From assembly GCA_963977415.1 (NCBI GenBank), contig CAXBOS010000007.1, forward strand, positions 89,851 to 153,850: a DNA stretch of 64,000 nt. Reading direction: 5' to 3'. A program made the translations under genes and the position numbers. The first letter of the stretch is position 1. Each line of letters begins with the position of its first letter. This stretch comes from an uncultured Schleiferiaceae bacterium. GTDB taxonomy: Bacteria > Bacteroidota > Bacteroidia > Flavobacteriales > Schleiferiaceae. Under the pieces are notes generated by a model. It did not search any database. It worked only from the letters and a program-made list of their open reading frames with translations, and had not been told where the DNA came from. This document shows positions 1-64,000 of the stretch, one piece after another.

Positions 1-1
1 T

Positions 2-541
2 CCTGATCTTTTAAACGGTGTTGATAGCATTCTATACAACGGTGAATTAAGTCAAGTACAATCGGTGCAAAATGCTGCTAGTGCCAATGTTTATGGCTTG
101 CAGCTAGGGCTGGATTGGCAGATTGATAATCATTTCGTTTTACGCAACTCCTTTAACTGGCAAAGAGGTGAGGAAGAGGATCAAGATGGCAATATAGGTC
201 CATCGCGCCATGCCGCACCCTTGTTTGGTATTAGCCGTTTAAGCTTTGAAGATAAAGCTTTGCGTTTAGAGCTCAATTTACAATATAGTGGAGCAGTTAA
301 AGCCGAAGATTTAAACTTTGAAGAACAAGGTAAAGCCTATATCTATCAATTAGACGAAAACGGGGAAGTTTACTCACCTGGCTGGTACACCTTAAATTTT
401 AAAAGCAGCTATCAGCTTAATGAAAGCTGGAGCATTAATGCTGGAGTTGAAAACATCACCGATCAGCGCTACCGCCCATACAGTAGTGGTTTGGTAGCCG
501 CGGGGCGAAATTTCATCCTTGGCGTTCGAGCTCAGTTTTAA
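2..541 (+). CDS. TonB-dependent receptor / outer-membrane beta-barrel, C-terminal fragment (5' end outside window)
   Basis: The frame is open from nt 2 with no stop before the listed GTG at 65. The C-terminus ENITDQRYRPYSSGLVAAGRNFILGVRAQF ends in an aromatic F, as in TBDR barrels. A hairpin terminator follows. Confidence 0.75.
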   Translation, partial: PDLLNGVDSILYNGELSQVQSVQNAASANVYGLQLGLDWQIDNHFVLRNSFNWQRGEEEDQDGNIGPSRHAAPLFGISRLSFEDKALRLELNLQYSGAVKAEDLNFEEQGKAYIYQLDENGEVYSPGWYTLNFKSSYQLNESWSINAGVENITDQRYRPYSSGLVAAGRNFILGVRAQF

Positions 542-544
542 AAG

Positions 545-572
545 AAAAGGTCGGTTAATACCGACCTTTTTT
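545..572 (+). terminator. Rho-independent terminator
   Basis: The stem aaaaggtcgg (545-554) pairs with ccgacctttt (561-570) across a 6-nt loop and runs into a T tract. Confidence 0.6.
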
Positions 573-621
573 CTATTTTGCCAAATAAAAATAGCTGAAT
601 TTCTAAAGTAACATATATAAT

Positions 622-1161
622 ATGAATATAAATAAATTTTTAAAATACCCTATACTTTTAATAGCCTTATTACTTTTAAGCGCCGGCAATGAAGAAAACA
701 CTAATCCTAGTTCTTTAAAAATTACAGGAAATGGAAATAACCAATATTTATTAAGTATTGAAGATGACCAAACCTCCAATTCGAGTAAAATTCTTACTGT
801 TAATCAAAACGGAATAATTCATATCGGTAAATCACTTAAAAGAAGTGAAAAAGCCTCAGACGGCTACCTCCTTTACGTAAAAGATGGAATTCGGACAGAA
901 AGAGTAAAAGTTGATATTGCAAATAAAGCAGGTTGGGCAGACTACGTATTTGAAAAGGACTATAATTTATTAAGCATTGAGGAACTGAAAGAATATATTC
1001 ATAAAAACAAGCATCTCCCTGGCGTTCCATCTAGTTCTGAAGTAGTTGAGAATGGCTTAGAGCTGGCTGAATCAAACCGAATATTACTTGAAAAAATTGA
1101 GGAACTGAACCTCCATATTATCGCTTTAAATGATAGACTTTCAATACTTGAGGCAAATTGA
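622..1161 (+). CDS. Secreted hypothetical protein with C-terminal coiled-coil module
   Basis: It has an N-terminal signal peptide (LKYPILLIALLLLSAGN). The C-terminal block GWADYVFEKDYNLLSIEELKEYIHKNKHLPGVPS is followed by a heptad-like LLEKIEELNLHIIALNDRL. The stop overlaps the next start (aTTGA). Confidence 0.55.
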   Translation: MNINKFLKYPILLIALLLLSAGNEENTNPSSLKITGNGNNQYLLSIEDDQTSNSSKILTVNQNGIIHIGKSLKRSEKASDGYLLYVKDGIRTERVKVDIANKAGWADYVFEKDYNLLSIEELKEYIHKNKHLPGVPSSSEVVENGLELAESNRILLEKIEELNLHIIALNDRLSILEAN

Positions 1162-2549
1162 ATAAATTTCTTTCAACCTTAATCACATGCATTATCTTGT
1201 TCAATGGCAAAAACGTTTTTGCTCAAACTGACTGCGGCTTAAAGACTGTTATCATTTCAGAAGACAAGATGTTAGATTGGAGTTTGCCAGAAGTAATTGT
1301 TTTTCAAGATAGTTTTAATCTGGCATCCTTAGATCAAAATTTATGGGGGTTTGGCTTCCCATGGGGAAAAATGCTCAACGGTGAAGCTCTGGAAGGAATG
1401 GCCGAAGAAAACCTCGAAATAACTAATGGTGAGTTAATCATCAAAACTGAATATCGCCCTCGAGAGTTTGACCGTTTCATCTTTAATGATCAGGGAGAGT
1501 TAACTGGTACAGAACCAGTTTTAAGAGAATATTCAAGTGCTGGAATATTTTCACGGATCGAATTTACTAAGGGTAAATTTGAAATGGATTACACCATTGA
1601 AGAAATAACGGCCCAATGGCCAGCTTTCTGGTTATTAGGAGATTGCCAGCAGGAAGTCGACATCTTCGAATACTTCTATGGAAAAAGCATTCTACATAAC
1701 AATTGGACGAAGGAAATAACATACACCCTTCATCAAGATTATAATTGCAATGATCCCGACAAATGTATGTTGGTGAAAACTAAATACTTGGACGATGGAT
1801 TCTATAATGAACAAATTAAAAGCAAATTAAGCTGGGAAACTTCTCAATTAAGGTTCTATAACAACTCGGAAGAACCTGACTTTGTGCATTACAGATGGAG
1901 AGACTTTAGTTACAGAGCCATCGCCTATCCACAGAAAGGCGACGTACTTTATCAGTCTAGTTTCTTTCCATTTGACAGACCAATGAGACTATTGATTGGT
2001 CAAGGCGTGCATAAAAATATTGAAACCAAAATTGTAGATAATCCCCGCTACTTTAAGATCGATAATGTTACAGTATGGCAAAAGCTAGAGCCTTCTGGTA
2101 AATACCACTTAAACAAAAATTATCCTTATGATGAAACTTATGATGGAATTATAACTGCTGCTGAAGTTTCAATTAGCGATCGATCACCCTTTACCTTTAA
2201 ACCTTACTTGATCGTTCGTGTGATTGACCATACAACATTAAACCCCGGATTTGACTCAGAAAACAACTTATTAGACATAAAAGTTGTTGAAGGAAATGAA
2301 TTACGCTATCAACCGAAAAGTGAAGCCCTTAATCTAACACCTCATCAAATAGAAAGGCTTGACTTTTATAACTTTCAAGGAGATTTATGCTACTCTATGC
2401 AGAATTTAAATCATCCCATCCATGAAAAAGACAATCTTGTAAAAAGCGCATTAGCCGCAACAAATGAGTTAAACGGTCTATACATACTAAGAATTTCTTA
2501 CTCGGATGGCTCCACTGATACTGAAAAGCTTGGTTTCTTTAGACAGTAA
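1158..2549 (+). CDS. Glycoside hydrolase family 16-like secreted protein with probable T9SS C-terminal domain
   Basis: It has a signal peptide, the motif WPAFWLLG, and the GH16 catalytic pattern E-x-D-x-x-E (QEVDIFEY). The C-terminal ~80 aa (LYILRISYSDGSTDTEKLGFFRQ) resembles a Por sorting domain. The start codon is TTG. Confidence 0.6.
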   Translation: MNKFLSTLITCIILFNGKNVFAQTDCGLKTVIISEDKMLDWSLPEVIVFQDSFNLASLDQNLWGFGFPWGKMLNGEALEGMAEENLEITNGELIIKTEYRPREFDRFIFNDQGELTGTEPVLREYSSAGIFSRIEFTKGKFEMDYTIEEITAQWPAFWLLGDCQQEVDIFEYFYGKSILHNNWTKEITYTLHQDYNCNDPDKCMLVKTKYLDDGFYNEQIKSKLSWETSQLRFYNNSEEPDFVHYRWRDFSYRAIAYPQKGDVLYQSSFFPFDRPMRLLIGQGVHKNIETKIVDNPRYFKIDNVTVWQKLEPSGKYHLNKNYPYDETYDGIITAAEVSISDRSPFTFKPYLIVRVIDHTTLNPGFDSENNLLDIKVVEGNELRYQPKSEALNLTPHQIERLDFYNFQGDLCYSMQNLNHPIHEKDNLVKSALAATNELNGLYILRISYSDGSTDTEKLGFFRQ

Positions 2550-3940
2550 ATATTGAAGCTTGCAAATTTATCAACCAGTTCAAAAGATCCATGGCCAGTC
2601 TCAGGAACATAATCCTTAGTTAAAACGTACATTGAGACATCAGGATCAAAGCCATGAAAAGAACGCAGATCTACTCTGCCATAACGCATCATATAAGCCT
2701 TAAGAGACCAATTAAAAATAAGCTGATCTGTAACGTAAACATTTTCTTGAAAGTATTCTTTCGAAGCATAACTATCAATGTCATCTAACAGAGTCTCATC
2801 TCTTTTAGCTTTACCCCAATTAAACAAAGTTAAAGCGACCAATAAAATAAATAATGAAATGCTGATTAAATTTAGAATTTTATGATACGTCATTAATATT
2901 TTTTTCGCGGTTTTTTTCACCTGCGGTACAACCAAGAAGCTTAAACCTATTGCATAAAATGGAAAGCTTGTAGCTAAATAAAATGGACGTTGAACATAGC
3001 TAATAATCAAAGGCATTGAACCCGAAAAAGCCACTAGGCCAAAATATAGAGGCCACTTATAGTCAATAATCTTTTCCTTTCGCGTTTTCAAAAATAGAAT
3101 TAAGCCAATTAAAATAAGTGCAGGAATAAGCTGCATCAAAAGCTCCTTAACAATCCAAAAACGCGAATCAACCGTTGGATTATTACTTAGCCTTTCAGCA
3201 GTTCGAACAAATAAGTATTGACTGAAAAAATCCTTGGCTTTTGGAATTTGAACCAGCGCAAAACCTAATAGAGTACTACTTATTATTGTCATTACCCCAA
3301 TACCAAGTATTCTCTTTTCCTTAGAAATAACCGCATAATAGATAAAAGGAGTTGAAAGTAAAAAAACTCCTACTGGTCCCTTAATTAGAAAAGAAAGCAT
3401 AATAAATATAGCTAGACCTAAAGACGCAATTAACGGTTGAACTTCAGAGCGAAAACTACGCAATACCCACCAATTCGTAAAGAGTAAAATTGGGACAAGC
3501 TGAACTTCCATCATATTATGTCTAAAAGTCCAGAAAACCGTCGAGATTGAAAACCAAATGACGATTACAAACCAATAATGATACTTCGCATCCTTTCCTA
3601 GGACCTCTTTGATATTTAACCATATTCCTAAAAACGACAAAAGGAGACATGACAAAAGAAATATAGACTCAACCCAGAAGGAAGTTCCTAAAGCTTTAAA
3701 AAATAACGCCAGATTATATAGCCCAAGTGGCGGGTTTTCGTAAAACCCATCTAGCCCAAAAAAGTCCGCTCCATAAATTGGCCTCCAAAACTCACCTATT
3801 CCTTCAGCCATATTTAAACTGACAGCCGCATACATCTGACCATCCATAAACATGCCCCTCATAAATAGTGAAGGAACAACAAGGAGCAAGGCCAAGAGGG
3901 TACTTATGATATTTAAAGAGGGCTTCATAGATGGCCGCAA
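2498..3940 (-). CDS. Polytopic membrane glycosyltransferase (GT39/ArnT-like)
   Basis: This is a 480-aa protein with about 12 hydrophobic helices and a soluble C-terminal domain, the overall architecture of PMT/ArnT-type transferases. No strict motif was recognised. Confidence 0.5.
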   Translation of the reverse strand: MRPSMKPSLNIISTLLALLLVVPSLFMRGMFMDGQMYAAVSLNMAEGIGEFWRPIYGADFFGLDGFYENPPLGLYNLALFFKALGTSFWVESIFLLSCLLLSFLGIWLNIKEVLGKDAKYHYWFVIVIWFSISTVFWTFRHNMMEVQLVPILLFTNWWVLRSFRSEVQPLIASLGLAIFIMLSFLIKGPVGVFLLSTPFIYYAVISKEKRILGIGVMTIISSTLLGFALVQIPKAKDFFSQYLFVRTAERLSNNPTVDSRFWIVKELLMQLIPALILIGLILFLKTRKEKIIDYKWPLYFGLVAFSGSMPLIISYVQRPFYLATSFPFYAIGLSFLVVPQVKKTAKKILMTYHKILNLISISLFILLVALTLFNWGKAKRDETLLDDIDSYASKEYFQENVYVTDQLIFNWSLKAYMMRYGRVDLRSFHGFDPDVSMYVLTKDYVPETGHGSFELVDKFASFNIYCLKKPSFSVSVEPSE

Positions 3941-4127
3941 GATAACTTATATATTACCTTAATAAAATAGAACTAAATATGTAAGTTCTTAGTCTGGCAA
4001 CGAGGAAGAGCGATTAAAAATTTATTTGCGATAAACTTTTAATAGAGCCTCTTTTTATTTCCTACCAACTAAAACTTTTTTAGAACTATTCTGTCAAATA
4101 AGAGCATTTTAGAAGATCAACTTGCAC

Positions 4128-4135
4128 TAATTTTG
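4128..4135 (+). promoter_or_regulatory. Bacteroidota -7 promoter box (TAnnTTTG)
   Basis: TAATTTTG ends 4 nt before the ctaA ATG at 4140. No clear -33 TTTG is present. Confidence 0.3.
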
Positions 4136-4139
4136 CACT

Positions 4140-5174
4140 ATGAAAAAATGGCTAATTATCCTCAGTCGCATCGAAATTGCTCTCTTATTCTTGGTAATCA
4201 TTGCTGGCAGTGTGGTGCGTATGACCGATTCTGGGATGGGCTGCCCCGACTGGCCTAAGTGTTTTGGCCATTTAATTCCTCCCACGGAAAGAGCGCAACT
4301 AGATTGGCAACCCAATACGGAATTCCATAAAAATCAGATAATTATAGTTAACGAGGCCCTTTACACTGCCGTAGATGCCTTTACTACTGGTGAGGTTTAC
4401 AATGCAGAAAATTGGGCAAAATACACCAAGCACGATTATGCCATCTTCAATCCAATGCACACTTGGATTGAATATATTAACCGTCTGCTAGGCGCTTTAG
4501 CAGGCTTGCCCATGTTGGCACTTTTCTTTATTAGTTTAAGTTTTGTACGCAAAGATTGGCGCTACTTTGCTTTGGCTGCCGCCGGACTTTTCATGCTTGG
4601 TTTTGAAGCTTGGTTAGGTAAGTTGGTGGTAGATGGTAATTTAATTCCGGGAAGCATCACCATTCATATGTTGGGTGCTTTAATTTTAGTAGCCATCATG
4701 CTTGTATTTAATGGCTTAGCCTCTAAAGAAGTGATTAAACCCGTTCTTCATAGCAAGCGATTTCTTAGCCTAATGTTAATTGCCTTGGTATTTACGCTTT
4801 TGCAGATTACGCTAGGAACCCAAGTGCGCGAATTAGTAGATGGCTTGCATCAAAGCGGCGTAGAACGCAGCGAATGGATGGGGCAAATGGATATTTTCTT
4901 CTACATCCATCGTAGTTTTTCGATTCTAATTTTGGCCTTAAACATCTACCTCTGGTGGACAAATCGCAAAGATAATATGGGCTATTGGCAGTGGAATTGG
5001 GTAATGACTCTTTTAGGATTGGAAGTTTTACTAGGAATAATTCTCGCTTATTTCGACTTACCAAAATTTGCACAACCCTTGCATTTACTTTTAGCGGCTG
5101 TAATCTTTGCCTTTCAACTACAAGCGATAATTCATTTAGCTCTAAAAGGGCAATTAAGCCCGCTAAAGAGCTGA
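4140..5174 (+). CDS. ctaA: Heme A synthase (COX15/CtaA family)
   Basis: The N-terminal motif MTDSGMGCPDWPKCFG is present, with about 8 TM helices and conserved His residues in the helices. Confidence 0.85.
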   Translation: MKKWLIILSRIEIALLFLVIIAGSVVRMTDSGMGCPDWPKCFGHLIPPTERAQLDWQPNTEFHKNQIIIVNEALYTAVDAFTTGEVYNAENWAKYTKHDYAIFNPMHTWIEYINRLLGALAGLPMLALFFISLSFVRKDWRYFALAAAGLFMLGFEAWLGKLVVDGNLIPGSITIHMLGALILVAIMLVFNGLASKEVIKPVLHSKRFLSLMLIALVFTLLQITLGTQVRELVDGLHQSGVERSEWMGQMDIFFYIHRSFSILILALNIYLWWTNRKDNMGYWQWNWVMTLLGLEVLLGIILAYFDLPKFAQPLHLLLAAVIFAFQLQAIIHLALKGQLSPLKS

Positions 5175-5358
5175 TTTTGAACTAAGTTCATAGTCTCAGA
5201 TTTTCAATAAAAGGGACAGACTAGTCTGGAAGAAACAAATGCAGCGGGCTACAACAGCAAAGTTTCCTAACGGATTTATGCTTTTATTGGAAAAAACTTC
5301 TAAGCCTCTATTTAAAGAAGTATGAAACCCCGCTTCACCTTGACCTCAGCTTATAGGC

Positions 5359-5589
5359 TTAATCAGTTTCGCTAGGACCCTGCTCTTCATAAAGAATATC
5401 CATAGCTTTAAAGCTATCGTTTAAATTCACCTGCAATTTAACTTGAGTAAAGCTGATACTTGCCCCAAATATGGAATTTAAATTTTCATTAGAAAGGTAG
5501 CAACGAATTCCTTCCGACTCTAAACGAGCCTTAATTACATAGGCTTCATTTACATTATCGAACTCGGCGATGCTAACTAATTCTGCCAT
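5359..5589 (-). CDS. DUF2007-like small putative signal-transducing protein
   Basis: This 76-aa protein (NEAYVIKARLESEGIRCYL) has the ferredoxin-like pattern of DUF2007. It overlaps the gldD 3' end by 13 nt. Confidence 0.5.
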   Translation of the reverse strand: MAELVSIAEFDNVNEAYVIKARLESEGIRCYLSNENLNSIFGASISFTQVKLQVNLNDSFKAMDILYEEQGPSETD

Positions 5590-6149
5590 TTTAAACTTTC
5601 CATTAGGTGCTGCATTTCCCCTAGCATAAACTCATTAACCGGCTGTAAGGAATCGGCATTAGGAGTAGCATAATAGTATAAAACTCCCCTTAAGAAATGA
5701 TCCGTACTATCTGTTACGAAAAACTGCATGCTGGTAGCTGCATTGCCCTTTAACTGAAAGAGAATGCCGTAAACCTTATCCTCATCATTAAGGAAAAGTT
5801 TTTCTTCAATGCCATCGGCTTTTACCGTGTGCTCATAGGCAAGATTATGGCCCTCGGCGAGAAGCGTATCTAAATTAGACTCCGTAACCGCTTTGTAAGT
5901 TAACTGTAGTGTGGCTCTTAAGTTTGGATACTTTAAATCGTACCAACAGTTTTTCTTAGCTACTATTTTTGCTTGCTTGTTGTACTCAAAACTATAGTTA
6001 CAAGGAATCGAAGAGCTTTGATATTCTTTAGCAGGCGTCGCAATTCTAAAATAACCTTTTGGTTTAGGGCTATAATTGTTTTCACAAGAACTAAAAATCC
6101 CTAGCAAAATAGGGAACATGATAAAAATTCCTGTTTTAAATATCTTCAT
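5577..6149 (-). CDS. gldD: Gliding motility lipoprotein GldD
   Basis: It has a lipoprotein signal (FSSC), the motif PKPKGYFRIATPAKEY and a length of about 190 aa. It lies immediately downstream of gldE and overlaps it, as in Flavobacterium. Confidence 0.75.
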   Translation of the reverse strand: MKIFKTGIFIMFPILLGIFSSCENNYSPKPKGYFRIATPAKEYQSSSIPCNYSFEYNKQAKIVAKKNCWYDLKYPNLRATLQLTYKAVTESNLDTLLAEGHNLAYEHTVKADGIEEKLFLNDEDKVYGILFQLKGNAATSMQFFVTDSTDHFLRGVLYYYATPNADSLQPVNEFMLGEMQHLMESLKWQN

Positions 6150-7461
6150 CTAACAGAGTAACTTTAATCCGTTTTATTCTTCTACCCTCTAAGCTTTCTA
6201 CCTTAAAAAGGTAATTTTTAAAATTAATTTCCTCACTTACCTCAGGAAATTTACCCGCTACTTCTAAAAGAAAACCCGCTAAGGTATCTGCTTCAGCGGC
6301 CTGCTCTGCAAAATCACTTTCCTGCGCACTTACTACTTTAAAGAAATCGGTGAGGTGAATTTTAGCTTCAAAAACGTAGGTTTTTTCGTCTAGCTTTGAA
6401 TAGAATAACTCGTCCGTATCAAACTCATCGCTAATCTCGCCTACAATTTCTTCAATAATATCTTCTAGAGTTGCAATACCGGAAGTACCACCGTATTCGT
6501 CGACCACAATGGCCAAGTGAATTTTCCGCTCTTGAAACTCTCTTAACAAGTCGTCAATTTTTTTATTCTCGGGCACAAAGAAAGGCTCGCGCACCAATTC
6601 TTGCCAGGCAAAGTTGCTGCTAGCATTAATATGTGGCAGTAAATCTTTTACATAAAGAACCCCTTTAACTTGATCGAAGTTCTCTTCATAAACCGGAATA
6701 CGTGAATAACCTGATTCGAGAATGCCTTTCATTATTTTACCATACTCCCAGCTTATATCTACGGCCGTTACATCAATACGGGGTTTCATAATTTGGGTAA
6801 CATTGGTAGAACCAAATTTAACGATACCCGCTAAAATTTTCTGCTCTTCGTCGCTACTCTCTTCGTTTGAGGTTAACTCCAAAGCTTGACTTAAGTCATC
6901 TACCGAAAGGTTTTCGGACTTATGCTGTAAACGCTTTTCGATAAAGCTACTGCTGCGAACTAATAAAAAGCTCAGTGGCTTGCTTAACCGACGCAAAACG
7001 AACATAGGCTTAGACATTAACAAGCCGAAGCTAATAGCATTTTTTGTAGCATAAACCTTGGGCAAAACTTCGCCAAAAAGCAAAATCAAAAAGGTAATTG
7101 CAATTACCTCTACTGCGATTTTCAAATTTGGAGAATCGCCAAAATCAAAAAAGCTTTCACTTAAGTAAGAGGAGAGGATTACAATACCTACGTTGACGAA
7201 GTTGTTCCAAATTAGAATAGTGGCCAGAAGGGTTTTAGGGCCTTCTAATAAATTTGTGAGCGCGTCGTATCCCCCTTTATCAGCATCTTTTAATGTGTCG
7301 AGATCACGTGGTTGAATTGAAAAGAAAGCTACTTCGGAGCCACTAACCATGGCGGAAGCAAAAAGCAAAAGTACCAAGATAGACAAAGGCACTAAACTTA
7401 GTGGCTCAAAGGGTTTTAGAATATCTAAAAGAAACAAGAAACTCGAGGGGTCAGGATCCAA
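6136..7461 (-). CDS. gldE: Gliding motility-associated protein GldE (DUF21-CBS-CorC_HlyC)
   Basis: It has an N-terminal 4-TM DUF21 region, a CBS pair, and a C-terminal CorC/HlyC transporter-associated domain. The ssb-gldE-gldD synteny supports the call. Confidence 0.85.
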   Translation of the reverse strand: MDPDPSSFLFLLDILKPFEPLSLVPLSILVLLLFASAMVSGSEVAFFSIQPRDLDTLKDADKGGYDALTNLLEGPKTLLATILIWNNFVNVGIVILSSYLSESFFDFGDSPNLKIAVEVIAITFLILLFGEVLPKVYATKNAISFGLLMSKPMFVLRRLSKPLSFLLVRSSSFIEKRLQHKSENLSVDDLSQALELTSNEESSDEEQKILAGIVKFGSTNVTQIMKPRIDVTAVDISWEYGKIMKGILESGYSRIPVYEENFDQVKGVLYVKDLLPHINASSNFAWQELVREPFFVPENKKIDDLLREFQERKIHLAIVVDEYGGTSGIATLEDIIEEIVGEISDEFDTDELFYSKLDEKTYVFEAKIHLTDFFKVVSAQESDFAEQAAEADTLAGFLLEVAGKFPEVSEEINFKNYLFKVESLEGRRIKRIKVTLLDEDI

Positions 7462-7483
7462 ATTGTGGGTTCTTGGTTAATAA

Positions 7484-7954
7484 TCAAAAAGGTAGATCGT
7501 CCTCATCTTGACTCTGCTCTGCCGCTATATTTAGGGTAGAGCTCGATAAGTTAGATTCTCCATAAGATTGAGGTTTCGCGGGCGCGGTATTACTTTGATC
7601 ATTGGGACCAGAAGCACGCGAACCTAGCATAATAAGGTTATCCGTAACAATTTCGGTGGCATAACGTGTTTCCTTACTTGCCGGATCTTGCCAACTGCGC
7701 GAGCGTATGCGACCTTCGATATAAACTTTGTCGCCTTTTTTAAGATATTTCGAAACCACATCCACCAAACCACCACGGGCAATAATAGTATGCCACTCCG
7801 TTAACTCTACTTTTTCGTTTGCTTTATTGGTATAAGACTCTGAAGTTGCTATAGGAAACCGAGCTAAAGAACCGCCATTATCGAAATGCTTTACCTCGGG
7901 GTCGGTACCTAGGTTTCCGATGAGTTGTACTTTATTTAATGATCCGTTTGCCAT
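7484..7954 (-). CDS. ssb: Single-stranded DNA-binding protein
   Basis: It has an OB-fold N-terminus (LNKVQLIGNLGTDPEV), a disordered tail and the acidic tip DEDDLPF. Confidence 0.9.
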   Translation of the reverse strand: MANGSLNKVQLIGNLGTDPEVKHFDNGGSLARFPIATSESYTNKANEKVELTEWHTIIARGGLVDVVSKYLKKGDKVYIEGRIRSRSWQDPASKETRYATEIVTDNLIMLGSRASGPNDQSNTAPAKPQSYGESNLSSSTLNIAAEQSQDEDDLPF

Positions 7955-8009
7955 AAAATCTAATTCTTATCAAATATAGGAATTGAGAGGTAGAAATCCA
8001 CCTGCAAAA

Positions 8010-9080
8010 TTAAAAGGGCAAAGTTAGCTGTTTTTCATCCAAGAACTTGCGCAAGGGACGGGGAAATGCCAAATTATCTAAAGCACTTATTGGCAGCTGC
8101 TCCAGCGCATCAAAAGAGTCTAGTTCATTAAATTCCAATGCTTTAAAATGCCAAACTTTAATGTAGAGACTTTGATGCGATAGTTTGTGTAGAGGCAAGG
8201 TATAAACCCGATTTAAACTCCACAATTCCATAGGCAAGTTTTGTTCAGACAAGTAGTCTTGAAGCCCATCCTCTTCTAAGTTACTTTCCGACTCCAAAAG
8301 CGGAAACTGATAAAGGCCCTGCCAAATGCCAGTAGCACGTTTTTGAACCATTACATTTTCATCCTTTTCCAGGAAGAGGTAATTTAAATAACGCTTGCGA
8401 TCGTACGTTTTCTTTTCCTTGTAGGGCAATTGATTAACCAAATCATTTTTGAATGCTATGCAAGCATCATTAAAAACGCAATCTGCGCAAGCGGGATTCT
8501 TAGGCACACAAAATTGGGCGCCAAACTCCATTATTGCCTGATTATGGGTTGCTGGGTCTTGGGGATCTATGAAATCATCTGCCAATTTCTGGAAGAGTTT
8601 CTTGCCTTTTGTGCTATTAATCGGGGTGTTTTCTCCGAACAAACGACTTAAAAAACGAAAAACATTACCGTCTAAAACGGCTGCATTGATATTAAATGCA
8701 AAAGATGCAATGGCGGCGGCGGTATAATCACCCACACCTTTTAAGCTTTTAATTTCACTTAAAGTAGATGGGAATTCACCCCCAAATTCATCTACCAACT
8801 GCTTGGCACTATGATGCATATTTCGGGCCCTACTGTAGTAACCTAGCCCCTCCCAATCCTTTAAAACTTTTTCTTGAGGCGCATTTGCTAAATCCCTCAC
8901 TTCAGGATAATTAGTAATAAACTTAATATAGTAAGGTAGGCCCTGATTTACCCTGGTTTGTTGTAAGATAATCTCACTCAACCAGATGTGGTAAGGATCC
9001 TTAGTTTTACGCCATGGTAAATCTCTTTTATTCCATATATACCAATCGCGAAGTTTTGATCTAAGAGATGCTAAATCCAA
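8010..9080 (-). CDS. mutY: A/G-specific adenine DNA glycosylase MutY
   Basis: It has an HhH-GPD region (LKGVGDYTAAAIASFAF), a 4Fe-4S cluster motif C-x6-C-x2-C-x5-C (CVPKNPACADCVFNDAC) and a NUDIX-like C-terminus. Confidence 0.9.
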   Translation of the reverse strand: MDLASLRSKLRDWYIWNKRDLPWRKTKDPYHIWLSEIILQQTRVNQGLPYYIKFITNYPEVRDLANAPQEKVLKDWEGLGYYSRARNMHHSAKQLVDEFGGEFPSTLSEIKSLKGVGDYTAAAIASFAFNINAAVLDGNVFRFLSRLFGENTPINSTKGKKLFQKLADDFIDPQDPATHNQAIMEFGAQFCVPKNPACADCVFNDACIAFKNDLVNQLPYKEKKTYDRKRYLNYLFLEKDENVMVQKRATGIWQGLYQFPLLESESNLEEDGLQDYLSEQNLPMELWSLNRVYTLPLHKLSHQSLYIKVWHFKALEFNELDSFDALEQLPISALDNLAFPRPLRKFLDEKQLTLPF

Positions 9081-9153
9081 AATATTTGTTTTTGAGTGCT
9101 TTAGGCTATAAAATAAATCTAATTAAGCCTTTCGAGGTTCTAGAAAAGTACTT

Positions 9154-9161
9154 TATATTTG
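9154..9161 (+). promoter_or_regulatory. Bacteroidota -7 promoter box (TAnnTTTG) upstream of hup
   Basis: TATATTTG lies 42 nt upstream of the ATG at 9204. Confidence 0.35.
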
Positions 9162-9203
9162 CAGCCCTCAAAATTAGAGTTTTAACGTAAAAAATATACA
9201 CAA

Positions 9204-9494
9204 ATGACAAAAGCTGACATTGTAACCAGAATAACAGACAAAACAGGAATGGAGAAGTCTGATGTACAGGCCGTTGTGGAGTCTTTTATGAAGGAGGTTC
9301 GCAATAGTCTAGAAACTGGTGATAATGTGTACCTGAGAGGTTTTGGAAGTTTCATTATTAAGAAGCGTGCTGAGAAAACAGGACGTAATATTTCTAAGAA
9401 CACCACTATCATTATTCCTGCACACAATATTCCTTCTTTCAAGCCAGCGAAAACTTTCGTTGACTCGGTAAAGAAAAAAGTGAAAGTTGGTTAA
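9204..9494 (+). CDS. hup: HU family DNA-binding protein
   Basis: The pattern MTKADIV...LRGFGSFIIKKRAEKTGRN...IPAHNIPSFKPAK is the classical HU/IHF fold signature. Confidence 0.9.
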   Translation: MTKADIVTRITDKTGMEKSDVQAVVESFMKEVRNSLETGDNVYLRGFGSFIIKKRAEKTGRNISKNTTIIIPAHNIPSFKPAKTFVDSVKKKVKVG

Positions 9495-9501
9495 TTAGAC
9501 C

Positions 9502-10020
9502 ATGAAGAAAGGGCCCGCTATATTAGTACTGTTGGCAATCCTCGTTACTGGGGCTGTTTTTTTATTACCCAAAACAGCGCAGCAAGAGGAAGCTCAAGCT
9601 ATTGAGGCAGAGAGTGTTGATCACGACCATAGCGGAGAGAAGGGCTTTACTTCAATTGCAGATTCCTTAGTTGATGATGCTTTAAGTAAACTAGAATCAG
9701 GTGCACTGCCTCCTATGCAAGCCGTAATGGCCATTGCCGACGTAGCAGAGAAATTCCCTGAAAATGTAAAAGCGAATTTCACCCTTGGTGTAATGAGTAT
9801 GCAAACTGGGCAATATTCTAAAGCTTTAAATCGCTTTCAGACTGTAATTGACCAAGATCCCTTAAATGGAGATGCCTACTTACTGTATGCCCGTTCACAA
9901 ATGTTTCTAGGAGATAGCACCGCAGCTAAGTCGGTGTTAGAAGACGCCCTAAAAAAACTTAGCGACGAAAAAACATTGAAAGCCATTCGCGATGAAATGG
10001 CAAGTATTATTAACAATTAA
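9502..10020 (+). CDS. TPR-repeat protein with N-terminal membrane anchor
   Basis: It has a signal/anchor helix followed by TPR-like helices (ANFTLGVMSMQTGQYSKALNRFQTVIDQDPLNGDAYLLYA). Confidence 0.6.
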   Translation: MKKGPAILVLLAILVTGAVFLLPKTAQQEEAQAIEAESVDHDHSGEKGFTSIADSLVDDALSKLESGALPPMQAVMAIADVAEKFPENVKANFTLGVMSMQTGQYSKALNRFQTVIDQDPLNGDAYLLYARSQMFLGDSTAAKSVLEDALKKLSDEKTLKAIRDEMASIINN

Positions 10021-10032
10021 AAATTTTTGGTT

Positions 10033-10122
10033 ATGCCAAGTGGTAAAAAAAGAAAACGTCATAAGATGTCAACTCATAAACGCAAAAAGCGTTTACGTAA
10101 AAACCGTCACAAGAAAAAGTAA
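10033..10122 (+). CDS. 29-aa highly basic peptide, ribosomal protein THX-like (not in the ORF track)
   Basis: An ATG at 10033 opens MPSGKKRKRHKMSTHKRKKRLRKNRHKKK, with TAA at 10120-10122. The composition and length match the bTHX-type peptides annotated in Bacteroidota. Confidence 0.55.
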   Translation: MPSGKKRKRHKMSTHKRKKRLRKNRHKKK

Positions 10123-10155
10123 CAGTGGAATCTTTTAGAATCTATTGATTTATTT

Positions 10156-10184
10156 AAGCACCTTATTACAAGGTGCTTTTCGTG
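10156..10184 (+). terminator. Hairpin terminator/attenuator between the THX-like ORF and rng
   Basis: aagcacctt (10156-10164) pairs with aaggtgctt (10170-10178), followed by TTcgtgTTT. Confidence 0.5.
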
Positions 10185-10231
10185 TTTCTGCATAATCTTC
10201 CTATACGAGTATAGGAGTAAAATATATTAAG

Positions 10232-11779
10232 GTGAGTACAGAATTAGTTATTAATTCTCGTACTGCCGATTCTGTAGCAGTATCGCTACTCAAAGATGGT
10301 AAGCTATCTGAGTTACACTATGATAACCAGGTGGACTTTTCTGTCGGTGATGTATATCTGGGCAAGGTAAAGAAGATTGTTCCCGGCTTAAATGCGGCCT
10401 TTGTTGATGTGGGTTATGAAAAGGATGCCTTCCTTCATTACCACGACTTAGGACCACAAATTAAGTCATTGAATAAGTTTACCCGCCGCACGCTTACAGG
10501 CAAGCAACGTTGGTCTTTGACCGACTTCCAGCCTGAAGCCGATATTGATAAGAACGGCAGTATAGATTCTGTTCTACGCGAAGGACATACCATATTGGTA
10601 CAAATCGCTAAAGAACCTATATCTACCAAAGGCCCACGCATTACTTCGGAAATCTCCCTCGCGGGCAGATACGTAGTTTTGGTGCCTTTCTCTAACCGCG
10701 TAAGCGTTAGTAGTAAATTACGAGACAAAGAAGAAAAGGACCGTCTAAAAAGACTAGTACTAAGTATTAAACCCGGTGGTTTTGGCATTATCGTTAGAAC
10801 TGCCGCCCAAGATTGCAGCGTAGCCGACCTAGATGCGGACGTAGAAGATTTGGTGGGCAAATGGAAACAATTACATCGCAATGTGCAACGCATGAAGCCC
10901 CCAAGCAGAGCTTTGCGCGAACTCAACCGGGTATCTGCATTACTGCGCGATGTACTTAACGATTCCTTTAATAGCATTGCGGTAGACAGCCCCGAGCTCT
11001 TTAACGAACTTAAAGAGTATATGCGCTCTATCGAACCTGAAAAGGAAAAAATTGTGAAGCTCTACCAAGGGCGCCTTCCCATATTTGAACAATACGGCAT
11101 TGAAAGACAGATAAAGAGCAGCTTCGGACGTTCTGTAAGCATGGGCAAAGGTGCCTATCTTATAATTGAACACACTGAAGCCATGCACGTTATCGACGTT
11201 AACAGTGGTAATCGTACGAATTCAGATGAAAATCAGGAAGCAAACGCATTAGCAGTAAATATCTCTGCCGCCGAAGAAATTGCTCGCCAATTGCGCTTGC
11301 GCGACATGGGGGGAATTATTGTGGTTGACTTTATTGATATGCACCGCAATGAGAACCGCAAGAAGTTGTATGAAAAACTGAAGGAGGAAATGGCTACTGA
11401 TCGTGCCAAACATAAAATTTTACCTCCCTCTCGTTTTGGACTAATTGAGATTACGCGGCAACGTGTACGCCCAGAAATGGACATACAAACACGCGAAGAA
11501 AACCCTGACGGTACTGGGAAAGTTGAAGCTCCCATTCTTATCGTTGATGAGATTGAAAATCAACTCGACCTTATCTCCCAACAGGATAGTTCCAAGTTGA
11601 TCTACCTCCACCTACACCCCTTTATTGCTGCTTACCTTACCAAAGGACTTTTCAATAGTATCAGAAGAAAATGGGCGAAAAAATATGGCAAGAACTTGAA
11701 AATCACTCCTCGTGATTCTTACAAATTCTTGGAGTACGCTTTTTTCAATGATAAAGACGAGAAGTTTGAACTTAATTAA
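10232..11779 (+). CDS. rng: Ribonuclease G/E family (Rne/Rng)
   Basis: It has an S1 domain (GDVYLGKVKKIVPGLNAAFVDVG), the DNase-I-like motif HVIDVNSG and the block GGIIVVDFIDM. The start codon is GTG. Confidence 0.9.
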   Translation: MSTELVINSRTADSVAVSLLKDGKLSELHYDNQVDFSVGDVYLGKVKKIVPGLNAAFVDVGYEKDAFLHYHDLGPQIKSLNKFTRRTLTGKQRWSLTDFQPEADIDKNGSIDSVLREGHTILVQIAKEPISTKGPRITSEISLAGRYVVLVPFSNRVSVSSKLRDKEEKDRLKRLVLSIKPGGFGIIVRTAAQDCSVADLDADVEDLVGKWKQLHRNVQRMKPPSRALRELNRVSALLRDVLNDSFNSIAVDSPELFNELKEYMRSIEPEKEKIVKLYQGRLPIFEQYGIERQIKSSFGRSVSMGKGAYLIIEHTEAMHVIDVNSGNRTNSDENQEANALAVNISAAEEIARQLRLRDMGGIIVVDFIDMHRNENRKKLYEKLKEEMATDRAKHKILPPSRFGLIEITRQRVRPEMDIQTREENPDGTGKVEAPILIVDEIENQLDLISQQDSSKLIYLHLHPFIAAYLTKGLFNSIRRKWAKKYGKNLKITPRDSYKFLEYAFFNDKDEKFELN

Positions 11780-11837
11780 TGCTTCGCAAAGCCTTTATAT
11801 TAAAGGGATTTACTAATTTCGATTAATAATCAACAGC

Positions 11838-12671
11838 ATGAAAAAAACATTAGCAATTTTAGGAGCCGTAGTATTACTAGGCTCTTGTGTAAGTAAAAAA
11901 AAGTATACTGAACTACAGGGACAGTATCAAGAAATCGATGGTGAACTAAGTAAGACTCGCATGGAGTTAGCCTCTTGTTTAGATAACCGCAAGAATGCTA
12001 ATAGCGAAATTGAATATCTTAAGAAAACTAATTATCAGCTCCTGAAAAATGTAGGCAATATGTCTACCTTAACTAAGAAAGAAGCCGAAAACTTAGAAAA
12101 ATCTTTAGAGCAAATTCGCGAAAAAGACATGACAATCAGCAGCTTACAAGCCGCCATAAACAAGCGTGACTCCGTAACTTTTGCATTGGTTACTAGCCTT
12201 AAAGGCGCCACTGTCGGCATTAACGACCAAGACATTAGTATTAATGTTGAAAAAGGTGTGGTTTACGTTTCCATCTCCGACAAACTTTTATTTGAAAGTG
12301 GTAGCTCCAAAGTAAGCTCATCGGCCAAAGACGTTTTAGGGAAAGTGGCGAAAGTTTTAAAATCACAGCCTACTTTAGACTTTATGGTTGAAGGCCATAC
12401 CGACAACAAGGCAGCGCGCAATGGTGCTCCTTTCAAAGATAACTGGGAATTAAGTACCCAACGTGCTGCCTCGGTGGTGCGCATCTTAGAAGGCGACTTC
12501 GCCATTAACCCTGCACGTATTACTGTTGCTGGTAAGGGTGAACATGCCCCTGTAGCATCGAACGAGGAAGCTGAAGGTCGCGCTAAAAACCGTCGTACTC
12601 GTATCGTTATTCTTCCAAAATTAGATGAGTTCTACTCATTGATTGAAGAAGGAATGGAAAAAGCAAAATAG
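11838..12671 (+). CDS. OmpA-family lipoprotein with coiled-coil N-domain
   Basis: It has a lipobox (LLGSC). The C-terminal OmpA-like peptidoglycan-binding motifs are GHTDN...NWELSTQRAASV...NRRTRIVILP. Confidence 0.85.
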   Translation: MKKTLAILGAVVLLGSCVSKKKYTELQGQYQEIDGELSKTRMELASCLDNRKNANSEIEYLKKTNYQLLKNVGNMSTLTKKEAENLEKSLEQIREKDMTISSLQAAINKRDSVTFALVTSLKGATVGINDQDISINVEKGVVYVSISDKLLFESGSSKVSSSAKDVLGKVAKVLKSQPTLDFMVEGHTDNKAARNGAPFKDNWELSTQRAASVVRILEGDFAINPARITVAGKGEHAPVASNEEAEGRAKNRRTRIVILPKLDEFYSLIEEGMEKAK

Positions 12672-12694
12672 CATTTTTGAAAGCTCTATAATTA

Positions 12695-12726
12695 AAGGCC
12701 GTCTGCGAAGACGGTCTTTTTTTTTG
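12695..12726 (+). terminator. Rho-independent terminator
   Basis: ggccgtct / agacggtc forms the stem with a GCGA tetraloop, followed by T9. Confidence 0.7.
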
Positions 12727-12891
12727 CCCCTATTTAACCATACTATTTCAGGAACTGTTTCACCTACTTTCCAAAAGCAGTATGGCATATAAGGATAATT
12801 TCAAAATAGTATTCCACCCCTAAAAAACCTTCCCGAGGCCTGATGCAAAAGAGCTAGAATTGGTACCTTCGGGCGAATTAAATAATTGATC

Positions 12892-14916
12892 ATGAAAAAA
12901 TATATTCTTCTCCTTTGCGCCATAAGCTTCGGACTAAGCGGGCAAAATGAGGTAATGACTCCCCAAAAACTCTGGGAGCTCGGACGGGTTAGCCTAGATG
13001 CGGTTTCCCCAGATGGGACTAGCTTCGTTTACGGCGTAACCTATTACGATACCGAAGCGAATAAAGGCAGCCGCGATCTTTATCTAATGTCTGTAAAAGG
13101 TGGAGAAGCGCAAAGAATTACCGATCTCCCTGGAGGAGAGTACGGTGCTCATTTTGTTGGAAACGACATAGCTTTTAATCACGGTGGACAGCTACACCTA
13201 TATAAAATGGTTGATAAAACCATTAGCGCCTTAACCGATATTGAAGGGGGCGTATCTGGAGCGAAAGCCTTAAAAATGCCTAATGGAGATATCCGTATCG
13301 TTTTCTCAAAGTCTTTTAAAAATGCAAAAAACTCTTCGGATCTCTATCCTGATTTACCCAAAGCCGAATTTAGGGTTATAGACGATTTGATGTATCGCCA
13401 CTGGGATAGCTGGGATGATCATGAGGGATCTTTAGTATGTTTTACCGATTACAAAAATGCCTCAGCTACTTCTTTTGAAATTCTTATTCAAGATAATCAG
13501 TTCGATAGTCCTGTTCCCCCTTTCGGAGGATCGGAAAGTTATGTACTTAGCCCTGACGGTAAAACCGTGGCTTACGAATTAAAGGCATTAAAAGGAAAAG
13601 ACTTTGCCGAACAAACCAATAGCGACATCTACCTAGTTGATCTTGAAACTAAAATCACTACCAACATTAGCGCTGGTATGATGGGTTACGATAAAAACCC
13701 GCAGTTCTCACCAGACGGTTCTAAAATAGCTTGGTTATCTATGGCCACCAATGGCTATGAAAGCGATGTAAATGACCTAGTTGTAATGGACATTAAAAGC
13801 GGTTCTAAAACTCACGTTTTAAAAACTCTTAACAAATACGACGAATTAACTTTTCAATCTTTTGCTTGGGCCAACCAAAATGAAATAGTTGCTGGTGTAC
13901 CCATCGGCGGAAGCAATCACCTTTTTGAAGTGGAATACAAGAAAGGTAAATTGGAACTAGAGAGAATTTCGCAAGGCGATTACAATTACAACCATTTCGA
14001 AATTGCCAAAGGCGGCTATGTGGTGGAACGTCAGGATATGAATAATGCCACGGAAATCTTTTTCCTGAAAGAAAATGGTAAAGTTTCTCCCCTAACTAGC
14101 GTTAATAAGGCCATCTATGACAATTTAAAAAAGAGCAAAGTTGAAAAGCGTATGGTTAAAACAAGCGACGGCCAAGATATGCTTACTTGGGTTATTTACC
14201 CACCCGATTTCGATCCTAATAAAAAATACCCTACCCTACTTTACTGTCAAGGTGGACCCCAAAGTCAGGTATCACAATTCTACAGCTTCCGCTGGAATTT
14301 CCAATTAATGGCGGCTCAGGGTTATATCGTTGTTGCGCCAAACCGTCGCGGTTTACCCGGATTCGGTAGAGAATGGAATGAAGCGATTTCTAAAGATTGG
14401 GGAGGTCAAGCCATGCGCGATTACCTGAGCGCCATTGATGCGGTTAGTGCCGAACCCTATTCCGATGAAAACAATCTAGGCTGTATTGGTGCTAGCTATG
14501 GTGGCTATTCCGTTTATATGTTAGCTGGTATTCATGAAGGGCGCTTTAAGAGTTTCATTTCGCACTGCGGCCTTTTCGACTTAGAAAGTTGGTACCTCAG
14601 CACCGAAGAAATGTTTTTCGCCAACTACGATTTAGGCGGACCTTTTTGGGAAGAGAAAAATGCCGAAACTTACAGCAAATTCGACCCGAAAGATTACGTG
14701 CAAAACTGGGATACTCCTATGTTAGTAATTCACGGTGGCAACGATTTCCGCGTTCCCATCAACCAAGGAATGGAAGCTTTTCAAGCCGCAAAATTACGCG
14801 GTATTCCTGCACGCTTTTTATACTTCCCGAATGAAGGTCACTGGATTTTAAGTCCGCAGAACGGCTTGGTATGGCACGATCAATTCTTTAATTGGTTAGA
14901 TACTTATTTGAAGTAG
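12892..14916 (+). CDS. S9 family serine peptidase (prolyl oligopeptidase / dipeptidyl aminopeptidase-like)
   Basis: It has a signal peptide and a beta-propeller N-half. The catalytic triad context is GASYGGY (GxSxGG), HGGNDFRVP and NEGHW. The ATG at 12892 is preferred over the TTG at 12886. Confidence 0.85.
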   Translation: MKKYILLLCAISFGLSGQNEVMTPQKLWELGRVSLDAVSPDGTSFVYGVTYYDTEANKGSRDLYLMSVKGGEAQRITDLPGGEYGAHFVGNDIAFNHGGQLHLYKMVDKTISALTDIEGGVSGAKALKMPNGDIRIVFSKSFKNAKNSSDLYPDLPKAEFRVIDDLMYRHWDSWDDHEGSLVCFTDYKNASATSFEILIQDNQFDSPVPPFGGSESYVLSPDGKTVAYELKALKGKDFAEQTNSDIYLVDLETKITTNISAGMMGYDKNPQFSPDGSKIAWLSMATNGYESDVNDLVVMDIKSGSKTHVLKTLNKYDELTFQSFAWANQNEIVAGVPIGGSNHLFEVEYKKGKLELERISQGDYNYNHFEIAKGGYVVERQDMNNATEIFFLKENGKVSPLTSVNKAIYDNLKKSKVEKRMVKTSDGQDMLTWVIYPPDFDPNKKYPTLLYCQGGPQSQVSQFYSFRWNFQLMAAQGYIVVAPNRRGLPGFGREWNEAISKDWGGQAMRDYLSAIDAVSAEPYSDENNLGCIGASYGGYSVYMLAGIHEGRFKSFISHCGLFDLESWYLSTEEMFFANYDLGGPFWEEKNAETYSKFDPKDYVQNWDTPMLVIHGGNDFRVPINQGMEAFQAAKLRGIPARFLYFPNEGHWILSPQNGLVWHDQFFNWLDTYLK

Positions 14917-14940
14917 AACTCAGGTTTTTACTATTTTTCC

Positions 14941-14972
14941 AAACCCCGGCTTACCGTCGGGGTTTCTTTTTT
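14941..14972 (+). terminator. Rho-independent terminator
   Basis: aaaccccg (14941-14948) pairs with cggggttt (14958-14965), followed by cTTTTTT. Confidence 0.7.
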
Positions 14973-15059
14973 ACGGTTCATTCTGGAATTTCTACGGTTC
15001 ATAGATTCTGTTTTGGCAAAAGGAGCTCGCCCTCTAGTTTAGCCAGCAAATCAAGAAAT

Positions 15060-17171
15060 ATGAATCGCTCTATTCTACTTTTTATCCTTCTAGCGCAAGG
15101 CCTACTGGCTCAGCATACTTTTAGTGGTAAAGTTTTAGATGCCAAGCAAAAGCCTCTTGCAGGGGTAAACATCTATCTGCTACAAAGCTATAATGGCACT
15201 ACTACTAGCAAAGACGGAACGTTCAGTTTAACTGATCTGCCTGGAGCGGGCCAAATAGAAATTAGCATGATGGGCTTCGATAGCCAATTTATCGACCTTG
15301 AAAAAACAGATTTCCAAAGCCAACAAACCATCATTTTAAAAGAAAGCTTCAACACTTTAAAAGCGGTAACCATTACTGCAGGTAGCATTGAAGTGAGCGA
15401 TAAGCGTCAAGCTATTGTACTAAAACCCCTCGATATTGTTACCACCTCTGGGGCCTTAGGCGATGTAATTGGCGCGCTCAACACCTTACCGGGCACTAGC
15501 ACTAATGCCAACGACGGCCGTCTTTTCGTGCGTGGTGGCTCTGCCGATGAAACCGCCCTTTTCGTAGATGGTTTGCGCCTAGGCAGTGCTTACGGTTCAA
15601 GCCTTAGCGGCATTCCCACTCGCGGTAGATTCAATCCTAATTTATTTAAGGGCAACTTCTTTAGTACTGGCGCTTACTCGGCCGAATATGGTCAGGCTTT
15701 GTCTTCGGTTTTATCGCTTTATAGTGTGGATATGCCTATTCGCAGCCAGACAGATTTAAGCGTGAGTAGCGTGGGCGCCTCTGCCGCACATACCGAAGTA
15801 TGGGAGGACCAATCGCTTAGCACTAATTTATCCTATACCAATCTTAGCCCCTATATGAACTTGGTGCCGCAAAACGTTCAGTTCAATACGGCACCGCAAG
15901 GACTTGATACTGAGATTTTATACCGCAATAAAATTGGTAAAAACACCTTCCTAAAAGGATTTTACTCTTATCAAAGTTCGCGCTTAGCGGTAGAACGTCC
16001 TCAAATTGACAAGGAAGAACTGGAATCTACTTCTTTAAAAAATGACTTCCATTATGCCAATCTTAACCTAAAACACAGCTGGCAGAAAAAGCATTTGCTG
16101 AATGCTGGCATTAGTTACACGAACAATAGCGATCATATTCAGCTAGACAGCAGCAAGATTAAAGCGAATAATCAACTGGCACATTTGAAAGTAATTTACC
16201 AATACTTCCCCATGCCGAGGTTAAAAATTAAGTCGGGTTTAGAGAGCATTCACGAAAACCTAAAGCAAGGTCTCAACGATCAAAGCAGATTTTTTGAGCA
16301 AAATCTATACGCCGCTTTCGCTGAAGCCAATTATCACTTCAACAGCGATTTAGTACTGCAAATTGGTTTACGAAATAGTTTTAGCCAAGGTGAAAACAGC
16401 TTAATGCCACGCCTTTCTTTAGCCTATAGACTTAATGAAAAGTCGCAATTAGCTTTAGCTTATGGCGATTATGTGCAAAATCAGAATCCCAGCATCCTTA
16501 TTAATCAAAATAATTTGGCCGCTTCTTCTGCGCGCCACTGGGTTTTAAACTATCAATTTGCCACCAAAGACTTAACCTTTCGCCTAGAAGCGTATCACAA
16601 AAAATACGACCAACTATTGCGTTTTGATGAAAGCTATACTAGCAATGGTGATGGCTACGCACAAGGCTTTGACCTCTTTATTAGAGATCGCAAAAGCATC
16701 AAAAACTTAGACTATTGGTTTAGCTATTCCTTTATCGACACTAAACGTCACTGGAAAAGTTTCAACAAGCAAGTACAACCCAGCTTCGCGCCTAAGCACA
16801 ATGCTTCTTTGGTAGGTAAGTACTGGATTAGCAAACTCAACTCTCAATTGGGTAGTAGTTTTAATATTAACGATGGCTACACTTACGAGAACCCCAACTT
16901 GGCGGGAGAAATGGAATCTAAAACCAAAGCCTTCAGTAGTTTAAATATTTCTTGGAGCTACCTACCCAAACCCAACCTGATTATCCACCTCGAAATAACC
17001 AATGCCCTTGGTCGTGAAAACATCTTTGGCTATCAATACAGTGCTAATGTAAATGCCGAGGGAAGCTATGCTGAGATGGCCATACCTCAATCGGCGAAGC
17101 GTTTCATTTTCATTGGAGTATTCTACACCCTTAGCAGCGATAAAAAAGCCAATCAGCTAAATAATTTATAA
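15060..17171 (+). CDS. TonB-dependent receptor with carboxypeptidase-regulatory-like N-domain
   Basis: The internal ATG at 15060 gives the signal peptide MNRSILLFILLAQGLLAQ. The CarbopepD_reg-like motif FSGKVLD...GVNIYL...SKDGTFSL is followed by plug and barrel regions. The upstream 56 codons of the tracked ORF overlap the terminator. Confidence 0.8.
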   Translation: MNRSILLFILLAQGLLAQHTFSGKVLDAKQKPLAGVNIYLLQSYNGTTTSKDGTFSLTDLPGAGQIEISMMGFDSQFIDLEKTDFQSQQTIILKESFNTLKAVTITAGSIEVSDKRQAIVLKPLDIVTTSGALGDVIGALNTLPGTSTNANDGRLFVRGGSADETALFVDGLRLGSAYGSSLSGIPTRGRFNPNLFKGNFFSTGAYSAEYGQALSSVLSLYSVDMPIRSQTDLSVSSVGASAAHTEVWEDQSLSTNLSYTNLSPYMNLVPQNVQFNTAPQGLDTEILYRNKIGKNTFLKGFYSYQSSRLAVERPQIDKEELESTSLKNDFHYANLNLKHSWQKKHLLNAGISYTNNSDHIQLDSSKIKANNQLAHLKVIYQYFPMPRLKIKSGLESIHENLKQGLNDQSRFFEQNLYAAFAEANYHFNSDLVLQIGLRNSFSQGENSLMPRLSLAYRLNEKSQLALAYGDYVQNQNPSILINQNNLAASSARHWVLNYQFATKDLTFRLEAYHKKYDQLLRFDESYTSNGDGYAQGFDLFIRDRKSIKNLDYWFSYSFIDTKRHWKSFNKQVQPSFAPKHNASLVGKYWISKLNSQLGSSFNINDGYTYENPNLAGEMESKTKAFSSLNISWSYLPKPNLIIHLEITNALGRENIFGYQYSANVNAEGSYAEMAIPQSAKRFIFIGVFYTLSSDKKANQLNNL

Positions 17172-17201
17172 ATCAATTTTAATCTTTCAATCCAAATTAT
17201 C

Positions 17202-17855
17202 ATGAAAAAAGCAATCATTATTTTCCTAGGACTTTTCTTTAGTGCGAATCTTAGCCTTAGCGCCCAAAGCGATTTTAAAACGTATATGCAAGAAAGCATT
17301 GCTTTATACGACAGCGTTAAAACCCTAGCCGACTATCAAAACATCGCCAATCGTTTCGATCGAATCGCGAAAGCCGAAAAAGAAGAGTGGCTGCCAAATT
17401 ACTACGCCGGCTTAACTTATGTTTACATGAGTTTTGTGCGCGGTTTAGAAGACGATAAAAGAGACGAGTATCTAGACCAAGCTTTAGTTTATGCTGAAAA
17501 GGCGGGTGAAATTGCAGGCAATGATGTGGAAATTACCGTTCTCACTGGTTATATCTATATGGCTAAGGTAAGCGTTAGTCCCGCTTTGCGCGGAATGACT
17601 ATGTCCAGCAAAGTTAGTGGCTACTTTGAGAAAGCCCTGGCTATGAGTCCTAACAACCCCCGTGCTAACCTAATGTTAGGCCGCTGGAAATATGGAACTG
17701 CCCAGTTTTTTGGATCAGATGTAAGTGAACCTTGTGCTTTAATGCAAAAGAGTTTAAGTCTATTTGAAGCATCGAAGGGTGAGTCTACCATAATGCCAAG
17801 CTGGGGACAAGGACAAGCCGAAGCGATGAGTAAAAATTGTACAGGAAATAACTAA
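17202..17855 (+). CDS. Secreted all-helical (TPR-like) hypothetical protein
   Basis: It has a signal peptide and helical repeats. No specific motif was recognised. Confidence 0.45.
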   Translation: MKKAIIIFLGLFFSANLSLSAQSDFKTYMQESIALYDSVKTLADYQNIANRFDRIAKAEKEEWLPNYYAGLTYVYMSFVRGLEDDKRDEYLDQALVYAEKAGEIAGNDVEITVLTGYIYMAKVSVSPALRGMTMSSKVSGYFEKALAMSPNNPRANLMLGRWKYGTAQFFGSDVSEPCALMQKSLSLFEASKGESTIMPSWGQGQAEAMSKNCTGNN

Positions 17856-17863
17856 TTTGCAGC

Positions 17864-18913
17864 ATGCGTAAAATTCTGCTTATCGACTACCAAATCATTC
17901 TAAAGTGGATAGGTATAAATGCCTTAATAGGCTTTAGTATACCTCTCTTTTATAATGCCGAAAGCTATCTTTCAATTGAGGGATGGGGCCGAATTTGGGA
18001 TGACATCCTTTATGGCTTTATGATGTCGGTGGGAATTAGCATTGCTGTCGAAATTAACGAAAGGTATTTAGACCGCATCGCACCCTGGTTGGAAAATGCT
18101 ACGAAAAGATTTTTCTTAGAAATAATTGGTGTAAGCCTTCTCGCTTTTAGCGCTTCCTATTTGATGAATGTCCTGTTTTACACTCTTTTCGGCAAAATTG
18201 ATTACAATAACTTCCCGTGGAAAACCATGGCTATTTACGCGCAGTATCCACTGTACGTGGGATATGTAATTACTGCTTTTTTTGTTTCCAAAGGCTTTCT
18301 TACTCGCCTTAAAGAAACAGCAGTAAGGGCCCAAAAGTTAGAAACGGAACGCTTTCGTGGAGAAGTGCGCTTGCTCAAAGACCAGTTAAATCCGCACTTT
18401 CTTTTCAACTCCTTCAATGCCTTAACCAATATGGTATATGAAGATGCCGATCTAGCAGCGGCTTATATTCAAAAACTGAGTAAATTTTACCGCTATGTGC
18501 TAGAAGTGCAAAGTGAAGATTTGGTAACACTGGCGCAAGAAATAAAATTCGCACGCGACTATTGGACCCTTCAGGAAGGCCGCTTTAGTGCAGATGCTAT
18601 GGAGCTGGAAATTGATCAAAGTACACTAAACGCTGCGGCTTTAATGCCTCCCATGACTTTACAATTATTATTGGAAAACGCGATAAAGCACAATCAGCTT
18701 AAAGAAGATTCCCCTTTAAAAATTAAAATTTACCAAGAGCAGAACCATATTTTGGTGAGAAACAATCTGCAAAAGCGCCTTAGCCCCGCCGAAAGCTCAG
18801 GTATTGGCCTAAGCAATATTAAAGAACGCTATAAATTACTGCGGCAGAAGGAAGTAGAAATTAGAGAAAGCTCCGACTATTTTACTGTAAAACTCCCATT
18901 AATCCTTAACTAA
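17864..18913 (+). CDS. LytS/YehU-type sensor histidine kinase
   Basis: It has an N-terminal TM bundle, the His_kinase motif LNPHFLFNSFNALTNMVYED and an HATPase N-box LLLENAIKHN. Confidence 0.85.
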   Translation: MRKILLIDYQIILKWIGINALIGFSIPLFYNAESYLSIEGWGRIWDDILYGFMMSVGISIAVEINERYLDRIAPWLENATKRFFLEIIGVSLLAFSASYLMNVLFYTLFGKIDYNNFPWKTMAIYAQYPLYVGYVITAFFVSKGFLTRLKETAVRAQKLETERFRGEVRLLKDQLNPHFLFNSFNALTNMVYEDADLAAAYIQKLSKFYRYVLEVQSEDLVTLAQEIKFARDYWTLQEGRFSADAMELEIDQSTLNAAALMPPMTLQLLLENAIKHNQLKEDSPLKIKIYQEQNHILVRNNLQKRLSPAESSGIGLSNIKERYKLLRQKEVEIRESSDYFTVKLPLILN

Positions 18914-18914
18914 G

Positions 18915-19670
18915 ATGCATGTACTATTAATTGAAGACGAAAAACCCGCTGCTAAGCAATTAGAGCGCCTTTTAACCAATGCCTTGCCCGACGCCCAAGT
19001 ACACGGACCACTGGGAAGCATCGAGGCTAGTATTAATTGGCTGGACAATAATCCCAAACCCGATTTAATTTTTTTAGACATCCATTTAAGTGACGGACCC
19101 AGTTTTAATATTTTCAAAAACCGTGAGCTTGATGTTCCCATTATTTTCTGCACCGCCTTTGATCAGTATGCCTTGGAAGCCTTTAAGGTAAATAGCATCG
19201 ATTACCTTTTAAAACCCATTGACCCTGAAGAACTTTATCAGGCCATCGCCAAATTTATAAAGCTACGCCAAAACCCGGTTTCCCTAGATGGGAATTTATT
19301 AAAAGAGCTACTAGAACCTAAAGCCAAGAAGCTAAAAGAGCGCTTTGTACTGAAGCAGTCTGAAAAGCTAGTGTTGGTGGAAGTAAAGGATATCGACTTT
19401 TTTGTGAGTAGCGGCGGGAGTTCCTTTCTTCAGAATAAAGAAGGCATACAGTTTATTATCGATCAAAGCCTCGATCAAATTGAAAGCTACCTCGACCCCG
19501 AGCGATTTTACCGCGTAAACCGAGGGTATCTAGTGAGCCTAAGCAGCATTGCAGAGATGCAGTCCTACAGCGGTAGTCGATTACGCCTAATATTACGCAA
19601 TTGCAAGGATACCGACATCTTTGTAAGTCGCGATAAAACCGCCTCCTTTAAGGCTTGGCTCGATAGCTGA
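18915..19670 (+). CDS. LytTR-family response regulator
   Basis: It has a receiver domain (LLIEDE...DLIFLDIHLSDG) and a C-terminal LytTR DNA-binding domain (FYRVNRGYLVSL). Confidence 0.9.
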   Translation: MHVLLIEDEKPAAKQLERLLTNALPDAQVHGPLGSIEASINWLDNNPKPDLIFLDIHLSDGPSFNIFKNRELDVPIIFCTAFDQYALEAFKVNSIDYLLKPIDPEELYQAIAKFIKLRQNPVSLDGNLLKELLEPKAKKLKERFVLKQSEKLVLVEVKDIDFFVSSGGSSFLQNKEGIQFIIDQSLDQIESYLDPERFYRVNRGYLVSLSSIAEMQSYSGSRLRLILRNCKDTDIFVSRDKTASFKAWLDS

Positions 19671-19676
19671 TTTCTA

Positions 19677-19707
19677 TTTGTTAGCCGCCCATTAAAGCCT
19701 AGCTTTG
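19677..19707 (+). promoter_or_regulatory. Bacteroidota promoter (TTTG-N19-TAnnTTTG)
   Basis: TTTG at 19677-19680 and TAGCTTTG at 19700-19707 have the consensus spacing. The ATG is at 19728. Confidence 0.5.
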
Positions 19708-19727
19708 CAGGCATTTAATTTTCTTTA

Positions 19728-20966
19728 ATGAAACTCGAAATTTTTGAGTTAAGCAATGGCATTCGCGTGGTGCATCACCAAGTAAATAGCCCCATTGCTC
19801 ATATTGGTTTCCTTGTCGCCGCTGGCTCTAGAGATGAGCTTGAGCACGAGCAAGGTTTAGCCCACTATATTGAGCACTGCCTTTTTAAAGGTACCGAAAA
19901 GCGCAAGGCTTATCACATCCTCAGTCGCATGGAAGATGTGGGTGGCGACCTTAATGCTTTCACCTCTAAAGAAGAAACGGTGATTCACTGCTCTTTTCTT
20001 AGCGGCGACTACAAACGCGCCATTGATTTAATCTCCGATATCGCTTTTCGCAGCACCTTTCCAGAGAAGGAATGTATTAAGGAAAAAGAGGTGATTATCG
20101 ATGAAATCCATTCTTATAAGGATACGCCTGCCGATAGTATTTTCGATGATTTTGAAGAGCAGATTTTCCCCAATCATCCTCTTGGAAATAATATTTTAGG
20201 GACAGTAGAAAGTGTTAAATCTTTTGAACGCCAGCATATTCTAGATTTCATTGAAAGGAACTACAGCAAAAACCGCATGGTTTTCAGTTCAATCGGTAAT
20301 ATTTCTAAAAACAAGCTGGAGCAACTTTTAGAACAGCAAATTCAGAATGTGGAATTTGGTTCTGGTGATCGTGAGATAATCAGTCCCGAACTTTATGTTC
20401 CCAGTCAGAAGTCAGTAAGCCGCCCCGGTTATCAAACCCATGTAATTTTAGGTACCCGAGCTTACCCTGCAAAGGACGATATGATGCGCCCGCTCGCCAT
20501 CCTCAATAACCTCTTAGGCGGCCCAGGTATGAACTCACGCTTGAATTTAAATATTCGCGAAAAGTATGGTTTTACTTATCATTTAGAATCTTTTTACCAT
20601 CCCTATATCGACACAGGCCTTTTTGGAATCTACCTGGGCACCGACCCCGGTACCGCAGACCGCACCGTAAAACTAGTAGAGAAAGAATTGCGCAAATTAC
20701 GCGAGCAGAAGTTGGGCGTTTTACAATTAAGCAAAGCGAAAAAGCAGATTTTAGGTCAACTAGCGATGGCGCAAGAAAACAACAATGCTCTCATGCTTTC
20801 CTTTGGTAAATCGCTGCTTTTCCACGATCATATCGAGAGCTTTGAAGAGATTGTAAAAGACGTAGAAAACACCACGGCCGAAACCCTAATGCAGGTAGCC
20901 AATGAAATTTTCCAACCCGACGCCTTTAGTAGTCTCTACTTCCGTAATACCGAGGTGCAGGAATAA
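19728..20966 (+). CDS. M16 family (pitrilysin-like) zinc peptidase
   Basis: It has the inverted zinc motif HxxEH (HYIEH) followed by the downstream E. Confidence 0.85.
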   Translation: MKLEIFELSNGIRVVHHQVNSPIAHIGFLVAAGSRDELEHEQGLAHYIEHCLFKGTEKRKAYHILSRMEDVGGDLNAFTSKEETVIHCSFLSGDYKRAIDLISDIAFRSTFPEKECIKEKEVIIDEIHSYKDTPADSIFDDFEEQIFPNHPLGNNILGTVESVKSFERQHILDFIERNYSKNRMVFSSIGNISKNKLEQLLEQQIQNVEFGSGDREIISPELYVPSQKSVSRPGYQTHVILGTRAYPAKDDMMRPLAILNNLLGGPGMNSRLNLNIREKYGFTYHLESFYHPYIDTGLFGIYLGTDPGTADRTVKLVEKELRKLREQKLGVLQLSKAKKQILGQLAMAQENNNALMLSFGKSLLFHDHIESFEEIVKDVENTTAETLMQVANEIFQPDAFSSLYFRNTEVQE

Positions 20967-20968
20967 AA

Positions 20969-20998
20969 ATCCCTAGCAAATTGGTTTTTACTAGGGAT
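20969..20998. terminator. Hairpin between convergent genes (better T tract on minus strand)
   Basis: atccctag (20969-20976) pairs with ctagggat (20991-20998). On the minus strand it is followed by TTTTaTT, downstream of rfbB. Confidence 0.55.
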
Positions 20999-21024
20999 AA
21001 ATTCTTTAGATACGATGTGAAGAT

Positions 21025-22083
21025 CTACCGATCTTGATACATATCGCTATAATACTTTTGGTAATCACCCGAAGTAACATTATTTAGCCATTCTTCATTC
21101 GATAAGTACCAATCGATGGTTTCCGCTAAGCCTTCTTCGAAAGTTACCGAAGGAGCCCAGCCTAATTCCTTATTAATCTTGGTGGCATCTATAGCATAAC
21201 GACGATCGTGACCCGGACGGTCGGTTACATAGGTAATCAGTTTTACTGAGGTGCCTGGCTCACGCCCTAATTTCTCATCCATCTGCTTGCAAAGCACCTT
21301 AATCAATTCGATGTTTTGCCATTCGTTAAAACCACCGATATTATAAGTCTCAGCATTTTTACCCTGGTGATAAACTAGATCGATAGCACGCGCATGATCC
21401 ACCACATAAAGCCAATCGCGGGTGTATTTTCCGTCGCCATAAACCGGTAAGGGTTTATTATTTAGCACATTATGAAAAAACAAAGGCACCAATTTCTCGG
21501 GAAACTGATTAGGGCCATAGTTATTACTGCAATTGGTAATAACATAGGGTAAACCGTAGGTTTCACCATAAGCGCGTACAAAATGGTCGGAGCTGGCCTT
21601 GGAAGCCGAGTAGGGAGAATTGGGATCGTAAGGCGTGGTTTCTTCAAATAAACCCTCGGCTCCTAATGTTCCATACACCTCATCGGTACTGATATGGTAA
21701 AAGCGCTTGCCTTCAAAATTACCCTTCCAAGTGTCTCTAAATGAGTTGAGTAAATTAACCGTACCGATAACATTAGTACGCACAAAAGAAAGAGGATCGG
21801 TGATAGAGCGATCTACGTGGCTTTCAGCTGCAAGGTGTAAGACCCCATCAAATTTATGTTCTGCAAAAAGCGCATCCATGGCATCGCCGTCCACGATATC
21901 GGCTTTTACAAAGTGATAATTGGGCTTATCTTCAATATCCTTGAGGTTTTCTAGATTACCCGCATAAGTGAGTAAATCGAGATTGTAAATTTCATACTCG
22001 GGGTATTTATTTACAAATAATCGTACTACGTGAGAGCCGATAAAACCTGCTCCGCCCGTAATTAATATCTTTTTTCCGCTCAT
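21025..22083 (-). CDS. rfbB: dTDP-glucose 4,6-dehydratase
   Basis: It has the SDR motifs GGAGFIGS and YSASKA, and the characteristic C-terminal WYLSNEEW. Confidence 0.9.
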   Translation of the reverse strand: MSGKKILITGGAGFIGSHVVRLFVNKYPEYEIYNLDLLTYAGNLENLKDIEDKPNYHFVKADIVDGDAMDALFAEHKFDGVLHLAAESHVDRSITDPLSFVRTNVIGTVNLLNSFRDTWKGNFEGKRFYHISTDEVYGTLGAEGLFEETTPYDPNSPYSASKASSDHFVRAYGETYGLPYVITNCSNNYGPNQFPEKLVPLFFHNVLNNKPLPVYGDGKYTRDWLYVVDHARAIDLVYHQGKNAETYNIGGFNEWQNIELIKVLCKQMDEKLGREPGTSVKLITYVTDRPGHDRRYAIDATKINKELGWAPSVTFEEGLAETIDWYLSNEEWLNNVTSGDYQKYYSDMYQDR

Positions 22084-22085
22084 GC

Positions 22086-23105
22086 TTAAATATTTCTAAT
22101 TTTCTTTTCCCAACGCCAGGCATCTGTCATGGCATCATCTAATGTTTTTTCTGTTTTCCAGCCTAGCTCATCATTGGCTTTAGTCGTATCTGCGTAAGCG
22201 GCGGTAACATCTCCAGGGCGGCGATCGACAATTTTATAATTAAGACTTTCGCCAGAAACGCGCTCGAACGATTGAATTACCTCCAAAACCGTACTTCCTG
22301 TTCCTGTACCTAAATTGAAGACCTCATAATTGGAAAGGTTCTTCGAACCTAATAATCGCTCCACCGCAATAACGTGTGCTTTCGCTACATCGACCACGTG
22401 AATATAATCACGCTCATTGGTACCATCGCGAGTTTCGTAGTCATTACCGAATACCGACAACTGCTGGCGAACGCCCGCGGCAGTTTGCGTTACAAAAGGA
22501 ACTAAATTTAAAGGAACCCCTAAAGGTGATTCGCCGATTTCTGCCGAAGGATGCGCTCCTACTGGGTTAAAATAGCGCAAAGAGATAGCATTAAAACTAT
22601 GCGCATTAATGGCATCTTTAATTACCTCTTCTCCAATTTGCTTGGTATTTCCATAAGGAGACATGGCCGGTTTAACAGGGCTGTGTTCTGTTATGGGTAG
22701 TTCATCAGCTTGACCATAAACCGTGCAGCTGCTGCTGAAAATAAAATTATTGAGACTGAGGTTACGAATCTCTTGCAAGATATAAACCAAGGAACCAATA
22801 TTGTTTTCGTAATACTCTAAAGGCTTCGCTACTGATTCACCTACCGCCTTATAAGCGGCAAAGTGAATGATCCCATCTAAATCATTATGATTACTAAAGA
22901 ACTGATGAACCTCAGCTTTATTCTTCAGATCTACGCGATAAAAACTCGGACGAGTGCCTGTAATACTTTCGATACCATCGAGAACCACCGCACTGGAATT
23001 ACTTAAATCATCAACAATTACAGCTTCGTGTCCAGCATTTATCAGTTCTACTACAGTATGCGAACCAATAAAACCTAAACCGCCCGTTACTAGAATTTTA
23101 GCCAT
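22086..23105 (-). CDS. galE: UDP-glucose 4-epimerase
   Basis: It has the motifs GGLGFIGSH, YGNTK and RYFNPVGAH. Confidence 0.9.
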   Translation of the reverse strand: MAKILVTGGLGFIGSHTVVELINAGHEAVIVDDLSNSSAVVLDGIESITGTRPSFYRVDLKNKAEVHQFFSNHNDLDGIIHFAAYKAVGESVAKPLEYYENNIGSLVYILQEIRNLSLNNFIFSSSCTVYGQADELPITEHSPVKPAMSPYGNTKQIGEEVIKDAINAHSFNAISLRYFNPVGAHPSAEIGESPLGVPLNLVPFVTQTAAGVRQQLSVFGNDYETRDGTNERDYIHVVDVAKAHVIAVERLLGSKNLSNYEVFNLGTGTGSTVLEVIQSFERVSGESLNYKIVDRRPGDVTAAYADTTKANDELGWKTEKTLDDAMTDAWRWEKKIRNI

Positions 23106-23110
23106 GCTAA

Positions 23111-24100
23111 TTATTTTTGTCTTGAATAATCCTTGAAGTCTTTGTGATCCTTTTTATAAAGCTCCTCTTCAGGTAAAGACTTAAAGTATTCGTAAGTAAT
23201 TTTCAAACCTTCGGCGCGGCTTACTTTAGGCTCCCAACCTAAAATTTCTCTTGCTTTGGTAATATTGGGCTGTCTTTGAGTTGGATCATCTTTCGGAAGA
23301 TCTTTATAAATTACTTTTTGATCCGTACCGGTAAGTTTAATGATTTCTTCTGCAAACTGCCCGATGGTAATTTCATCTGGGTTTCCAATATTCACTGGAC
23401 CAGCGTAATCGCTCATTAATAAACGGTAAATACCTTCTACCAAATCATCCACGTAGCAGAAAGAACGCGTTTGCGAACCATCACCAAAAATGGTAAGATC
23501 CTCACCACGTAAGGCCTGACCGATAAAAGCTGGTAAAACACGACCATCATTTAAACGCATACGTGGACCGTAGGTATTAAAGATGCGAACAATGCGCGTT
23601 TCTAAACCGTGGTAAGTATGGTAAGCCATAGTCATGGCCTCTTGGAAACGTTTGGCTTCATCGTAAACACCTCTAGGTCCAACCGGATTTACATGTCCCC
23701 AGTACTCCTCCGTTTGCGGGTGTACTTGTGGATCACCATAAACCTCGGAGGTAGAAGCGATAATTAAGCGCGCCTTCTTGGCCATAGCCAAACCAAGACA
23801 GTTATGAATTCCTAAAGAGCCAACCTTTAAAGTTTGGATGGGAATTTTAAGATAATCGATGGGACTAGCGGGAGAAGCAAAGTGCATGATATAATCCAGC
23901 TGACCGGGTACGTGAATGAAATTAGAAACATCATTGTGATAGAATTCAAATTCCTTCAGTCCAAAAAGGTGCTCAATGTTTTTCAGGTCACCCGTAATTA
24001 GGTTATCCATCCCAACAACCTGAAAACCTTCTTTAATAAAACGATCGCAAAGGTGAGAACCTAAAAATCCTGCTGCACCTGTTATTAAAACTCTTTTCAT
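23111..24100 (-). CDS. UDP-glucuronate decarboxylase (UDP-xylose synthase-like SDR)
   Basis: It has the motifs [15 protein letters not shown] and IFNTYGPRM. It lies adjacent to ugd. Confidence 0.8.
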
Positions 24101-24110
24101 AATTTTTTAC

Positions 24111-25430
24111 TTAAGATTTAACACCGATACAGTAGTACTCAAAACCAAGGTCAGCCATACGCTGAATACTGAAAATATTTCTACCGTCGAAAACGATTGG
24201 GTTAACCAAAGAAGCTTTGATTTCCTCAAAATCGGGCACTCTAAATTCGCTCCATTCGGTCACTACTAAAAGTGCATCAGCACCTTTAACGGCTTCGTAC
24301 TCGCTTTCCGCATAAGTAATTTTATCACCAATCATATGCTTAGCCTCAGGCATAGCCACTGGATCATAAGCGACAACTGAGCCACCTGCAGCAATAATCT
24401 TATCGATAATTACCAAAGAAGGCGCTTCACGCATATCGTCCGTATTGGGCTTAAAGGATAATCCCCACATAGCGAATTTCTTGCCTTTGATATCGCCATT
24501 AAAACGCTTCATCACCTTATTGAAAAGAACAGACTTTTGATCGTCGTTTACATCTTCCACTGCTTGTAAGATGCGCATTTCATGACCATTTTCACGGGCG
24601 GTACGCACTAGGGCTTTCACATCTTTAGGAAAACAGCTACCACCATAACCGATACCTGGGTAAATAAAACGGTTACCGATACGTGGATCAGAGCCAATAC
24701 CTTTACGCACCAAGTTTACATCGGCTCCCATAATTTCGCAAAGATTCGCAATATCGTTCATGAAGCTAATTTTGGTAGCTAACATGGCGTTGGCGGCATA
24801 TTTCGTCATTTCCGCGGAAGGCACATCCATAAAAATTACCGGATGTCCGTTTAAGGTAAAGGGATGATAAATCTTCTCAATAACTTTACGGGCATGCTCA
24901 GACTCGATACCAACCACGATACGATCTGGTTTCATGAAATCGTTAACTGCAGCCCCTTCTTTTAAGAATTCGGGGTTTGAGGCCACATCAAATTCTAATT
25001 TTAGGCCGCGACGGTCTAAAGCATCTTGTATTTCTTTTTTAACCTTAGCGGCGGTTCCTACGGGCACGGTAGATTTAGTGATCACCACTCCGTAGCTATT
25101 CATATTCTCGCCAATTTCACGGGCTACCGCTAAAACGTATTGCAGATCTGCGCTACCATCTTCTCCAGGAGGAGTTCCAACTGCAATAAAAGCTGCTTCT
25201 GCATCTTTAATCGCTTCAGGTAAATTGGTACTAAACTGCAAGCGACCTTTTTCGTGGTTACGCTGCGTTAATTTATCTAATCCTGGTTCGTAAATCGGTA
25301 AGATTCCTTTTTTAAGGTTATCGATTTTCTTTTGATCTACATCAACGCAAATTACGTCAATACCTACTTCTGCTAGGCAAGTTCCAGTAACCAGGCCTAC
25401 ATAGCCTGTGCCGACGATAACGATTTTCAT
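24111..25430 (-). CDS. ugd: UDP-glucose 6-dehydrogenase
   Basis: It has the N-terminal GTGYVGLV and the catalytic Cys context GGSCFPKD. Confidence 0.9.
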   Translation of the reverse strand: MKIVIVGTGYVGLVTGTCLAEVGIDVICVDVDQKKIDNLKKGILPIYEPGLDKLTQRNHEKGRLQFSTNLPEAIKDAEAAFIAVGTPPGEDGSADLQYVLAVAREIGENMNSYGVVITKSTVPVGTAAKVKKEIQDALDRRGLKLEFDVASNPEFLKEGAAVNDFMKPDRIVVGIESEHARKVIEKIYHPFTLNGHPVIFMDVPSAEMTKYAANAMLATKISFMNDIANLCEIMGADVNLVRKGIGSDPRIGNRFIYPGIGYGGSCFPKDVKALVRTARENGHEMRILQAVEDVNDDQKSVLFNKVMKRFNGDIKGKKFAMWGLSFKPNTDDMREAPSLVIIDKIIAAGGSVVAYDPVAMPEAKHMIGDKITYAESEYEAVKGADALLVVTEWSEFRVPDFEEIKASLVNPIVFDGRNIFSIQRMADLGFEYYCIGVKS

Positions 25431-26569
25431 TTTCGGTTGTTTTTAATAAAATCAACCACGGCTGTGGTGATTTTGGTTAGTTGTTCAATGGTTAATTCTG
25501 TATGCATCGGAAGCGAAAAAACGCTTTGCACCAAAGATTCGGTTACAGGAAAACTTCCGTCCGTATAGCGTTCATCGCGATATGCTGTTTGCATATGTAA
25601 TGCCACTGGATAATAAATCATACAAGGAATTTCTTGGGCTTGAAGATAGTCAACTAATTCGTCTCTGCCAATAGTTCCATCTAATTGCAAAGTATATTGA
25701 TGAAAAACGTGTGTTGACTGCGCATCTCTAACCGGAGTTTTAATTTCGGGTATATCTGCGAAAGCCTTATCATAAAAGTCTGCCGCTGTGCGACGAGCAT
25801 CGCAATAGGCATCCAAATGTGGCAGCTTACAACGAAGTATAGCGGCTTGAATGGAATCTAAACGCGAGTTAACCCCTATTCTATCATGATAATAGCGTAC
25901 CGATTGACCGTGATTGGCAATCATGCGCATCTCTGAAGCAAGATGATCGCTATTGGTGAATATTGCACCACCATCGCCATAACAGCCTAAATTTTTACTC
26001 GGAAAGAAAGAAGTTGTACCAATATCACCCATGGTACCTGCCATTTTAGTTTCACCGTTTTTAAAAGTGTAGGAAGCTCCTATGGCCTGTGCGGTATCCT
26101 CCACTACAAAAAGTTTATGCTCTTGAGCAATTTCCATTATAGCATCCATATTGGCACACTGACCGAATAAATGCACCGGAACTATCGCTTTCGTTTTTGG
26201 CGTAATAGCGGCTCGAACCTGATCTGGATTTAAACCAAAAGTATCCGCATCTACATCTACCAATACTGGCTTTAAGCCAAGAAGCGCAATTACCTCAGCT
26301 GTCGCTACGTAGGTAAAAGTAGCGGTAATCACCTCATCACCAGGCTTTAAGCCCAACGCCATCATAGCAATCTGTAAGGCATCAGTGCCATTTGCGCAGG
26401 GAATTACATGTTTAACTTTTAGGTAATCTTCCAACTCTTGTTGAAATGATTTTACCTCAGGGCCGTTAATGTAGGCAGAGGATTCTACCACATCAAGGAT
26501 GGCTTTATCAACCTGAGACTTAATTTTATTGTATTGGCTGAGAAGGTCAACCATTTGAATTTTTGACAT
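25427..26569 (-). CDS. DegT/DnrJ/EryC1/StrS-family PLP-dependent sugar aminotransferase
   Basis: It has the MVDLLSQY start context and the PLP-lysine region FFPSKNLGCYGDGG. The ATG at 26569 is preferred over the upstream ATG at 26590. Confidence 0.85.
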   Translation of the reverse strand: MSKIQMVDLLSQYNKIKSQVDKAILDVVESSAYINGPEVKSFQQELEDYLKVKHVIPCANGTDALQIAMMALGLKPGDEVITATFTYVATAEVIALLGLKPVLVDVDADTFGLNPDQVRAAITPKTKAIVPVHLFGQCANMDAIMEIAQEHKLFVVEDTAQAIGASYTFKNGETKMAGTMGDIGTTSFFPSKNLGCYGDGGAIFTNSDHLASEMRMIANHGQSVRYYHDRIGVNSRLDSIQAAILRCKLPHLDAYCDARRTAADFYDKAFADIPEIKTPVRDAQSTHVFHQYTLQLDGTIGRDELVDYLQAQEIPCMIYYPVALHMQTAYRDERYTDGSFPVTESLVQSVFSLPMHTELTIEQLTKITTAVVDFIKNNRK

Positions 26570-26618
26570 AAAATAAATTATCTCCCACAAAGATAAATAG
26601 CATTAAGCTAAAGGCTCT

Positions 26619-26626
26619 TACTTTTG
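26619..26626 (+). promoter_or_regulatory. Bacteroidota -7 box (TAnnTTTG)
   Basis: TACTTTTG lies 8 nt before the ATG at 26635. Confidence 0.3.
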
Positions 26627-26634
26627 TAACAATT

Positions 26635-27396
26635 ATGAAAATAAAATTAATTCACTATTTCATCGGAGTATCTTTCTTTGCATGCCTATCTGCGCAAGCG
26701 CAAACTGGCTTTGAAAGTAAACGAGCATGGCTAATTGGTATTGGCTTATCTACCAATATCCCTTCTGGCCCTTGGACCGAAAACTTCAGAGAAAATTACA
26801 GCTTGAGCACATCGCTGGGCCGAAAATTTGCTAATAACATCATTATTAGCGGAGAGTGGAATTATCTTTTTGGAGGCGAGGTTGACAACCGCCGCACTAT
26901 TTTAGAGGCCATTACCACTAGCAACGGGCAATTACTAAACGCGAATGGTAGCTACGCACAAATAAATATCAATCAACGTGGTACTTATTTTAACCTGCAG
27001 GTGGAAAAACTTTTTTTTAGTCCTGAAAAAAACCAAAACTCAGGCTGGTCTTTGGGCGCTGGCGCTGGATACGCTTGGCATTGGCTCAATATCGACAATG
27101 TAGGGAACGACTCGCCCCAATTGATTGATGATTATGTAGCTGGCTACGACCGAATGAGTAGAGGCTTTTTAGCCACTCAAAGTATTGGCTATATGTACCT
27201 TTCTAATAACAAATTGATCAACTTTAAGTTATCCTTTGAAGTGAATGAAATTTGGTCGCAAGATTTACGTCGATACAATTACCCCAGCGGATTGATAAGT
27301 GATGAAACCAATTTAAATCTTCTGTACAGCCTAAAACTAAAATGGTATTTACCCATTTATTTGGGCGGTAAAACGGAAGAATACTATTACAATTAA
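26635..27396 (+). CDS. Hypothetical outer-membrane beta-barrel-like protein
   Basis: It has a signal peptide (FFACLSAQAQ) and alternating aromatic/glycine strands. No family was recognised. Confidence 0.4.
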   Translation: MKIKLIHYFIGVSFFACLSAQAQTGFESKRAWLIGIGLSTNIPSGPWTENFRENYSLSTSLGRKFANNIIISGEWNYLFGGEVDNRRTILEAITTSNGQLLNANGSYAQININQRGTYFNLQVEKLFFSPEKNQNSGWSLGAGAGYAWHWLNIDNVGNDSPQLIDDYVAGYDRMSRGFLATQSIGYMYLSNNKLINFKLSFEVNEIWSQDLRRYNYPSGLISDETNLNLLYSLKLKWYLPIYLGGKTEEYYYN

Positions 27397-27397
27397 G

Positions 27398-28645
27398 TTG
27401 CAAACTCTCTACAACTTCGGCATTCATCTTTACGCGCTTTTCATCCGCGTGGCCTCGCCGTTTTCATCAAAAGCGCGCGATTTCTTAAGCGGAAGGAAGA
27501 ATTGGAATAAAAACTTAGAAGCCAGAAACGAATCATCGCCACCTACTATTTGGCTACACGCAGCTAGCTTGGGCGAGATGGAACAAGGGGTACCTATTTT
27601 AAAACAACTGAGAAAAGCTTTACCACAGCACCAATTTCTCATAACCTTTTTCTCACCCAGCGGATTTAATAATTTCAAGCAGAGAGATTTGGCCGATCAG
27701 ATCCTGTATTTACCGCTTGATACGCCTCAAAATGCTCAAGAATTTATAAGACTCATTCAGCCCGATATAGCCCTCTTTATTAAGTATGAGATTTGGGTGA
27801 ATTACTTTCGGGTTTTAAAACAAAAAAACATTCCCCTCATTCTTGCCCCGGCGGTGTTTCGCCCCGACCAAATTTATTTTAAAGCTTACGCAAGATCCTT
27901 TTTTACGCCTATTCTGCGAAACATAAGCAGCATTTTAGTGCAGAATGAGGCCTCTTTGAATTTATTGGAAAACCACAATATTAGAGGCGCTGAAATTTGT
28001 GGCGACAGTCGATTTGACCAAGCAATCGCCAATAAAACTGAAAACTACCCTTCCGATAAAGTTGAGCAATTTTTAGGAAAAAGCTTTTGCTTAACGCTTG
28101 GCAGCTCTTGGCCTCCCGAAGAAGATATTTTGGAACAAAGTCTTCCCTTTTTCCCTCATTTAAAAGTGATCCTTGCCCCCCACGATGTGAGTCCAACCAA
28201 TATTAAACGCATTCAAACTAAGTTTAGCCCATTTGGTGTCAGTAAATTTAGTGAGGAAAACTGGGCAACAAAAAACGCTATTCTTCTTATTGACAATATT
28301 GGGCATCTTAAAAAACTTTACCGGTTTGCCGATTTCGCTCTCATTGGTGGTGGTTTCGGAGCTGGCCTTCATAGCACAGTAGAAGCCATTGTTTATGGTA
28401 TTCCTGTTGCCTTTGGTCCGAAACATTATAAATTTATTGAAGTAAGCGAATACTTAAAAAATGAAATTGGTTTTGAAATAAAAACCTCGGATGAATTTAC
28501 AGGCATCTTGCGTAAGCTAGAAGACAACCATTACCGCCAAAAACTGCGCACTAAAATTGATTTTTATTTAGAAAGCAAAACTGGTGCAGCAGATAAAATT
28601 ACTGCGAAAGCTTTAGAACTTTTAGAAGCAAAAAGGAATGATTGA
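27398..28645 (+). CDS. waaA: 3-deoxy-D-manno-octulosonic acid (Kdo) transferase
   Basis: It has the motif WLHAASLGEMEQGVPIL and the GT30 C-terminal half. The start codon is TTG. Confidence 0.85.
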   Translation: MQTLYNFGIHLYALFIRVASPFSSKARDFLSGRKNWNKNLEARNESSPPTIWLHAASLGEMEQGVPILKQLRKALPQHQFLITFFSPSGFNNFKQRDLADQILYLPLDTPQNAQEFIRLIQPDIALFIKYEIWVNYFRVLKQKNIPLILAPAVFRPDQIYFKAYARSFFTPILRNISSILVQNEASLNLLENHNIRGAEICGDSRFDQAIANKTENYPSDKVEQFLGKSFCLTLGSSWPPEEDILEQSLPFFPHLKVILAPHDVSPTNIKRIQTKFSPFGVSKFSEENWATKNAILLIDNIGHLKKLYRFADFALIGGGFGAGLHSTVEAIVYGIPVAFGPKHYKFIEVSEYLKNEIGFEIKTSDEFTGILRKLEDNHYRQKLRTKIDFYLESKTGAADKITAKALELLEAKRND

Positions 28646-29186
28646 GGCTGCGAAAAAAGTTTTAAGACAGGAAATGAAATCGCAACGATTAGTACTTCCT
28701 GCAGAAAGCAAACTAGCCTTTGAAGCGGATCTTGAAAAGCAAACTTTAGCTCTGATCAAGAAACGTTCTGTTCATACCCTTCACATTTACCTTAGCTTAA
28801 AAGAGGAAATCAATACCCAAGGAATAATTGAATATTGCTGGAATAATGACCTTAAAGTAATCGTCCCCGAAACTTTAGCGGCGGGACAATTACGCCACTT
28901 AGAATACCGACAAGACGATGAATTAATTAGCGGTAGCTTTCAATGTAAATGGCCTAAGCACGGCCAAGAGTACCAAGGTAAACTAGACCTCATCATTTGT
29001 CCGGGACTCGCTTTCAGCCCTAAAGGAAATCGTTTAGGATACGGTGGCGGTTATTACGATCGCTTCTTAATTAAGCACCCCGAAGCTTATAAAGTTGGCT
29101 TAGCTTTTCCATTTCAAATAAGAGCGAGCATTCCCAGTGATTCGTACGATTGCAAAATGGACCAAATCTTAGTCCCAAATAATTAA
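28638..29186 (+). CDS. 5-formyltetrahydrofolate cyclo-ligase
   Basis: It has the motif PGLAFSPKGNRLGYGGGYYDRFL. It overlaps waaA by 8 nt. Confidence 0.8.
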   Translation: MIEAAKKVLRQEMKSQRLVLPAESKLAFEADLEKQTLALIKKRSVHTLHIYLSLKEEINTQGIIEYCWNNDLKVIVPETLAAGQLRHLEYRQDDELISGSFQCKWPKHGQEYQGKLDLIICPGLAFSPKGNRLGYGGGYYDRFLIKHPEAYKVGLAFPFQIRASIPSDSYDCKMDQILVPNN

Positions 29187-29192
29187 TTACTC

Positions 29193-29228
29193 AAAAAAAA
29201 ATGCCTTCCCAAAAAACAGAGAAGGCAT
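29193..29228 (-). terminator. Rho-independent terminator of the hybrid kinase gene
   Basis: On the minus strand, atgccttc / gaaggcat forms the stem and is followed by T8 (plus-strand A8 at 29193-29200). Confidence 0.65.
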
Positions 29229-29256
29229 TATCAATCGACCTTAGCCAACTAGCGGG

Positions 29257-31608
29257 TTAAATCGCAATTTTCAATTCATTCGCATAGATAGAGATACGCT
29301 CTAATAATAAGTCTTTACGCACTGGTTTAGTAAGGTAATCGTTCATCCCAATTTTAAAAACTCTTTGTTTGGTTTCTTGCATTGCATCGGCCGTAACCGC
29401 GATAATAGGAATTTGACGATAAGCCTCTCCTACAGCACCCCCTCTAATTGCCTCAGTGGTTTCGTAGCCATCCATTACCGGCATTTGCAAATCCATCAAT
29501 ATTAAGTCAAAGCGCTTTTCTTGCATTTGCGCTAAGGCTTCTTCCCCATTATTCGCAATTTGGATACTTAGAAATTCGGAAGATGCCAAGAGTTTTTTCA
29601 TGATCATCTGGTTCATTACATTATCTTCCACTACCAAGACGTGCATTTTCCCATCAGCCATTGCTTCTGGCATTTTCCCGAGTATATCATCAGCCTTAGC
29701 TTTCTCAACCACGGGTAGTTCTAGTGAAAACTCTACTTTGGTTCCTTGCGATTCAATACTTTGTATATCGATATTTCCTTTAAAAAGGGCAATCAAATGT
29801 TTTACGATCGTTAAGCCCAAGCCTAAACCGCCATAGCGACGCTTATTATTCAACTTCATTTGATTAAAACTTTCAAAAACACTGTCTAATTCTTCTTTTT
29901 TCATACCTATTCCTGTATCTATTATTTGTACTTTTAATTTACTTATTTCCTCCGTTACTTTCGTAGATGATAATTTTAATTGAATACTTCCTTTATGGGT
30001 AAATTTTGCCGCATTACTAAGGATATTATTTATTATTTGTCCAAAACGTTTTTCGTCGCCTCTTAATTTATTAGGTACAGAAGCATCCACTTCCCTAATA
30101 AATTCTATACCTTTTTTCCGCGCCTCGAGATCCCAACTATCGCAAACCTGTAGTACCACTTCACGTGGAGAGAAACTGAAGCTATTATCCATTTCTAAAT
30201 CATTCTTTTCGATGTGTTCGAAGTCAAGGATATCGCTCACTTTACTCAGTAAAGAATAGGATGCGCTTTTGATAATGCGATAGTTTTCGGCTAAGTCTGG
30301 GTCGCGTTTGTCTTCCAACAATTCGGTAGCCATTCCTAAGATGGCATTAATGGGTGTCCGTAATTCGTGGCTAATATTTGACATGAAATAGGACTTATAG
30401 TCATTCATTTCTTCCGACTTACGCAAGGCCTCTTTTTGAGATGCTTCCTTTTGGCGACGAAGCTTTGCAATTAAATTAGTCATGGATAAGGACAAGAAAA
30501 TAACCTCAAGTGTAATTCCAAACTTGGCACTATTTACCACGTAGAAATTATTGGGAAGTATCCCCAGGTTATTCATCACGAAACCTAAAAGTCCTAATAC
30601 CAAAAAGAGAATACCAACTAAGAAGTAAGAATCAACCGGCTTACGTTTAAAGTGGATGAAAACAATAGTTACCAGTATTAGCACCAAACTTAAAAAGCCA
30701 TTTATATTACTTAAGGGGTAAGCCAAGGCCAGACTGCTCTCATTAATAAAAAGTAAGACACCTATCATCGGGATGAGCACAAAAAACAATCGAAAAATGT
30801 GATTAAAATAGGGCGCCCACTTCTCCACTTTCAAGAAACTTTGGGTATACTTTAAAAGGAAAAAATTAGAAAACAAGGCGGATATTAAAACCATTCTAGC
30901 ATTAATATAAGACCCAGATGGGAAGACATACTGATAGATAAATCCGTCTAAAGCACCCTGCATTAAGGCAATGGAAATCACATAAATACCATAGAAAAGA
31001 AAGCTGTTTTCACGTAAGCTTGTGAAAAAGAAAAGGTAGATTAAGGCACTGATGGCTAACATCCCATAAAAGCCACCTAAAAAAGCTTGTTGCTTGTAGT
31101 TGCTTTGCCAAAATTCATCGGGGCTTTGCAGTTTCAAGCCTAAACTTAAAGTTTCGCCATCGCTTTTTAAGTGCAGGTAAAATTCCGTTTCACTATTGGC
31201 TGGAAGATCTATTTTAAAATTTGTATTTCGATGCGCTAAATCTCTTTCAGCAAACTGAATTTGATCGCCACTCTTCTTAAGCAACCAAGTAGCAGAAACC
31301 TTTTGGTACAAATCCGCTTCATCTGTCACCGGTCTTCCCGTCTCTATATAATAAGTCTTGGCTATACTCTCTTTATTAATCAAACTAAAATGCAACCAAT
31401 AATTATCAGTAGTAAAACCTTGATTCTGATTATCGGTATTAACCTCCACAAAATAAGACTCTTCTATTTCCTGAACCACCTGCAAACTAAGATTATCGCT
31501 ACCCGCATTATAAAATCGTAATTGCTTTAGGACTGACTCATCGGCAGCACATAGGGTAGCACTAGTGAAGCTAAGCGCGAAAAAGAGTAAAAACTTGAAG
31601 ATTTTCAT
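29257..31608 (-). CDS. 7TMR-DISM hybrid sensor histidine kinase / response regulator
   Basis: The start at 31608 gives the signal peptide MKIFKFLLFF. The protein has an extracellular domain plus 7 TM helices, an H-box SHELRTPINAILG, a G1 box DTGIGM and a receiver LILMDLQMPVMDG. Confidence 0.85.
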   Translation of the reverse strand: MKIFKFLLFFALSFTSATLCAADESVLKQLRFYNAGSDNLSLQVVQEIEESYFVEVNTDNQNQGFTTDNYWLHFSLINKESIAKTYYIETGRPVTDEADLYQKVSATWLLKKSGDQIQFAERDLAHRNTNFKIDLPANSETEFYLHLKSDGETLSLGLKLQSPDEFWQSNYKQQAFLGGFYGMLAISALIYLFFFTSLRENSFLFYGIYVISIALMQGALDGFIYQYVFPSGSYINARMVLISALFSNFFLLKYTQSFLKVEKWAPYFNHIFRLFFVLIPMIGVLLFINESSLALAYPLSNINGFLSLVLILVTIVFIHFKRKPVDSYFLVGILFLVLGLLGFVMNNLGILPNNFYVVNSAKFGITLEVIFLSLSMTNLIAKLRRQKEASQKEALRKSEEMNDYKSYFMSNISHELRTPINAILGMATELLEDKRDPDLAENYRIIKSASYSLLSKVSDILDFEHIEKNDLEMDNSFSFSPREVVLQVCDSWDLEARKKGIEFIREVDASVPNKLRGDEKRFGQIINNILSNAAKFTHKGSIQLKLSSTKVTEEISKLKVQIIDTGIGMKKEELDSVFESFNQMKLNNKRRYGGLGLGLTIVKHLIALFKGNIDIQSIESQGTKVEFSLELPVVEKAKADDILGKMPEAMADGKMHVLVVEDNVMNQMIMKKLLASSEFLSIQIANNGEEALAQMQEKRFDLILMDLQMPVMDGYETTEAIRGGAVGEAYRQIPIIAVTADAMQETKQRVFKIGMNDYLTKPVRKDLLLERISIYANELKIAI

Positions 31609-32044
31609 ATGATTGGTGTTTGTACTTTGATTTACGCAGAAGCGAGAAATTTGGATTTCTGAATGGCAAAAAAAAGATCCCATAATCCCTAAGACCTAGC
31701 ATACAACACTCCATCTCAATGAAATTTGAGCAAAAGCTTTTAAGTGATTCTTCATAAATAATGTTAAACCTAGATCGAGAAATTTAAGAACACCAGTTGA
31801 AACGAGGATGCTAACCAAGCTCTAGCTTAAAATAGCTTAGTATCACTTTTAATTCACTCTTTTTCATCACTCAATAGCTCTCAGATAGTTAGACTAAAAC
31901 TAAATAGTTAGACAAAGAGACTTATCATTAAATTTTTCGTAAATATTTGACTATAAATAGCTTATACTGAAAATACTTCCCTTTTTTCATTAGATATTTT
32001 ATGATTTAAGAAAAGAAGAGTCTAATTTTAGGGCAGGGAAAAGA

Positions 32045-35000
32045 ATGGGTTTAACAGGGAAGAACGTTCGTGTTTTGGTATCCTTAGTAGGTTACCTATT
32101 ATGCTTGTTTACACAGGCCCAATCTCCTTGTGCCCCACATGTAAATTTAGGAAGCAATATCAATTTCTGCTCAGGAAACACCCTTACTTTAAGTGCGTTT
32201 AATCCAAACTCCACCTATCTCTGGAGCACCGGATCTACTAGCCCAAGCATCACGGTTACTAGTACTGGCAGCTACTGGGTAGTAGTCACAAATTCTTGCG
32301 GAAGCGCCTCTGACACCATTGATATCCTTACCGCTACTCCTCTTTTTTTCAATCTTGGTCCCAATCAAACTCTTTGTGCGGGCAGCACCCTAAATCTTAA
32401 TATTCCTTTTCAAACCGGCACTACTTATCTCTGGAGTACTGGCTCTACCTCAAATACTATCAATGTAAATAGCGCTGGCACTTATTGGCTTAGGGCTGCG
32501 AATGCTTGCGGCGTTTTTACTGATACCATTACTGTTAACTACGATAGCCCCGCAAATTTTAATTTAGGGCCAAATCGGATCGTATGCTTAGGCACCAATG
32601 TAAACCTTAGTAGCGGCACAGCTAATGGCACACGACTTTGGAGTGATGGAAGTACTGGCAATAGCTTAAGCGTTAACAGTAGCGGTACTTATTGGGTAGA
32701 AGTAACTAATGCCTGTGGCGTTTTTAGAGATACTGTTTCGCTAAACTTTGTCAATAGCAATCAAATTTTCAGCTCCGATACTCTCAGCCTTTGTAGTGGC
32801 TCTAGCCTAAATTTGAATAGTAATTTAAGCGGTAGCTATTTATGGAGCACCGGCGCAAGCAGCACAAGTATTTCTGTGAATACGCCAGGACTTTATTGGC
32901 TGCAAATTACCGATGGCTGCGTAATTCGTGATAGTATTTATATAGAAGGGGTCCCTATTCCTAATCCATCTCTTGGAGCCGATACGACACTATGCGCGGG
33001 CCAAAGTCTAAGCTTAACTGACAACAGCTCTGGTTTTACTCGCCTTTGGAGTGATGGCTCATCAGGCGCAAGCCTCAACATTAATAGTGCAGGAAGCTAT
33101 TGGCTAAGATTGGATAATGGCTGTCAGTTTTACTACGACAGCATTACGGTAGGCTTCACTCCCAACTTTGTAAACTCGCTGGCAGACACTAGTCATCTTT
33201 GCCCGGGTGGCTCGCTAAGTTTTAATGCTGGTAATGCTGGGTCTAACACAAGCTATCTGTGGAGCAATGGGGATGTCAGTCAAAACGCCATCTACAGCAG
33301 TGTAGGTAACCATTGGTTGCGATTAAGTAATTCCTGTTTTACCGATACCTTTCACTTTGTGATTCTCGCCGATTCTAGTTTGAGTGTAAGCCTTGGACCT
33401 GATAATGTTAGCTCCTGCTCAAACAGTTATACCTTACAATTACAAGGCGCTTCTTTAAACGATAATATTCTCTGGTCTACCGGGCAAAGTCAGACTTTAA
33501 GCATAAATGCAAATAGCAGCGGGCAATATTGGGTACAGGTTAGCAATGCCTGCGGCACATCTAGCGATACGGTAAATTTACAATTGGTTGCGCCTCCACT
33601 AGGAATTACTCAAGACACTTTACTGCTTTGCTCCAACCCTGGATCTAGCGTACAGGCCAGTGCCATAAATCGCCCTTTCACGCATTGGCTTTGGGATAAT
33701 GGAGACACTACCCAAAGTACTATTTTGAATAGCAGCGGCTATCATAGTGTAATGGCTTTTAATTTCTGCGATACGATTTACGACTCTGTTTATGTAAAAA
33801 GTGTTTCATCGCTTAACTTCAGCCTAGGACCCGACACCACTCTTTGTCCAGGCGAAAGAATTCGTATTGACCTATCTGCTTTAAGCGCGGATAGTGTTAT
33901 TTGGAATAATGGCTCGCGGAACCCAGTTCGCAACCTTAGCTCTACCGGAACCTATAGTCTTACTCTTTATAGTGCCTGCGGAATTCAATGGGATACCTTA
34001 CAAATTACTGCTACCCCAAGTTTAAACACTTCACTTACAAACCAAGAAGTTTGCGCAGGCGACAGTGTCTTTTTCGATGCCTCCCAATTGGGGGCTTTAC
34101 ATTATTTATGGAATACAGGCGACATGAGTGCCGGAATCTGGGCGAGCAGCTCAGGAACTTATTCGGTAAGTATTTTTAATAATTGCGACACCTTAATTGA
34201 CTCGGCGCAGCTAAGCTTGGCGCAGCCCATTGTATTTAGCTTAGGGGCAGATACCACTGTTTGCGAGGGTGACGGAAAATTTGTTGACCTATCCAATTTA
34301 AATGCTGATGCAGTTTTATGGTCTAATGGCTCCACTTCCTTCAGTCGAAATTTGAATAATCCCGGAACCTATATAGCCACCCTTAGCAACATCTGCGGAA
34401 GCTATAGCGATACGATACTAATTTCTCAGACTTTAAAACCAATCCCGATTTTAAATGACACCACTATGTGCACGGGCACAAGTTTTCAGTTAAATGCAAG
34501 CCAAGCCCAAGCCAGTAATTACCTGTGGGACAACGGATCTACCACGAGTATCCGCACGGTAAATGGCGCAGGAACCTATTGGGTAAGTATTCGCAATGCT
34601 TGCGACACCCTGATAGATACGGTAGTAGTTAATGAGGTGCAAAGTATTGTTTACGATTTAGGACCCGACACCACCTTCTGCGCGGGTGGAGCAAAGTTTA
34701 TTGATCTTAATGCCTTTGTGGCGGATAGTATACACTGGTCCGATGGCAGTGGTCTCTGGCAAAGGACCATAACTAACTCAGGTCAATACGTTGCCACCAT
34801 TTACAATAGCTGTGGTGCTTTTGCCGATACCATAAATGTGCAAGTAACCCTTTTCCCGGAAAAGCGCTTATCTGACACGACCATCTGCAGTGGCAGCACC
34901 ATTAACTTAGATGTAAGTCAGGCGCAAGCTAGCAGCTATCTCTGGTCTAACGGATCTACCGCGAGTACCATAAACGTTAACAGCGGCGGGGTTTATTGGG

Positions 35001-36631
35001 TAAGTATTCGCAATGCCTGCGACACTATTATTGATAGTATAAATATAATCGAAGACCAGCCTCTACAAAGTTTGAATCTGGGAAATGATACTATTTTCTG
35101 CTCCGGCAATTTGACGCTCGATGCAGGTAGTCATTCTAATGCCACCTATCTATGGCAAGACGGCAGCACGGGGCGGCAATTCACTACATCGGGAACAGGG
35201 ACTTATTTTGTGGAAGTGCAAAACGCCTGTGGAATTTTACGAGACACTATAAATGTATTGGTTACTGGTCCCCCTCAAATTATACTGGGTGATTTTGTAC
35301 AATATTGTGATAATAATACCTTGACCCTTAGCGCTCAAAATCCGGGTAGCAGCTATTTATGGAGCACGGGCGACACCACTCAAACGGTCAGTATCAGTTC
35401 ACCGGGACCCTATTGGGTTACCATAACTAATCCCTGTGGTACGGCTAGCGACACCATTATCGCCCAAGTAGAATCGCCGCCGCAGCTGCCCTTTTTACAA
35501 AATGATACGCTCATTTGCTTGGGCGATACTATTGAGTTAAACACAGGCTATCCCAATATGTCTACGCTATGGAGCGATGGCAGCCGAGACTTTCGTCTTG
35601 AAGTTGACCGGGCTGGAAATTATTCGGCCATAATTAGCAATTCCTGCGGCAACTTTAAGGATACGATCGCGATAAGTGTTTGGAGCAATCCTCTGCCTTT
35701 TGATTTAGGAGCAGACACTAGCATTTGTGCTAATAGCAGCAGCATTAGCATTGGCACTGATGTAGATGCGGTTTCCTACCTCTGGAGCACTGGCGCCACA
35801 AGCGATAGTATAACCGTTAGCCAATCTGGGACTTATACCTTAACTACTACTGACTTTTGCGGTTACACGTTTAGCGACAGCATTACAATTGACGGACATA
35901 ATCCTTTAAATATCGACTTAGGCGATAATCAGACCATTTGCGCAGGAGACAGCTTGCTTTTAGATGCCGGTGTTACTGAGCATGAAGTGGTATGGAACGA
36001 CGGCTTTGTTGGTCCTTTACGCAATGTTAATGAAGCAGGAGTTTATATTGCCACTAGCATTAATGCCTGCGGCACTTATCGAGATACGATTGAAATATTC
36101 ATTAAACCCATTCCCAGTTTTAGCGATCAAAATTTCCTCTTTTGTGAGGATGATTCGCTCTTGGTTAGAATTAGTGATATCATAGATAGCAGTGATTTCA
36201 ACTTTAACAATTACAGTATCTATTGGGAAGATGGCAGCGCTTTAGATGAACGCTATTTTTATGACGATGGCGATTTCACTCTGCTTTTCGAAGATTATTG
36301 CGAAGCCTATCCACTATACTTTCAGTTAGAAACTAAGCTTTGTTTTTGCCCCTTGTTTGTTCCCAATGCTTTTAGCCCTAATGGAGATGGGAAAAATGAA
36401 GTTTTCGGCGCCACGGGCGATTGCGAAGTAAGGGCCTATTCCATCGAAATCTTCAATCGTTGGGGCGAATCCATTTTCTTTTCGAGAGAAAAAGACCAGC
36501 ACTGGGATGGGAATCACAATGGCACGGCATCACCTGCTGGAACCTATTTTTACCGCATTATTTATGAATGGGCCGATCTTAAACGTGGTTATACCGAAGA
36601 GAAAACTGGTACGGTAACTTTAATTCGCTAA
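32045..36631 (+). CDS. Giant repeat adhesin-like protein with gliding-motility-associated (CHU_C / T9SS type B) C-terminal domain
   Basis: It has a signal peptide and 20 tandem modules of about 70-80 aa, each carrying (Y/R)LWSxGS...GxYWV...NxCG...DT. The C-terminal FVPNAFSPNGDGKNEVF...TYFY motif marks the type B sorting domain. Confidence 0.85.
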   Translation: MGLTGKNVRVLVSLVGYLLCLFTQAQSPCAPHVNLGSNINFCSGNTLTLSAFNPNSTYLWSTGSTSPSITVTSTGSYWVVVTNSCGSASDTIDILTATPLFFNLGPNQTLCAGSTLNLNIPFQTGTTYLWSTGSTSNTINVNSAGTYWLRAANACGVFTDTITVNYDSPANFNLGPNRIVCLGTNVNLSSGTANGTRLWSDGSTGNSLSVNSSGTYWVEVTNACGVFRDTVSLNFVNSNQIFSSDTLSLCSGSSLNLNSNLSGSYLWSTGASSTSISVNTPGLYWLQITDGCVIRDSIYIEGVPIPNPSLGADTTLCAGQSLSLTDNSSGFTRLWSDGSSGASLNINSAGSYWLRLDNGCQFYYDSITVGFTPNFVNSLADTSHLCPGGSLSFNAGNAGSNTSYLWSNGDVSQNAIYSSVGNHWLRLSNSCFTDTFHFVILADSSLSVSLGPDNVSSCSNSYTLQLQGASLNDNILWSTGQSQTLSINANSSGQYWVQVSNACGTSSDTVNLQLVAPPLGITQDTLLLCSNPGSSVQASAINRPFTHWLWDNGDTTQSTILNSSGYHSVMAFNFCDTIYDSVYVKSVSSLNFSLGPDTTLCPGERIRIDLSALSADSVIWNNGSRNPVRNLSSTGTYSLTLYSACGIQWDTLQITATPSLNTSLTNQEVCAGDSVFFDASQLGALHYLWNTGDMSAGIWASSSGTYSVSIFNNCDTLIDSAQLSLAQPIVFSLGADTTVCEGDGKFVDLSNLNADAVLWSNGSTSFSRNLNNPGTYIATLSNICGSYSDTILISQTLKPIPILNDTTMCTGTSFQLNASQAQASNYLWDNGSTTSIRTVNGAGTYWVSIRNACDTLIDTVVVNEVQSIVYDLGPDTTFCAGGAKFIDLNAFVADSIHWSDGSGLWQRTITNSGQYVATIYNSCGAFADTINVQVTLFPEKRLSDTTICSGSTINLDVSQAQASSYLWSNGSTASTINVNSGGVYWVSIRNACDTIIDSINIIEDQPLQSLNLGNDTIFCSGNLTLDAGSHSNATYLWQDGSTGRQFTTSGTGTYFVEVQNACGILRDTINVLVTGPPQIILGDFVQYCDNNTLTLSAQNPGSSYLWSTGDTTQTVSISSPGPYWVTITNPCGTASDTIIAQVESPPQLPFLQNDTLICLGDTIELNTGYPNMSTLWSDGSRDFRLEVDRAGNYSAIISNSCGNFKDTIAISVWSNPLPFDLGADTSICANSSSISIGTDVDAVSYLWSTGATSDSITVSQSGTYTLTTTDFCGYTFSDSITIDGHNPLNIDLGDNQTICAGDSLLLDAGVTEHEVVWNDGFVGPLRNVNEAGVYIATSINACGTYRDTIEIFIKPIPSFSDQNFLFCEDDSLLVRISDIIDSSDFNFNNYSIYWEDGSALDERYFYDDGDFTLLFEDYCEAYPLYFQLETKLCFCPLFVPNAFSPNGDGKNEVFGATGDCEVRAYSIEIFNRWGESIFFSREKDQHWDGNHNGTASPAGTYFYRIIYEWADLKRGYTEEKTGTVTLIR
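32129..36340 (+). repeat. 20 tandem coding repeats, including a 3 x 417-nt higher-order unit at 33812-35062
   Basis: The WS/WN-G motif was counted 20 times. Frame-exact 417-nt spacing separates LNFSLGPDTT (33812), IVFSLGADTT (34229) and IVYDLGPDTT (34646). The 32-mers at 34577-34608 and 34994-35025 differ at 1 position. Confidence 0.8.
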
Positions 36632-36724
36632 CAGTTCTTTATCCTTGATGCTGGCTAATTTAATCGCAGGAAAGACTATTTAATCTCCTAAAATTTGTAA
36701 ATTAGTTGACTATCTTCACTAATA

Positions 36725-37495
36725 ATGGCCAATATATCCATAAATGAATGGCACGAACTTACTGAATCAAACCCTTCTACAGACTCGGTAAAAAAAGAAG
36801 CTCTTTTTAAGTTTCTCATCTCTTTAGTATTAATTATTGCTTACTTAATATTTGCTGCATTGCAAGGGAATTCGGAAGACCTTCGATTAGCAAGTATTCT
36901 TCTTCCGCCAAATATTCTTGCTATGGTGATCATCGCCTTTAGTAAGGAAGCCAGAATTATAAGATGGGTCACCTATATAGCCATTATGATTTTCCTTGCT
37001 GCGTTTGCCTATATAGGGATAAGCTTAAACGACACTAGAGGCTTAATATATTATGTTTCCTTTTCCGTACTCTATAATTTCGAATTAGAGCGCCTTGCTT
37101 GGAACAAGTGGTTAATTATAATTTATGCAGCCTGTTCCATTATCCCCCTTTTCCTTTTTGATTTAGAAATGTTTTTACAAGTTTCTATTTCCCTAATTTT
37201 TCTTTTCATTAGTGGCATCGTTAATCAAGGAAACAAAAGAAGGCAAGAACTGCAACTGCTAAAGGAAAACCAAAAAGCTTATGAAGTATTCATATGGCAC
37301 TCCCGCTTAATAGAACATAATGTAATTAACTCTATCTCCAAATTAGTATATGTGTCGGAAATACTTAAGGCTCGTAATCCCAAACCAGACCAGGAAACCC
37401 GAGAGTTAATTGAAATAATTGACCAAGAAATTGCTCTAATCGAAAAGGTGATTCTAAAAACTGATAAAGAGTCTTTAAAACAATTTAAAATTTAA
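36725..37495 (+). CDS. Membrane protein with DHp-like helix but no ATPase domain (truncated histidine-kinase-like)
   Basis: It has about 5 TM helices and then RLIEHNVINSISKL, which resembles the HisKA_2/HWE H-box (HRVKN). The protein ends after the helical hairpin, with no N/G boxes. Confidence 0.45.
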   Translation: MANISINEWHELTESNPSTDSVKKEALFKFLISLVLIIAYLIFAALQGNSEDLRLASILLPPNILAMVIIAFSKEARIIRWVTYIAIMIFLAAFAYIGISLNDTRGLIYYVSFSVLYNFELERLAWNKWLIIIYAACSIIPLFLFDLEMFLQVSISLIFLFISGIVNQGNKRRQELQLLKENQKAYEVFIWHSRLIEHNVINSISKLVYVSEILKARNPKPDQETRELIEIIDQEIALIEKVILKTDKESLKQFKI

Positions 37496-37876
37496 GTGAT
37501 GACTAAGCTCTTTTTTATTGATGATGAACCCATCCTTCTCAAACTATGTCAGCTTTTTTTGGCAAGAATGGAAAACCTAGAAATCACCTACTTCGAAAGT
37601 GCCATTGACGCTTTAACGGAAATTGAAAAGGGCAATATCCCTAATCTAATTATTAGCGATATAAAAATGCCGAAGATGTCGGGTTTTGAATTGGCGAAAA
37701 CACTAATAAACAAAAGCTATATAAACAAGATAAAATTCTCTTACTGCACCTCTTTCGCTAGTCTACAAGATGCCAGCGACGTTTATAGTTTAGAACGCAA
37801 AGATTTATTGGATTTCCCTTTTTACAACAAACCCATTGGAAAGGACATTATTGACTTCATTGAAAAGCAGCTTTAA
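37496..37876 (+). CDS. Stand-alone receiver-domain response regulator (CheY-like)
   Basis: It has the motifs FFIDDEP, LIISDIKMPKMSG (phospho-acceptor Asp) and a conserved K region. The start is GTG/ATG at 37496/37499, immediately after the upstream stop. Confidence 0.7.
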   Translation: MMTKLFFIDDEPILLKLCQLFLARMENLEITYFESAIDALTEIEKGNIPNLIISDIKMPKMSGFELAKTLINKSYINKIKFSYCTSFASLQDASDVYSLERKDLLDFPFYNKPIGKDIIDFIEKQL

Positions 37877-37938
37877 GTAAAGTTCAAAGCCTCTTAAATG
37901 GGGAAAGCCATGAGATCAGGTAATGTATCGGTGAAAAC

Positions 37939-37984
37939 CAAAAAACCCTTGCTAATCTATTGACTAACAAGGGTTTTGATTTTG
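37939..37984. terminator. Bidirectional hairpin terminator
   Basis: aaaacccttg (37942-37951) pairs with caagggtttt (37968-37977). On the minus strand the hairpin is followed by T6, directly downstream of the tRNA 3'-end remnant. Confidence 0.6.
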
Positions 37985-37990
37985 TGATTG

Positions 37991-38010
37991 TGCCCCAGGC
38001 GGGACTTGAC
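37991..38010 (-). other. tRNA 3'-end remnant (T-loop/acceptor arm, tRNA-Leu-like); putative att core of the island
   Basis: The minus strand reads GTCAAGTCCCGCCTGGGGCA, which parses as part of a T-loop, T-stem CCCGC, acceptor CTGGGGC and discriminator A. There is no matching 5' acceptor strand (GCCCCAG), D arm or anticodon arm upstream, so it is not an intact gene. Confidence 0.5.
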
Positions 38011-38163
38011 ACACCTTCATCACCATTCACCCTAACACATCAAGACTACACGTAAACACCTTATTACAAGACTTATATACTGAAATGATTGTGAAATACG
38101 ATGAAGCAGAATGAGCCAAAATGCTATATTTGTTTCAGTAATGTTTCAGTAAATTTAAAACCT

Positions 38164-39393
38164 ATGTCCTTTTCAATTCGCTTCGAACTCAACAACAAAG
38201 AAACATCGGACTCCCGCTATCTTATCATGTTACGCTTAACAAAAGACCGTAAGATCAGCAGAATAAAGACCGACCACTTAGTTAAAAAAAACTCTTACAA
38301 CCCTAAAGCTCAATTTGGCAAATGGATAAGAACCAATGAGCCCAGACACGCAATAATAAACGCTGGGTTGAAATCTACACATGATGAACTATTCGACTTC
38401 ATAAGTAAGGAGCTTGAAAAAGGCGACCAAAGCCCTAAAGCGTTAATTGAAAAATTTAAAGGAAGGAATCAACAGCATAAAGAATCTTGGATTCCTTATG
38501 CTAAAAAGCAAATTGACTATTACCGTTCTGTTGGAAAAGACCGTTACGCCATCAAAATGCGCGTAATGACCAAGAAACTTGAAAACTACCTTAACGATAA
38601 AGACTTAGCAATTAGCGATTCAGACCTAGAAATGATTCAAGGCTTTGATGGTTATTTGCGCGAAATAGGAAACGCTCCTAATACGGTAGACGTAAATCTG
38701 AAAATTTTAAAGTTGATCTACCGAAAAGCCATTGATGAAGGAATTGTAGAAAGTCCAAACCTCCATTTTCTAAAATATTCCGTAAAAACCACTTCGGTTG
38801 AACGAGACAAATTAAATCTGACCGAACTAGAAGCCATAGAAAACCTAAACCTTCAAGAAGGAGATTTGATATGGCACGTAAGAAACTATTTCCTTTTCGC
38901 GCTATATATGGGAGGAATCAGATTTGGTGATTTTGTAGAGCTATGCTGGAGTAATATTAAAGATAATGAAGGTCGACTTGATTACCTGATGAACAAAACT
39001 GGTAAGCACCAACAAATGAAGATTCCCGCTAAAGCAAAAACCATTCTGGAAGCTTACAAACCTTTAAACAAAAGCCCAAACAGCTTTATCTTTCCACTAT
39101 TACCTAAAAACTACTTAGAGCAACCAAAAGACAGGAGAATCAAAATATCCAACTCTAAAAACGTGCAAGTAAACAAGTACTTAAAGCAAGTAGCAGAAAA
39201 GGCAGGTATCGAAAAAAATATAAGCTTTCACATAGCTCGACATAGCTTTGCTTACATTGCCTACAGTAAAACCAAAGACCCACTAGCAGTGCAGCATGCC
39301 TTACAGCACTCAAAGCTTAAAGAAACGCAAGAATACATCACCTCCTTGGCAAATGATAGCGAGCGTGATATATTAGGGGAAATTTTCAACTGA
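38164..39393 (+). CDS. int: Tyrosine site-specific recombinase (Bacteroidota phage-integrase family with arm-binding N-domain)
   Basis: The ATG at 38164 gives MSFSIRFELNNKE...YLIMLRLT, an Arm-DNA-binding type N-terminus. The catalytic residues are GGIRFGD (R), HIARHSFAY (HxxR), H in LQHS and Y in TQEYI. Confidence 0.9.
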   Translation: MSFSIRFELNNKETSDSRYLIMLRLTKDRKISRIKTDHLVKKNSYNPKAQFGKWIRTNEPRHAIINAGLKSTHDELFDFISKELEKGDQSPKALIEKFKGRNQQHKESWIPYAKKQIDYYRSVGKDRYAIKMRVMTKKLENYLNDKDLAISDSDLEMIQGFDGYLREIGNAPNTVDVNLKILKLIYRKAIDEGIVESPNLHFLKYSVKTTSVERDKLNLTELEAIENLNLQEGDLIWHVRNYFLFALYMGGIRFGDFVELCWSNIKDNEGRLDYLMNKTGKHQQMKIPAKAKTILEAYKPLNKSPNSFIFPLLPKNYLEQPKDRRIKISNSKNVQVNKYLKQVAEKAGIEKNISFHIARHSFAYIAYSKTKDPLAVQHALQHSKLKETQEYITSLANDSERDILGEIFN

Positions 39394-39476
39394 GCTCTTA
39401 AAACAGATTGATTAGTTACCAAAATTGGAAACATTTGCGAAAGGCTCAAAAAAAGTGACCAAAAAGAATATCGGCT

Positions 39477-40463
39477 ATGCTATCATTTATTGAAAAATTA
39501 AGCAACGTAGAAATAACAGTATATCGATTTTCCAAAATAGGAATTTTTGACATAGTTGATCACCTTCCAAATCAATCACACGAATTTATTGACATAACTT
39601 ACCAGGTGGGAGATTTTTTCCACATCAACTCTATGGCAGTAAAGCTTAACTCGGGACACCTAGAGTCACTGATCTTTCATTCTTTAAGAAAAGAGTTTGC
39701 TCAATGTTCATCCTTGGTAGAGTTCTATCAATTAACAGATTCTCTTATTAGCCGTGACGCGAAAGTGGTGTTCAAACCAAGTCAGTTTAAACTCTACGAA
39801 GAAAATATGAATTGGCACGCATTAATGCCAGGCGCCTTTGCTGACTCTGAGAGAGAGTATCGAGATGTAAAGCAAATAGATTTTGAAACCGCCAAAAAGT
39901 TGTTTGCTGAGAAATCTTCATGGTCTATTGACAATTTGAACAAAAAGGTAAACGAATATTTAAGAGAGCAAGTAGAAGAGTTTATTTCATCTGATGTTTA
40001 TGTGATTTTAGAGCAAAAATTTCTGGAGCAAAAATTTAGGACTGGAAGTGATAGCGAAAAAACACCCTCGACAAATAAGCCAGAACTAGAAGAGCATGAT
40101 GCAAGCTTATTTCTTGAACTAAATCAAATGTCACTCTCTCAAAGAAATAGCACCATAAATGATTTATTCGATTTTTTAAAAGAGACTGGATACTTACTTG
40201 AGGAAGTAACAAAGTTTCAATTCAATAGCTTATTTAACCCCGACGCTACAAATCCAGCAAACCTTAACTGGCAGGGAAGTATCAAAACATTAGGGTTATT
40301 TGCGAAGTACCTTCCCATTACTAATGAAAACCCTCTAGTTGCTGTTGCTTCTAGATTTTACCAAAAAGGTAATAAAATTAATAATAGACAACTTCTGAAC
40401 AATGGTCGAAATGCCGTTACCGAGGGTGAGAAACGTCTTGTTACATTTTTACAGAATCTTTAA
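39477..40463 (+). CDS. Hypothetical protein (island-borne, no recognisable motif)
   Basis: This is a 328-aa ORF with a central acidic/coiled segment. It lies between int and the HTH gene. Confidence 0.45.
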   Translation: MLSFIEKLSNVEITVYRFSKIGIFDIVDHLPNQSHEFIDITYQVGDFFHINSMAVKLNSGHLESLIFHSLRKEFAQCSSLVEFYQLTDSLISRDAKVVFKPSQFKLYEENMNWHALMPGAFADSEREYRDVKQIDFETAKKLFAEKSSWSIDNLNKKVNEYLREQVEEFISSDVYVILEQKFLEQKFRTGSDSEKTPSTNKPELEEHDASLFLELNQMSLSQRNSTINDLFDFLKETGYLLEEVTKFQFNSLFNPDATNPANLNWQGSIKTLGLFAKYLPITNENPLVAVASRFYQKGNKINNRQLLNNGRNAVTEGEKRLVTFLQNL

Positions 40464-40670
40464 GTACACTAATGATTCTTCCTTTCTCATGTAGTTTTTA
40501 TTAGAATCAATCTTTTTCTAAAGCACTACAGGCTCAAAGTATACATATCACTCTACACATGTAGGCACTTCTTTTAATAGCTTCAACCTTTCCTTCACAC
40601 TTTTGACCTGTCAATCCATCGATTGATAAAGATTGGGCCCGATCTTTTAACTATTTAAAACCTCTAAAAA

Positions 40671-40886
40671 ATGACAGGTTTAAATTTAAAAGAAGATCAA
40701 CTTCTTACCGCAGCCGATGTGGCTAGAATTTTAGGAGTGACCAAAAGAACGGTCATGACCTACAAAGCAAATGGAACGCTCCCCTATTATCAGCGAGGGC
40801 GAGTATTAAGATTTCGACCTGCAGATGTTGAAAAGCACATCGAGGAAAATATGGTTCAACCTCAAAATTATGCCTTATGCGGTTAG
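40671..40886 (+). CDS. Excisionase-family / MerR-like helix-turn-helix DNA-binding protein
   Basis: The sequence LLTAADVARILGVTKRTVMTYKANGTLPYYQRGRVLRFRPADVEKHI shows the HTH_17 pattern. Confidence 0.75.
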   Translation: MTGLNLKEDQLLTAADVARILGVTKRTVMTYKANGTLPYYQRGRVLRFRPADVEKHIEENMVQPQNYALCG

Positions 40887-42142
40887 AACTAGTGAAAATC
40901 ATGGACTCCGACCTTGATGCTCTAATGGAGTTTATTGCAGCAAAAAAAAGTGGCGCATCTTTTGGCGAAGCCGTATATGAAAAGTTGCCCCCAATTTTAA
41001 GTAAGCACCTTGCCTATTTTGAGTCTGATCATGAAAAGGACTTTTATTTACTAGGGCTTATTCCAGCAATAGGGAGCATTATTCACAATACTCACTTTAC
41101 CTATAGAGGCGGAAAGAGACAACATGCCAACCTAAATGTTATTATAGGCGCACCAGCCGCCAGTAATAAATCAATAATCATGCTAGTGAATCATCTATTC
41201 GATACAATTGAGGAAGGTGATGACAGCTTTAGAATCCCTGGAGACATAAGCAGTGCAGGATTAAATAAGATTCTGCATAGCCAAGATGGTAAAGGCTGCT
41301 TAATTGAATCTGAAATAGACACGCTTGCAGGCTCTATTGAGAATCAACAATTTGGAGATTTTTCAGACGTGCTTCGTAAAGGCTACGAAAACGAAACGAT
41401 CTCGAAATTTCGCGCAACCGAAGAGACGCCTTTGATTGTTGAAAACCCTCGTTTTAGCATGGTGCTATCTGGAACACCCGAACAAGTAAAACGACTAATA
41501 CCTAATTACGAAAATGGGCTTTTCAGTAGGTTTTTCTTTTATAACCTAGAAGGAGTAAATACATGGCAAGATTGGAATCCTGAGGAAAAGCAAGTTGATA
41601 ATATGGATGAGCTAAAAAGTGATTTAGCCTTTTTGGGTAACGCTTTATACAAATTACAAGGTAAGCCCAGCTATATGATTCACAGCCTCAAAGCAGCTAA
41701 ACTAGTTAACCATGTTGCGCGTGAGTGGGCAAAAATTTATTCACACGATATCGGATTAAGGCCTTCGCTTTTTAGAGGCGTAACAATGGCTTTAAAAATC
41801 GCCACCAGTTTAAGCTTCCTAAGAAGACTTACGCCAGTAGGGTTTTCAGAGGACAACACTATCCACACAGACGATTTAGTAGCTGCTCTAATGATGGTAA
41901 GCGTGAGTCTAGCAAATGCTTCTCAACAAATAAATATTGCTAGAAGCAATTCGATACCCTATAAGCTCCGTATGTTTTACGACTTACTTCCTAAAAAACG
42001 TGAATTTGCATCAAGTGAGGCAATATCCTTGAGTCAGGAGCACATGGATTTACAGCGCAGGATGACATATATCCACCTGAACGATTTAGTAGGTCTCGGT
42101 ATGGTTAAAACACCTAAGAAAGGCGTTTGGTACTGTACCTAA
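40877..42142 (+). CDS. DUF3987-like (YfjI / primase-helicase-associated) protein
   Basis: It has the motifs LPPIL, ANLNVIIGAPAASNKS (degenerate P-loop), IESEIDTL and PRFSMVLSGTPEQ...GLFSRFFFY. An alternative start is at 40901. Confidence 0.6.
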   Translation: MRLELVKIMDSDLDALMEFIAAKKSGASFGEAVYEKLPPILSKHLAYFESDHEKDFYLLGLIPAIGSIIHNTHFTYRGGKRQHANLNVIIGAPAASNKSIIMLVNHLFDTIEEGDDSFRIPGDISSAGLNKILHSQDGKGCLIESEIDTLAGSIENQQFGDFSDVLRKGYENETISKFRATEETPLIVENPRFSMVLSGTPEQVKRLIPNYENGLFSRFFFYNLEGVNTWQDWNPEEKQVDNMDELKSDLAFLGNALYKLQGKPSYMIHSLKAAKLVNHVAREWAKIYSHDIGLRPSLFRGVTMALKIATSLSFLRRLTPVGFSEDNTIHTDDLVAALMMVSVSLANASQQINIARSNSIPYKLRMFYDLLPKKREFASSEAISLSQEHMDLQRRMTYIHLNDLVGLGMVKTPKKGVWYCT

Positions 42143-42182
42143 ATACTAGTGCATAATTTGCACGTAGTGCACAACAATAAGA

Positions 42183-42210
42183 AGCCTCAGGTAACACTGG
42201 GGCTTTTTTA
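42183..42210 (+). terminator. Rho-independent terminator
   Basis: agcctcag (42183-42190) pairs with ctggggct (42197-42204), with one G-U pair, followed by T6. Confidence 0.6.
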
Positions 42211-42447
42211 TTACTTCGAGTTATAGCACTAAAGCTAATTTACCAAGTATTAACTAACTTTACGCTTCTACAAACTTTAATGCTCGCGCAACCTAACTTT
42301 TACAAAATTTATGGCAATAGAAGCTCTTGTGCTTTTTGCGAAAAAAACGCCTCCAAACAATTGGAAGTTACTAGGGCATTCATTGCTTTATTGCTAACGT
42401 TGACGAGAATACTAAGGATTAATTAGCTTAAAAATAATATAAACTGA

Positions 42448-43899
42448 ATGTTTGAACAGACCTTTAAAAATATAGACGACATACTCCATAAAGACGCAGG
42501 CTGTGGTAGTGAATTAGATTACGTCGAACAGACCTCTTGGGTGCTCTTCTTAAAATATTTGGACGACTTAGACCGTGACCGAGCTACTTCCGCTGAACTC
42601 TCAGGAAAGTCATACTCACCCATTATTGACCAAGAATACCAATGGAGTATTTGGGCAGCTCCAAAATTAGCGGATGGAAAAATTGACCACAATGCGCTGA
42701 CAGGTGATGACCTTTTGGACTTTGTAAACGGAAAATTATTTCCTTACCTCAAGAAATTTAAACTGTCAGCTGAAAATGCAGATACCATTGAATACAAGAT
42801 TGGCGAGATTTTTAGCGAATTGAAGAACCGTATCCAAAGTGGCTACAATTTGCGAGAAGTGATTAACCGCATTGCCGAGTTGCGTTTCCGTACTCATGCG
42901 GAAAAGCACGAAATGAGCCATCTGTATGAAGACAAAATAAAAAACATGGGTAATGCAGGGCGAAACGGTGGTGAATACTATACGCCAAGACCGCTTATCA
43001 CTACAATAGTAAAAGTGGTTAACCCAACAATTGGCGATAAAATTTATGATGGTGCTGTGGGTTCTGCTGGCTTCTTGTGTGAAGCGTTTGACTATCTGAA
43101 ATCAGGCAAGGAACTAAGCACCAAGGAATGGGAAACTTTGCAAAAAAGAACATTCTACGGCAAGGAGAAAAAATCATTAGCCTACATCATTGGCATTATG
43201 AATATGATTTTGCACGGTGTGGAAGCGCCCAATATCATACACACCAACACGCTTGCCGAAAACTTGGCCGACATACAAGAAAAAGACCGCTACAATGTGG
43301 TACTTGCCAATCCGCCTTTTGGTGGAAAGGAACGTGCCGAAGTGCAACAAAACTTCCCCATAAAAACAGGCGAAACGGCTTCCCTCTTTTTGCAGCACTT
43401 CATTAAAATTTTGAAAGCAGGCGGCAAAGCAGGCGTGGTGATTAAAAACACCTTTTTAAGCAATACCGATAATGCCAGTGTTGCCTTGCGAAAAGAGCTA
43501 TTACAAAACTGCAACCTGCACACTGTTCTAGATTTACCAGGGGGCACCTTTACAGGTGCAGGTGTAAAAACCGTGGTGCTGTTTTTTGAAAAAGGCAAAG
43601 CCACCCAAAAGGTTTGGTTTTACTCGCTTAACCCAGGTCGCAATTTGGGCAAGACCAATCCGCTCAACGAAAAGGATTTGGAAGAGTTTGTTGAATTACA
43701 ACAGACTTTTGGGGATAGCGAAAATTCTTGGTCGGTAAACATCAAAGACATCGACCAGAGCACTTTTGACCTGAGCGTAAAAAACCCCAATACACCAGAA
43801 GCCGACCCACTGCGTCAACCCCAAGAAATTTTATCAGCAATAAAAGCCTTGGATGATGAAAGTGCGGAAATCCTAAACTCAATTTCGGAATTGATATGA
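42448..43899 (+). CDS. hsdM: Type I restriction-modification system, methyltransferase subunit
   Basis: It has the HsdM N-domain (ELDYVEQTSWVLFLKYLDD), the AdoMet motif DGAVGSAGFL and the catalytic NPPFG. Confidence 0.9.
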   Translation: MFEQTFKNIDDILHKDAGCGSELDYVEQTSWVLFLKYLDDLDRDRATSAELSGKSYSPIIDQEYQWSIWAAPKLADGKIDHNALTGDDLLDFVNGKLFPYLKKFKLSAENADTIEYKIGEIFSELKNRIQSGYNLREVINRIAELRFRTHAEKHEMSHLYEDKIKNMGNAGRNGGEYYTPRPLITTIVKVVNPTIGDKIYDGAVGSAGFLCEAFDYLKSGKELSTKEWETLQKRTFYGKEKKSLAYIIGIMNMILHGVEAPNIIHTNTLAENLADIQEKDRYNVVLANPPFGGKERAEVQQNFPIKTGETASLFLQHFIKILKAGGKAGVVIKNTFLSNTDNASVALRKELLQNCNLHTVLDLPGGTFTGAGVKTVVLFFEKGKATQKVWFYSLNPGRNLGKTNPLNEKDLEEFVELQQTFGDSENSWSVNIKDIDQSTFDLSVKNPNTPEADPLRQPQEILSAIKALDDESAEILNSISELI

Positions 43900-45158
43900 A
43901 CGAGAATTGGGAAAATTTAAAGTTGAAAAATATCTTTTCCAAGATTAATGGTCTTTGGACAGGAAAGAAAGAACCTTTTGTAGAAGTCAAAGTCTATACA
44001 ATGACAAACTTCACAAAGGATTCATTTTTAAATAAAGCAAAGGAGCCCAGAGAAGTAGTTGCCAGCCTTTCTCAGTTTGAGAAAAGAAAGCTACAAAAAG
44101 GAGATATTCTAGTCGAAAAATCAGGTGGTGGACCTAATCAGCCAGTTGGTCGAGCGGTATTGTTTGATATTGATAATGATGAAAACAATACGTTTAGCAA
44201 TTTTACAACAAGGCTAAGAATTAACGAGAATTTCACTGACAAAGTCTACCCGAATTTTATACATCACTTCCTTCGTTTAAAATACATAGATGGTGAAACC
44301 GAGAAGTTTCAGAAGAATTCAACAAACATCAGGAACTTACAACTTGATGAATATCTAGAACAGTCGTTTTCTTTCCCACCACTCCACCAACAACAACGCA
44401 TTGTTTCCATTTTAGACCGTGCCTTTGCCGCCATAGATAAGGCCAAAGCGAATGCGGAACAAAACCTCCAAAACGCCAAAGAGCTTTTTGAAAGCTACTT
44501 GCAGGGGGTGTTTGAGAAAAAGGGTGATGGTTGGCAAACAAGAACATTATCCGACTTAGTGGATGAAGAGTGCAAGCTTTCTTATGGTATAGTGCAACCA
44601 GGACAGGACTATCATGATGGTTTACCGGTTGTTAGGCCTACTGATTTATCGACCAGATATATTAAAAGGCAAGGATTAAAGTTAATCGACCCAAAATTGG
44701 CTGAAGGTTATAAAAGAACCAAATTGATTGGAGATGAATTATTGCTTTGTGTTCGAGGCAGTACGGGAGTACTTTCAATTGCAACGGAAGAATTAAAAGG
44801 TGCAAATGTTACAAGGGGTATTGTCCCTATTCGATTTAATTTAGAGCTGATTGACCAAGAATTCGGTTACTATTTACTGATTTCAAATTTTGTTCAAAAT
44901 CAAATTAGAGCGAAGACTTATGGTGCTGCTTTAATGCAAATTAATATTGGTGATTTAAGAAAAATTGAAACACCGTATCCAAAATCACTAAATGAGCAAC
45001 AAACCATCGTTCGAAAATTGGATTCCCTACGAACAGAAACGCAAAAGTTGGAAGTGATGTATCAAAAGAAAATGGATGATTTAGAAGAACTGAAAAAATC
45101 TATTTTGCAAAAGGCATTTGCAGGTGAGTTGGAAACTGAAAAAGCGTTTGCAGTATGA
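43896..45158 (+). CDS. hsdS: Type I restriction-modification system, specificity subunit
   Basis: It has two target-recognition domains separated by conserved helices (LHQQQRIVSILDRAFAAIDKAKANAEQNLQNAKELFES and NEQQTIVRKLDSL...LKKSILQKAFAGEL). It has an ATGA overlap with hsdM. Confidence 0.85.
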   Translation: MNENWENLKLKNIFSKINGLWTGKKEPFVEVKVYTMTNFTKDSFLNKAKEPREVVASLSQFEKRKLQKGDILVEKSGGGPNQPVGRAVLFDIDNDENNTFSNFTTRLRINENFTDKVYPNFIHHFLRLKYIDGETEKFQKNSTNIRNLQLDEYLEQSFSFPPLHQQQRIVSILDRAFAAIDKAKANAEQNLQNAKELFESYLQGVFEKKGDGWQTRTLSDLVDEECKLSYGIVQPGQDYHDGLPVVRPTDLSTRYIKRQGLKLIDPKLAEGYKRTKLIGDELLLCVRGSTGVLSIATEELKGANVTRGIVPIRFNLELIDQEFGYYLLISNFVQNQIRAKTYGAALMQINIGDLRKIETPYPKSLNEQQTIVRKLDSLRTETQKLEVMYQKKMDDLEELKKSILQKAFAGELETEKAFAV

Positions 45159-46990
45159 AAGTAAAATTAAGCCAAGCAGTCAAAATGTTTTTTGGAAACT
45201 CATCACTAGAGATGGTTTTCTTTGAAGCTATTGCTAACGCTCTAGATGCAAATGCAACGGAAATCCAAATTAAGATTTCGGTAAAAGCACTGAATCAACC
45301 TGAGACACTTCAATTTGAAATTTCAGATAATGGAGAAGGTTTTACAGATGAACGATATAGTAAGTTTTCTAAACTATTTGATGTAGACGAAAGCACCCAT
45401 AAAGGTTTGGGGAGATTGGTATATCTCTGCTACTTTGAAGATGTCCAGGTCAGCAGTTATTTTGATAAAACTAAAAGAAGAACATTTGATTTTTCAGAAG
45501 GGTTTGAGGCGGAAAAGTTCAAAGTTGAAAAAGTCAATGAACAGGCATCTGGCACTAGCTTTAAAATGACCAACTATGTTTTGCAAAAAGTTGCAAAATC
45601 AGATTATATCCAGCCTAAAAAAATCAAACAACGTGTATTAGAAGAGTTTTACGCAAGACTATTTCAACTGAAAAAGCAAAAGAAAAGTATCAAAATAAGC
45701 ATTAGCTCTGCAGTTGATGGTAATAGCTCGAATATCAATATTGAAAATAGCGATATACCTGAGTTTACCGCCCTCGAGTTGCAAAGTTCAATGAACCTAA
45801 TTGATAAATTTCTTTTGTATTACTCTATTACAGAAGTTGATCCTGAAGATTCATCATTAATCGCAGCTATATCTGTTGATAATAGAACTGTAAAGGTAGA
45901 TTTGATTTCAAACGAGAATCTTCCGCTTGGATATGAAATGGTTTTCTTGCTTTATTCTGACTATTTCACGGGTAAAATTGACGCGGCAAGACAAAACTTA
46001 ACCATCTCATCACATGAGCTTAAGGAAATCCAAAAGATTTTTCGACAAGAAGTAGTATCGCTGATTGAAAGTAAAATCCCCAAAATAAAAAAGCGGAATA
46101 ACGACGTAAAAAAGAACCTAGTAAATCGCTTTCCTCACCTCAGTGGCTATTTTGACACTCAAAATATTGGGTACGTTTCTCGTTCAGAAATTTTAAAAAA
46201 GGCACAAGAGGATTTTTTTAAGGAGCAAAAAGAGGTCTTGGATGCAACAAGTCTGAGTGATGAACAATTTGAGAAATCGCTAGAATTATCTTCAAGAGCA
46301 TTAACTGAATACATTCTATTTAGGCAACTAACCATAGAAAAACTAAAAAAATCTACAAACTCAAATAGCGAAGCAGAACTACATAAGCTTTTTGCCTCTA
46401 TGCGAAAAGATGGAAGATTTGAAAAGCAGGATTCAGTTGATGATTTATATAGAAACAATGCGTGGTTGTTAGATGATAAATACATGACATATGAGACTAT
46501 CCTAAGCGACAGAGAAATGGGTGAACTATTGCAAGTTATAACGGATGAGGAAGAAGTTTCTGACGAGAATCGACCCGACATTGCTTTGATATTTTCAAAT
46601 AATCCTGATAACAAGAAACCTTTTGACGTTGTAATAGTGGAACTTAAGAAAAGAGGCATTTCGCTAGAAGAAAACATGAAGGTCATAACTCAATTAGAAA
46701 AAAGAGCTAGGCGGTTAATGCAGCATTATAACAATCAGATTCAGAGGATTTGGTTTTATGGAATTATTGAATTTAGCGAAGATGTAGAAATGCAATTAGC
46801 GGGCGAATACACAGAGCTTTATTCTTCAGGTAAAATGTATTATCGAGAAACTAATGTTGCTATTTCATTGAATCCAAAAATCACCCTTCCTATAGGTGTA
46901 TTTATTTGGGATTTAGATGCTGTAGTAAATGATGCTGATTCCAGAAACTCGGCATTTTTGAATTTGATCAAAAATAAATTCAAACAGTAA
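45155..46990 (+). CDS. Uncharacterised GHKL (Bergerat-fold) ATPase fused to a PD-(D/E)xK nuclease-like domain, embedded in the type I R-M operon
   Basis: The N-terminal GHKL motifs are EAIANALDANA (E-x3-N-x2-D), SDNGEGF and KGLGRLVYL. The C-terminal nuclease-like motifs are EAELHKLF, NAWLLDD, RPDIALIF, VVIVELKKRG and QLEKR. It has an ATGA overlap with hsdS and a TAATG overlap with hsdR. Confidence 0.6.
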   Translation: MKVKLSQAVKMFFGNSSLEMVFFEAIANALDANATEIQIKISVKALNQPETLQFEISDNGEGFTDERYSKFSKLFDVDESTHKGLGRLVYLCYFEDVQVSSYFDKTKRRTFDFSEGFEAEKFKVEKVNEQASGTSFKMTNYVLQKVAKSDYIQPKKIKQRVLEEFYARLFQLKKQKKSIKISISSAVDGNSSNINIENSDIPEFTALELQSSMNLIDKFLLYYSITEVDPEDSSLIAAISVDNRTVKVDLISNENLPLGYEMVFLLYSDYFTGKIDAARQNLTISSHELKEIQKIFRQEVVSLIESKIPKIKKRNNDVKKNLVNRFPHLSGYFDTQNIGYVSRSEILKKAQEDFFKEQKEVLDATSLSDEQFEKSLELSSRALTEYILFRQLTIEKLKKSTNSNSEAELHKLFASMRKDGRFEKQDSVDDLYRNNAWLLDDKYMTYETILSDREMGELLQVITDEEEVSDENRPDIALIFSNNPDNKKPFDVVIVELKKRGISLEENMKVITQLEKRARRLMQHYNNQIQRIWFYGIIEFSEDVEMQLAGEYTELYSSGKMYYRETNVAISLNPKITLPIGVFIWDLDAVVNDADSRNSAFLNLIKNKFKQ

Positions 46991-49317
46991 TGAACGAAGC
47001 AGAAACTAGAGCAGAACTTATTGACCCGAAGCTAAAAGCTTGTGGATGGGGCGTTTTAGAAGGCTCTAAAGTACTGCGTGAGCATCACATAACTGATGGT
47101 AAAATTCAATCAGGAGGTGGTCGTGGCAAAAAGATAATTGCAGATTACATCTTGGTTCATAAAGGTATTAAGCTTGCCGTAGTTGAAGCCAAAAGTGACG
47201 ATTTAGAAGTAGGCGAAGGTGTAATGCAAGCCAAGCAATATGCTGAGAAACTGCAATTAGAAACCACTTACAGTTCCAACGGAAAAGCCATTTACCAAAT
47301 CTGCATGAAAACAGGCGAAGAAGGTTTGGTGTCAGACTATTTAAGCCCCGAAGAACTTTGGAATAAAACTTTTGCCGAGCAAAACGATTGGAGAGAAAAA
47401 TTTGCAGATGTCCCCTTTGAAGATAAAAGTGGAACTTGGCAATTGCGTTACTATCAAGAAATAGCGGTTCAGCGTGCGCTTGAAGTCATAGCAGCGGGAA
47501 CAGATAGACTACTACTGACACTTGCAACTGGAACAGGAAAAACGGCCATCGCTTTTCAAATTGCATGGAAGCTGTTTCAAACCCGTTGGAGCTTGCAAAG
47601 AGACGGCAGTCGCAGACCAAGAATTTTGTTTTTAGCAGACAGAAACATTTTAGCTAATCAAGCATTCAACTCATTTTCATCATTTCCCGAAGATGCTTTG
47701 GTACGGATTAAGCCCAGTGAGATTAAGAAAAAAGGAAGAGTGCCAACTAATGGCAGTATCTTCTTTACTATTTTTCAAACTTTCATGAGCGGTACGGATG
47801 AAGAAGGAAAACCAGCACCCTATTTTGGAGAATATCCCAAAGACTATTTTGATTTCATCATTATTGACGAGTGCCATCGTGGCGGAGCAAATGATGAGAG
47901 TAATTGGCGGGGTATTTTGGAGTATTTCAGCCCTGCAGTGCAATTGGGTTTAACCGCTACACCCAAGCGAGATGACAATGTGGACACCTACAAATACTTT
48001 GGCGAACCTGTTTACATCTATTCACTAAAAGAAGGCATCAATGATGGTTTCTTGACGCCTTTCAAAGTAAAGCGCATCAAAACCACTTTAGACGATTACC
48101 GCTACACTTCTGATGACACCATTGTGGAAGGTGAAATTGAAGAAGGCAAATTGTATGAAGAAAAAGACTTTAATCGAAGCATTGAAATTGTAGAACGGGA
48201 AGCTAAGCGAGTAAACGTTTTCTTGGAAGAAGCAAACCAAGACGAAAAGTCCATCATATTTGGAGCAAATCAAGCTCATGCGGCTTTGCTAAGAGATTTA
48301 GTAAACCAAAATGCTAAAAGCAAAGACCCTTTTTATTGTGTTCGTGTAACTGCCAATGATGGAGAAGAAGGCGAAAGACTATTACGCGAATTTCAGGATA
48401 ACGAAAAGACCTTACCAACCATTTTGACAACTTCGCAAAAGCTTTCAACGGGAGTAGATGCGCGGAACATTCGCAATATCGTTTTGCTTCGCCCAGTTAA
48501 TTCAATGATTGAGTTCAAGCAGATAGTTGGTCGTGGCACTCGCCTATTTGACGGCAAAGAGTTTTTCACCATTTATGATTTTGTAGATGCTTACAAACAC
48601 TTTTCAGACCCTGAGTGGGATGGAGAACCTTTAGAGCCTGAACCTAAAGAACCTAAAGCTTATCCAACTCCTGAGACTAAAGACAAACCAGATGTTGAAG
48701 ATCGTGATGACCTTAGACCCAAAAAGAAAAAAGCTCGGGTAAAACTGAGAGATGGAAAGGAAAGGACTATCCAACATACCGTTCAAACTTCATTTTGGAG
48801 TGCGGATGGTAAACCTATCTCCGCAGAAGAGTTTTTGAATAATCTATTTGGAGAACTCCCCAAGCTATTCGCAAACGAAGAAGAGTTGCGGAAGCTTTGG
48901 AGCAATCCTCTCACGAGAAAAACATTATTAGAAAAATTGGATGCCGCAGGCTTTCCAAAAGACGATTTACTGACTTTACAGAAGTTAGTGGACATGGACA
49001 AAAGCGATTTGTATGACGTGTTAGAGTACGTTTTCAATGGCGACTATATCGCGATGACTCGAGAAGCCAGAGCAAAGGCAGCAGAAGCGACCATATTTGC
49101 TCTACTCAATGACAAACAGAAAGAATTTCTTGCCTTCGTTTTAAGTAAATACGTTGAAACAGGCGTTGATGAACTCGACCAAGAGAAACTCCCAATCTTG
49201 CTAACCAACAAGTACCAGTCACTAGAAGATGCCAAAGAAATATTAGGAGACGTAGCAAATATCAGTCGATTGTTTATTGACTTTCAGGAGCATTTATACA
49301 ATCAGAAAGTCGCGTAA
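46990..49317 (+). CDS. hsdR: Type I restriction endonuclease, R subunit (EcoEI-like C-terminal domain)
   Basis: It has the N-terminus MNEAETRAELIDPKL, the nuclease motif DYILV...VVEAK, the helicase motifs TGTGKT, DECHRG and LTATP, and the C-terminal FLAFVLSKYVETGVDELD. Confidence 0.9.
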   Translation: MNEAETRAELIDPKLKACGWGVLEGSKVLREHHITDGKIQSGGGRGKKIIADYILVHKGIKLAVVEAKSDDLEVGEGVMQAKQYAEKLQLETTYSSNGKAIYQICMKTGEEGLVSDYLSPEELWNKTFAEQNDWREKFADVPFEDKSGTWQLRYYQEIAVQRALEVIAAGTDRLLLTLATGTGKTAIAFQIAWKLFQTRWSLQRDGSRRPRILFLADRNILANQAFNSFSSFPEDALVRIKPSEIKKKGRVPTNGSIFFTIFQTFMSGTDEEGKPAPYFGEYPKDYFDFIIIDECHRGGANDESNWRGILEYFSPAVQLGLTATPKRDDNVDTYKYFGEPVYIYSLKEGINDGFLTPFKVKRIKTTLDDYRYTSDDTIVEGEIEEGKLYEEKDFNRSIEIVEREAKRVNVFLEEANQDEKSIIFGANQAHAALLRDLVNQNAKSKDPFYCVRVTANDGEEGERLLREFQDNEKTLPTILTTSQKLSTGVDARNIRNIVLLRPVNSMIEFKQIVGRGTRLFDGKEFFTIYDFVDAYKHFSDPEWDGEPLEPEPKEPKAYPTPETKDKPDVEDRDDLRPKKKKARVKLRDGKERTIQHTVQTSFWSADGKPISAEEFLNNLFGELPKLFANEEELRKLWSNPLTRKTLLEKLDAAGFPKDDLLTLQKLVDMDKSDLYDVLEYVFNGDYIAMTREARAKAAEATIFALLNDKQKEFLAFVLSKYVETGVDELDQEKLPILLTNKYQSLEDAKEILGDVANISRLFIDFQEHLYNQKVA

Positions 49318-49553
49318 CAACCTAATAACCAGTAAAATTCAAACACATTACAATCCTAGTTCTAACGGAAATAAAAAGCTAATCCTAACTCAGGATGATT
49401 AACACTAGTGTGGTTTTAATAGAAAGTAGTAGCGAAGCCAAGCATGGAGCAGAACAGAAGGGAGTAATGAGCTGCAAAGCGACTTAATGCCTGATTGGGA
49501 GCGATGGAAAATGAGGTTGGATTTGTTTGCGGTTTAGAATTATTTCATGAAAA

Positions 49554-50375
49554 CTAAAAGCTAAAGGATAGCTCACTTCTTGAAGAATCGTCCCATATGA
49601 ATTTCCACTTTATTATTGAATCTTTGGGACGATTGCGATTCTGTTCAACCACTCCAACTCTTAGCAGGTCAAGATGGTATTTATGTTCGTGCTTTTTTAC
49701 TTTAAATAATGACACAGCTCGGCAAAAAAGATTTTTATCGACATATTCTGCCTTTAGACCAAAGTTGATTAGTCTTAATTTTGATCCAACACTTGGATAT
49801 GCTATTGCATCCATATTCTCACCATGAAGCAATATTTTTGTAAAAGCGATTGTATGCAAGTACTCCTCTAACGTTTCTGAATCTGCCCTTTTCGTAAAAA
49901 ACGTTGTAATCTGTTTTTCAATCTGCTCATCTCTTGAGGTCGGAAATTCGTATTTAGACATTAGTTCTCGAAAATTAGGATTTTGCCTTAACAGAGGTAT
50001 TCCTGCAAATTGGCATGTAGCAATTTCAGCATCTTTTTTAGGTGCGAAATCTCCAACGAGAAGGAAATCACCATCCTTTGGGTTCAATTCATGAACAGTA
50101 GCTTCAAGCGAGTTAGAACCATAAAATAAACTTTCACCATAAAAATGACACCTTCCTATCGTTTGGGATTCAAAGTCCAAAAATGATTGATCACGGTACC
50201 AAATAGATGAAACGCTATTTATGGTGGGAATTTCTGACGCTGAAATAACTCTAGATCTAAATATGCCTTCAAAGTTATTTAACCAAGTCATGGGTCTGTT
50301 GTGGCCTATAATCGCATCAGCATAATAGGCGTGCAATTCATCTAGAGCTTGCTTCTCTTTTTCTCTTGCTTTCAT
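49554..50375 (-). CDS. RES-domain protein (putative NAD+-targeting toxin), no cognate Xre antitoxin gene adjacent
   Basis: It has GRCHFYGESLFYGSNSLEATVHEL (R75, E96) and YLHTIAFTKILL...MDAIAYPSVGS...INFGL (S195), which fits the R-E-S pattern. Confidence 0.55.
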   Translation of the reverse strand: MKAREKEKQALDELHAYYADAIIGHNRPMTWLNNFEGIFRSRVISASEIPTINSVSSIWYRDQSFLDFESQTIGRCHFYGESLFYGSNSLEATVHELNPKDGDFLLVGDFAPKKDAEIATCQFAGIPLLRQNPNFRELMSKYEFPTSRDEQIEKQITTFFTKRADSETLEEYLHTIAFTKILLHGENMDAIAYPSVGSKLRLINFGLKAEYVDKNLFCRAVSLFKVKKHEHKYHLDLLRVGVVEQNRNRPKDSIIKWKFIWDDSSRSELSFSF

Positions 50376-50533
50376 ATTTTAATTTTGCATAAAAATAACT
50401 ACCACATAGATTATCTGGCTTAAATGATCGGTATAACAGGTTATAACGAACAAGATTTTAGCTCAGGAAGCATCTAGACACCAAAAGTCAGCAAACGAAC
50501 ACAAAAAAAGTAGAAGCGAGTAGTATGATGCTC

Positions 50534-51985
50534 TTACTCAACATGCAGCTTGGGCGTAAATCCTAACACCTCATTAAATTTAATACTGACAGCCGCTTTA
50601 ACTTCTTCTGCCATCGATTGCGGCACTAAAAATGAGTCGTGAATGGTGAATATAGGCATGTCAGTAAACTCTTCTTGTAGGTGTGGTACCAAGTGCTCGA
50701 AAACCAATTTAGATTCAATAGACTGCATCATGTGGGCTAACTTATTTGGGGCCTTACGCTTGATAATATCAAAAAGGTGCACCACGTTAGGGAATGCTCT
50801 TACAAATAGTTTCTTCTCAATTGATAGTCTTTTTCTCCCCTCTGTCGGGAAACCAAAAAAAGCTGTGAAGATTGTGGCTTTAATTATCTTTCGATCAACT
50901 TCAGTTAACCCTAACCTTTCTGCAAAATATTCATAAAACTTCCCTTCTCGTGTAGTGTTCACAAAGCTCTGTATGTCTTCACTGTAAAGGGGTATAGCTT
51001 CTTTTGTTAAAATAAGGGTGTTAGATAAGTGGGGAGAAGAATAAGAAGAAGGTAAGTAAGAAGAGGTGAAAAGATCTTTAACGCGTTTTTTGCTATGGCT
51101 TGTTTGCCATACAGGTTGAGGATTAGAACTTAAATTTTGGGCATTTGGCATGTGATATTGCGTCTGACTAATATTTGGATGCCAAGATCTATAGTCTTGG
51201 AATCGAATCGACTTTAAATTTTTGTAATTGATGATCGAATCCGACTGCCAAAATTTTGGCTCAAACAATAACGACGATAACATGGGCTGTGAGTTAACAA
51301 AATCAATGTTACTTAGTGGTTCGCCATTCCAACGGAGAAACTGCCTTAAATCGGTACTTAAATTAGTTAGATTGGTATGCAGCCTACCATAATCATCCCA
51401 GCTACTAAAAAAGTGACCATCACGGATGTACTCTACAGAGATCTTTCGTTGTGAATACTTGTGATACGCTGTTTCAGCGTTGAGCAGTTGATCCTTTTCA
51501 AATTCTTTTTTTATAAAATCAATGGCTTCACTGTAACACATGGTCAAGCTGCCATTGAAATACTGCAGAATATCAAGATTAGTCTCTCCCTTTTGCACCT
51601 TACTTTTGATAAAATCGGTACGAATTTTCACAACTTTACTCCAAAAACGATTATCAGGCGCTTTTAATACTTCCAAATCTGTCCAGTATTTTTCTTTAAA
51701 TCGAAATTTTCGCGCTTTACTTTCACTATAGCTTGTGCACTCAATCACACCCGCCTTCAAGAAGTACTCTCTGTAGTCCTTAAAGTCTCGCACACCATAC
51801 TTTTGGAGCAATTGACTACTAATTGCAACATAGCCACTTTCTTCATCAAGATTTCTTCTCGAAACCCTCAGCGCAGTAAGCAAGTGAAGTAAATAGAGTG
51901 CTTTATCGTAGTTGAAGTTGAAATTCGGCTGATTTTCACTTATTAGCTGCTCTAATTTTAAATTATTAGGTAAAAATGTTTTCAT
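50534..51985 (-). CDS. Minimal family-A (Pol I / T7-like) nucleotide polymerase-like protein with N-terminal putative DNA-binding region
   Basis: GRLHTNLTNLSTDLRQFL compares with TGRLSSTDPNLQNIP...IRQAF. Motif A is DFVNSQPML (compare DYSQIELR), motif B is RKIIKATIFTAFFG (compare RRxAKxxNFGxxYG) and motif C is FTIHDSFLV (compare VHDE / T7 RNAP IHDSFG). Confidence 0.55.
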   Translation of the reverse strand: MKTFLPNNLKLEQLISENQPNFNFNYDKALYLLHLLTALRVSRRNLDEESGYVAISSQLLQKYGVRDFKDYREYFLKAGVIECTSYSESKARKFRFKEKYWTDLEVLKAPDNRFWSKVVKIRTDFIKSKVQKGETNLDILQYFNGSLTMCYSEAIDFIKKEFEKDQLLNAETAYHKYSQRKISVEYIRDGHFFSSWDDYGRLHTNLTNLSTDLRQFLRWNGEPLSNIDFVNSQPMLSSLLFEPKFWQSDSIINYKNLKSIRFQDYRSWHPNISQTQYHMPNAQNLSSNPQPVWQTSHSKKRVKDLFTSSYLPSSYSSPHLSNTLILTKEAIPLYSEDIQSFVNTTREGKFYEYFAERLGLTEVDRKIIKATIFTAFFGFPTEGRKRLSIEKKLFVRAFPNVVHLFDIIKRKAPNKLAHMMQSIESKLVFEHLVPHLQEEFTDMPIFTIHDSFLVPQSMAEEVKAAVSIKFNEVLGFTPKLHVE

Positions 51986-52147
51986 AAACTTTTTTACTTA
52001 TATAACGAACAAGAACAAAAAAAGTTTTTTTTTATTTCTAAAAACGCTAACTAATAAAAGAATCACCCCACCCTTAATGACGCTTGGGGGTCTATACCCC
52101 CCATGTTTAAGCTCAGCAATAGTATTAACTAAAAAATCCAAAAAATT

Positions 52148-52480
52148 ATGGTACGAGTTATTGCATACCACGAGAACACCAATCTCGCTGGTGAAAAGTT
52201 TTATTCCTTAAGTATTCAAGGTGGTATCGAAATGGTAAAATCGAAAGAGTCTGGTAATTTCTATGCGACAGCTAGAAAAACACGAATCACTACCACCTTT
52301 GATGAAGCAACTTGTCAAAGTCTAATAGGTGAAAGCCTTACTGGCTCTATTCAAAAGGTCGAATGCGAACCCTATGAATATACTGTTCCAGAAAGCGGTG
52401 AAGTCATTACGATGCACCACACCTTTACCTACATGCCTGATGAGCTTCAATCTGCTGAAGCGGCTGTCTTAGCTGACTAG
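52148..52480 (+). CDS. Hypothetical small protein (110 aa)
   Basis: This ORF is followed by a terminator hairpin. No motif was recognised. Confidence 0.4.
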   Translation: MVRVIAYHENTNLAGEKFYSLSIQGGIEMVKSKESGNFYATARKTRITTTFDEATCQSLIGESLTGSIQKVECEPYEYTVPESGEVITMHHTFTYMPDELQSAEAAVLAD

Positions 52481-52488
52481 CCATAATT

Positions 52489-52516
52489 GCACCTGCTGAA
52501 AAGTGGGTGCTTTTTC
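52489..52516 (+). terminator. Rho-independent terminator-like hairpin
   Basis: gcacct (52489-52494) pairs with gggtgc (52505-52510), followed by T5. Confidence 0.45.
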
Positions 52517-52575
52517 TTTCTATCAATTGTTAGCCTAGCTACCAAATTATATAAACCCTAATATTTTATAACAGA

Positions 52576-53415
52576 ATGAACTTACGAAAAGCTAATCGAG
52601 GGCACTCGAAAATAAAATGCGCTTTACAAGGCCCAAGTGGCTCTGGTAAAACCTATTCAGCCCTATTAATGGCTAGAGGATTATGTGATAGCTGGAATGA
52701 AGTAGTCGTTATTGATACGGAAAATAACTCCGCTGATCTGTACTCACATCTTGGTGATTACAATGTATATGATCTTAGACCACCTTTCACCCCTGAAAAC
52801 TATATTAAAGCTATTCAGGACTGCAAAAACGCTGACATGAAGGTTATCGTCATTGATTCACTTTCACACGAATGGGAGGGTTCTGGTGGTATACTTACCA
52901 CGCATAGTGCTATGGCAGGTAACTCCTTTACCAATTGGTCAAAGTTAACTCCACGTCATAATGCCTTTGTCAATACTATTTTACAAACGGACTGCCACAT
53001 TATTGGTACGCTACGCACGAAACAAGACTACGTTCTTACAGAGAAAAATGGTAAGCAAGTTCCTGAAAAAGTGGGTTTAAAATCAATAACCCGTGACGGT
53101 ATGGATTACGAATTTACTGTGGTTTTTGATTTAGATATCAAGCATCAAGCAGTTTCCTCTAAAGATCGTACTGGGCTATTTGCCAAAACGCCTCAATTTG
53201 AAATAAACACCAATACAGGTGAAATTATTCGTGCTTGGTGCGGTAAAGCTCTTACTAGCGAGGAACTGCAACTAAAGATTGATGAAACCTTTGATTTAGA
53301 AGAGCTACGACTTCTTTATAGCCAAAATCCTCAGCATCAAAACGAACTCCAAAATTATTTTTCTAAACGACGCATTGAAATTCAAGAAAATGGAAATACT
53401 ATCCCTCAAAACTAA
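52576..53415 (+). CDS. AAA_24 / Sak4-like RecA-fold ATPase (phage-type)
   Basis: It has Walker A LQGPSGSGKT and Walker B VIVIDSLSHEWEG. Its length of about 280 aa matches phage Sak4-type proteins. Confidence 0.65.
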   Translation: MNLRKANRGHSKIKCALQGPSGSGKTYSALLMARGLCDSWNEVVVIDTENNSADLYSHLGDYNVYDLRPPFTPENYIKAIQDCKNADMKVIVIDSLSHEWEGSGGILTTHSAMAGNSFTNWSKLTPRHNAFVNTILQTDCHIIGTLRTKQDYVLTEKNGKQVPEKVGLKSITRDGMDYEFTVVFDLDIKHQAVSSKDRTGLFAKTPQFEINTNTGEIIRAWCGKALTSEELQLKIDETFDLEELRLLYSQNPQHQNELQNYFSKRRIEIQENGNTIPQN

Positions 53416-54325
53416 CGAAGGCTTTATAGAAGCCAACACACAATCTATCGATCTTCCTCTTTTACAAGAGCAAACGATTATACCTGCTTTTGCAAAAGAC
53501 AACGAGTCTACTATTAGCCATATTGACTTTGTAGAAAATGTATACGAAGCAGTAAGTCACGTGTTTCCCACTGAATCCATATCTGAGCCTACTGTAAAAG
53601 TATCTCACCCTATTAGAGGCAGAGTGCCAGAAGCGAAAGGAAAGCCCGCTAAAGAGCTTCTAGAGCATGAGAAAACCCTCTATTACGAGCGTATGGCCTT
53701 CATGATTGAAATACCGAGTATACAGGCTAAAATTGGTGACGATAGAATCTCACTTAGTGTAGGTGGCGTAAGGGCTTACAACCTAGAAAACCTCTACAAC
53801 AAGAAGAGCCCTGAGAAATTTAAAATCTTTATTGGTTTTAAAAATTGGGTATGCACGAATCTATGCGTTTCCACGGATGGTTTTTTATCTGATTTAAGGG
53901 TAAGCTCTCTCCATGATCTAATGGAAAAAGCTGTAAATCTCTTTCAGTCCTTCAATATTGATCGCGAAGTGCAGCAAATGCAACAAATGCAACGCACTCA
54001 AATAGACCATGAGCAATTTGCCCACATTATTGGACGAGCAAAGCAGTATTTAAATCTACCCAAGGATTTAAAAGCTACGAAGGAAAATTTCCCTTTAGGA
54101 GACAGTCAGCTTAGCCAGATGATTCGTGAGTACTATCAAGCAGGTGATGAACCCACAATTAACCTTTGGGACTTTTACAACCTGATGACTTCTGCGAATA
54201 AAAGCAGCTATATCGACTCTCATGTAGATCGTGTGGTTGAAAGCTTTCGCTTTACTCAAAGCCTAGGGAATTCGCTAGAAAACCAACTACCCAACTGGTA
54301 CACTCATTCCATTTATAATAACTAA
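53390..54325 (+). CDS. DUF932/DUF3871-like phage/plasmid protein
   Basis: It has the motifs HPIRGRVPEA, TLYYERMAFMIEIP, LSVGGVRAYNLENLY and FKIFIGFKNWVCTNLCVSTDG. The family assignment is from memory only. It overlaps the upstream gene by 26 nt (41 nt if it starts at 53375). Confidence 0.4.
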   Translation: MEILSLKTNEGFIEANTQSIDLPLLQEQTIIPAFAKDNESTISHIDFVENVYEAVSHVFPTESISEPTVKVSHPIRGRVPEAKGKPAKELLEHEKTLYYERMAFMIEIPSIQAKIGDDRISLSVGGVRAYNLENLYNKKSPEKFKIFIGFKNWVCTNLCVSTDGFLSDLRVSSLHDLMEKAVNLFQSFNIDREVQQMQQMQRTQIDHEQFAHIIGRAKQYLNLPKDLKATKENFPLGDSQLSQMIREYYQAGDEPTINLWDFYNLMTSANKSSYIDSHVDRVVESFRFTQSLGNSLENQLPNWYTHSIYNN

Positions 54326-54327
54326 TA

Positions 54328-54558
54328 ATGCCTGATCTGCCTGTCGGGATTAGACGGACTTCTATCTTGGTTTATAAGAATAATCAGGGTTTAGTTCGTC
54401 TATTCTGCCCCTTTAAAGTAATAGCCATGCTAGCTATAAAAGGTCAATCTCCTGGAGCTAGCTTCATAGTAGAATACGTGCAGTTCAATCCCAATTTGCC
54501 CTTTTTTAAAATAGAAAATGAGCTATTACCGTGCTACTACTTCGCTATTATCATATAG
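54328..54558 (+). CDS. Hypothetical small protein (76 aa)
   Basis: This ORF starts 2 nt after the upstream stop. No motif was recognised. Confidence 0.3.
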   Translation: MPDLPVGIRRTSILVYKNNQGLVRLFCPFKVIAMLAIKGQSPGASFIVEYVQFNPNLPFFKIENELLPCYYFAIII

Positions 54559-54700
54559 GTTATGCTGTATTTCTTCATTAGCTTCTTTGAGAAGGTTTCC
54601 TATTTTAAAAAACCACTGAAAGCAAGCTATTAGAGCGGAACTCTTAAAAATCCAACAGCTCAGATAAGGAAATTTCTAAACCCTGAGCCACTTTTTATTA

Positions 54701-54740
54701 AAGCAGGTAGGATTCGCTCTGCCTGCTTTTATGTTTTCAT
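54701..54740 (+). terminator. Hairpin followed by T-rich tract
   Basis: aagcagg (54701-54707) pairs with cctgctt (54722-54728), followed by TTaTgTTTT. Confidence 0.4.
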
Positions 54741-54987
54741 TAACAACCAATACCAGCCCACTTATTTATAGAAAAAATGATAACAGATTACGATGGTAGT
54801 AGCTCTTTTAACTTGAATTGACTTTTATTTTACATGAGCACTATAATTCCGATTAGTTAGTAAAAATAGTGCGCCAGTCTTTTGAAATTAAGATATAAGT
54901 TCGAAGTCTAAAATTTAGATTGGCTCATGATTACCTAATCATTGCGGTCAACAGAAAGGAAAATAATGAATTTTAAGTGAGTACTGA

Positions 54988-56673
54988 ATGAAACCTACCG
55001 GGCAACTACAATTCAAATTTCAAAAACTTTTAGCTCTGCTGCTAATTGTTATTCCGTCCTTAGTTTTTGGGCAATCTAGCCTAGGCCAACCAGATGTTTG
55101 GTTTTACGAACCAGCACCTTCTTACCATGCGAGTAATTTAAAAAAGCAAGCAATTGATTTAATTGGGAATCACCCAATTTTAAAGCAAGACTCAGTAATA
55201 CGTGCTTTCAATAAAATTCAAGCTTTGCCTGAACGTGGATATAGTATTTTTTTAGTAGTACGTCCGCTTTATCAAAATATTTCAGGGAAAAGCTATGTGC
55301 GATTTAAGGGACTAGAGATTACAGATTCCAAAATAATGTATCGAGGGGCAGGGAGAGAATTTAATCCAGATAAAAACAAACCTTTAATCTTATCTGCTTC
55401 ATTTCCCGCCAGCACGAGAAGAGGAGGTCAATTAGCTAGTCCAACGATTGACACGACTATGTTTAAAGTGTCTGAAATCATCGCCTATAACCGACTTTTC
55501 ACCAAAGAAGAGCTTCGCTTAATGGAGGCTTATCTTTCTTTAAAGTATTCTATACCAACAACCAAGAACGACAATAAAACATTAAGAAGATATCCAACAG
55601 ATAGCGTTAATAGCAGCTATTGGACGCCAAAGCAGGATAAAATATATGATCGCGAAGTTATTGCTCTAGGTAATTTCAGCTTCTCTGGCATTCAGCAAAG
55701 TCAGACCATAGCATATCACGACGATTCTTTAATAGTTGCGCTTGACACCATTGTTCCCTTTGGTCAAATGCCACAGCAATATTTACAAGAAAGAGCTTTT
55801 ATGATTCTTTCAAAACGGATAGATCAAAGCATTGTATATGATTGTGAGCTACATCTAAACCAGCAGTTTCCCATTACGGCTTGGCGAATGCGGACCAAAA
55901 ATTTTCATGGCACAGCTGATAGTTTAAGACTTTATTATCCCAATCATCAAGCTTCTTCCTTTACTGATACTTTAATTTTAACGGATGGATTAGACACCAT
56001 TAACTTAAAAGTAGAGCAATTAGGCTCTGACTTAAAAATCGCTTTGGCGCTTGCCAATATTTTACCAAATCGACTCTATCGCTTTCGCGTAAAAAGTAAT
56101 CTTTGTGATGACACCGCAAGTATTGGCTTAAGCCCTTTAGAACCAGGATTAATGGCACTAAATGTAGATCCATTTTTACTTCCTCTACAGGTAAAAGTAA
56201 ATGCCGTCGATGGATCAATGCAAGTAGATACACTAATGTATGAAACACCGCTCTTGATAAGGCCGGGGTCAGAACAGTATGCTATTTGGGTGGAAAATGA
56301 AAATGGTGATTTGCAAAGCGAATTTCTAATTGCGGGTTCAGACACAAGTCAACAGGATATTCAGTTTGTAGAATCAGGCAAGCTATCTAAGGAGGAATTA
56401 GCTTCCTTTCAGCAACGAGTATTGGTCTATCCCAACCCAGGCTTTACAGGTGAGGAAGCCTTTTTTGAATTCCATCGCTTTTCTATTGATGAACCAATTA
56501 AGGTAAGTGTATTCGACCCCCAAGGTAAGCTGATACACCAAGAGGAACTTAAGGTGATCACCCCACAGCATAAATGGTCCTACACCTTAGGGCTGCCAGG
56601 TTACTACAGCTTTGTTTTTAGTAACGCCTCAAAAACCTTTACCAAAAAACTAACCGTTCAAAAACGCTTCTAG
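54988..56673 (+). CDS. Secreted protein with T9SS type A C-terminal sorting domain
   Basis: It has a signal peptide (LLALLLIVIPSLVFGQ). The C-terminal LVYPNPGFTGEEAFFEF...KVSVFDPQGKLIH...KLTVQKRF is typical of a Por CTD. Confidence 0.7.
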   Translation: MKPTGQLQFKFQKLLALLLIVIPSLVFGQSSLGQPDVWFYEPAPSYHASNLKKQAIDLIGNHPILKQDSVIRAFNKIQALPERGYSIFLVVRPLYQNISGKSYVRFKGLEITDSKIMYRGAGREFNPDKNKPLILSASFPASTRRGGQLASPTIDTTMFKVSEIIAYNRLFTKEELRLMEAYLSLKYSIPTTKNDNKTLRRYPTDSVNSSYWTPKQDKIYDREVIALGNFSFSGIQQSQTIAYHDDSLIVALDTIVPFGQMPQQYLQERAFMILSKRIDQSIVYDCELHLNQQFPITAWRMRTKNFHGTADSLRLYYPNHQASSFTDTLILTDGLDTINLKVEQLGSDLKIALALANILPNRLYRFRVKSNLCDDTASIGLSPLEPGLMALNVDPFLLPLQVKVNAVDGSMQVDTLMYETPLLIRPGSEQYAIWVENENGDLQSEFLIAGSDTSQQDIQFVESGKLSKEELASFQQRVLVYPNPGFTGEEAFFEFHRFSIDEPIKVSVFDPQGKLIHQEELKVITPQHKWSYTLGLPGYYSFVFSNASKTFTKKLTVQKRF

Positions 56674-56678
56674 ATTTT

Positions 56679-59600
56679 ATGAAAACTGATCACATAACTC
56701 GTTTTGCATCCTTGCTCCTGGTTTTTTTCTTTTTGTCTAATGACCTAGTAGCAAGTGCACGTGCATTAGCCAATTGGAAGCATTTGCAAATCGGCACCTC
56801 TGCTAAAGAAGTTCTATCACCCAAATATCCAAGCTTAATAAATGCTCCTGCGGTTCACGAGAATGAAGCTGAAGCAGGAGAAAGTCCCACTAAAACAAGT
56901 GTAGCATTAAAACCAACACTTGACAAAAACACCATAGAGTTCCCTGCTATTGAGGCCACAGCACATTTGGGGATGGAGGTAAATATGCCATTAAATGATC
57001 CAAGAGATGATATATTCAATTTTCAATTGCCAGAAGACTTGGATTTCAATAATTGGACTTCAGCCTATTTGATTTACGAAGTAAAAGGATTGAAGGATGG
57101 TAAAGGTCTTGCAAAAAGCTTAAACTCCAATGAAACTTTTGGAACCAGAAATTTGGAGAAGTCCGAAACTTGGCATACCGTCCTAGAAAAAGTTAGCCCT
57201 CAAGACCTAAAAGTTGGGTTAAACTATTTAAGGTTTACCATGCCTAGCGCTACTGGAATTAGTGCAGAAGTGAAAAATGTAAAGATTCGACTTTCGGCCC
57301 TTCCTGACAATGAAATACAAAGCCCTAGACTGGAAAGGATTAAAACAACGGATTTAGATTATTTTAAATCTATTCCCGCGCTTGATGAGGGCTATGCCTA
57401 TCAGTTGAGAGAAGTTGAAATGCCCGTTCTACCAGAAGGTCTTATAAATATTACTGGCGGTGCCAAAGCATATCAGCCATCCATGGATGTGGTGAATAGT
57501 GCTGAATTTATTGGTTTTAAAATCAATATGGCTTCTCTTACCTCGCAAAGAAGTTTGAGTGAATTACAAGTCTTTTATTTTGATTATCAAAGGAAAGCTT
57601 GGCAAGGGGTAGAAATTGATTCGATTGATACCCATGGTGAAATTGCTTTTGTCCCCAATAAAGGACAAACCCAATATTTTGGGGCTTTATTAAAGTCGCC
57701 TGAAATGCCTGAGGCTAGTGCTTTTGCACCAACTATGATACAGGGCATTGAAGCAGCTAACCCTGCAGAAGGCATGAATATTATGCAACCTCCCAGTATT
57801 AGCAGAAAGGGAGAAGCAAATATTACTTACCCGCTTGATATACCATCAGGTAGAAAAGGAATGCAGCCAAATCTAGCTTTATCTTATAATTCAGATGGTG
57901 GAAGTTCTTGGGCAGGCTATGGTTGGGACATCTCAATTTCAAGTATTTCTGTGGATACAAAATGGGGTGCACCAGTATTTAAGTCGTCTGAGCAGTCTGA
58001 AATGTATATCATGGATGGGAATCCATTAATTGAAGAAGGTGGTGAAAGGGCTAATCGAAGCGTTTCAGCTAGAAAAGTTACTGGAACTACTTATTTTTTC
58101 ACCAAGAGAGCAACCACTTTCAATAAAGTTGTACGAAAAGGGACGGATCCGACAAATTATTATTGGGAAGTCACTAATGCAGAGGGTGTTAAATTCATCT
58201 ATGGCAAGTATAGCCAGAGCTACACTTTCGACAAGGGCGAGGGTAGCAGGCCTCTTAAAAACCATGAGCCTTTATTAAGAGATGCTGACAGTAACATTGT
58301 AAAATGGGGTTTAACAGAAGTTTTAGATGTTGATGGAAATAATGTTGTTTACTCCTATTCAAAACAATATATCATCAACCCAAATACAGTACAAACACCT
58401 GCTTTATTAGCCTATAGCTGGTACCCTAATAGTATTTTTTATACGGGTTCGGGTAATCGCCTAGGCCATTATATGATAGATTTTGAAGCCGATATTGAAA
58501 GAGTTGATGCTAGACTAAGTGGCAGATATGGCATTAAGGTCTTGGATCATAAACTTCTTAAGAATGTTAAGGTTAGATTTAAAGAAGAAGGATCTGCCAC
58601 CTATAGCACTATTTTAAAGTCCTATGGCCTGACACATACAAATGAACAAGAGGGGAATTTATGGCAATGGAAGTCAATGCTGTTAGAGTTGAAAGAATTT
58701 AGGGGTACTAATTTGCAGCTCTTTACAACCCATGAAATGGAATACTACCCTTCAGATGTGACTTTTACTGCTCCAACAGAAAAAACAGAGATTGAAGTTA
58801 ATTCATTGAACAATAGTTTCTTAGGTTCTGTGGCATTAGATGCAGTTGCAAGAATGCCCACTACCGCGTCCCTTGGAAGGATTTTCGCACCATCTCCTTT
58901 AGGCTCGAAAAATACTTCTACACATTCTTTCCATGCAAATCCTGGAATTGGCATTGTGCCAGGTGTATATGTAACTCCGGACAAGAATTTTACTTTTAGT
59001 GTAAAAGTAGGCGGCTCAAATAGCACAACTAACGTTCAAACTTCTTGGCAAGATGTAGATGCTGATGGATTACCTGATTTAATTACGAAAGAAAGAAGGC
59101 AAGGCAAGGATAAACTTTACTATCAACCCTTGCGGTCAAATTCAAATATGTATTTCTTAGGTAGTAGAAGAACTATCAATACATCCGAAATATCAAGTAC
59201 TCACAGGGCTGATTTCAACATTGGCTTTGAATCCTTAGTGAACTTATACGCCTTTCAAGCTTCTTACGGATTAAATTGGAATGATCATAGTACTTATACT
59301 GATAGTTACTTGATAGATTACAATGCTGATGGAGTATTGGATTTAGTAAAAAAGAGCATAGGAAATAAGACTTTCGTTCATTTTGGATCATTAGATGAAC
59401 TTGGTAATTTGAGTTTCGAAATCGGTAGTGGAAATAGTTTGAGTCCTACTTTACAAGTTGGTCCTAGGCCGCTTATCACTGATGATCCAGTAGATGCCAA
59501 AATGGGCTCTGAAATAGTTCGAATTTGGGAGGCACCAGAAAGTGGAATTATAGACATAACAGGACAAGCGAATCTTACAAATGATGCTGACGGTGAGGTT

Positions 59601-62600
59601 GAGATAGCAATTCAATATAACAATACCTATCTAACTGGTGGATTCTCGACTATAAATTCAACCAACCCAACATCAGCAAGCTACCCCAATCTTGCAGTTA
59701 CTAAAGGAGATAAAATTATGTTTCGTGTTCGGTCAGGCCTAGATAGTTATGAAGACTTAATTGAATGGGATCCTAGGATTTTTTACACTTCTAGCGCCAA
59801 TTTAATTGAACAATTAGATGGCGCAGGTAATGAATTGCTTAATACATCGGCATCAGATGGGTTTCTTCTTTCAGGTGGCGAGGCTATAGTTGTAAAAGGC
59901 GACAATAGTGTAAAAATTGATTGGCCTTCAATTGCACTAGATGGGTTTAGTGATGATATTCAGTTTAGAATCAGAATTGAAGCTTACGATCGGCTTAACA
60001 CAAGCGATACAACAGCAATTTTTCGAGAAACTTATGTCAACTCGGTAAATACTCTACAAGGGTCTAAAGTGATTTCAGCTAGTCCATCCGATTTTAGCGG
60101 GTTAAATCTTAATTCGAATATCTTAAACCAATTAGGGCAACAATTTGTACCTTTTGAGTTCTTAGATTCTTATGATGAAACTCAACTTCAGGGCATAACT
60201 ATTAATTTACGTTTTGGCATTTTTTCAACATCCAACGTAAAATGGAATGATGTAAATTTGGATTGGAGGCCAGAAGTAACAATAACTAGTGAAGGCTGCG
60301 GCTTAGGAGAAAGTCAAGTTTTTTACCCAACAATTAATTACCAGACCTACAATCATTTTGTTGAAACAATGGAGCCCGAAAGCTTCAATGGATTTGCAGG
60401 ATTACATCGAGTTTGGCCTACTTTTCCGTCTCAGGGTATTATTGCAAGTGCTTTTTCTAACATTGGCAATCAAAGCCTTTCAGCCTTTCTCACAGTAAAA
60501 TCAAATGAAACTTTGGTTACTAAAGCCAAAGTAGTGTTTAAACAAAATGGGCTTGTTGATGTCTTCAGCACAAATAGCGGGGGAGAAAGCATAAATCAAA
60601 TTTTTTCTTCAACTGCCTTACAAGATTATTTTTCTTTTTTGCCTGAAGAACTTTTAAACACCGAAGAAGTTTATCTCGAGTGGTTTAGTAGTTCGGAAAT
60701 TCTTGTTCCACTTTTGCAAGCAACAAGGCTAAATTTAATTAGTATTGCTTCTGGCTCTGTTGTGAAAGGGAATTTAAATGATCAGATTTTTAACCGAAAG
60801 AAGAGTCTTCTAAATGATCATTGGTTGCACTGGGGAAGGTTTATGTGGAACGACCTGGACATGCAAACCAACAATCCAATAGACCCGCTTGATCTTAAAT
60901 TACAAACAGAGTCTATTGCCTTAGCAAATGATTTAAGTGAATTAGAAGATCCCACTGAATCGAGCGACATTTCAAGTTTATTTAATACTCAAAATGAGCC
61001 TGAAATTAAATTCTTACCCCTTATTGCAGTCAGAGGAGAGCTTTCCACTTCAATTCGAAACTACATCAAAACAAATGTCAATGTCACATCTAATGGCGCT
61101 AAGTCATTAGACAGATTTTCTGCATTAAATTCGCACTCAGCTGAATACAGAGTTACAGGAATCGTGGCCCCTTGGCATTTAGTTGAGCCAGATCTCGAAA
61201 TCACCCCGAGTTCAAATAGTCCAATTCTGCCTGATATGGTTCCAGCAATGAGAAATAAAACCACCTCATACACTCTTGCAGATAATTTCTACGCTGGAGT
61301 AAATGGCCTAGGTGAAAACGGCAATTTCGGGGTCTCGCGTCATATAGATGACGCGGGCTTTTTCAATACTTCCGAAACCTTTATGAAAGACTTTAATGGT
61401 GATGGACATCCTGATATTTGGCAGAGCGACGATGTTGCAATCGTCTTTTCTGATTCTCGAGGAGGCTATCAAAATGGATTAGTGCCAATTTCTCAAGGAC
61501 CTAAAACTGATAGTAGAAATTTATTTTCGGCCTCGGTTGGTCTAGGGGCAACAATAAATATGCACCCTACAGTTATCAATTTTGATGATGAGCAAGATTC
61601 ATCCCCTCTAATTAATGGCCAAATCAATAAAGGTATGAGCATTTCGAAGTCGATTGGTCAAACCACCGTTGATATGCAATGGGTTGACATCAATGGTGAT
61701 GGGCTTCCTGACCGTATCGTTGAAAACACAAATTACTCAAATGGGAATATTTTAGTTCGATATAATATTGGCACATCACTCGCTGCGGGAGAAGCTCTTA
61801 TCCAAACCTATAGGAATACACTGGAACAAAATGCAAGTACAAGTTTAAGTTTCCCAACCAATTTTAAGGCTAATAAGCTCACTAACGTAACGGTTAATGC
61901 TTTAGACAGTGAAAAAACTACTGAACTGCCGATGGATGGAAGCTTCAATTTCGGCGTAGGTATTAATCGAACTAGCTCCCATGCTGAGTCTTTTTTTATA
62001 GATATAAATGGAGATGGCTTGGTTGATAGGGTTATTGAGAAAAATTTAGTTAAGGGGTATGACATTTTTCTAAATAAGGGGTTAGAGTTTTCCAATGACC
62101 CTATTACTCTTTCTGTCGTTCCTGACTATTTTAATAGTACCAACTCGGTTGCATTAAATATCGGTGGAGCGGCAACTGTAGGCATTCCGCTAGCAACAAT
62201 TTTATTGACGACTTTAAAGGGAACAATAGGTGGAGGTTATACTTACGCCTACTCGTCAGATCTTTCAAGCAGTTCATTTTCAGATGTTAATGGCGATGGT
62301 TATATTGACTTTTTAAAGACGGACTTTAATGAGGATTTAGAAGTGTACATTAATAAAAACGGAAAATCCCTCAAATTAAAAAAAATAATCAATCCTTTAG
62401 GAGGTGCTTTTGCGATAGATTACGATTTCATAGGCCATAAAAATGGTTATTACGCAGCTGAAGTTAAAGCGCCTGCAGGTTTTGGCATGGATAGCGAAGA
62501 AGTTCTTTGGGATATGCCACAGAGTAAATGGGTAATGTCTAAATTAGAAATTTTCGATGGCTATGATCTAGTTGAAAACGGCAATGATCTCGATGGTAAT

Positions 62601-64000
62601 GATTGCCAAAAATATACCTATCATTACGATGCAGGCATATACAGTAGAAGAGAGAGAGAGTTTTTAGGGTTTACTAGAACCGAAAAGCGAACTGAGGCTC
62701 TTAGAATACCTTTTAAAGATATTAACTCATTAAAAGATATAAGAGACCCTAGTTTTGATCCAAACTGCTACTATCTTGATAATAACGAAACATATGCCGA
62801 AAGGTATTACTCTGAATTAGCTTTCTACGAAAGCTTATATGAAAGGGATTTTAATAGTAGGAAGATTTTTGAATATAAAAACGGTGTTCTCCTAGAGAAA
62901 GCTAAGACATTGAACTATTCCGTTCATCAAAGCTGGAAACTAGATATTGGTTCATCATGCTCAAGCACTCTTCATCCCATAACACAAATTGATAGGTCAA
63001 CTCACTTAATACATCGTGAAGAACTCAGATACAACTATTATTCTGTAAGTCAAAGTGCTTCCACAGCCGGCGAAATTGAGCGTGACGTTAATGACGACTT
63101 ACTTCTGGTAGACTTTTCAAATATCAGTGAACTAGCATCCGTTTTCCCAGCGGTCAAAAAATCTTTAAATTACTTTTATCCAGAAATTGATACCTCCGAG
63201 GCGTTTCACAATACTTCACAGAATCCTCAGGCTGGATTGTTTCTTCAAGCTAAGGTAAATAGTATCACTAAATACGATAGATATTTCAATATTCTGCAGT
63301 CCACAATTGGGGCTGCTAACACTGACAATCAGTTTGTCTTGAGTTTAAAGAAAACCGTCAACTATAATAAGGTTGTCGAGTTTCCATCAACAGTTAATGT
63401 GAAATTTTCTGGCGCTCCACTGCAGTTTTTAATTACAAACCCCCATGGATCTTCCACATTAATACCAGGAATAAAAAATGATTTTGAAGTTTATGAACTC
63501 GATGGTCCTCCCGGGTTTGATAACGATACTTTATTTTTACCACTAAGCCTTCTTGAAACTTCAGATTGTGGCATCAGTCCTGAACTAGATGAGCTTGGGG
63601 TTGATGTACCAATTACCTTTAGAAAGGTCGATAGGAAAGAAATTAAAATTTATGAGGCAAATCTTAGTAAGCCAGTAGATGTCGATCTTATAGCCGATAT
63701 GAATTATCACGCACCCGTCATAGCTAGTGGTAAGACGGCTGTTTTGTCTGATCATGAAATTAGAATGAATAGTAGTACCAACCCACCTGTTCGTAAAACT
63801 ACGTCAACCATTACTCCTAAGGGGCACTTAAAAAACATAGTGAACCATCTAGTTAGTTCATCATTGACTGCTACAACGTCCTTGCTTTACAATATATACG
63901 GCCAAGTCGTAAAGGTTACAGGACCGTCAAATTATTGGAATCAGAGAATGGAAATTGATTATAACTATGATTCATATTTGAACCAGAATATTATTAACAT
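56679..64000 (+). CDS. Tc-toxin BC-like giant protein (SpvB N-domain, FG-GAP/VCBS repeats, TcdB-mid-like region, RHS/YD repeats); 3' end outside window
   Basis: I translated segments of this frame manually (56679 to about 58380, and 63900 to the window end) and found no stop. The ORF track lists no competing large ORF across 56679-64000, and the gene is absent from the track because it has no stop in the window. It has a signal peptide. The SpvB motif is LDIPSGRKGMQPNLALSYNSDGGSSWAGYGWDISISSISVDTKWGAPVF (from 57834). Six D-x-(D/N)-x-DG-x-x-D repeats are present (for example VDADGLPDLI, DINGDGLPDRIV). The TcdB-mid motif YHYDAGIYSRREREFLGFTRTE starts at 62619, and YD-type repeats reach the edge (IDYNYDSYLNQ). 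Confidence 0.8.
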   Translation, partial: MKTDHITRFASLLLVFFFLSNDLVASARALANWKHLQIGTSAKEVLSPKYPSLINAPAVHENEAEAGESPTKTSVALKPTLDKNTIEFPAIEATAHLGMEVNMPLNDPRDDIFNFQLPEDLDFNNWTSAYLIYEVKGLKDGKGLAKSLNSNETFGTRNLEKSETWHTVLEKVSPQDLKVGLNYLRFTMPSATGISAEVKNVKIRLSALPDNEIQSPRLERIKTTDLDYFKSIPALDEGYAYQLREVEMPVLPEGLINITGGAKAYQPSMDVVNSAEFIGFKINMASLTSQRSLSELQVFYFDYQRKAWQGVEIDSIDTHGEIAFVPNKGQTQYFGALLKSPEMPEASAFAPTMIQGIEAANPAEGMNIMQPPSISRKGEANITYPLDIPSGRKGMQPNLALSYNSDGGSSWAGYGWDISISSISVDTKWGAPVFKSSEQSEMYIMDGNPLIEEGGERANRSVSARKVTGTTYFFTKRATTFNKVVRKGTDPTNYYWEVTNAEGVKFIYGKYSQSYTFDKGEGSRPLKNHEPLLRDADSNIVKWGLTEVLDVDGNNVVYSYSKQYIINPNTVQTPALLAYSWYPNSIFYTGSGNRLGHYMIDFEADIERVDARLSGRYGIKVLDHKLLKNVKVRFKEEGSATYSTILKSYGLTHTNEQEGNLWQWKSMLLELKEFRGTNLQLFTTHEMEYYPSDVTFTAPTEKTEIEVNSLNNSFLGSVALDAVARMPTTASLGRIFAPSPLGSKNTSTHSFHANPGIGIVPGVYVTPDKNFTFSVKVGGSNSTTNVQTSWQDVDADGLPDLITKERRQGKDKLYYQPLRSNSNMYFLGSRRTINTSEISSTHRADFNIGFESLVNLYAFQASYGLNWNDHSTYTDSYLIDYNADGVLDLVKKSIGNKTFVHFGSLDELGNLSFEIGSGNSLSPTLQVGPRPLITDDPVDAKMGSEIVRIWEAPESGIIDITGQANLTNDADGEVEIAIQYNNTYLTGGFSTINSTNPTSASYPNLAVTKGDKIMFRVRSGLDSYEDLIEWDPRIFYTSSANLIEQLDGAGNELLNTSASDGFLLSGGEAIVVKGDNSVKIDWPSIALDGFSDDIQFRIRIEAYDRLNTSDTTAIFRETYVNSVNTLQGSKVISASPSDFSGLNLNSNILNQLGQQFVPFEFLDSYDETQLQGITINLRFGIFSTSNVKWNDVNLDWRPEVTITSEGCGLGESQVFYPTINYQTYNHFVETMEPESFNGFAGLHRVWPTFPSQGIIASAFSNIGNQSLSAFLTVKSNETLVTKAKVVFKQNGLVDVFSTNSGGESINQIFSSTALQDYFSFLPEELLNTEEVYLEWFSSSEILVPLLQATRLNLISIASGSVVKGNLNDQIFNRKKSLLNDHWLHWGRFMWNDLDMQTNNPIDPLDLKLQTESIALANDLSELEDPTESSDISSLFNTQNEPEIKFLPLIAVRGELSTSIRNYIKTNVNVTSNGAKSLDRFSALNSHSAEYRVTGIVAPWHLVEPDLEITPSSNSPILPDMVPAMRNKTTSYTLADNFYAGVNGLGENGNFGVSRHIDDAGFFNTSETFMKDFNGDGHPDIWQSDDVAIVFSDSRGGYQNGLVPISQGPKTDSRNLFSASVGLGATINMHPTVINFDDEQDSSPLINGQINKGMSISKSIGQTTVDMQWVDINGDGLPDRIVENTNYSNGNILVRYNIGTSLAAGEALIQTYRNTLEQNASTSLSFPTNFKANKLTNVTVNALDSEKTTELPMDGSFNFGVGINRTSSHAESFFIDINGDGLVDRVIEKNLVKGYDIFLNKGLEFSNDPITLSVVPDYFNSTNSVALNIGGAATVGIPLATILLTTLKGTIGGGYTYAYSSDLSSSSFSDVNGDGYIDFLKTDFNEDLEVYINKNGKSLKLKKIINPLGGAFAIDYDFIGHKNGYYAAEVKAPAGFGMDSEEVLWDMPQSKWVMSKLEIFDGYDLVENGNDLDGNDCQKYTYHYDAGIYSRREREFLGFTRTEKRTEALRIPFKDINSLKDIRDPSFDPNCYYLDNNETYAERYYSELAFYESLYERDFNSRKIFEYKNGVLLEKAKTLNYSVHQSWKLDIGSSCSSTLHPITQIDRSTHLIHREELRYNYYSVSQSASTAGEIERDVNDDLLLVDFSNISELASVFPAVKKSLNYFYPEIDTSEAFHNTSQNPQAGLFLQAKVNSITKYDRYFNILQSTIGAANTDNQFVLSLKKTVNYNKVVEFPSTVNVKFSGAPLQFLITNPHGSSTLIPGIKNDFEVYELDGPPGFDNDTLFLPLSLLETSDCGISPELDELGVDVPITFRKVDRKEIKIYEANLSKPVDVDLIADMNYHAPVIASGKTAVLSDHEIRMNSSTNPPVRKTTSTITPKGHLKNIVNHLVSSSLTATTSLLYNIYGQVVKVTGPSNYWNQRMEIDYNYDSYLNQNIIN

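Follow-up and report, generated by a model that had tools for sequence, protein, structure and literature searches.

The window analysed here is a stretch of 64,000 nucleotides from an uncultured Schleiferiaceae bacterium, and on its plus strand it carries a type I restriction-modification (R-M) operon of four genes, one of which, called X below, lies between hsdS and hsdR. The first gene, hsdM (42448..43899), encodes a methyltransferase subunit of 483 aa (Pfam N6_Mtase, 8e-62, and HsdM_N; PADLOC MTase_I, 2.7e-161), and the second, hsdS (43896..45158), encodes a specificity subunit of 420 aa in which Pfam Methylase_S matches two stretches (4e-22) and PADLOC finds Specificity_I. X (45155..46990) codes for a protein of 611 aa in which a GHKL ATPase, a transducer-like middle domain, a helical linker and a PD-ExK nuclease-like domain follow one another, and hsdR (46990..49317) codes for a restriction subunit of the EcoEI_R_C type with 775 aa (Pfam ResIII, EcoEI_R_C, SWI2_SNF2 and HSDR_N; PADLOC REase_I, 1.9e-131). 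By Pfam and PADLOC, the type I set of hsdM, hsdS and hsdR is complete and intact. The N-terminal nuclease motif of HsdR also looks intact in translation (ADYILV followed by VVEAK), and since HsdR thus keeps its own D…ExK motif, X is not a substitute for a dead nuclease.

All four genes overlap. The 4-nt ATGA shared by hsdM and hsdS was derived from the ORF coordinates, while the ATGA shared by hsdS and X (45155-45158) was read in the sequence, as was the TAATG (46988-46992) at which X and hsdR overlap by 1 nt. An earlier reading of the window, made from the sequence only, had described these joints and had likened the position of X to that of PrrC in EcoprrI; ORF coordinates and sequence agree with the first point, and ORFs and Pfam with the second. 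A strong terminator-like hairpin with a 12-bp stem and a T-run (42179..42208, plus strand) marks the upstream boundary of the R-M transcription unit, and no comparable terminator was found inside 42448-49317. On the other side of this hairpin, the operon is adjoined by a mobile-element backbone on the same strand (38101..42142), as judged from ORFs and from precomputed Pfam annotations of the identical TARA scaffold L001. It contains a tyrosine integrase (38101-39393), an HTH_17 gene (~40671-40886), an ORF of unknown kind between these two and a DUF3987 gene (40877-42142). With a GC content of ~34%, X lies below the conserved parts of hsdM and hsdR, which have 41-43%.

The N-terminal part of X was predicted in the sequence-only reading to be a Bergerat ATP-binding fold, and this prediction is borne out by profiles and structure alike. 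The core (aa ~17-102; 45203..45460, plus strand) matches HATPase_c with 35.4 bits (cutoff, 26.4) and HATPase_c_3 with 28.9 bits (cutoff, 25), both above the Pfam gathering cutoffs, and E24 (GAA, 45224-45226), N28, D31, D58-N-G-E-G62 (from 45326) and K83-G-L-G-R-L88 are all located where that reading had put them. Within these stretches, motif I corresponds to E24-x3-N28, motif II to D58-x-G60-x-G62 and motif III to G84-x-G86. A Foldseek comparison with MutL and Hsp90, which had been proposed as a check, matched the X model to the ATPase modules of Hsp90, PMS1, MLH1, GyrB and SMCHD1 with E values of ~1e-10 to 1e-11; the target-normalised TM-scores do not exceed 0.56 and range from 0.49 to 0.56 for the PMS1 N-terminal domain (3h4l) and from 0.42 to 0.48 for GyrB 43K, with 0.54 for MLH1 (4p7a). 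These alignments span 350-430 columns and the GHKL core has only ~100 residues, so they must extend into a second, transducer domain. As Foldseek gave alignment lengths without per-residue ranges, it is at the level of alignment length that an S5/transducer-type domain appears to follow directly after the GHKL core. Foldseek, secondary structure and conservation together suggest that this middle domain is β-rich and transducer/S5-like, with approximate limits at aa ~103-285 (45461..46010, plus strand); its AF2 model has pLDDT values of 70-90, and R244 and R279 are conserved in the alignment of 93 representatives described below. It is followed by a long helical linker (aa ~286-401; 46010..46360, plus strand), for which the AF2 model predicts helices at 286-307, 309-325, 343-362 and 369-401, and in which Y386 and R390 are 100% conserved among the same representatives.

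The C-terminal part of X (aa ~406-611; 46370..46987, plus strand) is a candidate PD-(D/E)xK-like nuclease domain, delimited by its invariant residues and by an AF2 model of the domain. Its motif residues are E406, H410, D440, P474-D475, E496-x-K498 and Q513, and the segments listed from sequence, EAELH (E406-H410), NAWLLDD (N435-D441), RPD475 (R473-D475), VVIVE496-L-K498 and Q513, are all found at those positions. In the full-length AF2 model, confidence is low over the C-terminal part; the isolated domain was modelled with a pLDDT of 79 and a pTM of 0.77, and its predicted strands at 475-480 and 490-497, helix at 504-524 and strand at 529-538 give a strand-strand-helix-strand order that fits a restriction-endonuclease core. 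In Foldseek, this model (pLDDT 79) had no PDB match at E<=0.001, only weak matches to McrC, the Avs3 nuclease, EcoO109I and Cap4 (best E, 0.075), and no Shedu or EndoMS structure was among the best 50 rows. A profile of the domain returned X's own family alone from 5.8 billion proteins and, among PDB sequences, NucS/EndoMS only, at a sub-threshold E of ~1; hhalign against NucS_C-type ORFs gave a probability of 11%. The EndoMS structure matched in this sub-threshold manner, 5gke, serves Gu et al. as the reference for the Shedu active site (10.1101/2023.08.10.552793). Taken together, support for a nuclease fold comes from motifs and predicted topology, and the structural and profile matches are all non-significant.

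X belongs to a family of 718 clusters at 50% identity (E<=0.001), and among the full-length representatives listed from these clusters the full-length architecture of 610-650 aa is retained. The loci from 79 species are mostly from Bacteroidota, with some from Proteobacteria, Ignavibacteria, Acidobacteria and Spirochaetes. In public records, relatives of X are called just "ATP-binding protein" or "sensor histidine kinase." A MAFFT alignment was made of X and 92 representatives of the 50%-identity clusters (93 sequences in all; 24-56% identical to X). Across it, N28, D58, G60, G62 and G84 in the GHKL part and E406, D440, S451, P474, D475, E496 and K498 in the C-terminal part are 100% conserved, and E24, G86 and H410 are 98% conserved. 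With this conservation, the listed motifs exceed chance, and the alignment shows that both predicted catalytic centres are kept down to about 24% identity. The ordered PD-(D/E)xK set claimed at the outset holds in its E406, D475, E496 and K498; Q513 drops out, being invariant in closer relatives only and conserved at <80% across the family.

That X could be a sensor histidine kinase, as the NCBI and UniRef names of two relatives (P0037 and P0080) have it and as weak, sub-threshold NCBIfam matches to histidine-kinase ATP-binding regions might suggest, is in our view barely credible. Pfam found no HisKA or dimerisation-histidine domain in X, response regulators are absent from the most frequent neighbour families of its homologues, in structure X best matches modules of Hsp90, MutL and GyrB that include a transducer domain, and its C terminus carries a PD-ExK motif.

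The position of X between hsdS and hsdR had also led to the inference that it acts like PrrC, that is, that the type I enzyme binds X and holds it inactive until an anti-restriction protein of a phage (Ocr, ArdA and Stp are examples) disables that enzyme and so frees the nuclease. The slot is the same as that of prrC in EcoprrI (PMC12707154), the overlaps with hsdS and hsdR would suit such a partnership, and the order hsdS-X-hsdR is repeated in the closest homologues (L003, L004, L006, L010, L012, L015, L092 and L161), with tight translational coupling of X to both neighbours in L010, as in the window. However, the order is limited to such close relatives, and most of the family lies outside type I loci: across the 79 species, HsdS (Methylase_S) is found upstream of X homologues in about 6 of 69 neighbours and type I HsdR downstream in 5-6 of 63. 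The recurrent embedding in type I loci for which the sequence-only reading had proposed to survey homologues is seen among the closest relatives and not in the family at large. In addition, both active sites are kept in non-type-I contexts in homologues down to 38% identity, and the R-M partner, where there is one, may be EcoEI-like, EcoR124-like, Type ISP or type IIG. X itself has no homology to PrrC, and VcSduA, a Vibrio cholerae protein compared with X below, functions alone (PMC12137116).

A closer tie to restriction is conceivable in which X is an accessory R-M subunit, its GHKL and S5 engine remodelling or looping DNA between recognition and cleavage sites and its nuclease acting as a second one beside the SF2 helicase-nuclease HsdR, as was proposed for MORC and paraMORC proteins by Iyer et al. 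(PMC2292703). X homologues repeatedly adjoin several classes of R-M genes in differing orders, including hsdM-X-hsdS and hsdR(EcoR124-type)-X-GmrSD, and others adjoin Type ISP/MmeI-like or type IIG enzymes. In at least 19 of the 79 loci there is a type I-like M, S or R gene no more than 8 kb away, some R-M gene adjoins roughly one-quarter to one-third of family members, and in the window X is translationally coupled to hsdS and hsdR. Many homologues, however, have no R-M neighbour, some of them adjoining housekeeping genes, and Iyer et al. noted standalone paraMORC3 genes (PMC2292703).

The occupancy of the slot itself bears on both of these possibilities. Among 56 sister operons whose HsdR proteins are 76-94% identical, X occupies the hsdS-hsdR slot in 3 and the slot is empty in 3. 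Elsewhere, it holds genes for PDC-M30, Schlafen/HATPase_c_4, OLD/AriA-like, GmrSD, Fic, RhuM, KAP or NucS-type nuclease proteins, IS200 transposases, or ATPases of AAA_13, which we take to be the family containing PrrC and RloC. The hsdS-hsdR position is thus shown to be a general cargo slot. Because X is missing from 53 of the 56 sister operons, the type I enzyme does not need X, and we consider a role as an integral accessory subunit improbable. The presence of AAA_13 ATPases would favour guarding by the type I enzyme, but the slot accepts dozens of unrelated genes; with X in 3 of 56 sister slots and the order hsdS-X-hsdR confined to close relatives, the guard inference is weakly supported, and we consider it similarly improbable.

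It could further be argued that X has no part in defence and serves the mobile island itself as a selfish or maintenance gene, for example as a nuclease that promotes its own entry into the hsdS-hsdR slot or as an agent of post-segregational killing, or that it is a repair factor similar to MutL. The locus lies on an integrase-bearing island, IS200 transposases also enter the slot of sister operons, the GC content of X is below that of its flanks, and a role outside R-M was suggested for standalone paraMORC3 genes (PMC2292703). On the other hand, defence-type genes or PADLOC candidates make up the overwhelming majority of the other slot occupants, the survey of neighbour families revealed no cognate antitoxin or repair partner conserved beside X, and the closest tested architecture, VcSduA, is anti-phage (PMC12137116). 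We regard such a role as very improbable, and a role of X in defence as plausible.

In light of this, the explanation that we favour, with a probability of roughly 60%, is that X is a self-contained, paraMORC3-type, ATP-gated defence nuclease that rides as cargo in a type I operon. Its status as cargo is supported by its low GC content, the swapping of slot contents among the 56 sister operons and the varied settings of its homologues. By analogy with GHKL enzymes and VcSduA, ATP binding would cause the N-terminal domains, a MutL/Hsp90/GyrB-like GHKL and a transducer-like domain, to dimerise into a clamp, and the ATP cycle would license the putative PD-ExK nuclease, to which they are linked by long helices, to cut invading DNA. 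X would thus act alone as an anti-phage or anti-plasmid nuclease. Having been inserted in a recombination-tolerant slot, it would be transcribed together with the R-M system and travel with it on an integrative island, providing a second layer of defence that does not require the type I enzyme. The translational coupling to hsdS and hsdR is compatible with stoichiometric co-production and hence with a physical partnership, and the R-M adjacency in about one-quarter to one-third of the family could reflect functional cooperation rather than mere co-location. A different, rather unlikely possibility is that the X family is a distinct GHKL-nuclease defence family with a non-Shedu nuclease, convergent with or deeply diverged from VcSduA, and that its type I-embedded subclade may be coupled to the enzyme, for example by sensing a stalled or inhibited HsdR.

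If X is indeed an autonomous defence nuclease, a large, mostly Bacteroidota GHKL-nuclease branch that was missed by PADLOC v2 and Pfam DUF4263 joins the candidate defence repertoire. The hsdS-hsdR junction of this EcoEI_R_C-type family, filled with interchangeable defence cargo in about 50 of 56 operons, is a practical place to hunt for new systems, since it is almost always occupied in this way, and it lends itself to testing whether genes embedded there act together with the R-M enzyme.

The domain combination of X had not been recognised as a named system in the sequence-only reading, yet paraMORC3 (PMC2292703), Shedu type 1D (10.1101/2023.08.10.552793) and VcSduA (PMC12137116) share its architecture. 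Described by Iyer, Abhiman and Aravind in 2008 (Biol Direct 3:8; PMC2292703), paraMORC3 consists of a GHKL domain, an S5/transducer domain and a C-terminal RE-fold nuclease with an E-D-ExK signature; it is common among Bacteroidetes and Proteobacteria, with a sporadic distribution and lateral mobility, its genes are partly R-M-linked and partly standalone, and for the latter its authors suggested a non-R-M role. Matched to this published description, X has the same order of a GHKL domain with intact ATP motifs, an apparent S5/transducer-type domain and a C-terminal E-D-ExK, and its family is likewise sporadic, laterally mobile and centred on Bacteroidota and Proteobacteria, with R-M neighbours in a minority and other members scattered. 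The two differ in that paraMORC3 profiles reportedly reach RecB-family nucleases, whereas the X profile gives sub-threshold NucS/EndoMS matches only, and the hsdS-hsdR slot is not singled out in the paraMORC3 paper (PMC2292703).

In V. cholerae, VcSduA (A1552VC_00276; 543 homologues tabulated) alone blocks T1-like phages, and E27A or K557A abolishes this activity (PMC12137116, Nat Microbiol 2025); in Shedu type 1D, a GHKL is joined to a middle domain that resembles Hsp90 (Gu et al., preprint 10.1101/2023.08.10.552793). Compared by architecture, X resembles both, with ~600 aa, a GHKL domain, a clamp-like middle and a C-terminal PD-(D/E)xK, and its motif I glutamate E24 and predicted nuclease lysine K498 correspond to E27 and K557 of VcSduA. 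VcSduA and Shedu sit in defence islands, and Shedu genes are often found inside R-M loci, type I loci included (602 Shedu genes in R-M loci); X sits inside a type I operon. Shedu (SduA) forms a homotetramer via its nuclease domain and is activated once N-terminal inhibition is released. The nuclease domain of VcSduA is reported as DUF4263, whereas Pfam PF14082, the PADLOC SduA models and NCBIfam do not pick up that of X. PF14082 did not match X at E<=1 or 10 distant family members at E<=0.1 and is absent from the precomputed domains of the X relatives listed; PADLOC v2 gave no SduA match, and no Shedu model was among the NCBIfam matches of X. The strong resemblance to the DUF4263/Shedu core, an interpretation made in the sequence-only reading, thus did not hold up, and as no DUF4263 was discernible in the nuclease domain by Pfam PF14082, PADLOC, profile searches or Foldseek, X is not filed as Shedu. 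It may be a divergent sister of VcSduA or a convergent fusion.

Similar to MutL, MORC, GyrB-43K and Hsp90, X appears to have a GHKL and transducer fold (Foldseek E, ~1e-10), and MutL also joins a GHKL module to an endonuclease; however, X has neither the C-terminal metal-binding endonuclease domain of MutL nor the MORC-specific S5 motif, and carries the PD-ExK domain instead. PrrC of the type IC locus EcoprrI is, like X, embedded between hsdS and hsdR and co-expressed with the type I operon, but it is an ABC-type ATPase with an RNase that acts on tRNA-Lys and is masked via the type I enzyme, whereas X combines a GHKL domain with a DNase-type PD-ExK motif, and Pfam, PADLOC and NCBIfam gave no AAA_13 or PrrC-like match in it. 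TgvAB of V. cholerae is a pair embedded in a type I cluster, and tgvAB alone conferred phage protection; the proteins are unrelated to X, being of the DUF262/DUF1524 type with a modification-dependent mechanism, and the GmrSD found in the slot of sister operons may be compared with them. X therefore opens no new category: its architecture, predicted in 2008, was validated in 2025, and defence genes embedded in type I operons are already documented in PrrC, the Rlo genes, TgvAB and Shedu in R-M loci.

X, a 611-amino-acid protein encoded at positions 45155 to 46990 (+), is the third product of a four-gene type I restriction-modification (R-M) operon, in which it is preceded by hsdM (42448 to 43899, +) and hsdS (43896 to 45158, +) and followed by hsdR (46990 to 49317, +). 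By Pfam and PADLOC, hsdM encodes a type I methyltransferase, hsdS a specificity subunit and hsdR an EcoEI_R_C-type restriction subunit, and the HsdR protein keeps its own nuclease motif. The ORF coordinates give a 4-nt overlap of hsdM and hsdS, and in the sequence itself hsdS and X are joined by ATGA and X and hsdR by TAATG; together with the Pfam and PADLOC assignments, this bears out the hsdM-hsdS-X-hsdR layout originally read from the DNA alone. A strong, terminator-like hairpin is located just 5' of hsdM (42179 to 42208), and no such hairpin was found inside the operon. A sigma-70 promoter scan did not rise above the shuffled expectation, the model being uninformative for a Bacteroidota-type host. 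A 175-amino-acid antisense ORF (46159 to 46686, −), rich in serine, phenylalanine and leucine, lies wholly within X; most likely it is not a gene but a side effect of the AT-rich coding strand.

On a TARA Oceans scaffold identical to the window, genes for a tyrosine integrase, an HTH_17 protein and a DUF3987 protein precede the operon, and we therefore place the R-M genes in an integrative island. AAA_24 and DUF3871 genes are found past the operon, and flanking element parts occupy positions 38101 to 42142 and 52576 to 54325. The 64-kb window contains no tRNA genes, and hence no tRNA in it can serve as the attachment site of the island. A 1,528-amino-acid CHU_C/type IX secretion protein is also encoded near the operon, which is indicative of a host from the Bacteroidota. 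Just 3' of hsdR there is a convergent ORF pair (49554 to 50375, −, and 50534 to 51985, −), of which the 273-amino-acid product gives a sub-threshold match to the RES domain (E value of 7e-4; 20.1 bits versus a cutoff of 23.2) and the 483-amino-acid product has no Pfam match; both ORFs are possible additional cargo of the island, perhaps with toxin-like products.

The ATP-binding and nuclease-like motifs that the sequence-only reading had picked out in X were all found at the same codons. Residues 17 to 102 match both HATPase_c and HATPase_c_3 above the curated Pfam cutoffs, and a full-length AlphaFold2 model (pLDDT of 70) was matched by Foldseek to the two-domain ATPase modules of Hsp90, PMS1, MLH1, GyrB-43K and SMCHD1 with E values of about 1e-10 to 1e-11. 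These alignments span 350 to 430 columns, far more than the approximately 100-residue Bergerat core, and a transducer-like second domain therefore follows the core, as it does in MutL, MORC and gyrase B. In the model, helices between residues 286 and 401 form a long linker. phmmer searches of PDB sequences with X and with the family profile returned only sub-threshold matches to the PMS2 N-terminal region and nothing for the C terminus.

The C-terminal domain was modeled alone with a deeper alignment (pLDDT of 79; pTM of 0.77). The model has strands at residues 475 to 480 and 490 to 497, a helix at 504 to 524 and a further strand at 529 to 538, with D475 beginning one strand, E496-x-K498 ending the next and Q513 located in the helix that follows; in this model, the order of elements and residues is that of the canonical PD-(D/E)xK core. 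A PD-(D/E)xK-like fold would agree with the weak top Foldseek rows, among them the PD-(D/E)xK proteins McrC, EcoO109I, Cap4 and Avs3 (nuclease domain) as well as RPB5, whose N-terminal domain is classed in the PD-(D/E)xK clan, but these rows do not prove it.

A resemblance of this domain to the DUF4263/Shedu core, as first suggested, found no support. Pfam family PF14082 was matched neither by X at an E value of ≤1 nor, at ≤0.1, by ten members from the most distant part of the family, three large searches listed no relative with PF14082 in its precomputed annotation, and X is not recognized as Shedu by PADLOC v2 or NCBIfam. Searches of 5.8 billion proteins with the C-terminal domain, as a single sequence or as a 38-sequence profile, retrieved only the same family, mostly as gene fragments and none with a Pfam annotation, and provided no bridge to DUF4263. 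Against PDB sequences the 38-sequence profile gave nothing significant, and Foldseek searches of the PDB and of the viral BFVD set gave no match at an E value of ≤0.001 and no Shedu structure among the weak top rows. The sole nuclease matches of the profile in the PDB were to EndoMS/NucS (E value of about 1), across the ExK strand and the helix. Similarly, hhalign comparison with NucS_C-type ORFs from type I operons with a related HsdR yielded a probability of 11%, which is not significant, albeit in a sensible register (VVIVELKK/Q513 opposite VVELKK/GQIQRY). Since Gu et al. (10.1101/2023.08.10.552793) take EndoMS as the structural reference for the Shedu active site, a distant relationship between the putative nuclease domain of X and Shedu is possible.

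The X family is large, with 1,718 matches among 8,000 word-filtered candidates and, in an exhaustive search, 718 clusters at 50% identity; a length of 610 to 650 amino acids is held down to about 26% identity. In an alignment of X with 92 full-length representatives (24 to 56% identical to X), the ATP-binding residues E24, N28, D58, G60, G62, G84 and G86 are 98 to 100% conserved, the C-terminal residues E406, D440, S451, P474-D475, E496 and K498 are invariant and H410 is 98% conserved; Q513 is conserved among closer relatives only. Both putative catalytic centers are therefore under strong purifying selection. Public names of family members (P0037, P0080, P0061 and P0032) vary among "sensor histidine kinase," "ATP-binding protein," "arsenate reductase-like glutaredoxin family protein" and "UPF0332 family," of which the glutaredoxin and UPF0332 names seem to be misannotations or to have been carried over from neighboring genes. 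The histidine-kinase annotation was rejected for X, and the chance that X is such a kinase is negligible.

Among 79 loci from distinct species encoding X homologues (38 to 87% identity), a type I-like gene was detected within about 8 kb in 19, with the HsdM, HsdS and HsdR proteins of the window as probes. Only the closest homologues, at or above about 72% identity, show the hsdS-X-hsdR order. By Pfam, Methylase_S is encoded by 6 of 69 immediate upstream genes and HsdR-type proteins by 5 to 6 of 63 immediate downstream genes; an hsdM-X-hsdS order occurs in loci L007 and L051. The first of these (Sinomicrobium weinanense, 8001 to 14045) encodes a 78%-identical homologue between hsdM and hsdS, with a 973-amino-acid NACHT-domain protein next. 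In a Chitinophagaceae metagenome-assembled genome (L063, 5109 to 11950), a 44%-identical homologue starts 1 nt after the end of an EcoR124-type HsdR, and a GmrSD+DUF5655 type IV enzyme follows about 9 nt downstream; both the type I family and the partner differ from those of the window operon. In L050 and L052 (9836 onward), homologues of 54 to 55% identity are followed without a gap by Type ISP/MmeI-like methyltransferase-specificity proteins, an arrangement suggestive of translational coupling, here with another class of R-M system. A type IIG enzyme precedes the homologue in L013, L061 has the order X-MTaX1, and further homologues lie beside housekeeping genes. Overall, the family shows enrichment near R-M systems of several classes but no fixed tie to type I systems or to the hsdS-hsdR slot.

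The slot itself was surveyed in 80 metagenomic loci with an HsdR 76 to 94% identical to that of the window, 56 of which show hsdS upstream. hsdS abuts hsdR in 3 of the 56, X is present in only 3, and in about 50 the slot holds other genes (0.3 to 3.8 kb). The occupants include the PADLOC candidates PDC-M30A/B, PDC-S02 (Schlafen AlbA_2 plus HATPase_c_4) and PDC-S23, AriA/OLD-like ATPase-TOPRIM proteins, AAA_13 ATPases (the PrrC/RloC family), GmrSD, Fic/DOC, RhuM, KAP NTPase, DUF4062+STAND and PHP proteins, PDDEXK_3 and NucS_C/YhcG_C-type nucleases, IS200 transposases and several proteins without a Pfam match, such as that of a 296-amino-acid ORF (L090, 2678 to 3565). In L130 (707 to 4595), an X homologue, a 179-amino-acid ORF and a 496-amino-acid Schlafen AlbA_2+HATPase_c_4 protein share one slot. 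The GC content of X is about 34%, compared with 41 to 43% in conserved regions of both hsdM and hsdR and an intermediate 37 to 38% for hsdS, consistent with X, and possibly also the hsdS target-recognition domains, being of other origin than the R-M core. Taken together, the neighborhood, HsdR and GC results identify a cargo slot of this type I family, with X as one of many occupants, and this slot is the most useful lead from the analysis.

We favor X acting autonomously as a defense nuclease, with a probability of roughly 0.6, because the family keeps both active sites where type I genes are absent, the related operons do not need X to function, HsdR has a nuclease motif of its own and the tested analogues, the Vibrio cholerae GHKL-nuclease VcSduA and TgvAB, work alone. 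By analogy with GHKL enzymology and VcSduA, X would dimerize through its N-terminal domains upon ATP binding, with the transducer and the helical linker as a clamp, and the ATPase cycle would license the C-terminal PD-ExK nuclease to cut foreign DNA. Tight translational coupling and recurrent adjacency to R-M genes leave some weight on X being a true accessory subunit of R-M enzymes or a PrrC-like guard, both of which we consider improbable; for the guard, this follows from the restriction of hsdS-X-hsdR to close homologues, the few slots that hold X and the retention of both sites elsewhere. A selfish or repair role seems less probable still. What stands of the sequence-only reading is thus the ATPase-nuclease fusion with a plausible defense role, but not the Shedu-like nuclease, the PrrC-like guard or the lack of a name for the combination.

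The domain combination, initially regarded as unnamed, already has a name, given the paraMORC3 definition and the VcSduA precedent. Iyer, Abhiman and Aravind (2008, PMC2292703) described paraMORC3 as GHKL plus S5 with a conserved C-terminal restriction-endonuclease-fold domain bearing E-D-ExK motifs, prevalent in Proteobacteria and Bacteroidetes, laterally mobile and in some cases in R-M neighborhoods, with the nuclease-bearing subset often standalone; compared by description, X and its family agree with each of these points. Shedu type 1D architectures include GHKL (HATPase_c_3) with an Hsp90/MORC-like middle domain, and 602 Shedu genes lie within R-M loci, type I among them (Gu et al., 10.1101/2023.08.10.552793). 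Defense genes embedded in type I operons include PrrC, the Campylobacter jejuni Rlo genes and TgvAB, two embedded genes that by themselves gave phage protection. VcSduA, a single gene whose product shares the architecture of X, protects V. cholerae against T1-like phages, and this protection is lost with E27A (ATPase) or K557A (nuclease); its authors note that such proteins were formerly called paraMORC3 (2025, PMC12137116). Judged from its sequence, X fits paraMORC3 by the published definition and is an analogue of VcSduA/Shedu type 1D by architecture, with a putative nuclease domain that is not detectably DUF4263; on this architectural analogy, its closest tested counterpart, VcSduA, is an autonomous defense nuclease.

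Follow-up and report, generated by a model that had tools for sequence, protein, structure and literature searches.

The question raised by this locus is whether a bacterial genomic island carries a polymerase of its own and, if so, what such an enzyme would contribute to the element. In the 64,000-nt stretch of DNA analysed here, referred to as the window, a first-pass annotation had picked out an ORF on the reverse strand as a minimal polymerase of the Pol I family. Its reading frame (50534-51985) is intact, and the ATG start codon is correct, since the N-terminus fits the family consensus MxxYLPxNLD. The motif coordinates of that annotation were all reproduced from the ORF frame (GRLHT, 51374-51388; D228-L236, 51278-51304; R365-G378, 50852-50893; I448-F452, 50630-50644). 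The gene and the regions of its product, with the evidence used for each, are as follows.

50534..51985, (-): minimal family-A (TV-Pol-type) polymerase with an N-terminal winged-helix domain; 483-aa ORF, ATG start
51650..51985, (-): residues 1-112, winged helix (wHTH), the 'TV-PolN' region (DSSP and Foldseek)
51416..51649, (-): residues 113-190, helical linker and short two-helix thumb, H151-166 and H170-188 (DSSP, hhalign)
51335..51406, (-): residues 194-217, beta-hairpin with R201 (GRLHT), NLTN and R214 (LRQFL) (DSSP, conservation, hhalign)
51263..51322, (-): residues 222-241, strand and helix of motif A, containing the predicted catalytic D228 and the invariant N231-S-Q233-P234 (conservation, hhalign)
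50990..51259, (-): residues 243-332, variable, partly disordered S/Y/P-rich fingers insert (pLDDT, family alignment A1)
50852..50980, (-): residues 336-378, fingers helices with motif B (O-helix), R365-x3-K369-x3-F373-x3-F377-G (conservation, hhalign)
50669..50743, (-): residues 415-439, palm helix with LLQ421-S-I-E424 (conservation, hhalign)
50621..50653, (-): residues 445-455, motif C hairpin F-T-I-H449-D450-S (conservation, hhalign)

Fold and active site of the 483-aa protein

In order to examine the palm fold, for which the first-pass annotation had proposed AlphaFold and Foldseek, an AF2 model of the whole protein was used (pLDDT 85.1, pTM 0.82). A PolA palm and fingers fold was found. 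The top 50 PDB matches were all family-A DNA polymerases, the leading ones at prob 1.00, and they include Pol I of Aquifex, M. smegmatis, Taq and Bst, the apicoplast polymerase, Pol theta and nu, and T7 DNAP. The E-values were modest (5e-4) because the polymerase core is strongly reduced. The best BFVD matches were phage proteins of 403-409 aa (TM 0.6-0.8, E 2e-22 and 2e-18), one of which is named 'putative DNA polymerase I', while the replication protein of the virophage Zamilon was a weak match (prob 0.91, E 0.3).

The polymerase core comprises about residues 150-483. Searches of Pfam, NCBIfam and PDB sequences detected no nuclease domain, consistent with the proposed lack of 3'-5' and 5'-3' exonuclease domains, and the thumb is as drastically reduced as had been suspected, to two helices of ~40 aa in total. 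Judged by secondary structure and alignment, these helices directly precede the hairpin; in an extended hhalign alignment residues 172-199 match the terminal part of the thumb of Pol I. DSSP assigned the strands E194-196 and E202-204 to this hairpin in the AF2 model, and E446-448 and E451-455 to that of motif C. Residues 194-217 align by hhalign with GRVHT...NLQNIP...IRQAF of Pol I, with the Pol I hairpin loop deleted. The low-complexity S/Y/P-rich insert noticed earlier between motifs A and B has pLDDT <50 at residues 280-316 and is gappy and poorly conserved in the family alignment.

An extra domain of ~145 aa lies N-terminal to the core. In the AF2 model its first ~110 aa fold as a winged helix (H26-42, H57-62, H68-77, E81-83 and E93-96 by DSSP), as had been considered possible in the first-pass annotation, and not as a DnaQ-like domain. 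When a model of residues 1-150 was compared using Foldseek, every match was a winged-helix DNA binder (PerR/Fur, MarR) or a RepA_N plasmid initiator, although all were weak (E 0.01-0.04, prob 0.87-0.94). The RepA_N initiators (4pql, 4pt7 and 5kbj; E 0.02-0.04, TM ~0.4) were intermixed with the Fur, PerR and MarR winged helices. Judged from the model, residues 1-112 are probably a DNA-binding or targeting module.

A protein search yielded 91 homologues of the polymerase. The family as a whole comprises ~8,988 clusters at 50% identity (E<=1e-3), of which 3,359 score E<=1e-30, and its distribution is Bacteroidota. This very large clade nevertheless lies outside Pfam, NCBIfam and PADLOC: neither the single 483-aa sequence nor a profile of 47 family sequences had a match in these databases or among PDB sequences. 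Pfam DNA_pol_A (PF00476) did not match the window protein, and the best of the 47 relatives, a single one, reached E 0.056. The sole match in PHROGs was weak and C-terminal (phrog_4756, function unknown), and a word-indexed protein search with the family alignment returned no further distant relatives. The family is also absent from two recent family-A/PolA censuses, in the portions of them that were covered. Two homologues bear the UniRef name 'DNA-directed RNA polymerase', which is most likely automatic.

Conservation was counted in 308 near-full-length relatives that are 25-30% identical overall. R201, Y351, K369, E424, H449 and D450 are kept in all 308, and D228 and Q233 in 307 each. The first-pass annotation had held that its assignment would fail if the two presumed catalytic Asp residues were not conserved among homologues; D228 and D450 are thus (near-)invariant. 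Q421 was found in 305 relatives, R214 in 301, R365 in 268 (K in 24), an acidic residue at position 337 (D/E) in 257 and at position 352 (E/D) in 268. Position 373 is more variable (F 229, L 39, M 20, Y 19), and position 377 is F in 240 and Y in 66. Motif C carries S451 in 280 relatives and never reads HDE.

We also compared the family profile with known polymerases using hhalign. Against the single sequences of Klenow, T7 DNAP and T7 RNAP no match was significant, the local matches being motif B for T7 DNAP and motif C for T7 RNAP. Small PolA and RNAP profiles were then built from phage records. A PolA profile of 11 polymerase-domain sequences was matched at Prob 88% and E 3e-6, with the following register to E. 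coli Pol I (Klenow): D228=D705, Q233=E710 (steric gate), R365=R754, K369=K758, F373=F762, F377=Y766, Q421=Q849 and H449-D450-S451=H881-D882-E883. The Arg block before motif A is likewise in register. Together with the conservation in 308 relatives, this register bears out the earlier assignment of motifs A, B and C and of the GRLHT block. The canonical motifs A (DxxxxE), B (RxxxKxxxFxxxYG) and C (HDE) are therefore present with their catalytic carboxylates, bearing the family-specific substitutions E710->Q, Y766->F/Y and E883->S. Since the catalytic residues are invariant or nearly so, the enzyme appears to be catalytically intact and under selection as an active polymerase. Its sugar selectivity cannot be read from the sequence, because the steric gate has Gln for Glu and motif C is of the HDS type found in T7 RNAP.

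The polymerase gene in its island

The genes around the polymerase in the window, all on the strand opposite to it, are listed below.

38101..39393, (+): tyrosine integrase of the island (Phage_integrase and Phage_int_SAM_5)
40671..42142, (+): HTH_17-like 71-aa ORF overlapping a DUF3987 gene (label from BLAST clustering)
42448..49317, (+): cargo, type I R-M operon (hsdM, hsdS, embedded GHKL ATPase, hsdR)
52148..52480, (+): p110, a 110-aa conserved protein, divergent neighbour of the polymerase gene (9-member family)
52576..53415, (+): AAA_24 (Sak4-like, RecA-fold) ATPase (Pfam AAA_24, 5.5e-20)
53375..54325, (+): DUF3871 protein (Pfam DUF3871, 8e-106)

A comparison of gene neighbourhoods, also suggested in the first-pass annotation, was carried out on 82 polymerase loci. 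The polymerase stays beside the integrase and an HTH_17 gene while the cargo changes. An integrase is located no more than six genes away in 61 of the 82 loci and occupies position -2 in 37; at position -1, directly upstream of the polymerase, 35 loci have an 87-aa HTH_17 excisionase-like gene. In one of them (L001) this gene, which matches Pfam HTH_17, overlaps the start codon of the polymerase. The downstream genes vary among loci and include R-M systems, AbiE and metal resistance; defence genes found in loci other than the window are type IIG R-M, AbiEii, SIR2 and AAA_21, and the cargo of some loci looks, from its sequence, like metal-resistance genes (TonB-type receptor, P-type ATPase). 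In these integrase-borne mobile islands of Bacteroidota the polymerase gene belongs to the core and not to the cargo.

In the window the integrase gene is convergent with the polymerase gene, a layout ('POL -> <- INT') that recurs in other loci. The 71-aa ORF clusters by BLAST with the 87-aa ORFs directly upstream of the polymerase in the 35 loci. The slot after integrase and HTH_17 gene is thus filled by a DUF3987 P-loop protein in the window and by the polymerase family in other elements; here the DUF3987 gene ends at 42142, 8.4 kb from the low end of the polymerase ORF at 50534. A RES-like ORF is also among the defence genes of the window.

On its other side the polymerase gene is flanked by p110, whose family occurs in 9 of the 82 loci, where it accompanies the genes for the polymerase, AAA_24 and DUF3871. 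p110 itself matched nothing in Pfam or among PDB sequences, and a role as an accessory or ssDNA-binding partner is speculative. The AAA_24 ATPase matched phrog_1366 (2e-77) and phrog_124 (Sak4-like, 4e-9) in PHROGs; its gene adjoins that of the polymerase in 11 of the 82 loci, as does the DUF3871 gene, also in 11. Neither a helicase nor an OB-fold partner is a constant neighbour across the 82 loci, and most loci have neither.

The intergenic regions flanking the polymerase gene in the window contain no iterons, and iteron-like 9-mer repeats located up to 350 bp from the gene showed no enrichment over shuffles in 81 loci. There were no convincing direct repeats bracketing 38-55 kb of the window as att sites, and no tRNA in the window. 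With neither repeat enrichment nor clear att repeats, no origin was identified.

Relation to TV-Pols and other polymerases

The first-pass annotation knew of no characterised enzyme of this size and architecture. However, the TV-Pol (Transposon-Virus polymerase) family was described by Iyer, Abhiman and Aravind (Biol Direct 2008, PMC2579912), and a primase-polymerase assigned to it, CCPol-MP, was characterised in 2020 (PMC7581432). TV-Pols are 400-600 aa long and consist of a minimal PolA core without a nuclease domain; their thumb is made of two antiparallel helices, the beta-hairpin carries an invariant Arg, the RRM-like palm has two highly conserved Asp residues, and the fingers, inserted after the first palm strand, show an RxxxK signature plus a conserved acidic residue (PMC2579912). 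A TV-PolN subset has an extra N-terminal globular domain. The genes occur next to lambda-type integrases, resolvases or transposases, in hot spots with R-M operons, and the Bacteroidetes members listed are from Cytophaga, Polaribacter, Psychroflexus and Flavobacteriales. Primase-polymerase activity was already predicted for the family in the same work (PMC2579912).

The 483-aa protein shares with TV-Pols the nuclease-less minimal core, the two-helix thumb, the Arg hairpin, both palm Asp residues and the RxxxK and acidic residue of the fingers. It resembles the TV-PolN subset in its N-terminal domain, in the integrase found in 61 of 82 loci and in the integrase and type I R-M operon of the window. 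Two features differ: an all-helical N-terminal domain had been predicted in 2008, where our model gives a winged helix with three short strands, and the linkage to a D5-like helicase that was stressed then is absent from most loci of the Bacteroidota clade. By these described features the protein fits the group of TV-Pols with an N-terminal domain. The architecture is therefore not new but fits the group described in 2008, and the discovery is incremental since both the family and its predicted role had been published (PMC2579912). The 2023 PolA census was not among the papers using the term 'TV-Pol', and our literature search found no biochemistry of TV-Pols with an N-terminal domain. As for named TV-Pols, the sole link found is the weak Foldseek match to the Zamilon replication protein. 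In the first 150 kb of Ma-LMM01 no ORF scored with the family HMM or hhalign. There, ORF030 (506 aa, beside IS605-type transposases) has an LLQRIE...HD look-alike that was not significant even with a 7-sequence profile, and ORF134, considered as a relative, is a DnaG-type primase.

CCPol-MP of SCCmec, the sole characterised enzyme assigned to TV-Pols, is a dNTP-using primase-polymerase that requires both PolA aspartates (Bebel et al., eLife 2020, PMC7581432). Its CCPol subunit needs the OB-fold partner MP for priming and is operonic with the helicase Cch2 (PMC7581432). The enzyme is like the Bacteroidota family in being a nuclease-less A-family polymerase, in being encoded by a core gene of an integrating element beside a recombinase and in conserving the F762 equivalent. 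In contrast to that family, CCPol keeps the steric-gate Glu, which is Gln here, and groups with CHEAP PolAs. MP and Cch2 have no constant counterparts among the neighbours of the Bacteroidota family, and Bacillota and serine recombinases are replaced by Bacteroidota and tyrosine integrases. As a representative of TV-Pols CCPol is atypical, being exo-derived and MP-dependent. PolA-SSB primases differ as well: their OB-fold gene lies directly downstream in an operon with an adjacent helicase, while p110 is divergent and present in 9 of 82 loci.

Enzymes of the Pol I family (Klenow, KlenTaq, Bst, T7 gp5) share the palm and fingers fold, motifs A, B and C, Q849 and the register of the Arg before motif A. 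Unlike them, the 483-aa protein has no exonuclease domain, active or vestigial, a thumb cut to ~40 aa, a deletion of the loop between GRxHT and NLxN, a variable fingers insert of 90 aa and no Pfam DNA_pol_A match. T7-like RNAPs and mitochondrial RNAP acting as a primase, in which de novo chain start is possible, have in common with it the PolA-type palm, an HDS motif C, a T/DxxGR-like hairpin and a separate DNA-recognition module N-terminal to the catalytic core. However, T7-like RNAPs are ~800-900 aa long, their profile and fold similarity to the family is much weaker than that of DNAPs, and no equivalent of their specificity loop or intercalating hairpin was identified in the 483-aa protein. 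The piPolB enzymes of pipolins and AEP prim-pols such as pRN1 ORF904 are functional analogues, being priming polymerases on integrating or plasmid elements beside recombinases, but their folds (family B; AEP) are unrelated or distantly related.

A putative role in element replication

We believe, with somewhat better than even confidence, that this TV-Pol-type, nuclease-less minimal polymerase is the replication primase-polymerase of the island and probably prefers dNTPs. A replication or primase-like role had been among the options of the first-pass annotation, and it fits the core position of the gene beside an integrase and an excisionase-like gene. The island would first be excised, and the winged-helix domain would then place the enzyme on the element DNA. 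There the PolA active site would begin a short DNA chain, lengthen one or do both, with a probable preference for dNTPs, and copying would then pass to the host replisome. That the protein polymerises, primes de novo, prefers dNTPs, is targeted to DNA by its N-terminal domain and serves element replication is in each case our inference.

Priming is the step that a simpler enzyme would omit: a primer-dependent DNA polymerase could extend host primers or nicks, for instance through gap filling or strand displacement, while the island is excised, integrated or copied in a rolling-circle-like manner. The DNA-polymerase-like O-helix is compatible with this, as is the OB-fold/zinc-binding helper being neither fused nor consistently adjacent, and CCPol without MP merely extends primers (PMC7581432). 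We nevertheless consider such an enzyme rather unlikely. Host Pol I is present, and a bare polymerase of low processivity would add little; the conserved winged-helix fusion and a slot used in related elements by primase/helicase-type genes suggest an initiating role, and Iyer et al. infer equivalence to prim-pols from in-situ displacement (PMC2579912). If the chain were RNA, the protein would be a miniature single-subunit RNAP or an RNA primase of the T7 RNAP/POLRMT type, brought to a promoter or origin by its winged helix. The first-pass annotation leaned towards T7 RNAP, whose IHDSFG resembles the T-I-H-D-S of motif C, with S451 in 280 of 308 relatives and never HDE; motif C is also where the best local single-sequence hhalign match to T7 RNAP lies. 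To this can be added the replacement of the steric-gate Glu by Q233, the RNA polymerase label of two UniRef homologues and replication priming by T7-like RNAPs, which is discussed by Iyer et al. (PMC2579912). However, the profile of T7-like RNAPs was matched at Prob 4-6% and E 0.007-0.011, compared with 88% and 3e-6 for PolA, a comparison of limited power, given that neither of the two small profiles, PolA or RNAP, picks up the other. Foldseek found RNAPs only at E>=0.0077 and none in the top 50 PDB matches. The equivalent of the rNTP-selecting Y639 of T7 RNAP (O-helix K+8, position 377) is Phe in the window protein and in 240 of 308 relatives, the gate Gln (307 of 308) is isosteric with Glu, unlike the small Gly of RNAPs, and CCPol-MP uses dNTPs (PMC7581432). 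The Ser after HD thus stands as the only RNAP-like feature, against an O-helix (K..F..F), profiles and Foldseek matches that favour DNA polymerases, and we regard RNA synthesis as clearly improbable.

The cargo of the islands brings up a different function, that of a defence effector, a nucleotide polymerase of the AbiK/DRT type, as the first-pass annotation had also considered. The window polymerase neighbours the type I R-M operon and the RES-like ORF, and other loci have type IIG R-M, AbiEii, SIR2 and AAA_21. We reject this very unlikely reading because the cargo varies and no PADLOC model is matched: the polymerase is constant beside the integrase and HTH_17 gene whereas the defence genes change between loci, and the fixed partner gene usual in defence systems is missing. 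We give even less credence to a polymerase fold that has lost catalysis and is retained for binding DNA, as an initiator or regulator. The strongly reduced thumb, the large disordered insert and the lack of a Pfam DNA_pol_A match could be viewed in this way, and vestigial polymerase partners occur in some PolA-SSB pairs (Rice 2023, PMC10061031). This reading was rejected since the active-site residues are invariant, the metal-binding Asp pair, the O-helix Lys, the motif C His and the hairpin Arg being kept in 307-308 of 308 relatives.

The proposed primase-polymerase could be more self-contained than CCPol-MP. We suggest, tentatively and as a possibility that we rate below even chance, that in the Bacteroidota clade a single 480-aa polypeptide carries out origin recognition, de novo start and extension as a site-directed primase-polymerase. 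The winged helix would replace both MP and the origin-binding helicase of SCCmec, and sugar selectivity would be unusual owing to the invariant Gln at the gate, such as an NTP to initiate and dNTPs to elongate. It would be the first PolA-fold enzyme with demonstrated partner-free priming. No versions of the fold of Pol I and T7 RNAP are known that are smaller than TV-Pols, for which a resemblance to the ancestor of the two has been proposed; a self-contained primase of this kind would be an experimental stand-in for that ancestor.

The polymerase marks a very common class of integrase-borne Bacteroidota islands, with R-M, abortive infection and metal resistance as cargo. A polymerase encoded by the island, which is probably a primase too, would alter models of the excision, copy number and transfer of these elements. 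The compactness of the enzyme may also make it of use in biotechnology.

Motifs and fold of the window polymerase

The open reading frame at 50534-51985 (minus strand) starts with ATG and encodes 483 aa. The first-pass annotation had read family-A polymerase motifs in this protein. That observation was correct and well above chance, and all motif coordinates were reproduced when recomputed from the frame:

51374-51388, minus strand, GRLHT
51278-51304, minus strand, motif A (D228-L236)
50852-50893, minus strand, motif B (R365-G378)
50630-50644, minus strand, motif C (I448-F452)

In single-sequence searches the protein matched no family in Pfam, NCBIfam, PADLOC or PDB sequences, and its sole PHROGs match was weak, C-terminal and to a family of unknown function. 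Since the protein is dark to standard annotation, the motif reading needed testing by other routes. Using a family alignment, AlphaFold2 produced a confident model (mean pLDDT 85.1, pTM 0.82), with pLDDT <50 confined to residues 280-316. The top 50 Foldseek matches in the PDB were exclusively family-A DNA polymerases: Pol I of Aquifex, M. smegmatis, Taq and Bacillus, the apicoplast polymerase, Pol theta, Pol nu and T7 DNAP. The leading matches had a probability of 1.00, a best E of 5e-4 and query-normalised TM scores of 0.3-0.4. Among predicted viral structures, the best two matches were proteins of 403-409 aa (TM 0.69/0.80, E 2e-22; TM 0.61/0.72, E 2e-18), one top match being named 'putative DNA polymerase I [uncultured marine phage]', followed by phage polymerase-domain proteins of 400-450 aa. 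T7-like RNA polymerases appeared only from E 0.0077 upwards, and the Zamilon virophage replication protein was a weak match (probability 0.91, E 0.3). Together with the residue register obtained by hhalign, these results bear out the PolA-type fold proposed earlier.

Domain layout of the window polymerase in the AlphaFold2 model (winged helix by DSSP)
Residues 1-112, winged helix
Residues 113-142, pair of additional helices
Residues 151-188, two-helix thumb
Residues 194-204, hairpin bearing the invariant Arg
Residues 222-241, motif A strand and helix
Residues 243-332, variable insert
Residues 336-378, helices of the fingers, among them the O-helix
Residues 415-439, Q/E helix
Residues 446-455, motif C hairpin

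Residues 1-150 modelled separately (pLDDT 85) matched only winged-helix DNA binders, namely PerR/Fur, MarR, CodY and the RepA_N plasmid initiators 4pql, 4pt7 and 5kbj, every match having E >= 0.01. From these models a winged-helix fold is credible; they do not establish a particular relationship to plasmid initiators.

Residue register and conservation

A profile of 11 PolA polymerase domains (E. coli Pol I, T7 gp5 and nine diverse phage PolAs) was aligned with the polymerase family by hhalign at Prob 88%, E 3e-6, and the extended alignment covers residues 172 to 483. Against a profile of eight T7-like RNAPs the values were Prob 4-6% and E 0.007-0.011, with a register that nonetheless looked sensible. 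These small profiles have limited reach, since the PolA and RNAP controls miss each other, and the comparison is therefore relative only. The GRLHT, NLTN and LRQFL elements correspond to GRVHT...NLQNIP...IRQAF of E. coli Pol I, with the Pol I hairpin loop deleted.

Conservation was counted in 308 near-full-length members (391-599 aa, median 487). The two putative catalytic aspartates, D228 and D450, on whose conservation the motif reading had been staked beforehand, are retained almost without exception.

Equivalent residues in E. coli Pol I, and conservation in the 308 members
D228 = D705; 307/308
Q233 = E710 (steric-gate Glu to Gln); 307/308
R365, K369, F373, F377 = R754, K758, F762, Y766; K369 308/308
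Q421 = Q849; 305/308
H449-D450-S451 = H881-D882-E883; H449 and D450 each 308/308
R201, Y351, E424; each 308/308
R214; 301/308

In a 47-sequence family alignment, whose members share just ~25-30% identity with the window polymerase, the invariant columns are R201, R214, D228, P234, Y351, K369, Q421, E424, T447, I448, H449, D450 and G475. Position K+8, which is Tyr766 in Klenow and Tyr639 in T7 RNAP, is occupied by Phe in 240 of the 308 members and by Tyr in 66, and the Glu following HD in motif C is replaced by Ser in 280. The family thus combines an O-helix of the DNAP type with a motif C of the RNAP type. From what is established for E710 and F762 in Klenow and Y639 in T7 RNAP, we infer that the window polymerase would prefer dNTPs. 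Two homologues, P0018 and P0019, are named 'DNA-directed RNA polymerase' in UniRef and hypothetical in NCBI; neither the profile nor the fold comparisons support the RNAP label, which was probably assigned automatically from the superfamily.

The island and its relatives

The polymerase gene lies in an island with the following features:

38101-39393, plus strand, tyrosine integrase
39477-40463, 328-aa ORF
40671-40886, plus strand, 71-aa HTH_17-like ORF, overlapping the start of the DUF3987 gene and grouping by BLAST with HTH_17 excisionase-like genes elsewhere
40877-42142, plus strand, DUF3987 gene (P-loop protein)
42448-49317, type I R-M operon with embedded GHKL ATPase
49554-50375, minus strand, RES-like ORF
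50534-51985, minus strand, polymerase
52148-52480, plus strand, p110, a divergently encoded 110-aa protein
52576-53415, AAA_24 (Sak4-like)
53375-54325, DUF3871

Gene neighbourhoods were compared in 82 non-redundant loci by ORF calling and clustering. In 61 of them a tyrosine integrase is no more than six genes away from the polymerase (37 have it at position -2), and an 87-aa HTH_17 gene occupies position -1 in 35, overlapping the polymerase start codon in Mesoflavibacter. What follows downstream differs between loci: type I and IIG R-M, AbiEii, SNF2/PLD, TonB receptor, Fur-like regulator and P-type ATPase. This recurrent adjacency amid changing neighbours indicates that the polymerase is the constant core of an integrating element and that the defence genes are cargo. 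A second layout, DUF3871 and AAA_24 divergent from the polymerase with a converging integrase, recurs in six loci; the window island has this layout with cargo inserted between polymerase and integrase. In the window, DUF3987 occupies the slot after integrase and HTH_17; in 35 other loci the polymerase family does. DUF3987 proteins and TV-Pols (Transposon-Virus polymerases) would thus seem to be interchangeable modules, and the window island may combine two types of element.

A word-indexed search gave 91 homologues. When 1.84 billion cluster representatives were searched exhaustively with a profile, 8,988 proteins reached E<=1e-3, of which 3,359 reached E<=1e-30. Scanning one genome per species gave 171 relatives, the best 80 being nearly all from Bacteroidota (Flavobacteriia, Chitinophagia, Cytophagia, Sphingobacteriia and Bacteroidia). 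Elsewhere the family is rare: matches were found in 1 of 72,556 plasmid records and in only 4 of 2.9 million IMG/VR contigs, among the latter a further island with integrase, AAA_21 and SIR2 and a contig of phage-like appearance. A few phage records >590 kb also carry matches. The metagenomic 'huge phage' genomes LR756501-LR756504, LR756511 and LR745206 (595-735 kb) encode relatives, with 29-33% identity over 44-78% of the query in five; LR745206 covers 13% only. Homologues P0089 and P0090 lie on one 503,609-bp Tenacibaculum contig, and loci L019 and L061 in one Polaribacter MAG; such diverged copies, two or more in some genomes, imply several islands per genome.

Other features of the window were also noted. 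The GHKL-type ATPase (45155-46990, plus strand, 611 aa; HATPase_c 1.6e-8, HATPase_c_3 1.3e-6) sits between hsdS (43896-45158) and hsdR (46990-49317), and the stop and start codons of these genes overlap or abut. This ATPase may act in defence as an accessory coupled to R-M. Immediately downstream of the polymerase gene, a 273-aa ORF matches RES below threshold (E 7e-4, 20.1 bits, cutoff 23.2) and may be a RES-type toxin-like cargo gene. The 162-bp polymerase/p110 intergenic region contains no iterons and is AT-rich except for a GC-rich patch at ~52066-52105 (CACCCCACCC...TGGGGGTC...CCCCCC), which could be a hairpin or protein-binding site. After 56673 no complete ORF of at least 100 aa is among those listed, the largest at 56700-64000 being <100 aa; this region may be non-coding, or one long gene running past the window end, which would go unlisted.

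Family assignment and proposed function

The first-pass annotation was aware of no characterised enzyme of this size and architecture; the architecture does have a precedent, defined in 2008 by Iyer, Abhiman and Aravind as the TV-Pol family: proteins of 400-600 aa whose minimal superfamily-A core has a thumb of two helices, a beta-hairpin in which one Arg is absolutely conserved, two Asp in the palm, and Asp and RxxxK in the fingers (PMC2579912). TV-Pols occur in several phyla including Bacteroidetes, were never seen linked to nucleases and were predicted to be primase-plus-polymerases; in a subset with an extra N-terminal domain, the genes lie beside gamma-delta resolvase, lambda-type integrase or transposase in hot spots rich in R-M operons (PMC2579912). 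The window polymerase has every descriptive feature of the family and of this subset, and very probably belongs to it, as judged by the published description. Its kind is thus known, and the very large clade containing it is unannotated and uncharacterised. The consulted portions of the Czernecki et al. 2023 census (PMC10201439), which relate CCPol, the PolA-type polymerase of SCCmec, to a CHEAP cluster and describe CCPol as retaining three exonuclease helices, and those of a 2026 census of bacterial polymerases mention no such group. The 2023 census is absent from literature containing the term 'TV-Pol'.

We believe that the best reading of the window polymerase is a replication primase-polymerase of the island, and the earlier guess of an initiator or primase-like function was a reasonable one. 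In this scheme the enzyme would be brought to element DNA by its winged helix; a short DNA chain, initiated and/or lengthened at the PolA site, would then be carried on by the host replisome. This reading is favoured by the invariant active site, by the core position of the gene and its co-transcription with the HTH_17 excisionase-like gene, by the DUF3987 P-loop protein in the equivalent slot of the window, and by a precedent: CCPol with the small protein MP makes de novo DNA primers from dNTPs, and two Asp residues are required (PMC7581432). Against it, no constant SSB-like or helicase partner was found across the 82 loci, and no origin-like repeats near the polymerase gene.

The rivals are weighed mainly on four points. 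CCPol alone only extends primers, so the window polymerase might likewise be a purely primer-dependent polymerase. The DNAP-like O-helix argues against an RNA-making enzyme, the variability of the cargo against a defence effector, and the invariant active site against a dead fold. The enzyme could have a partner in p110, speculatively an OB-fold protein akin to MP. The p110 family (alignment A4) has nine conserved, unannotated members travelling with AAA_24 and DUF3871; p110 matched nothing in Pfam or the PDB, and its invariant residues include F18, G25, Y39, T41, G61, G66, Y76, E85, H91 and Y95.

Microcystis phage Ma-LMM01 (locus L097) has no ORF in its first 150 kb that scored significantly against the polymerase family. 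ORF030 of this phage (22746-24266, minus strand) encodes a 506-aa hypothetical protein adjoining IS605-type transposases; hhalign was non-significant (E 0.075-0.087). Its N-terminal 'YIQTNLKL' and C-terminal 'LLQRIE...HD' resemble YLPxNLD and LLQSIE...IHD of the family. Iyer et al. reported a TV-Pol in this phage, and ORF030 may encode it.
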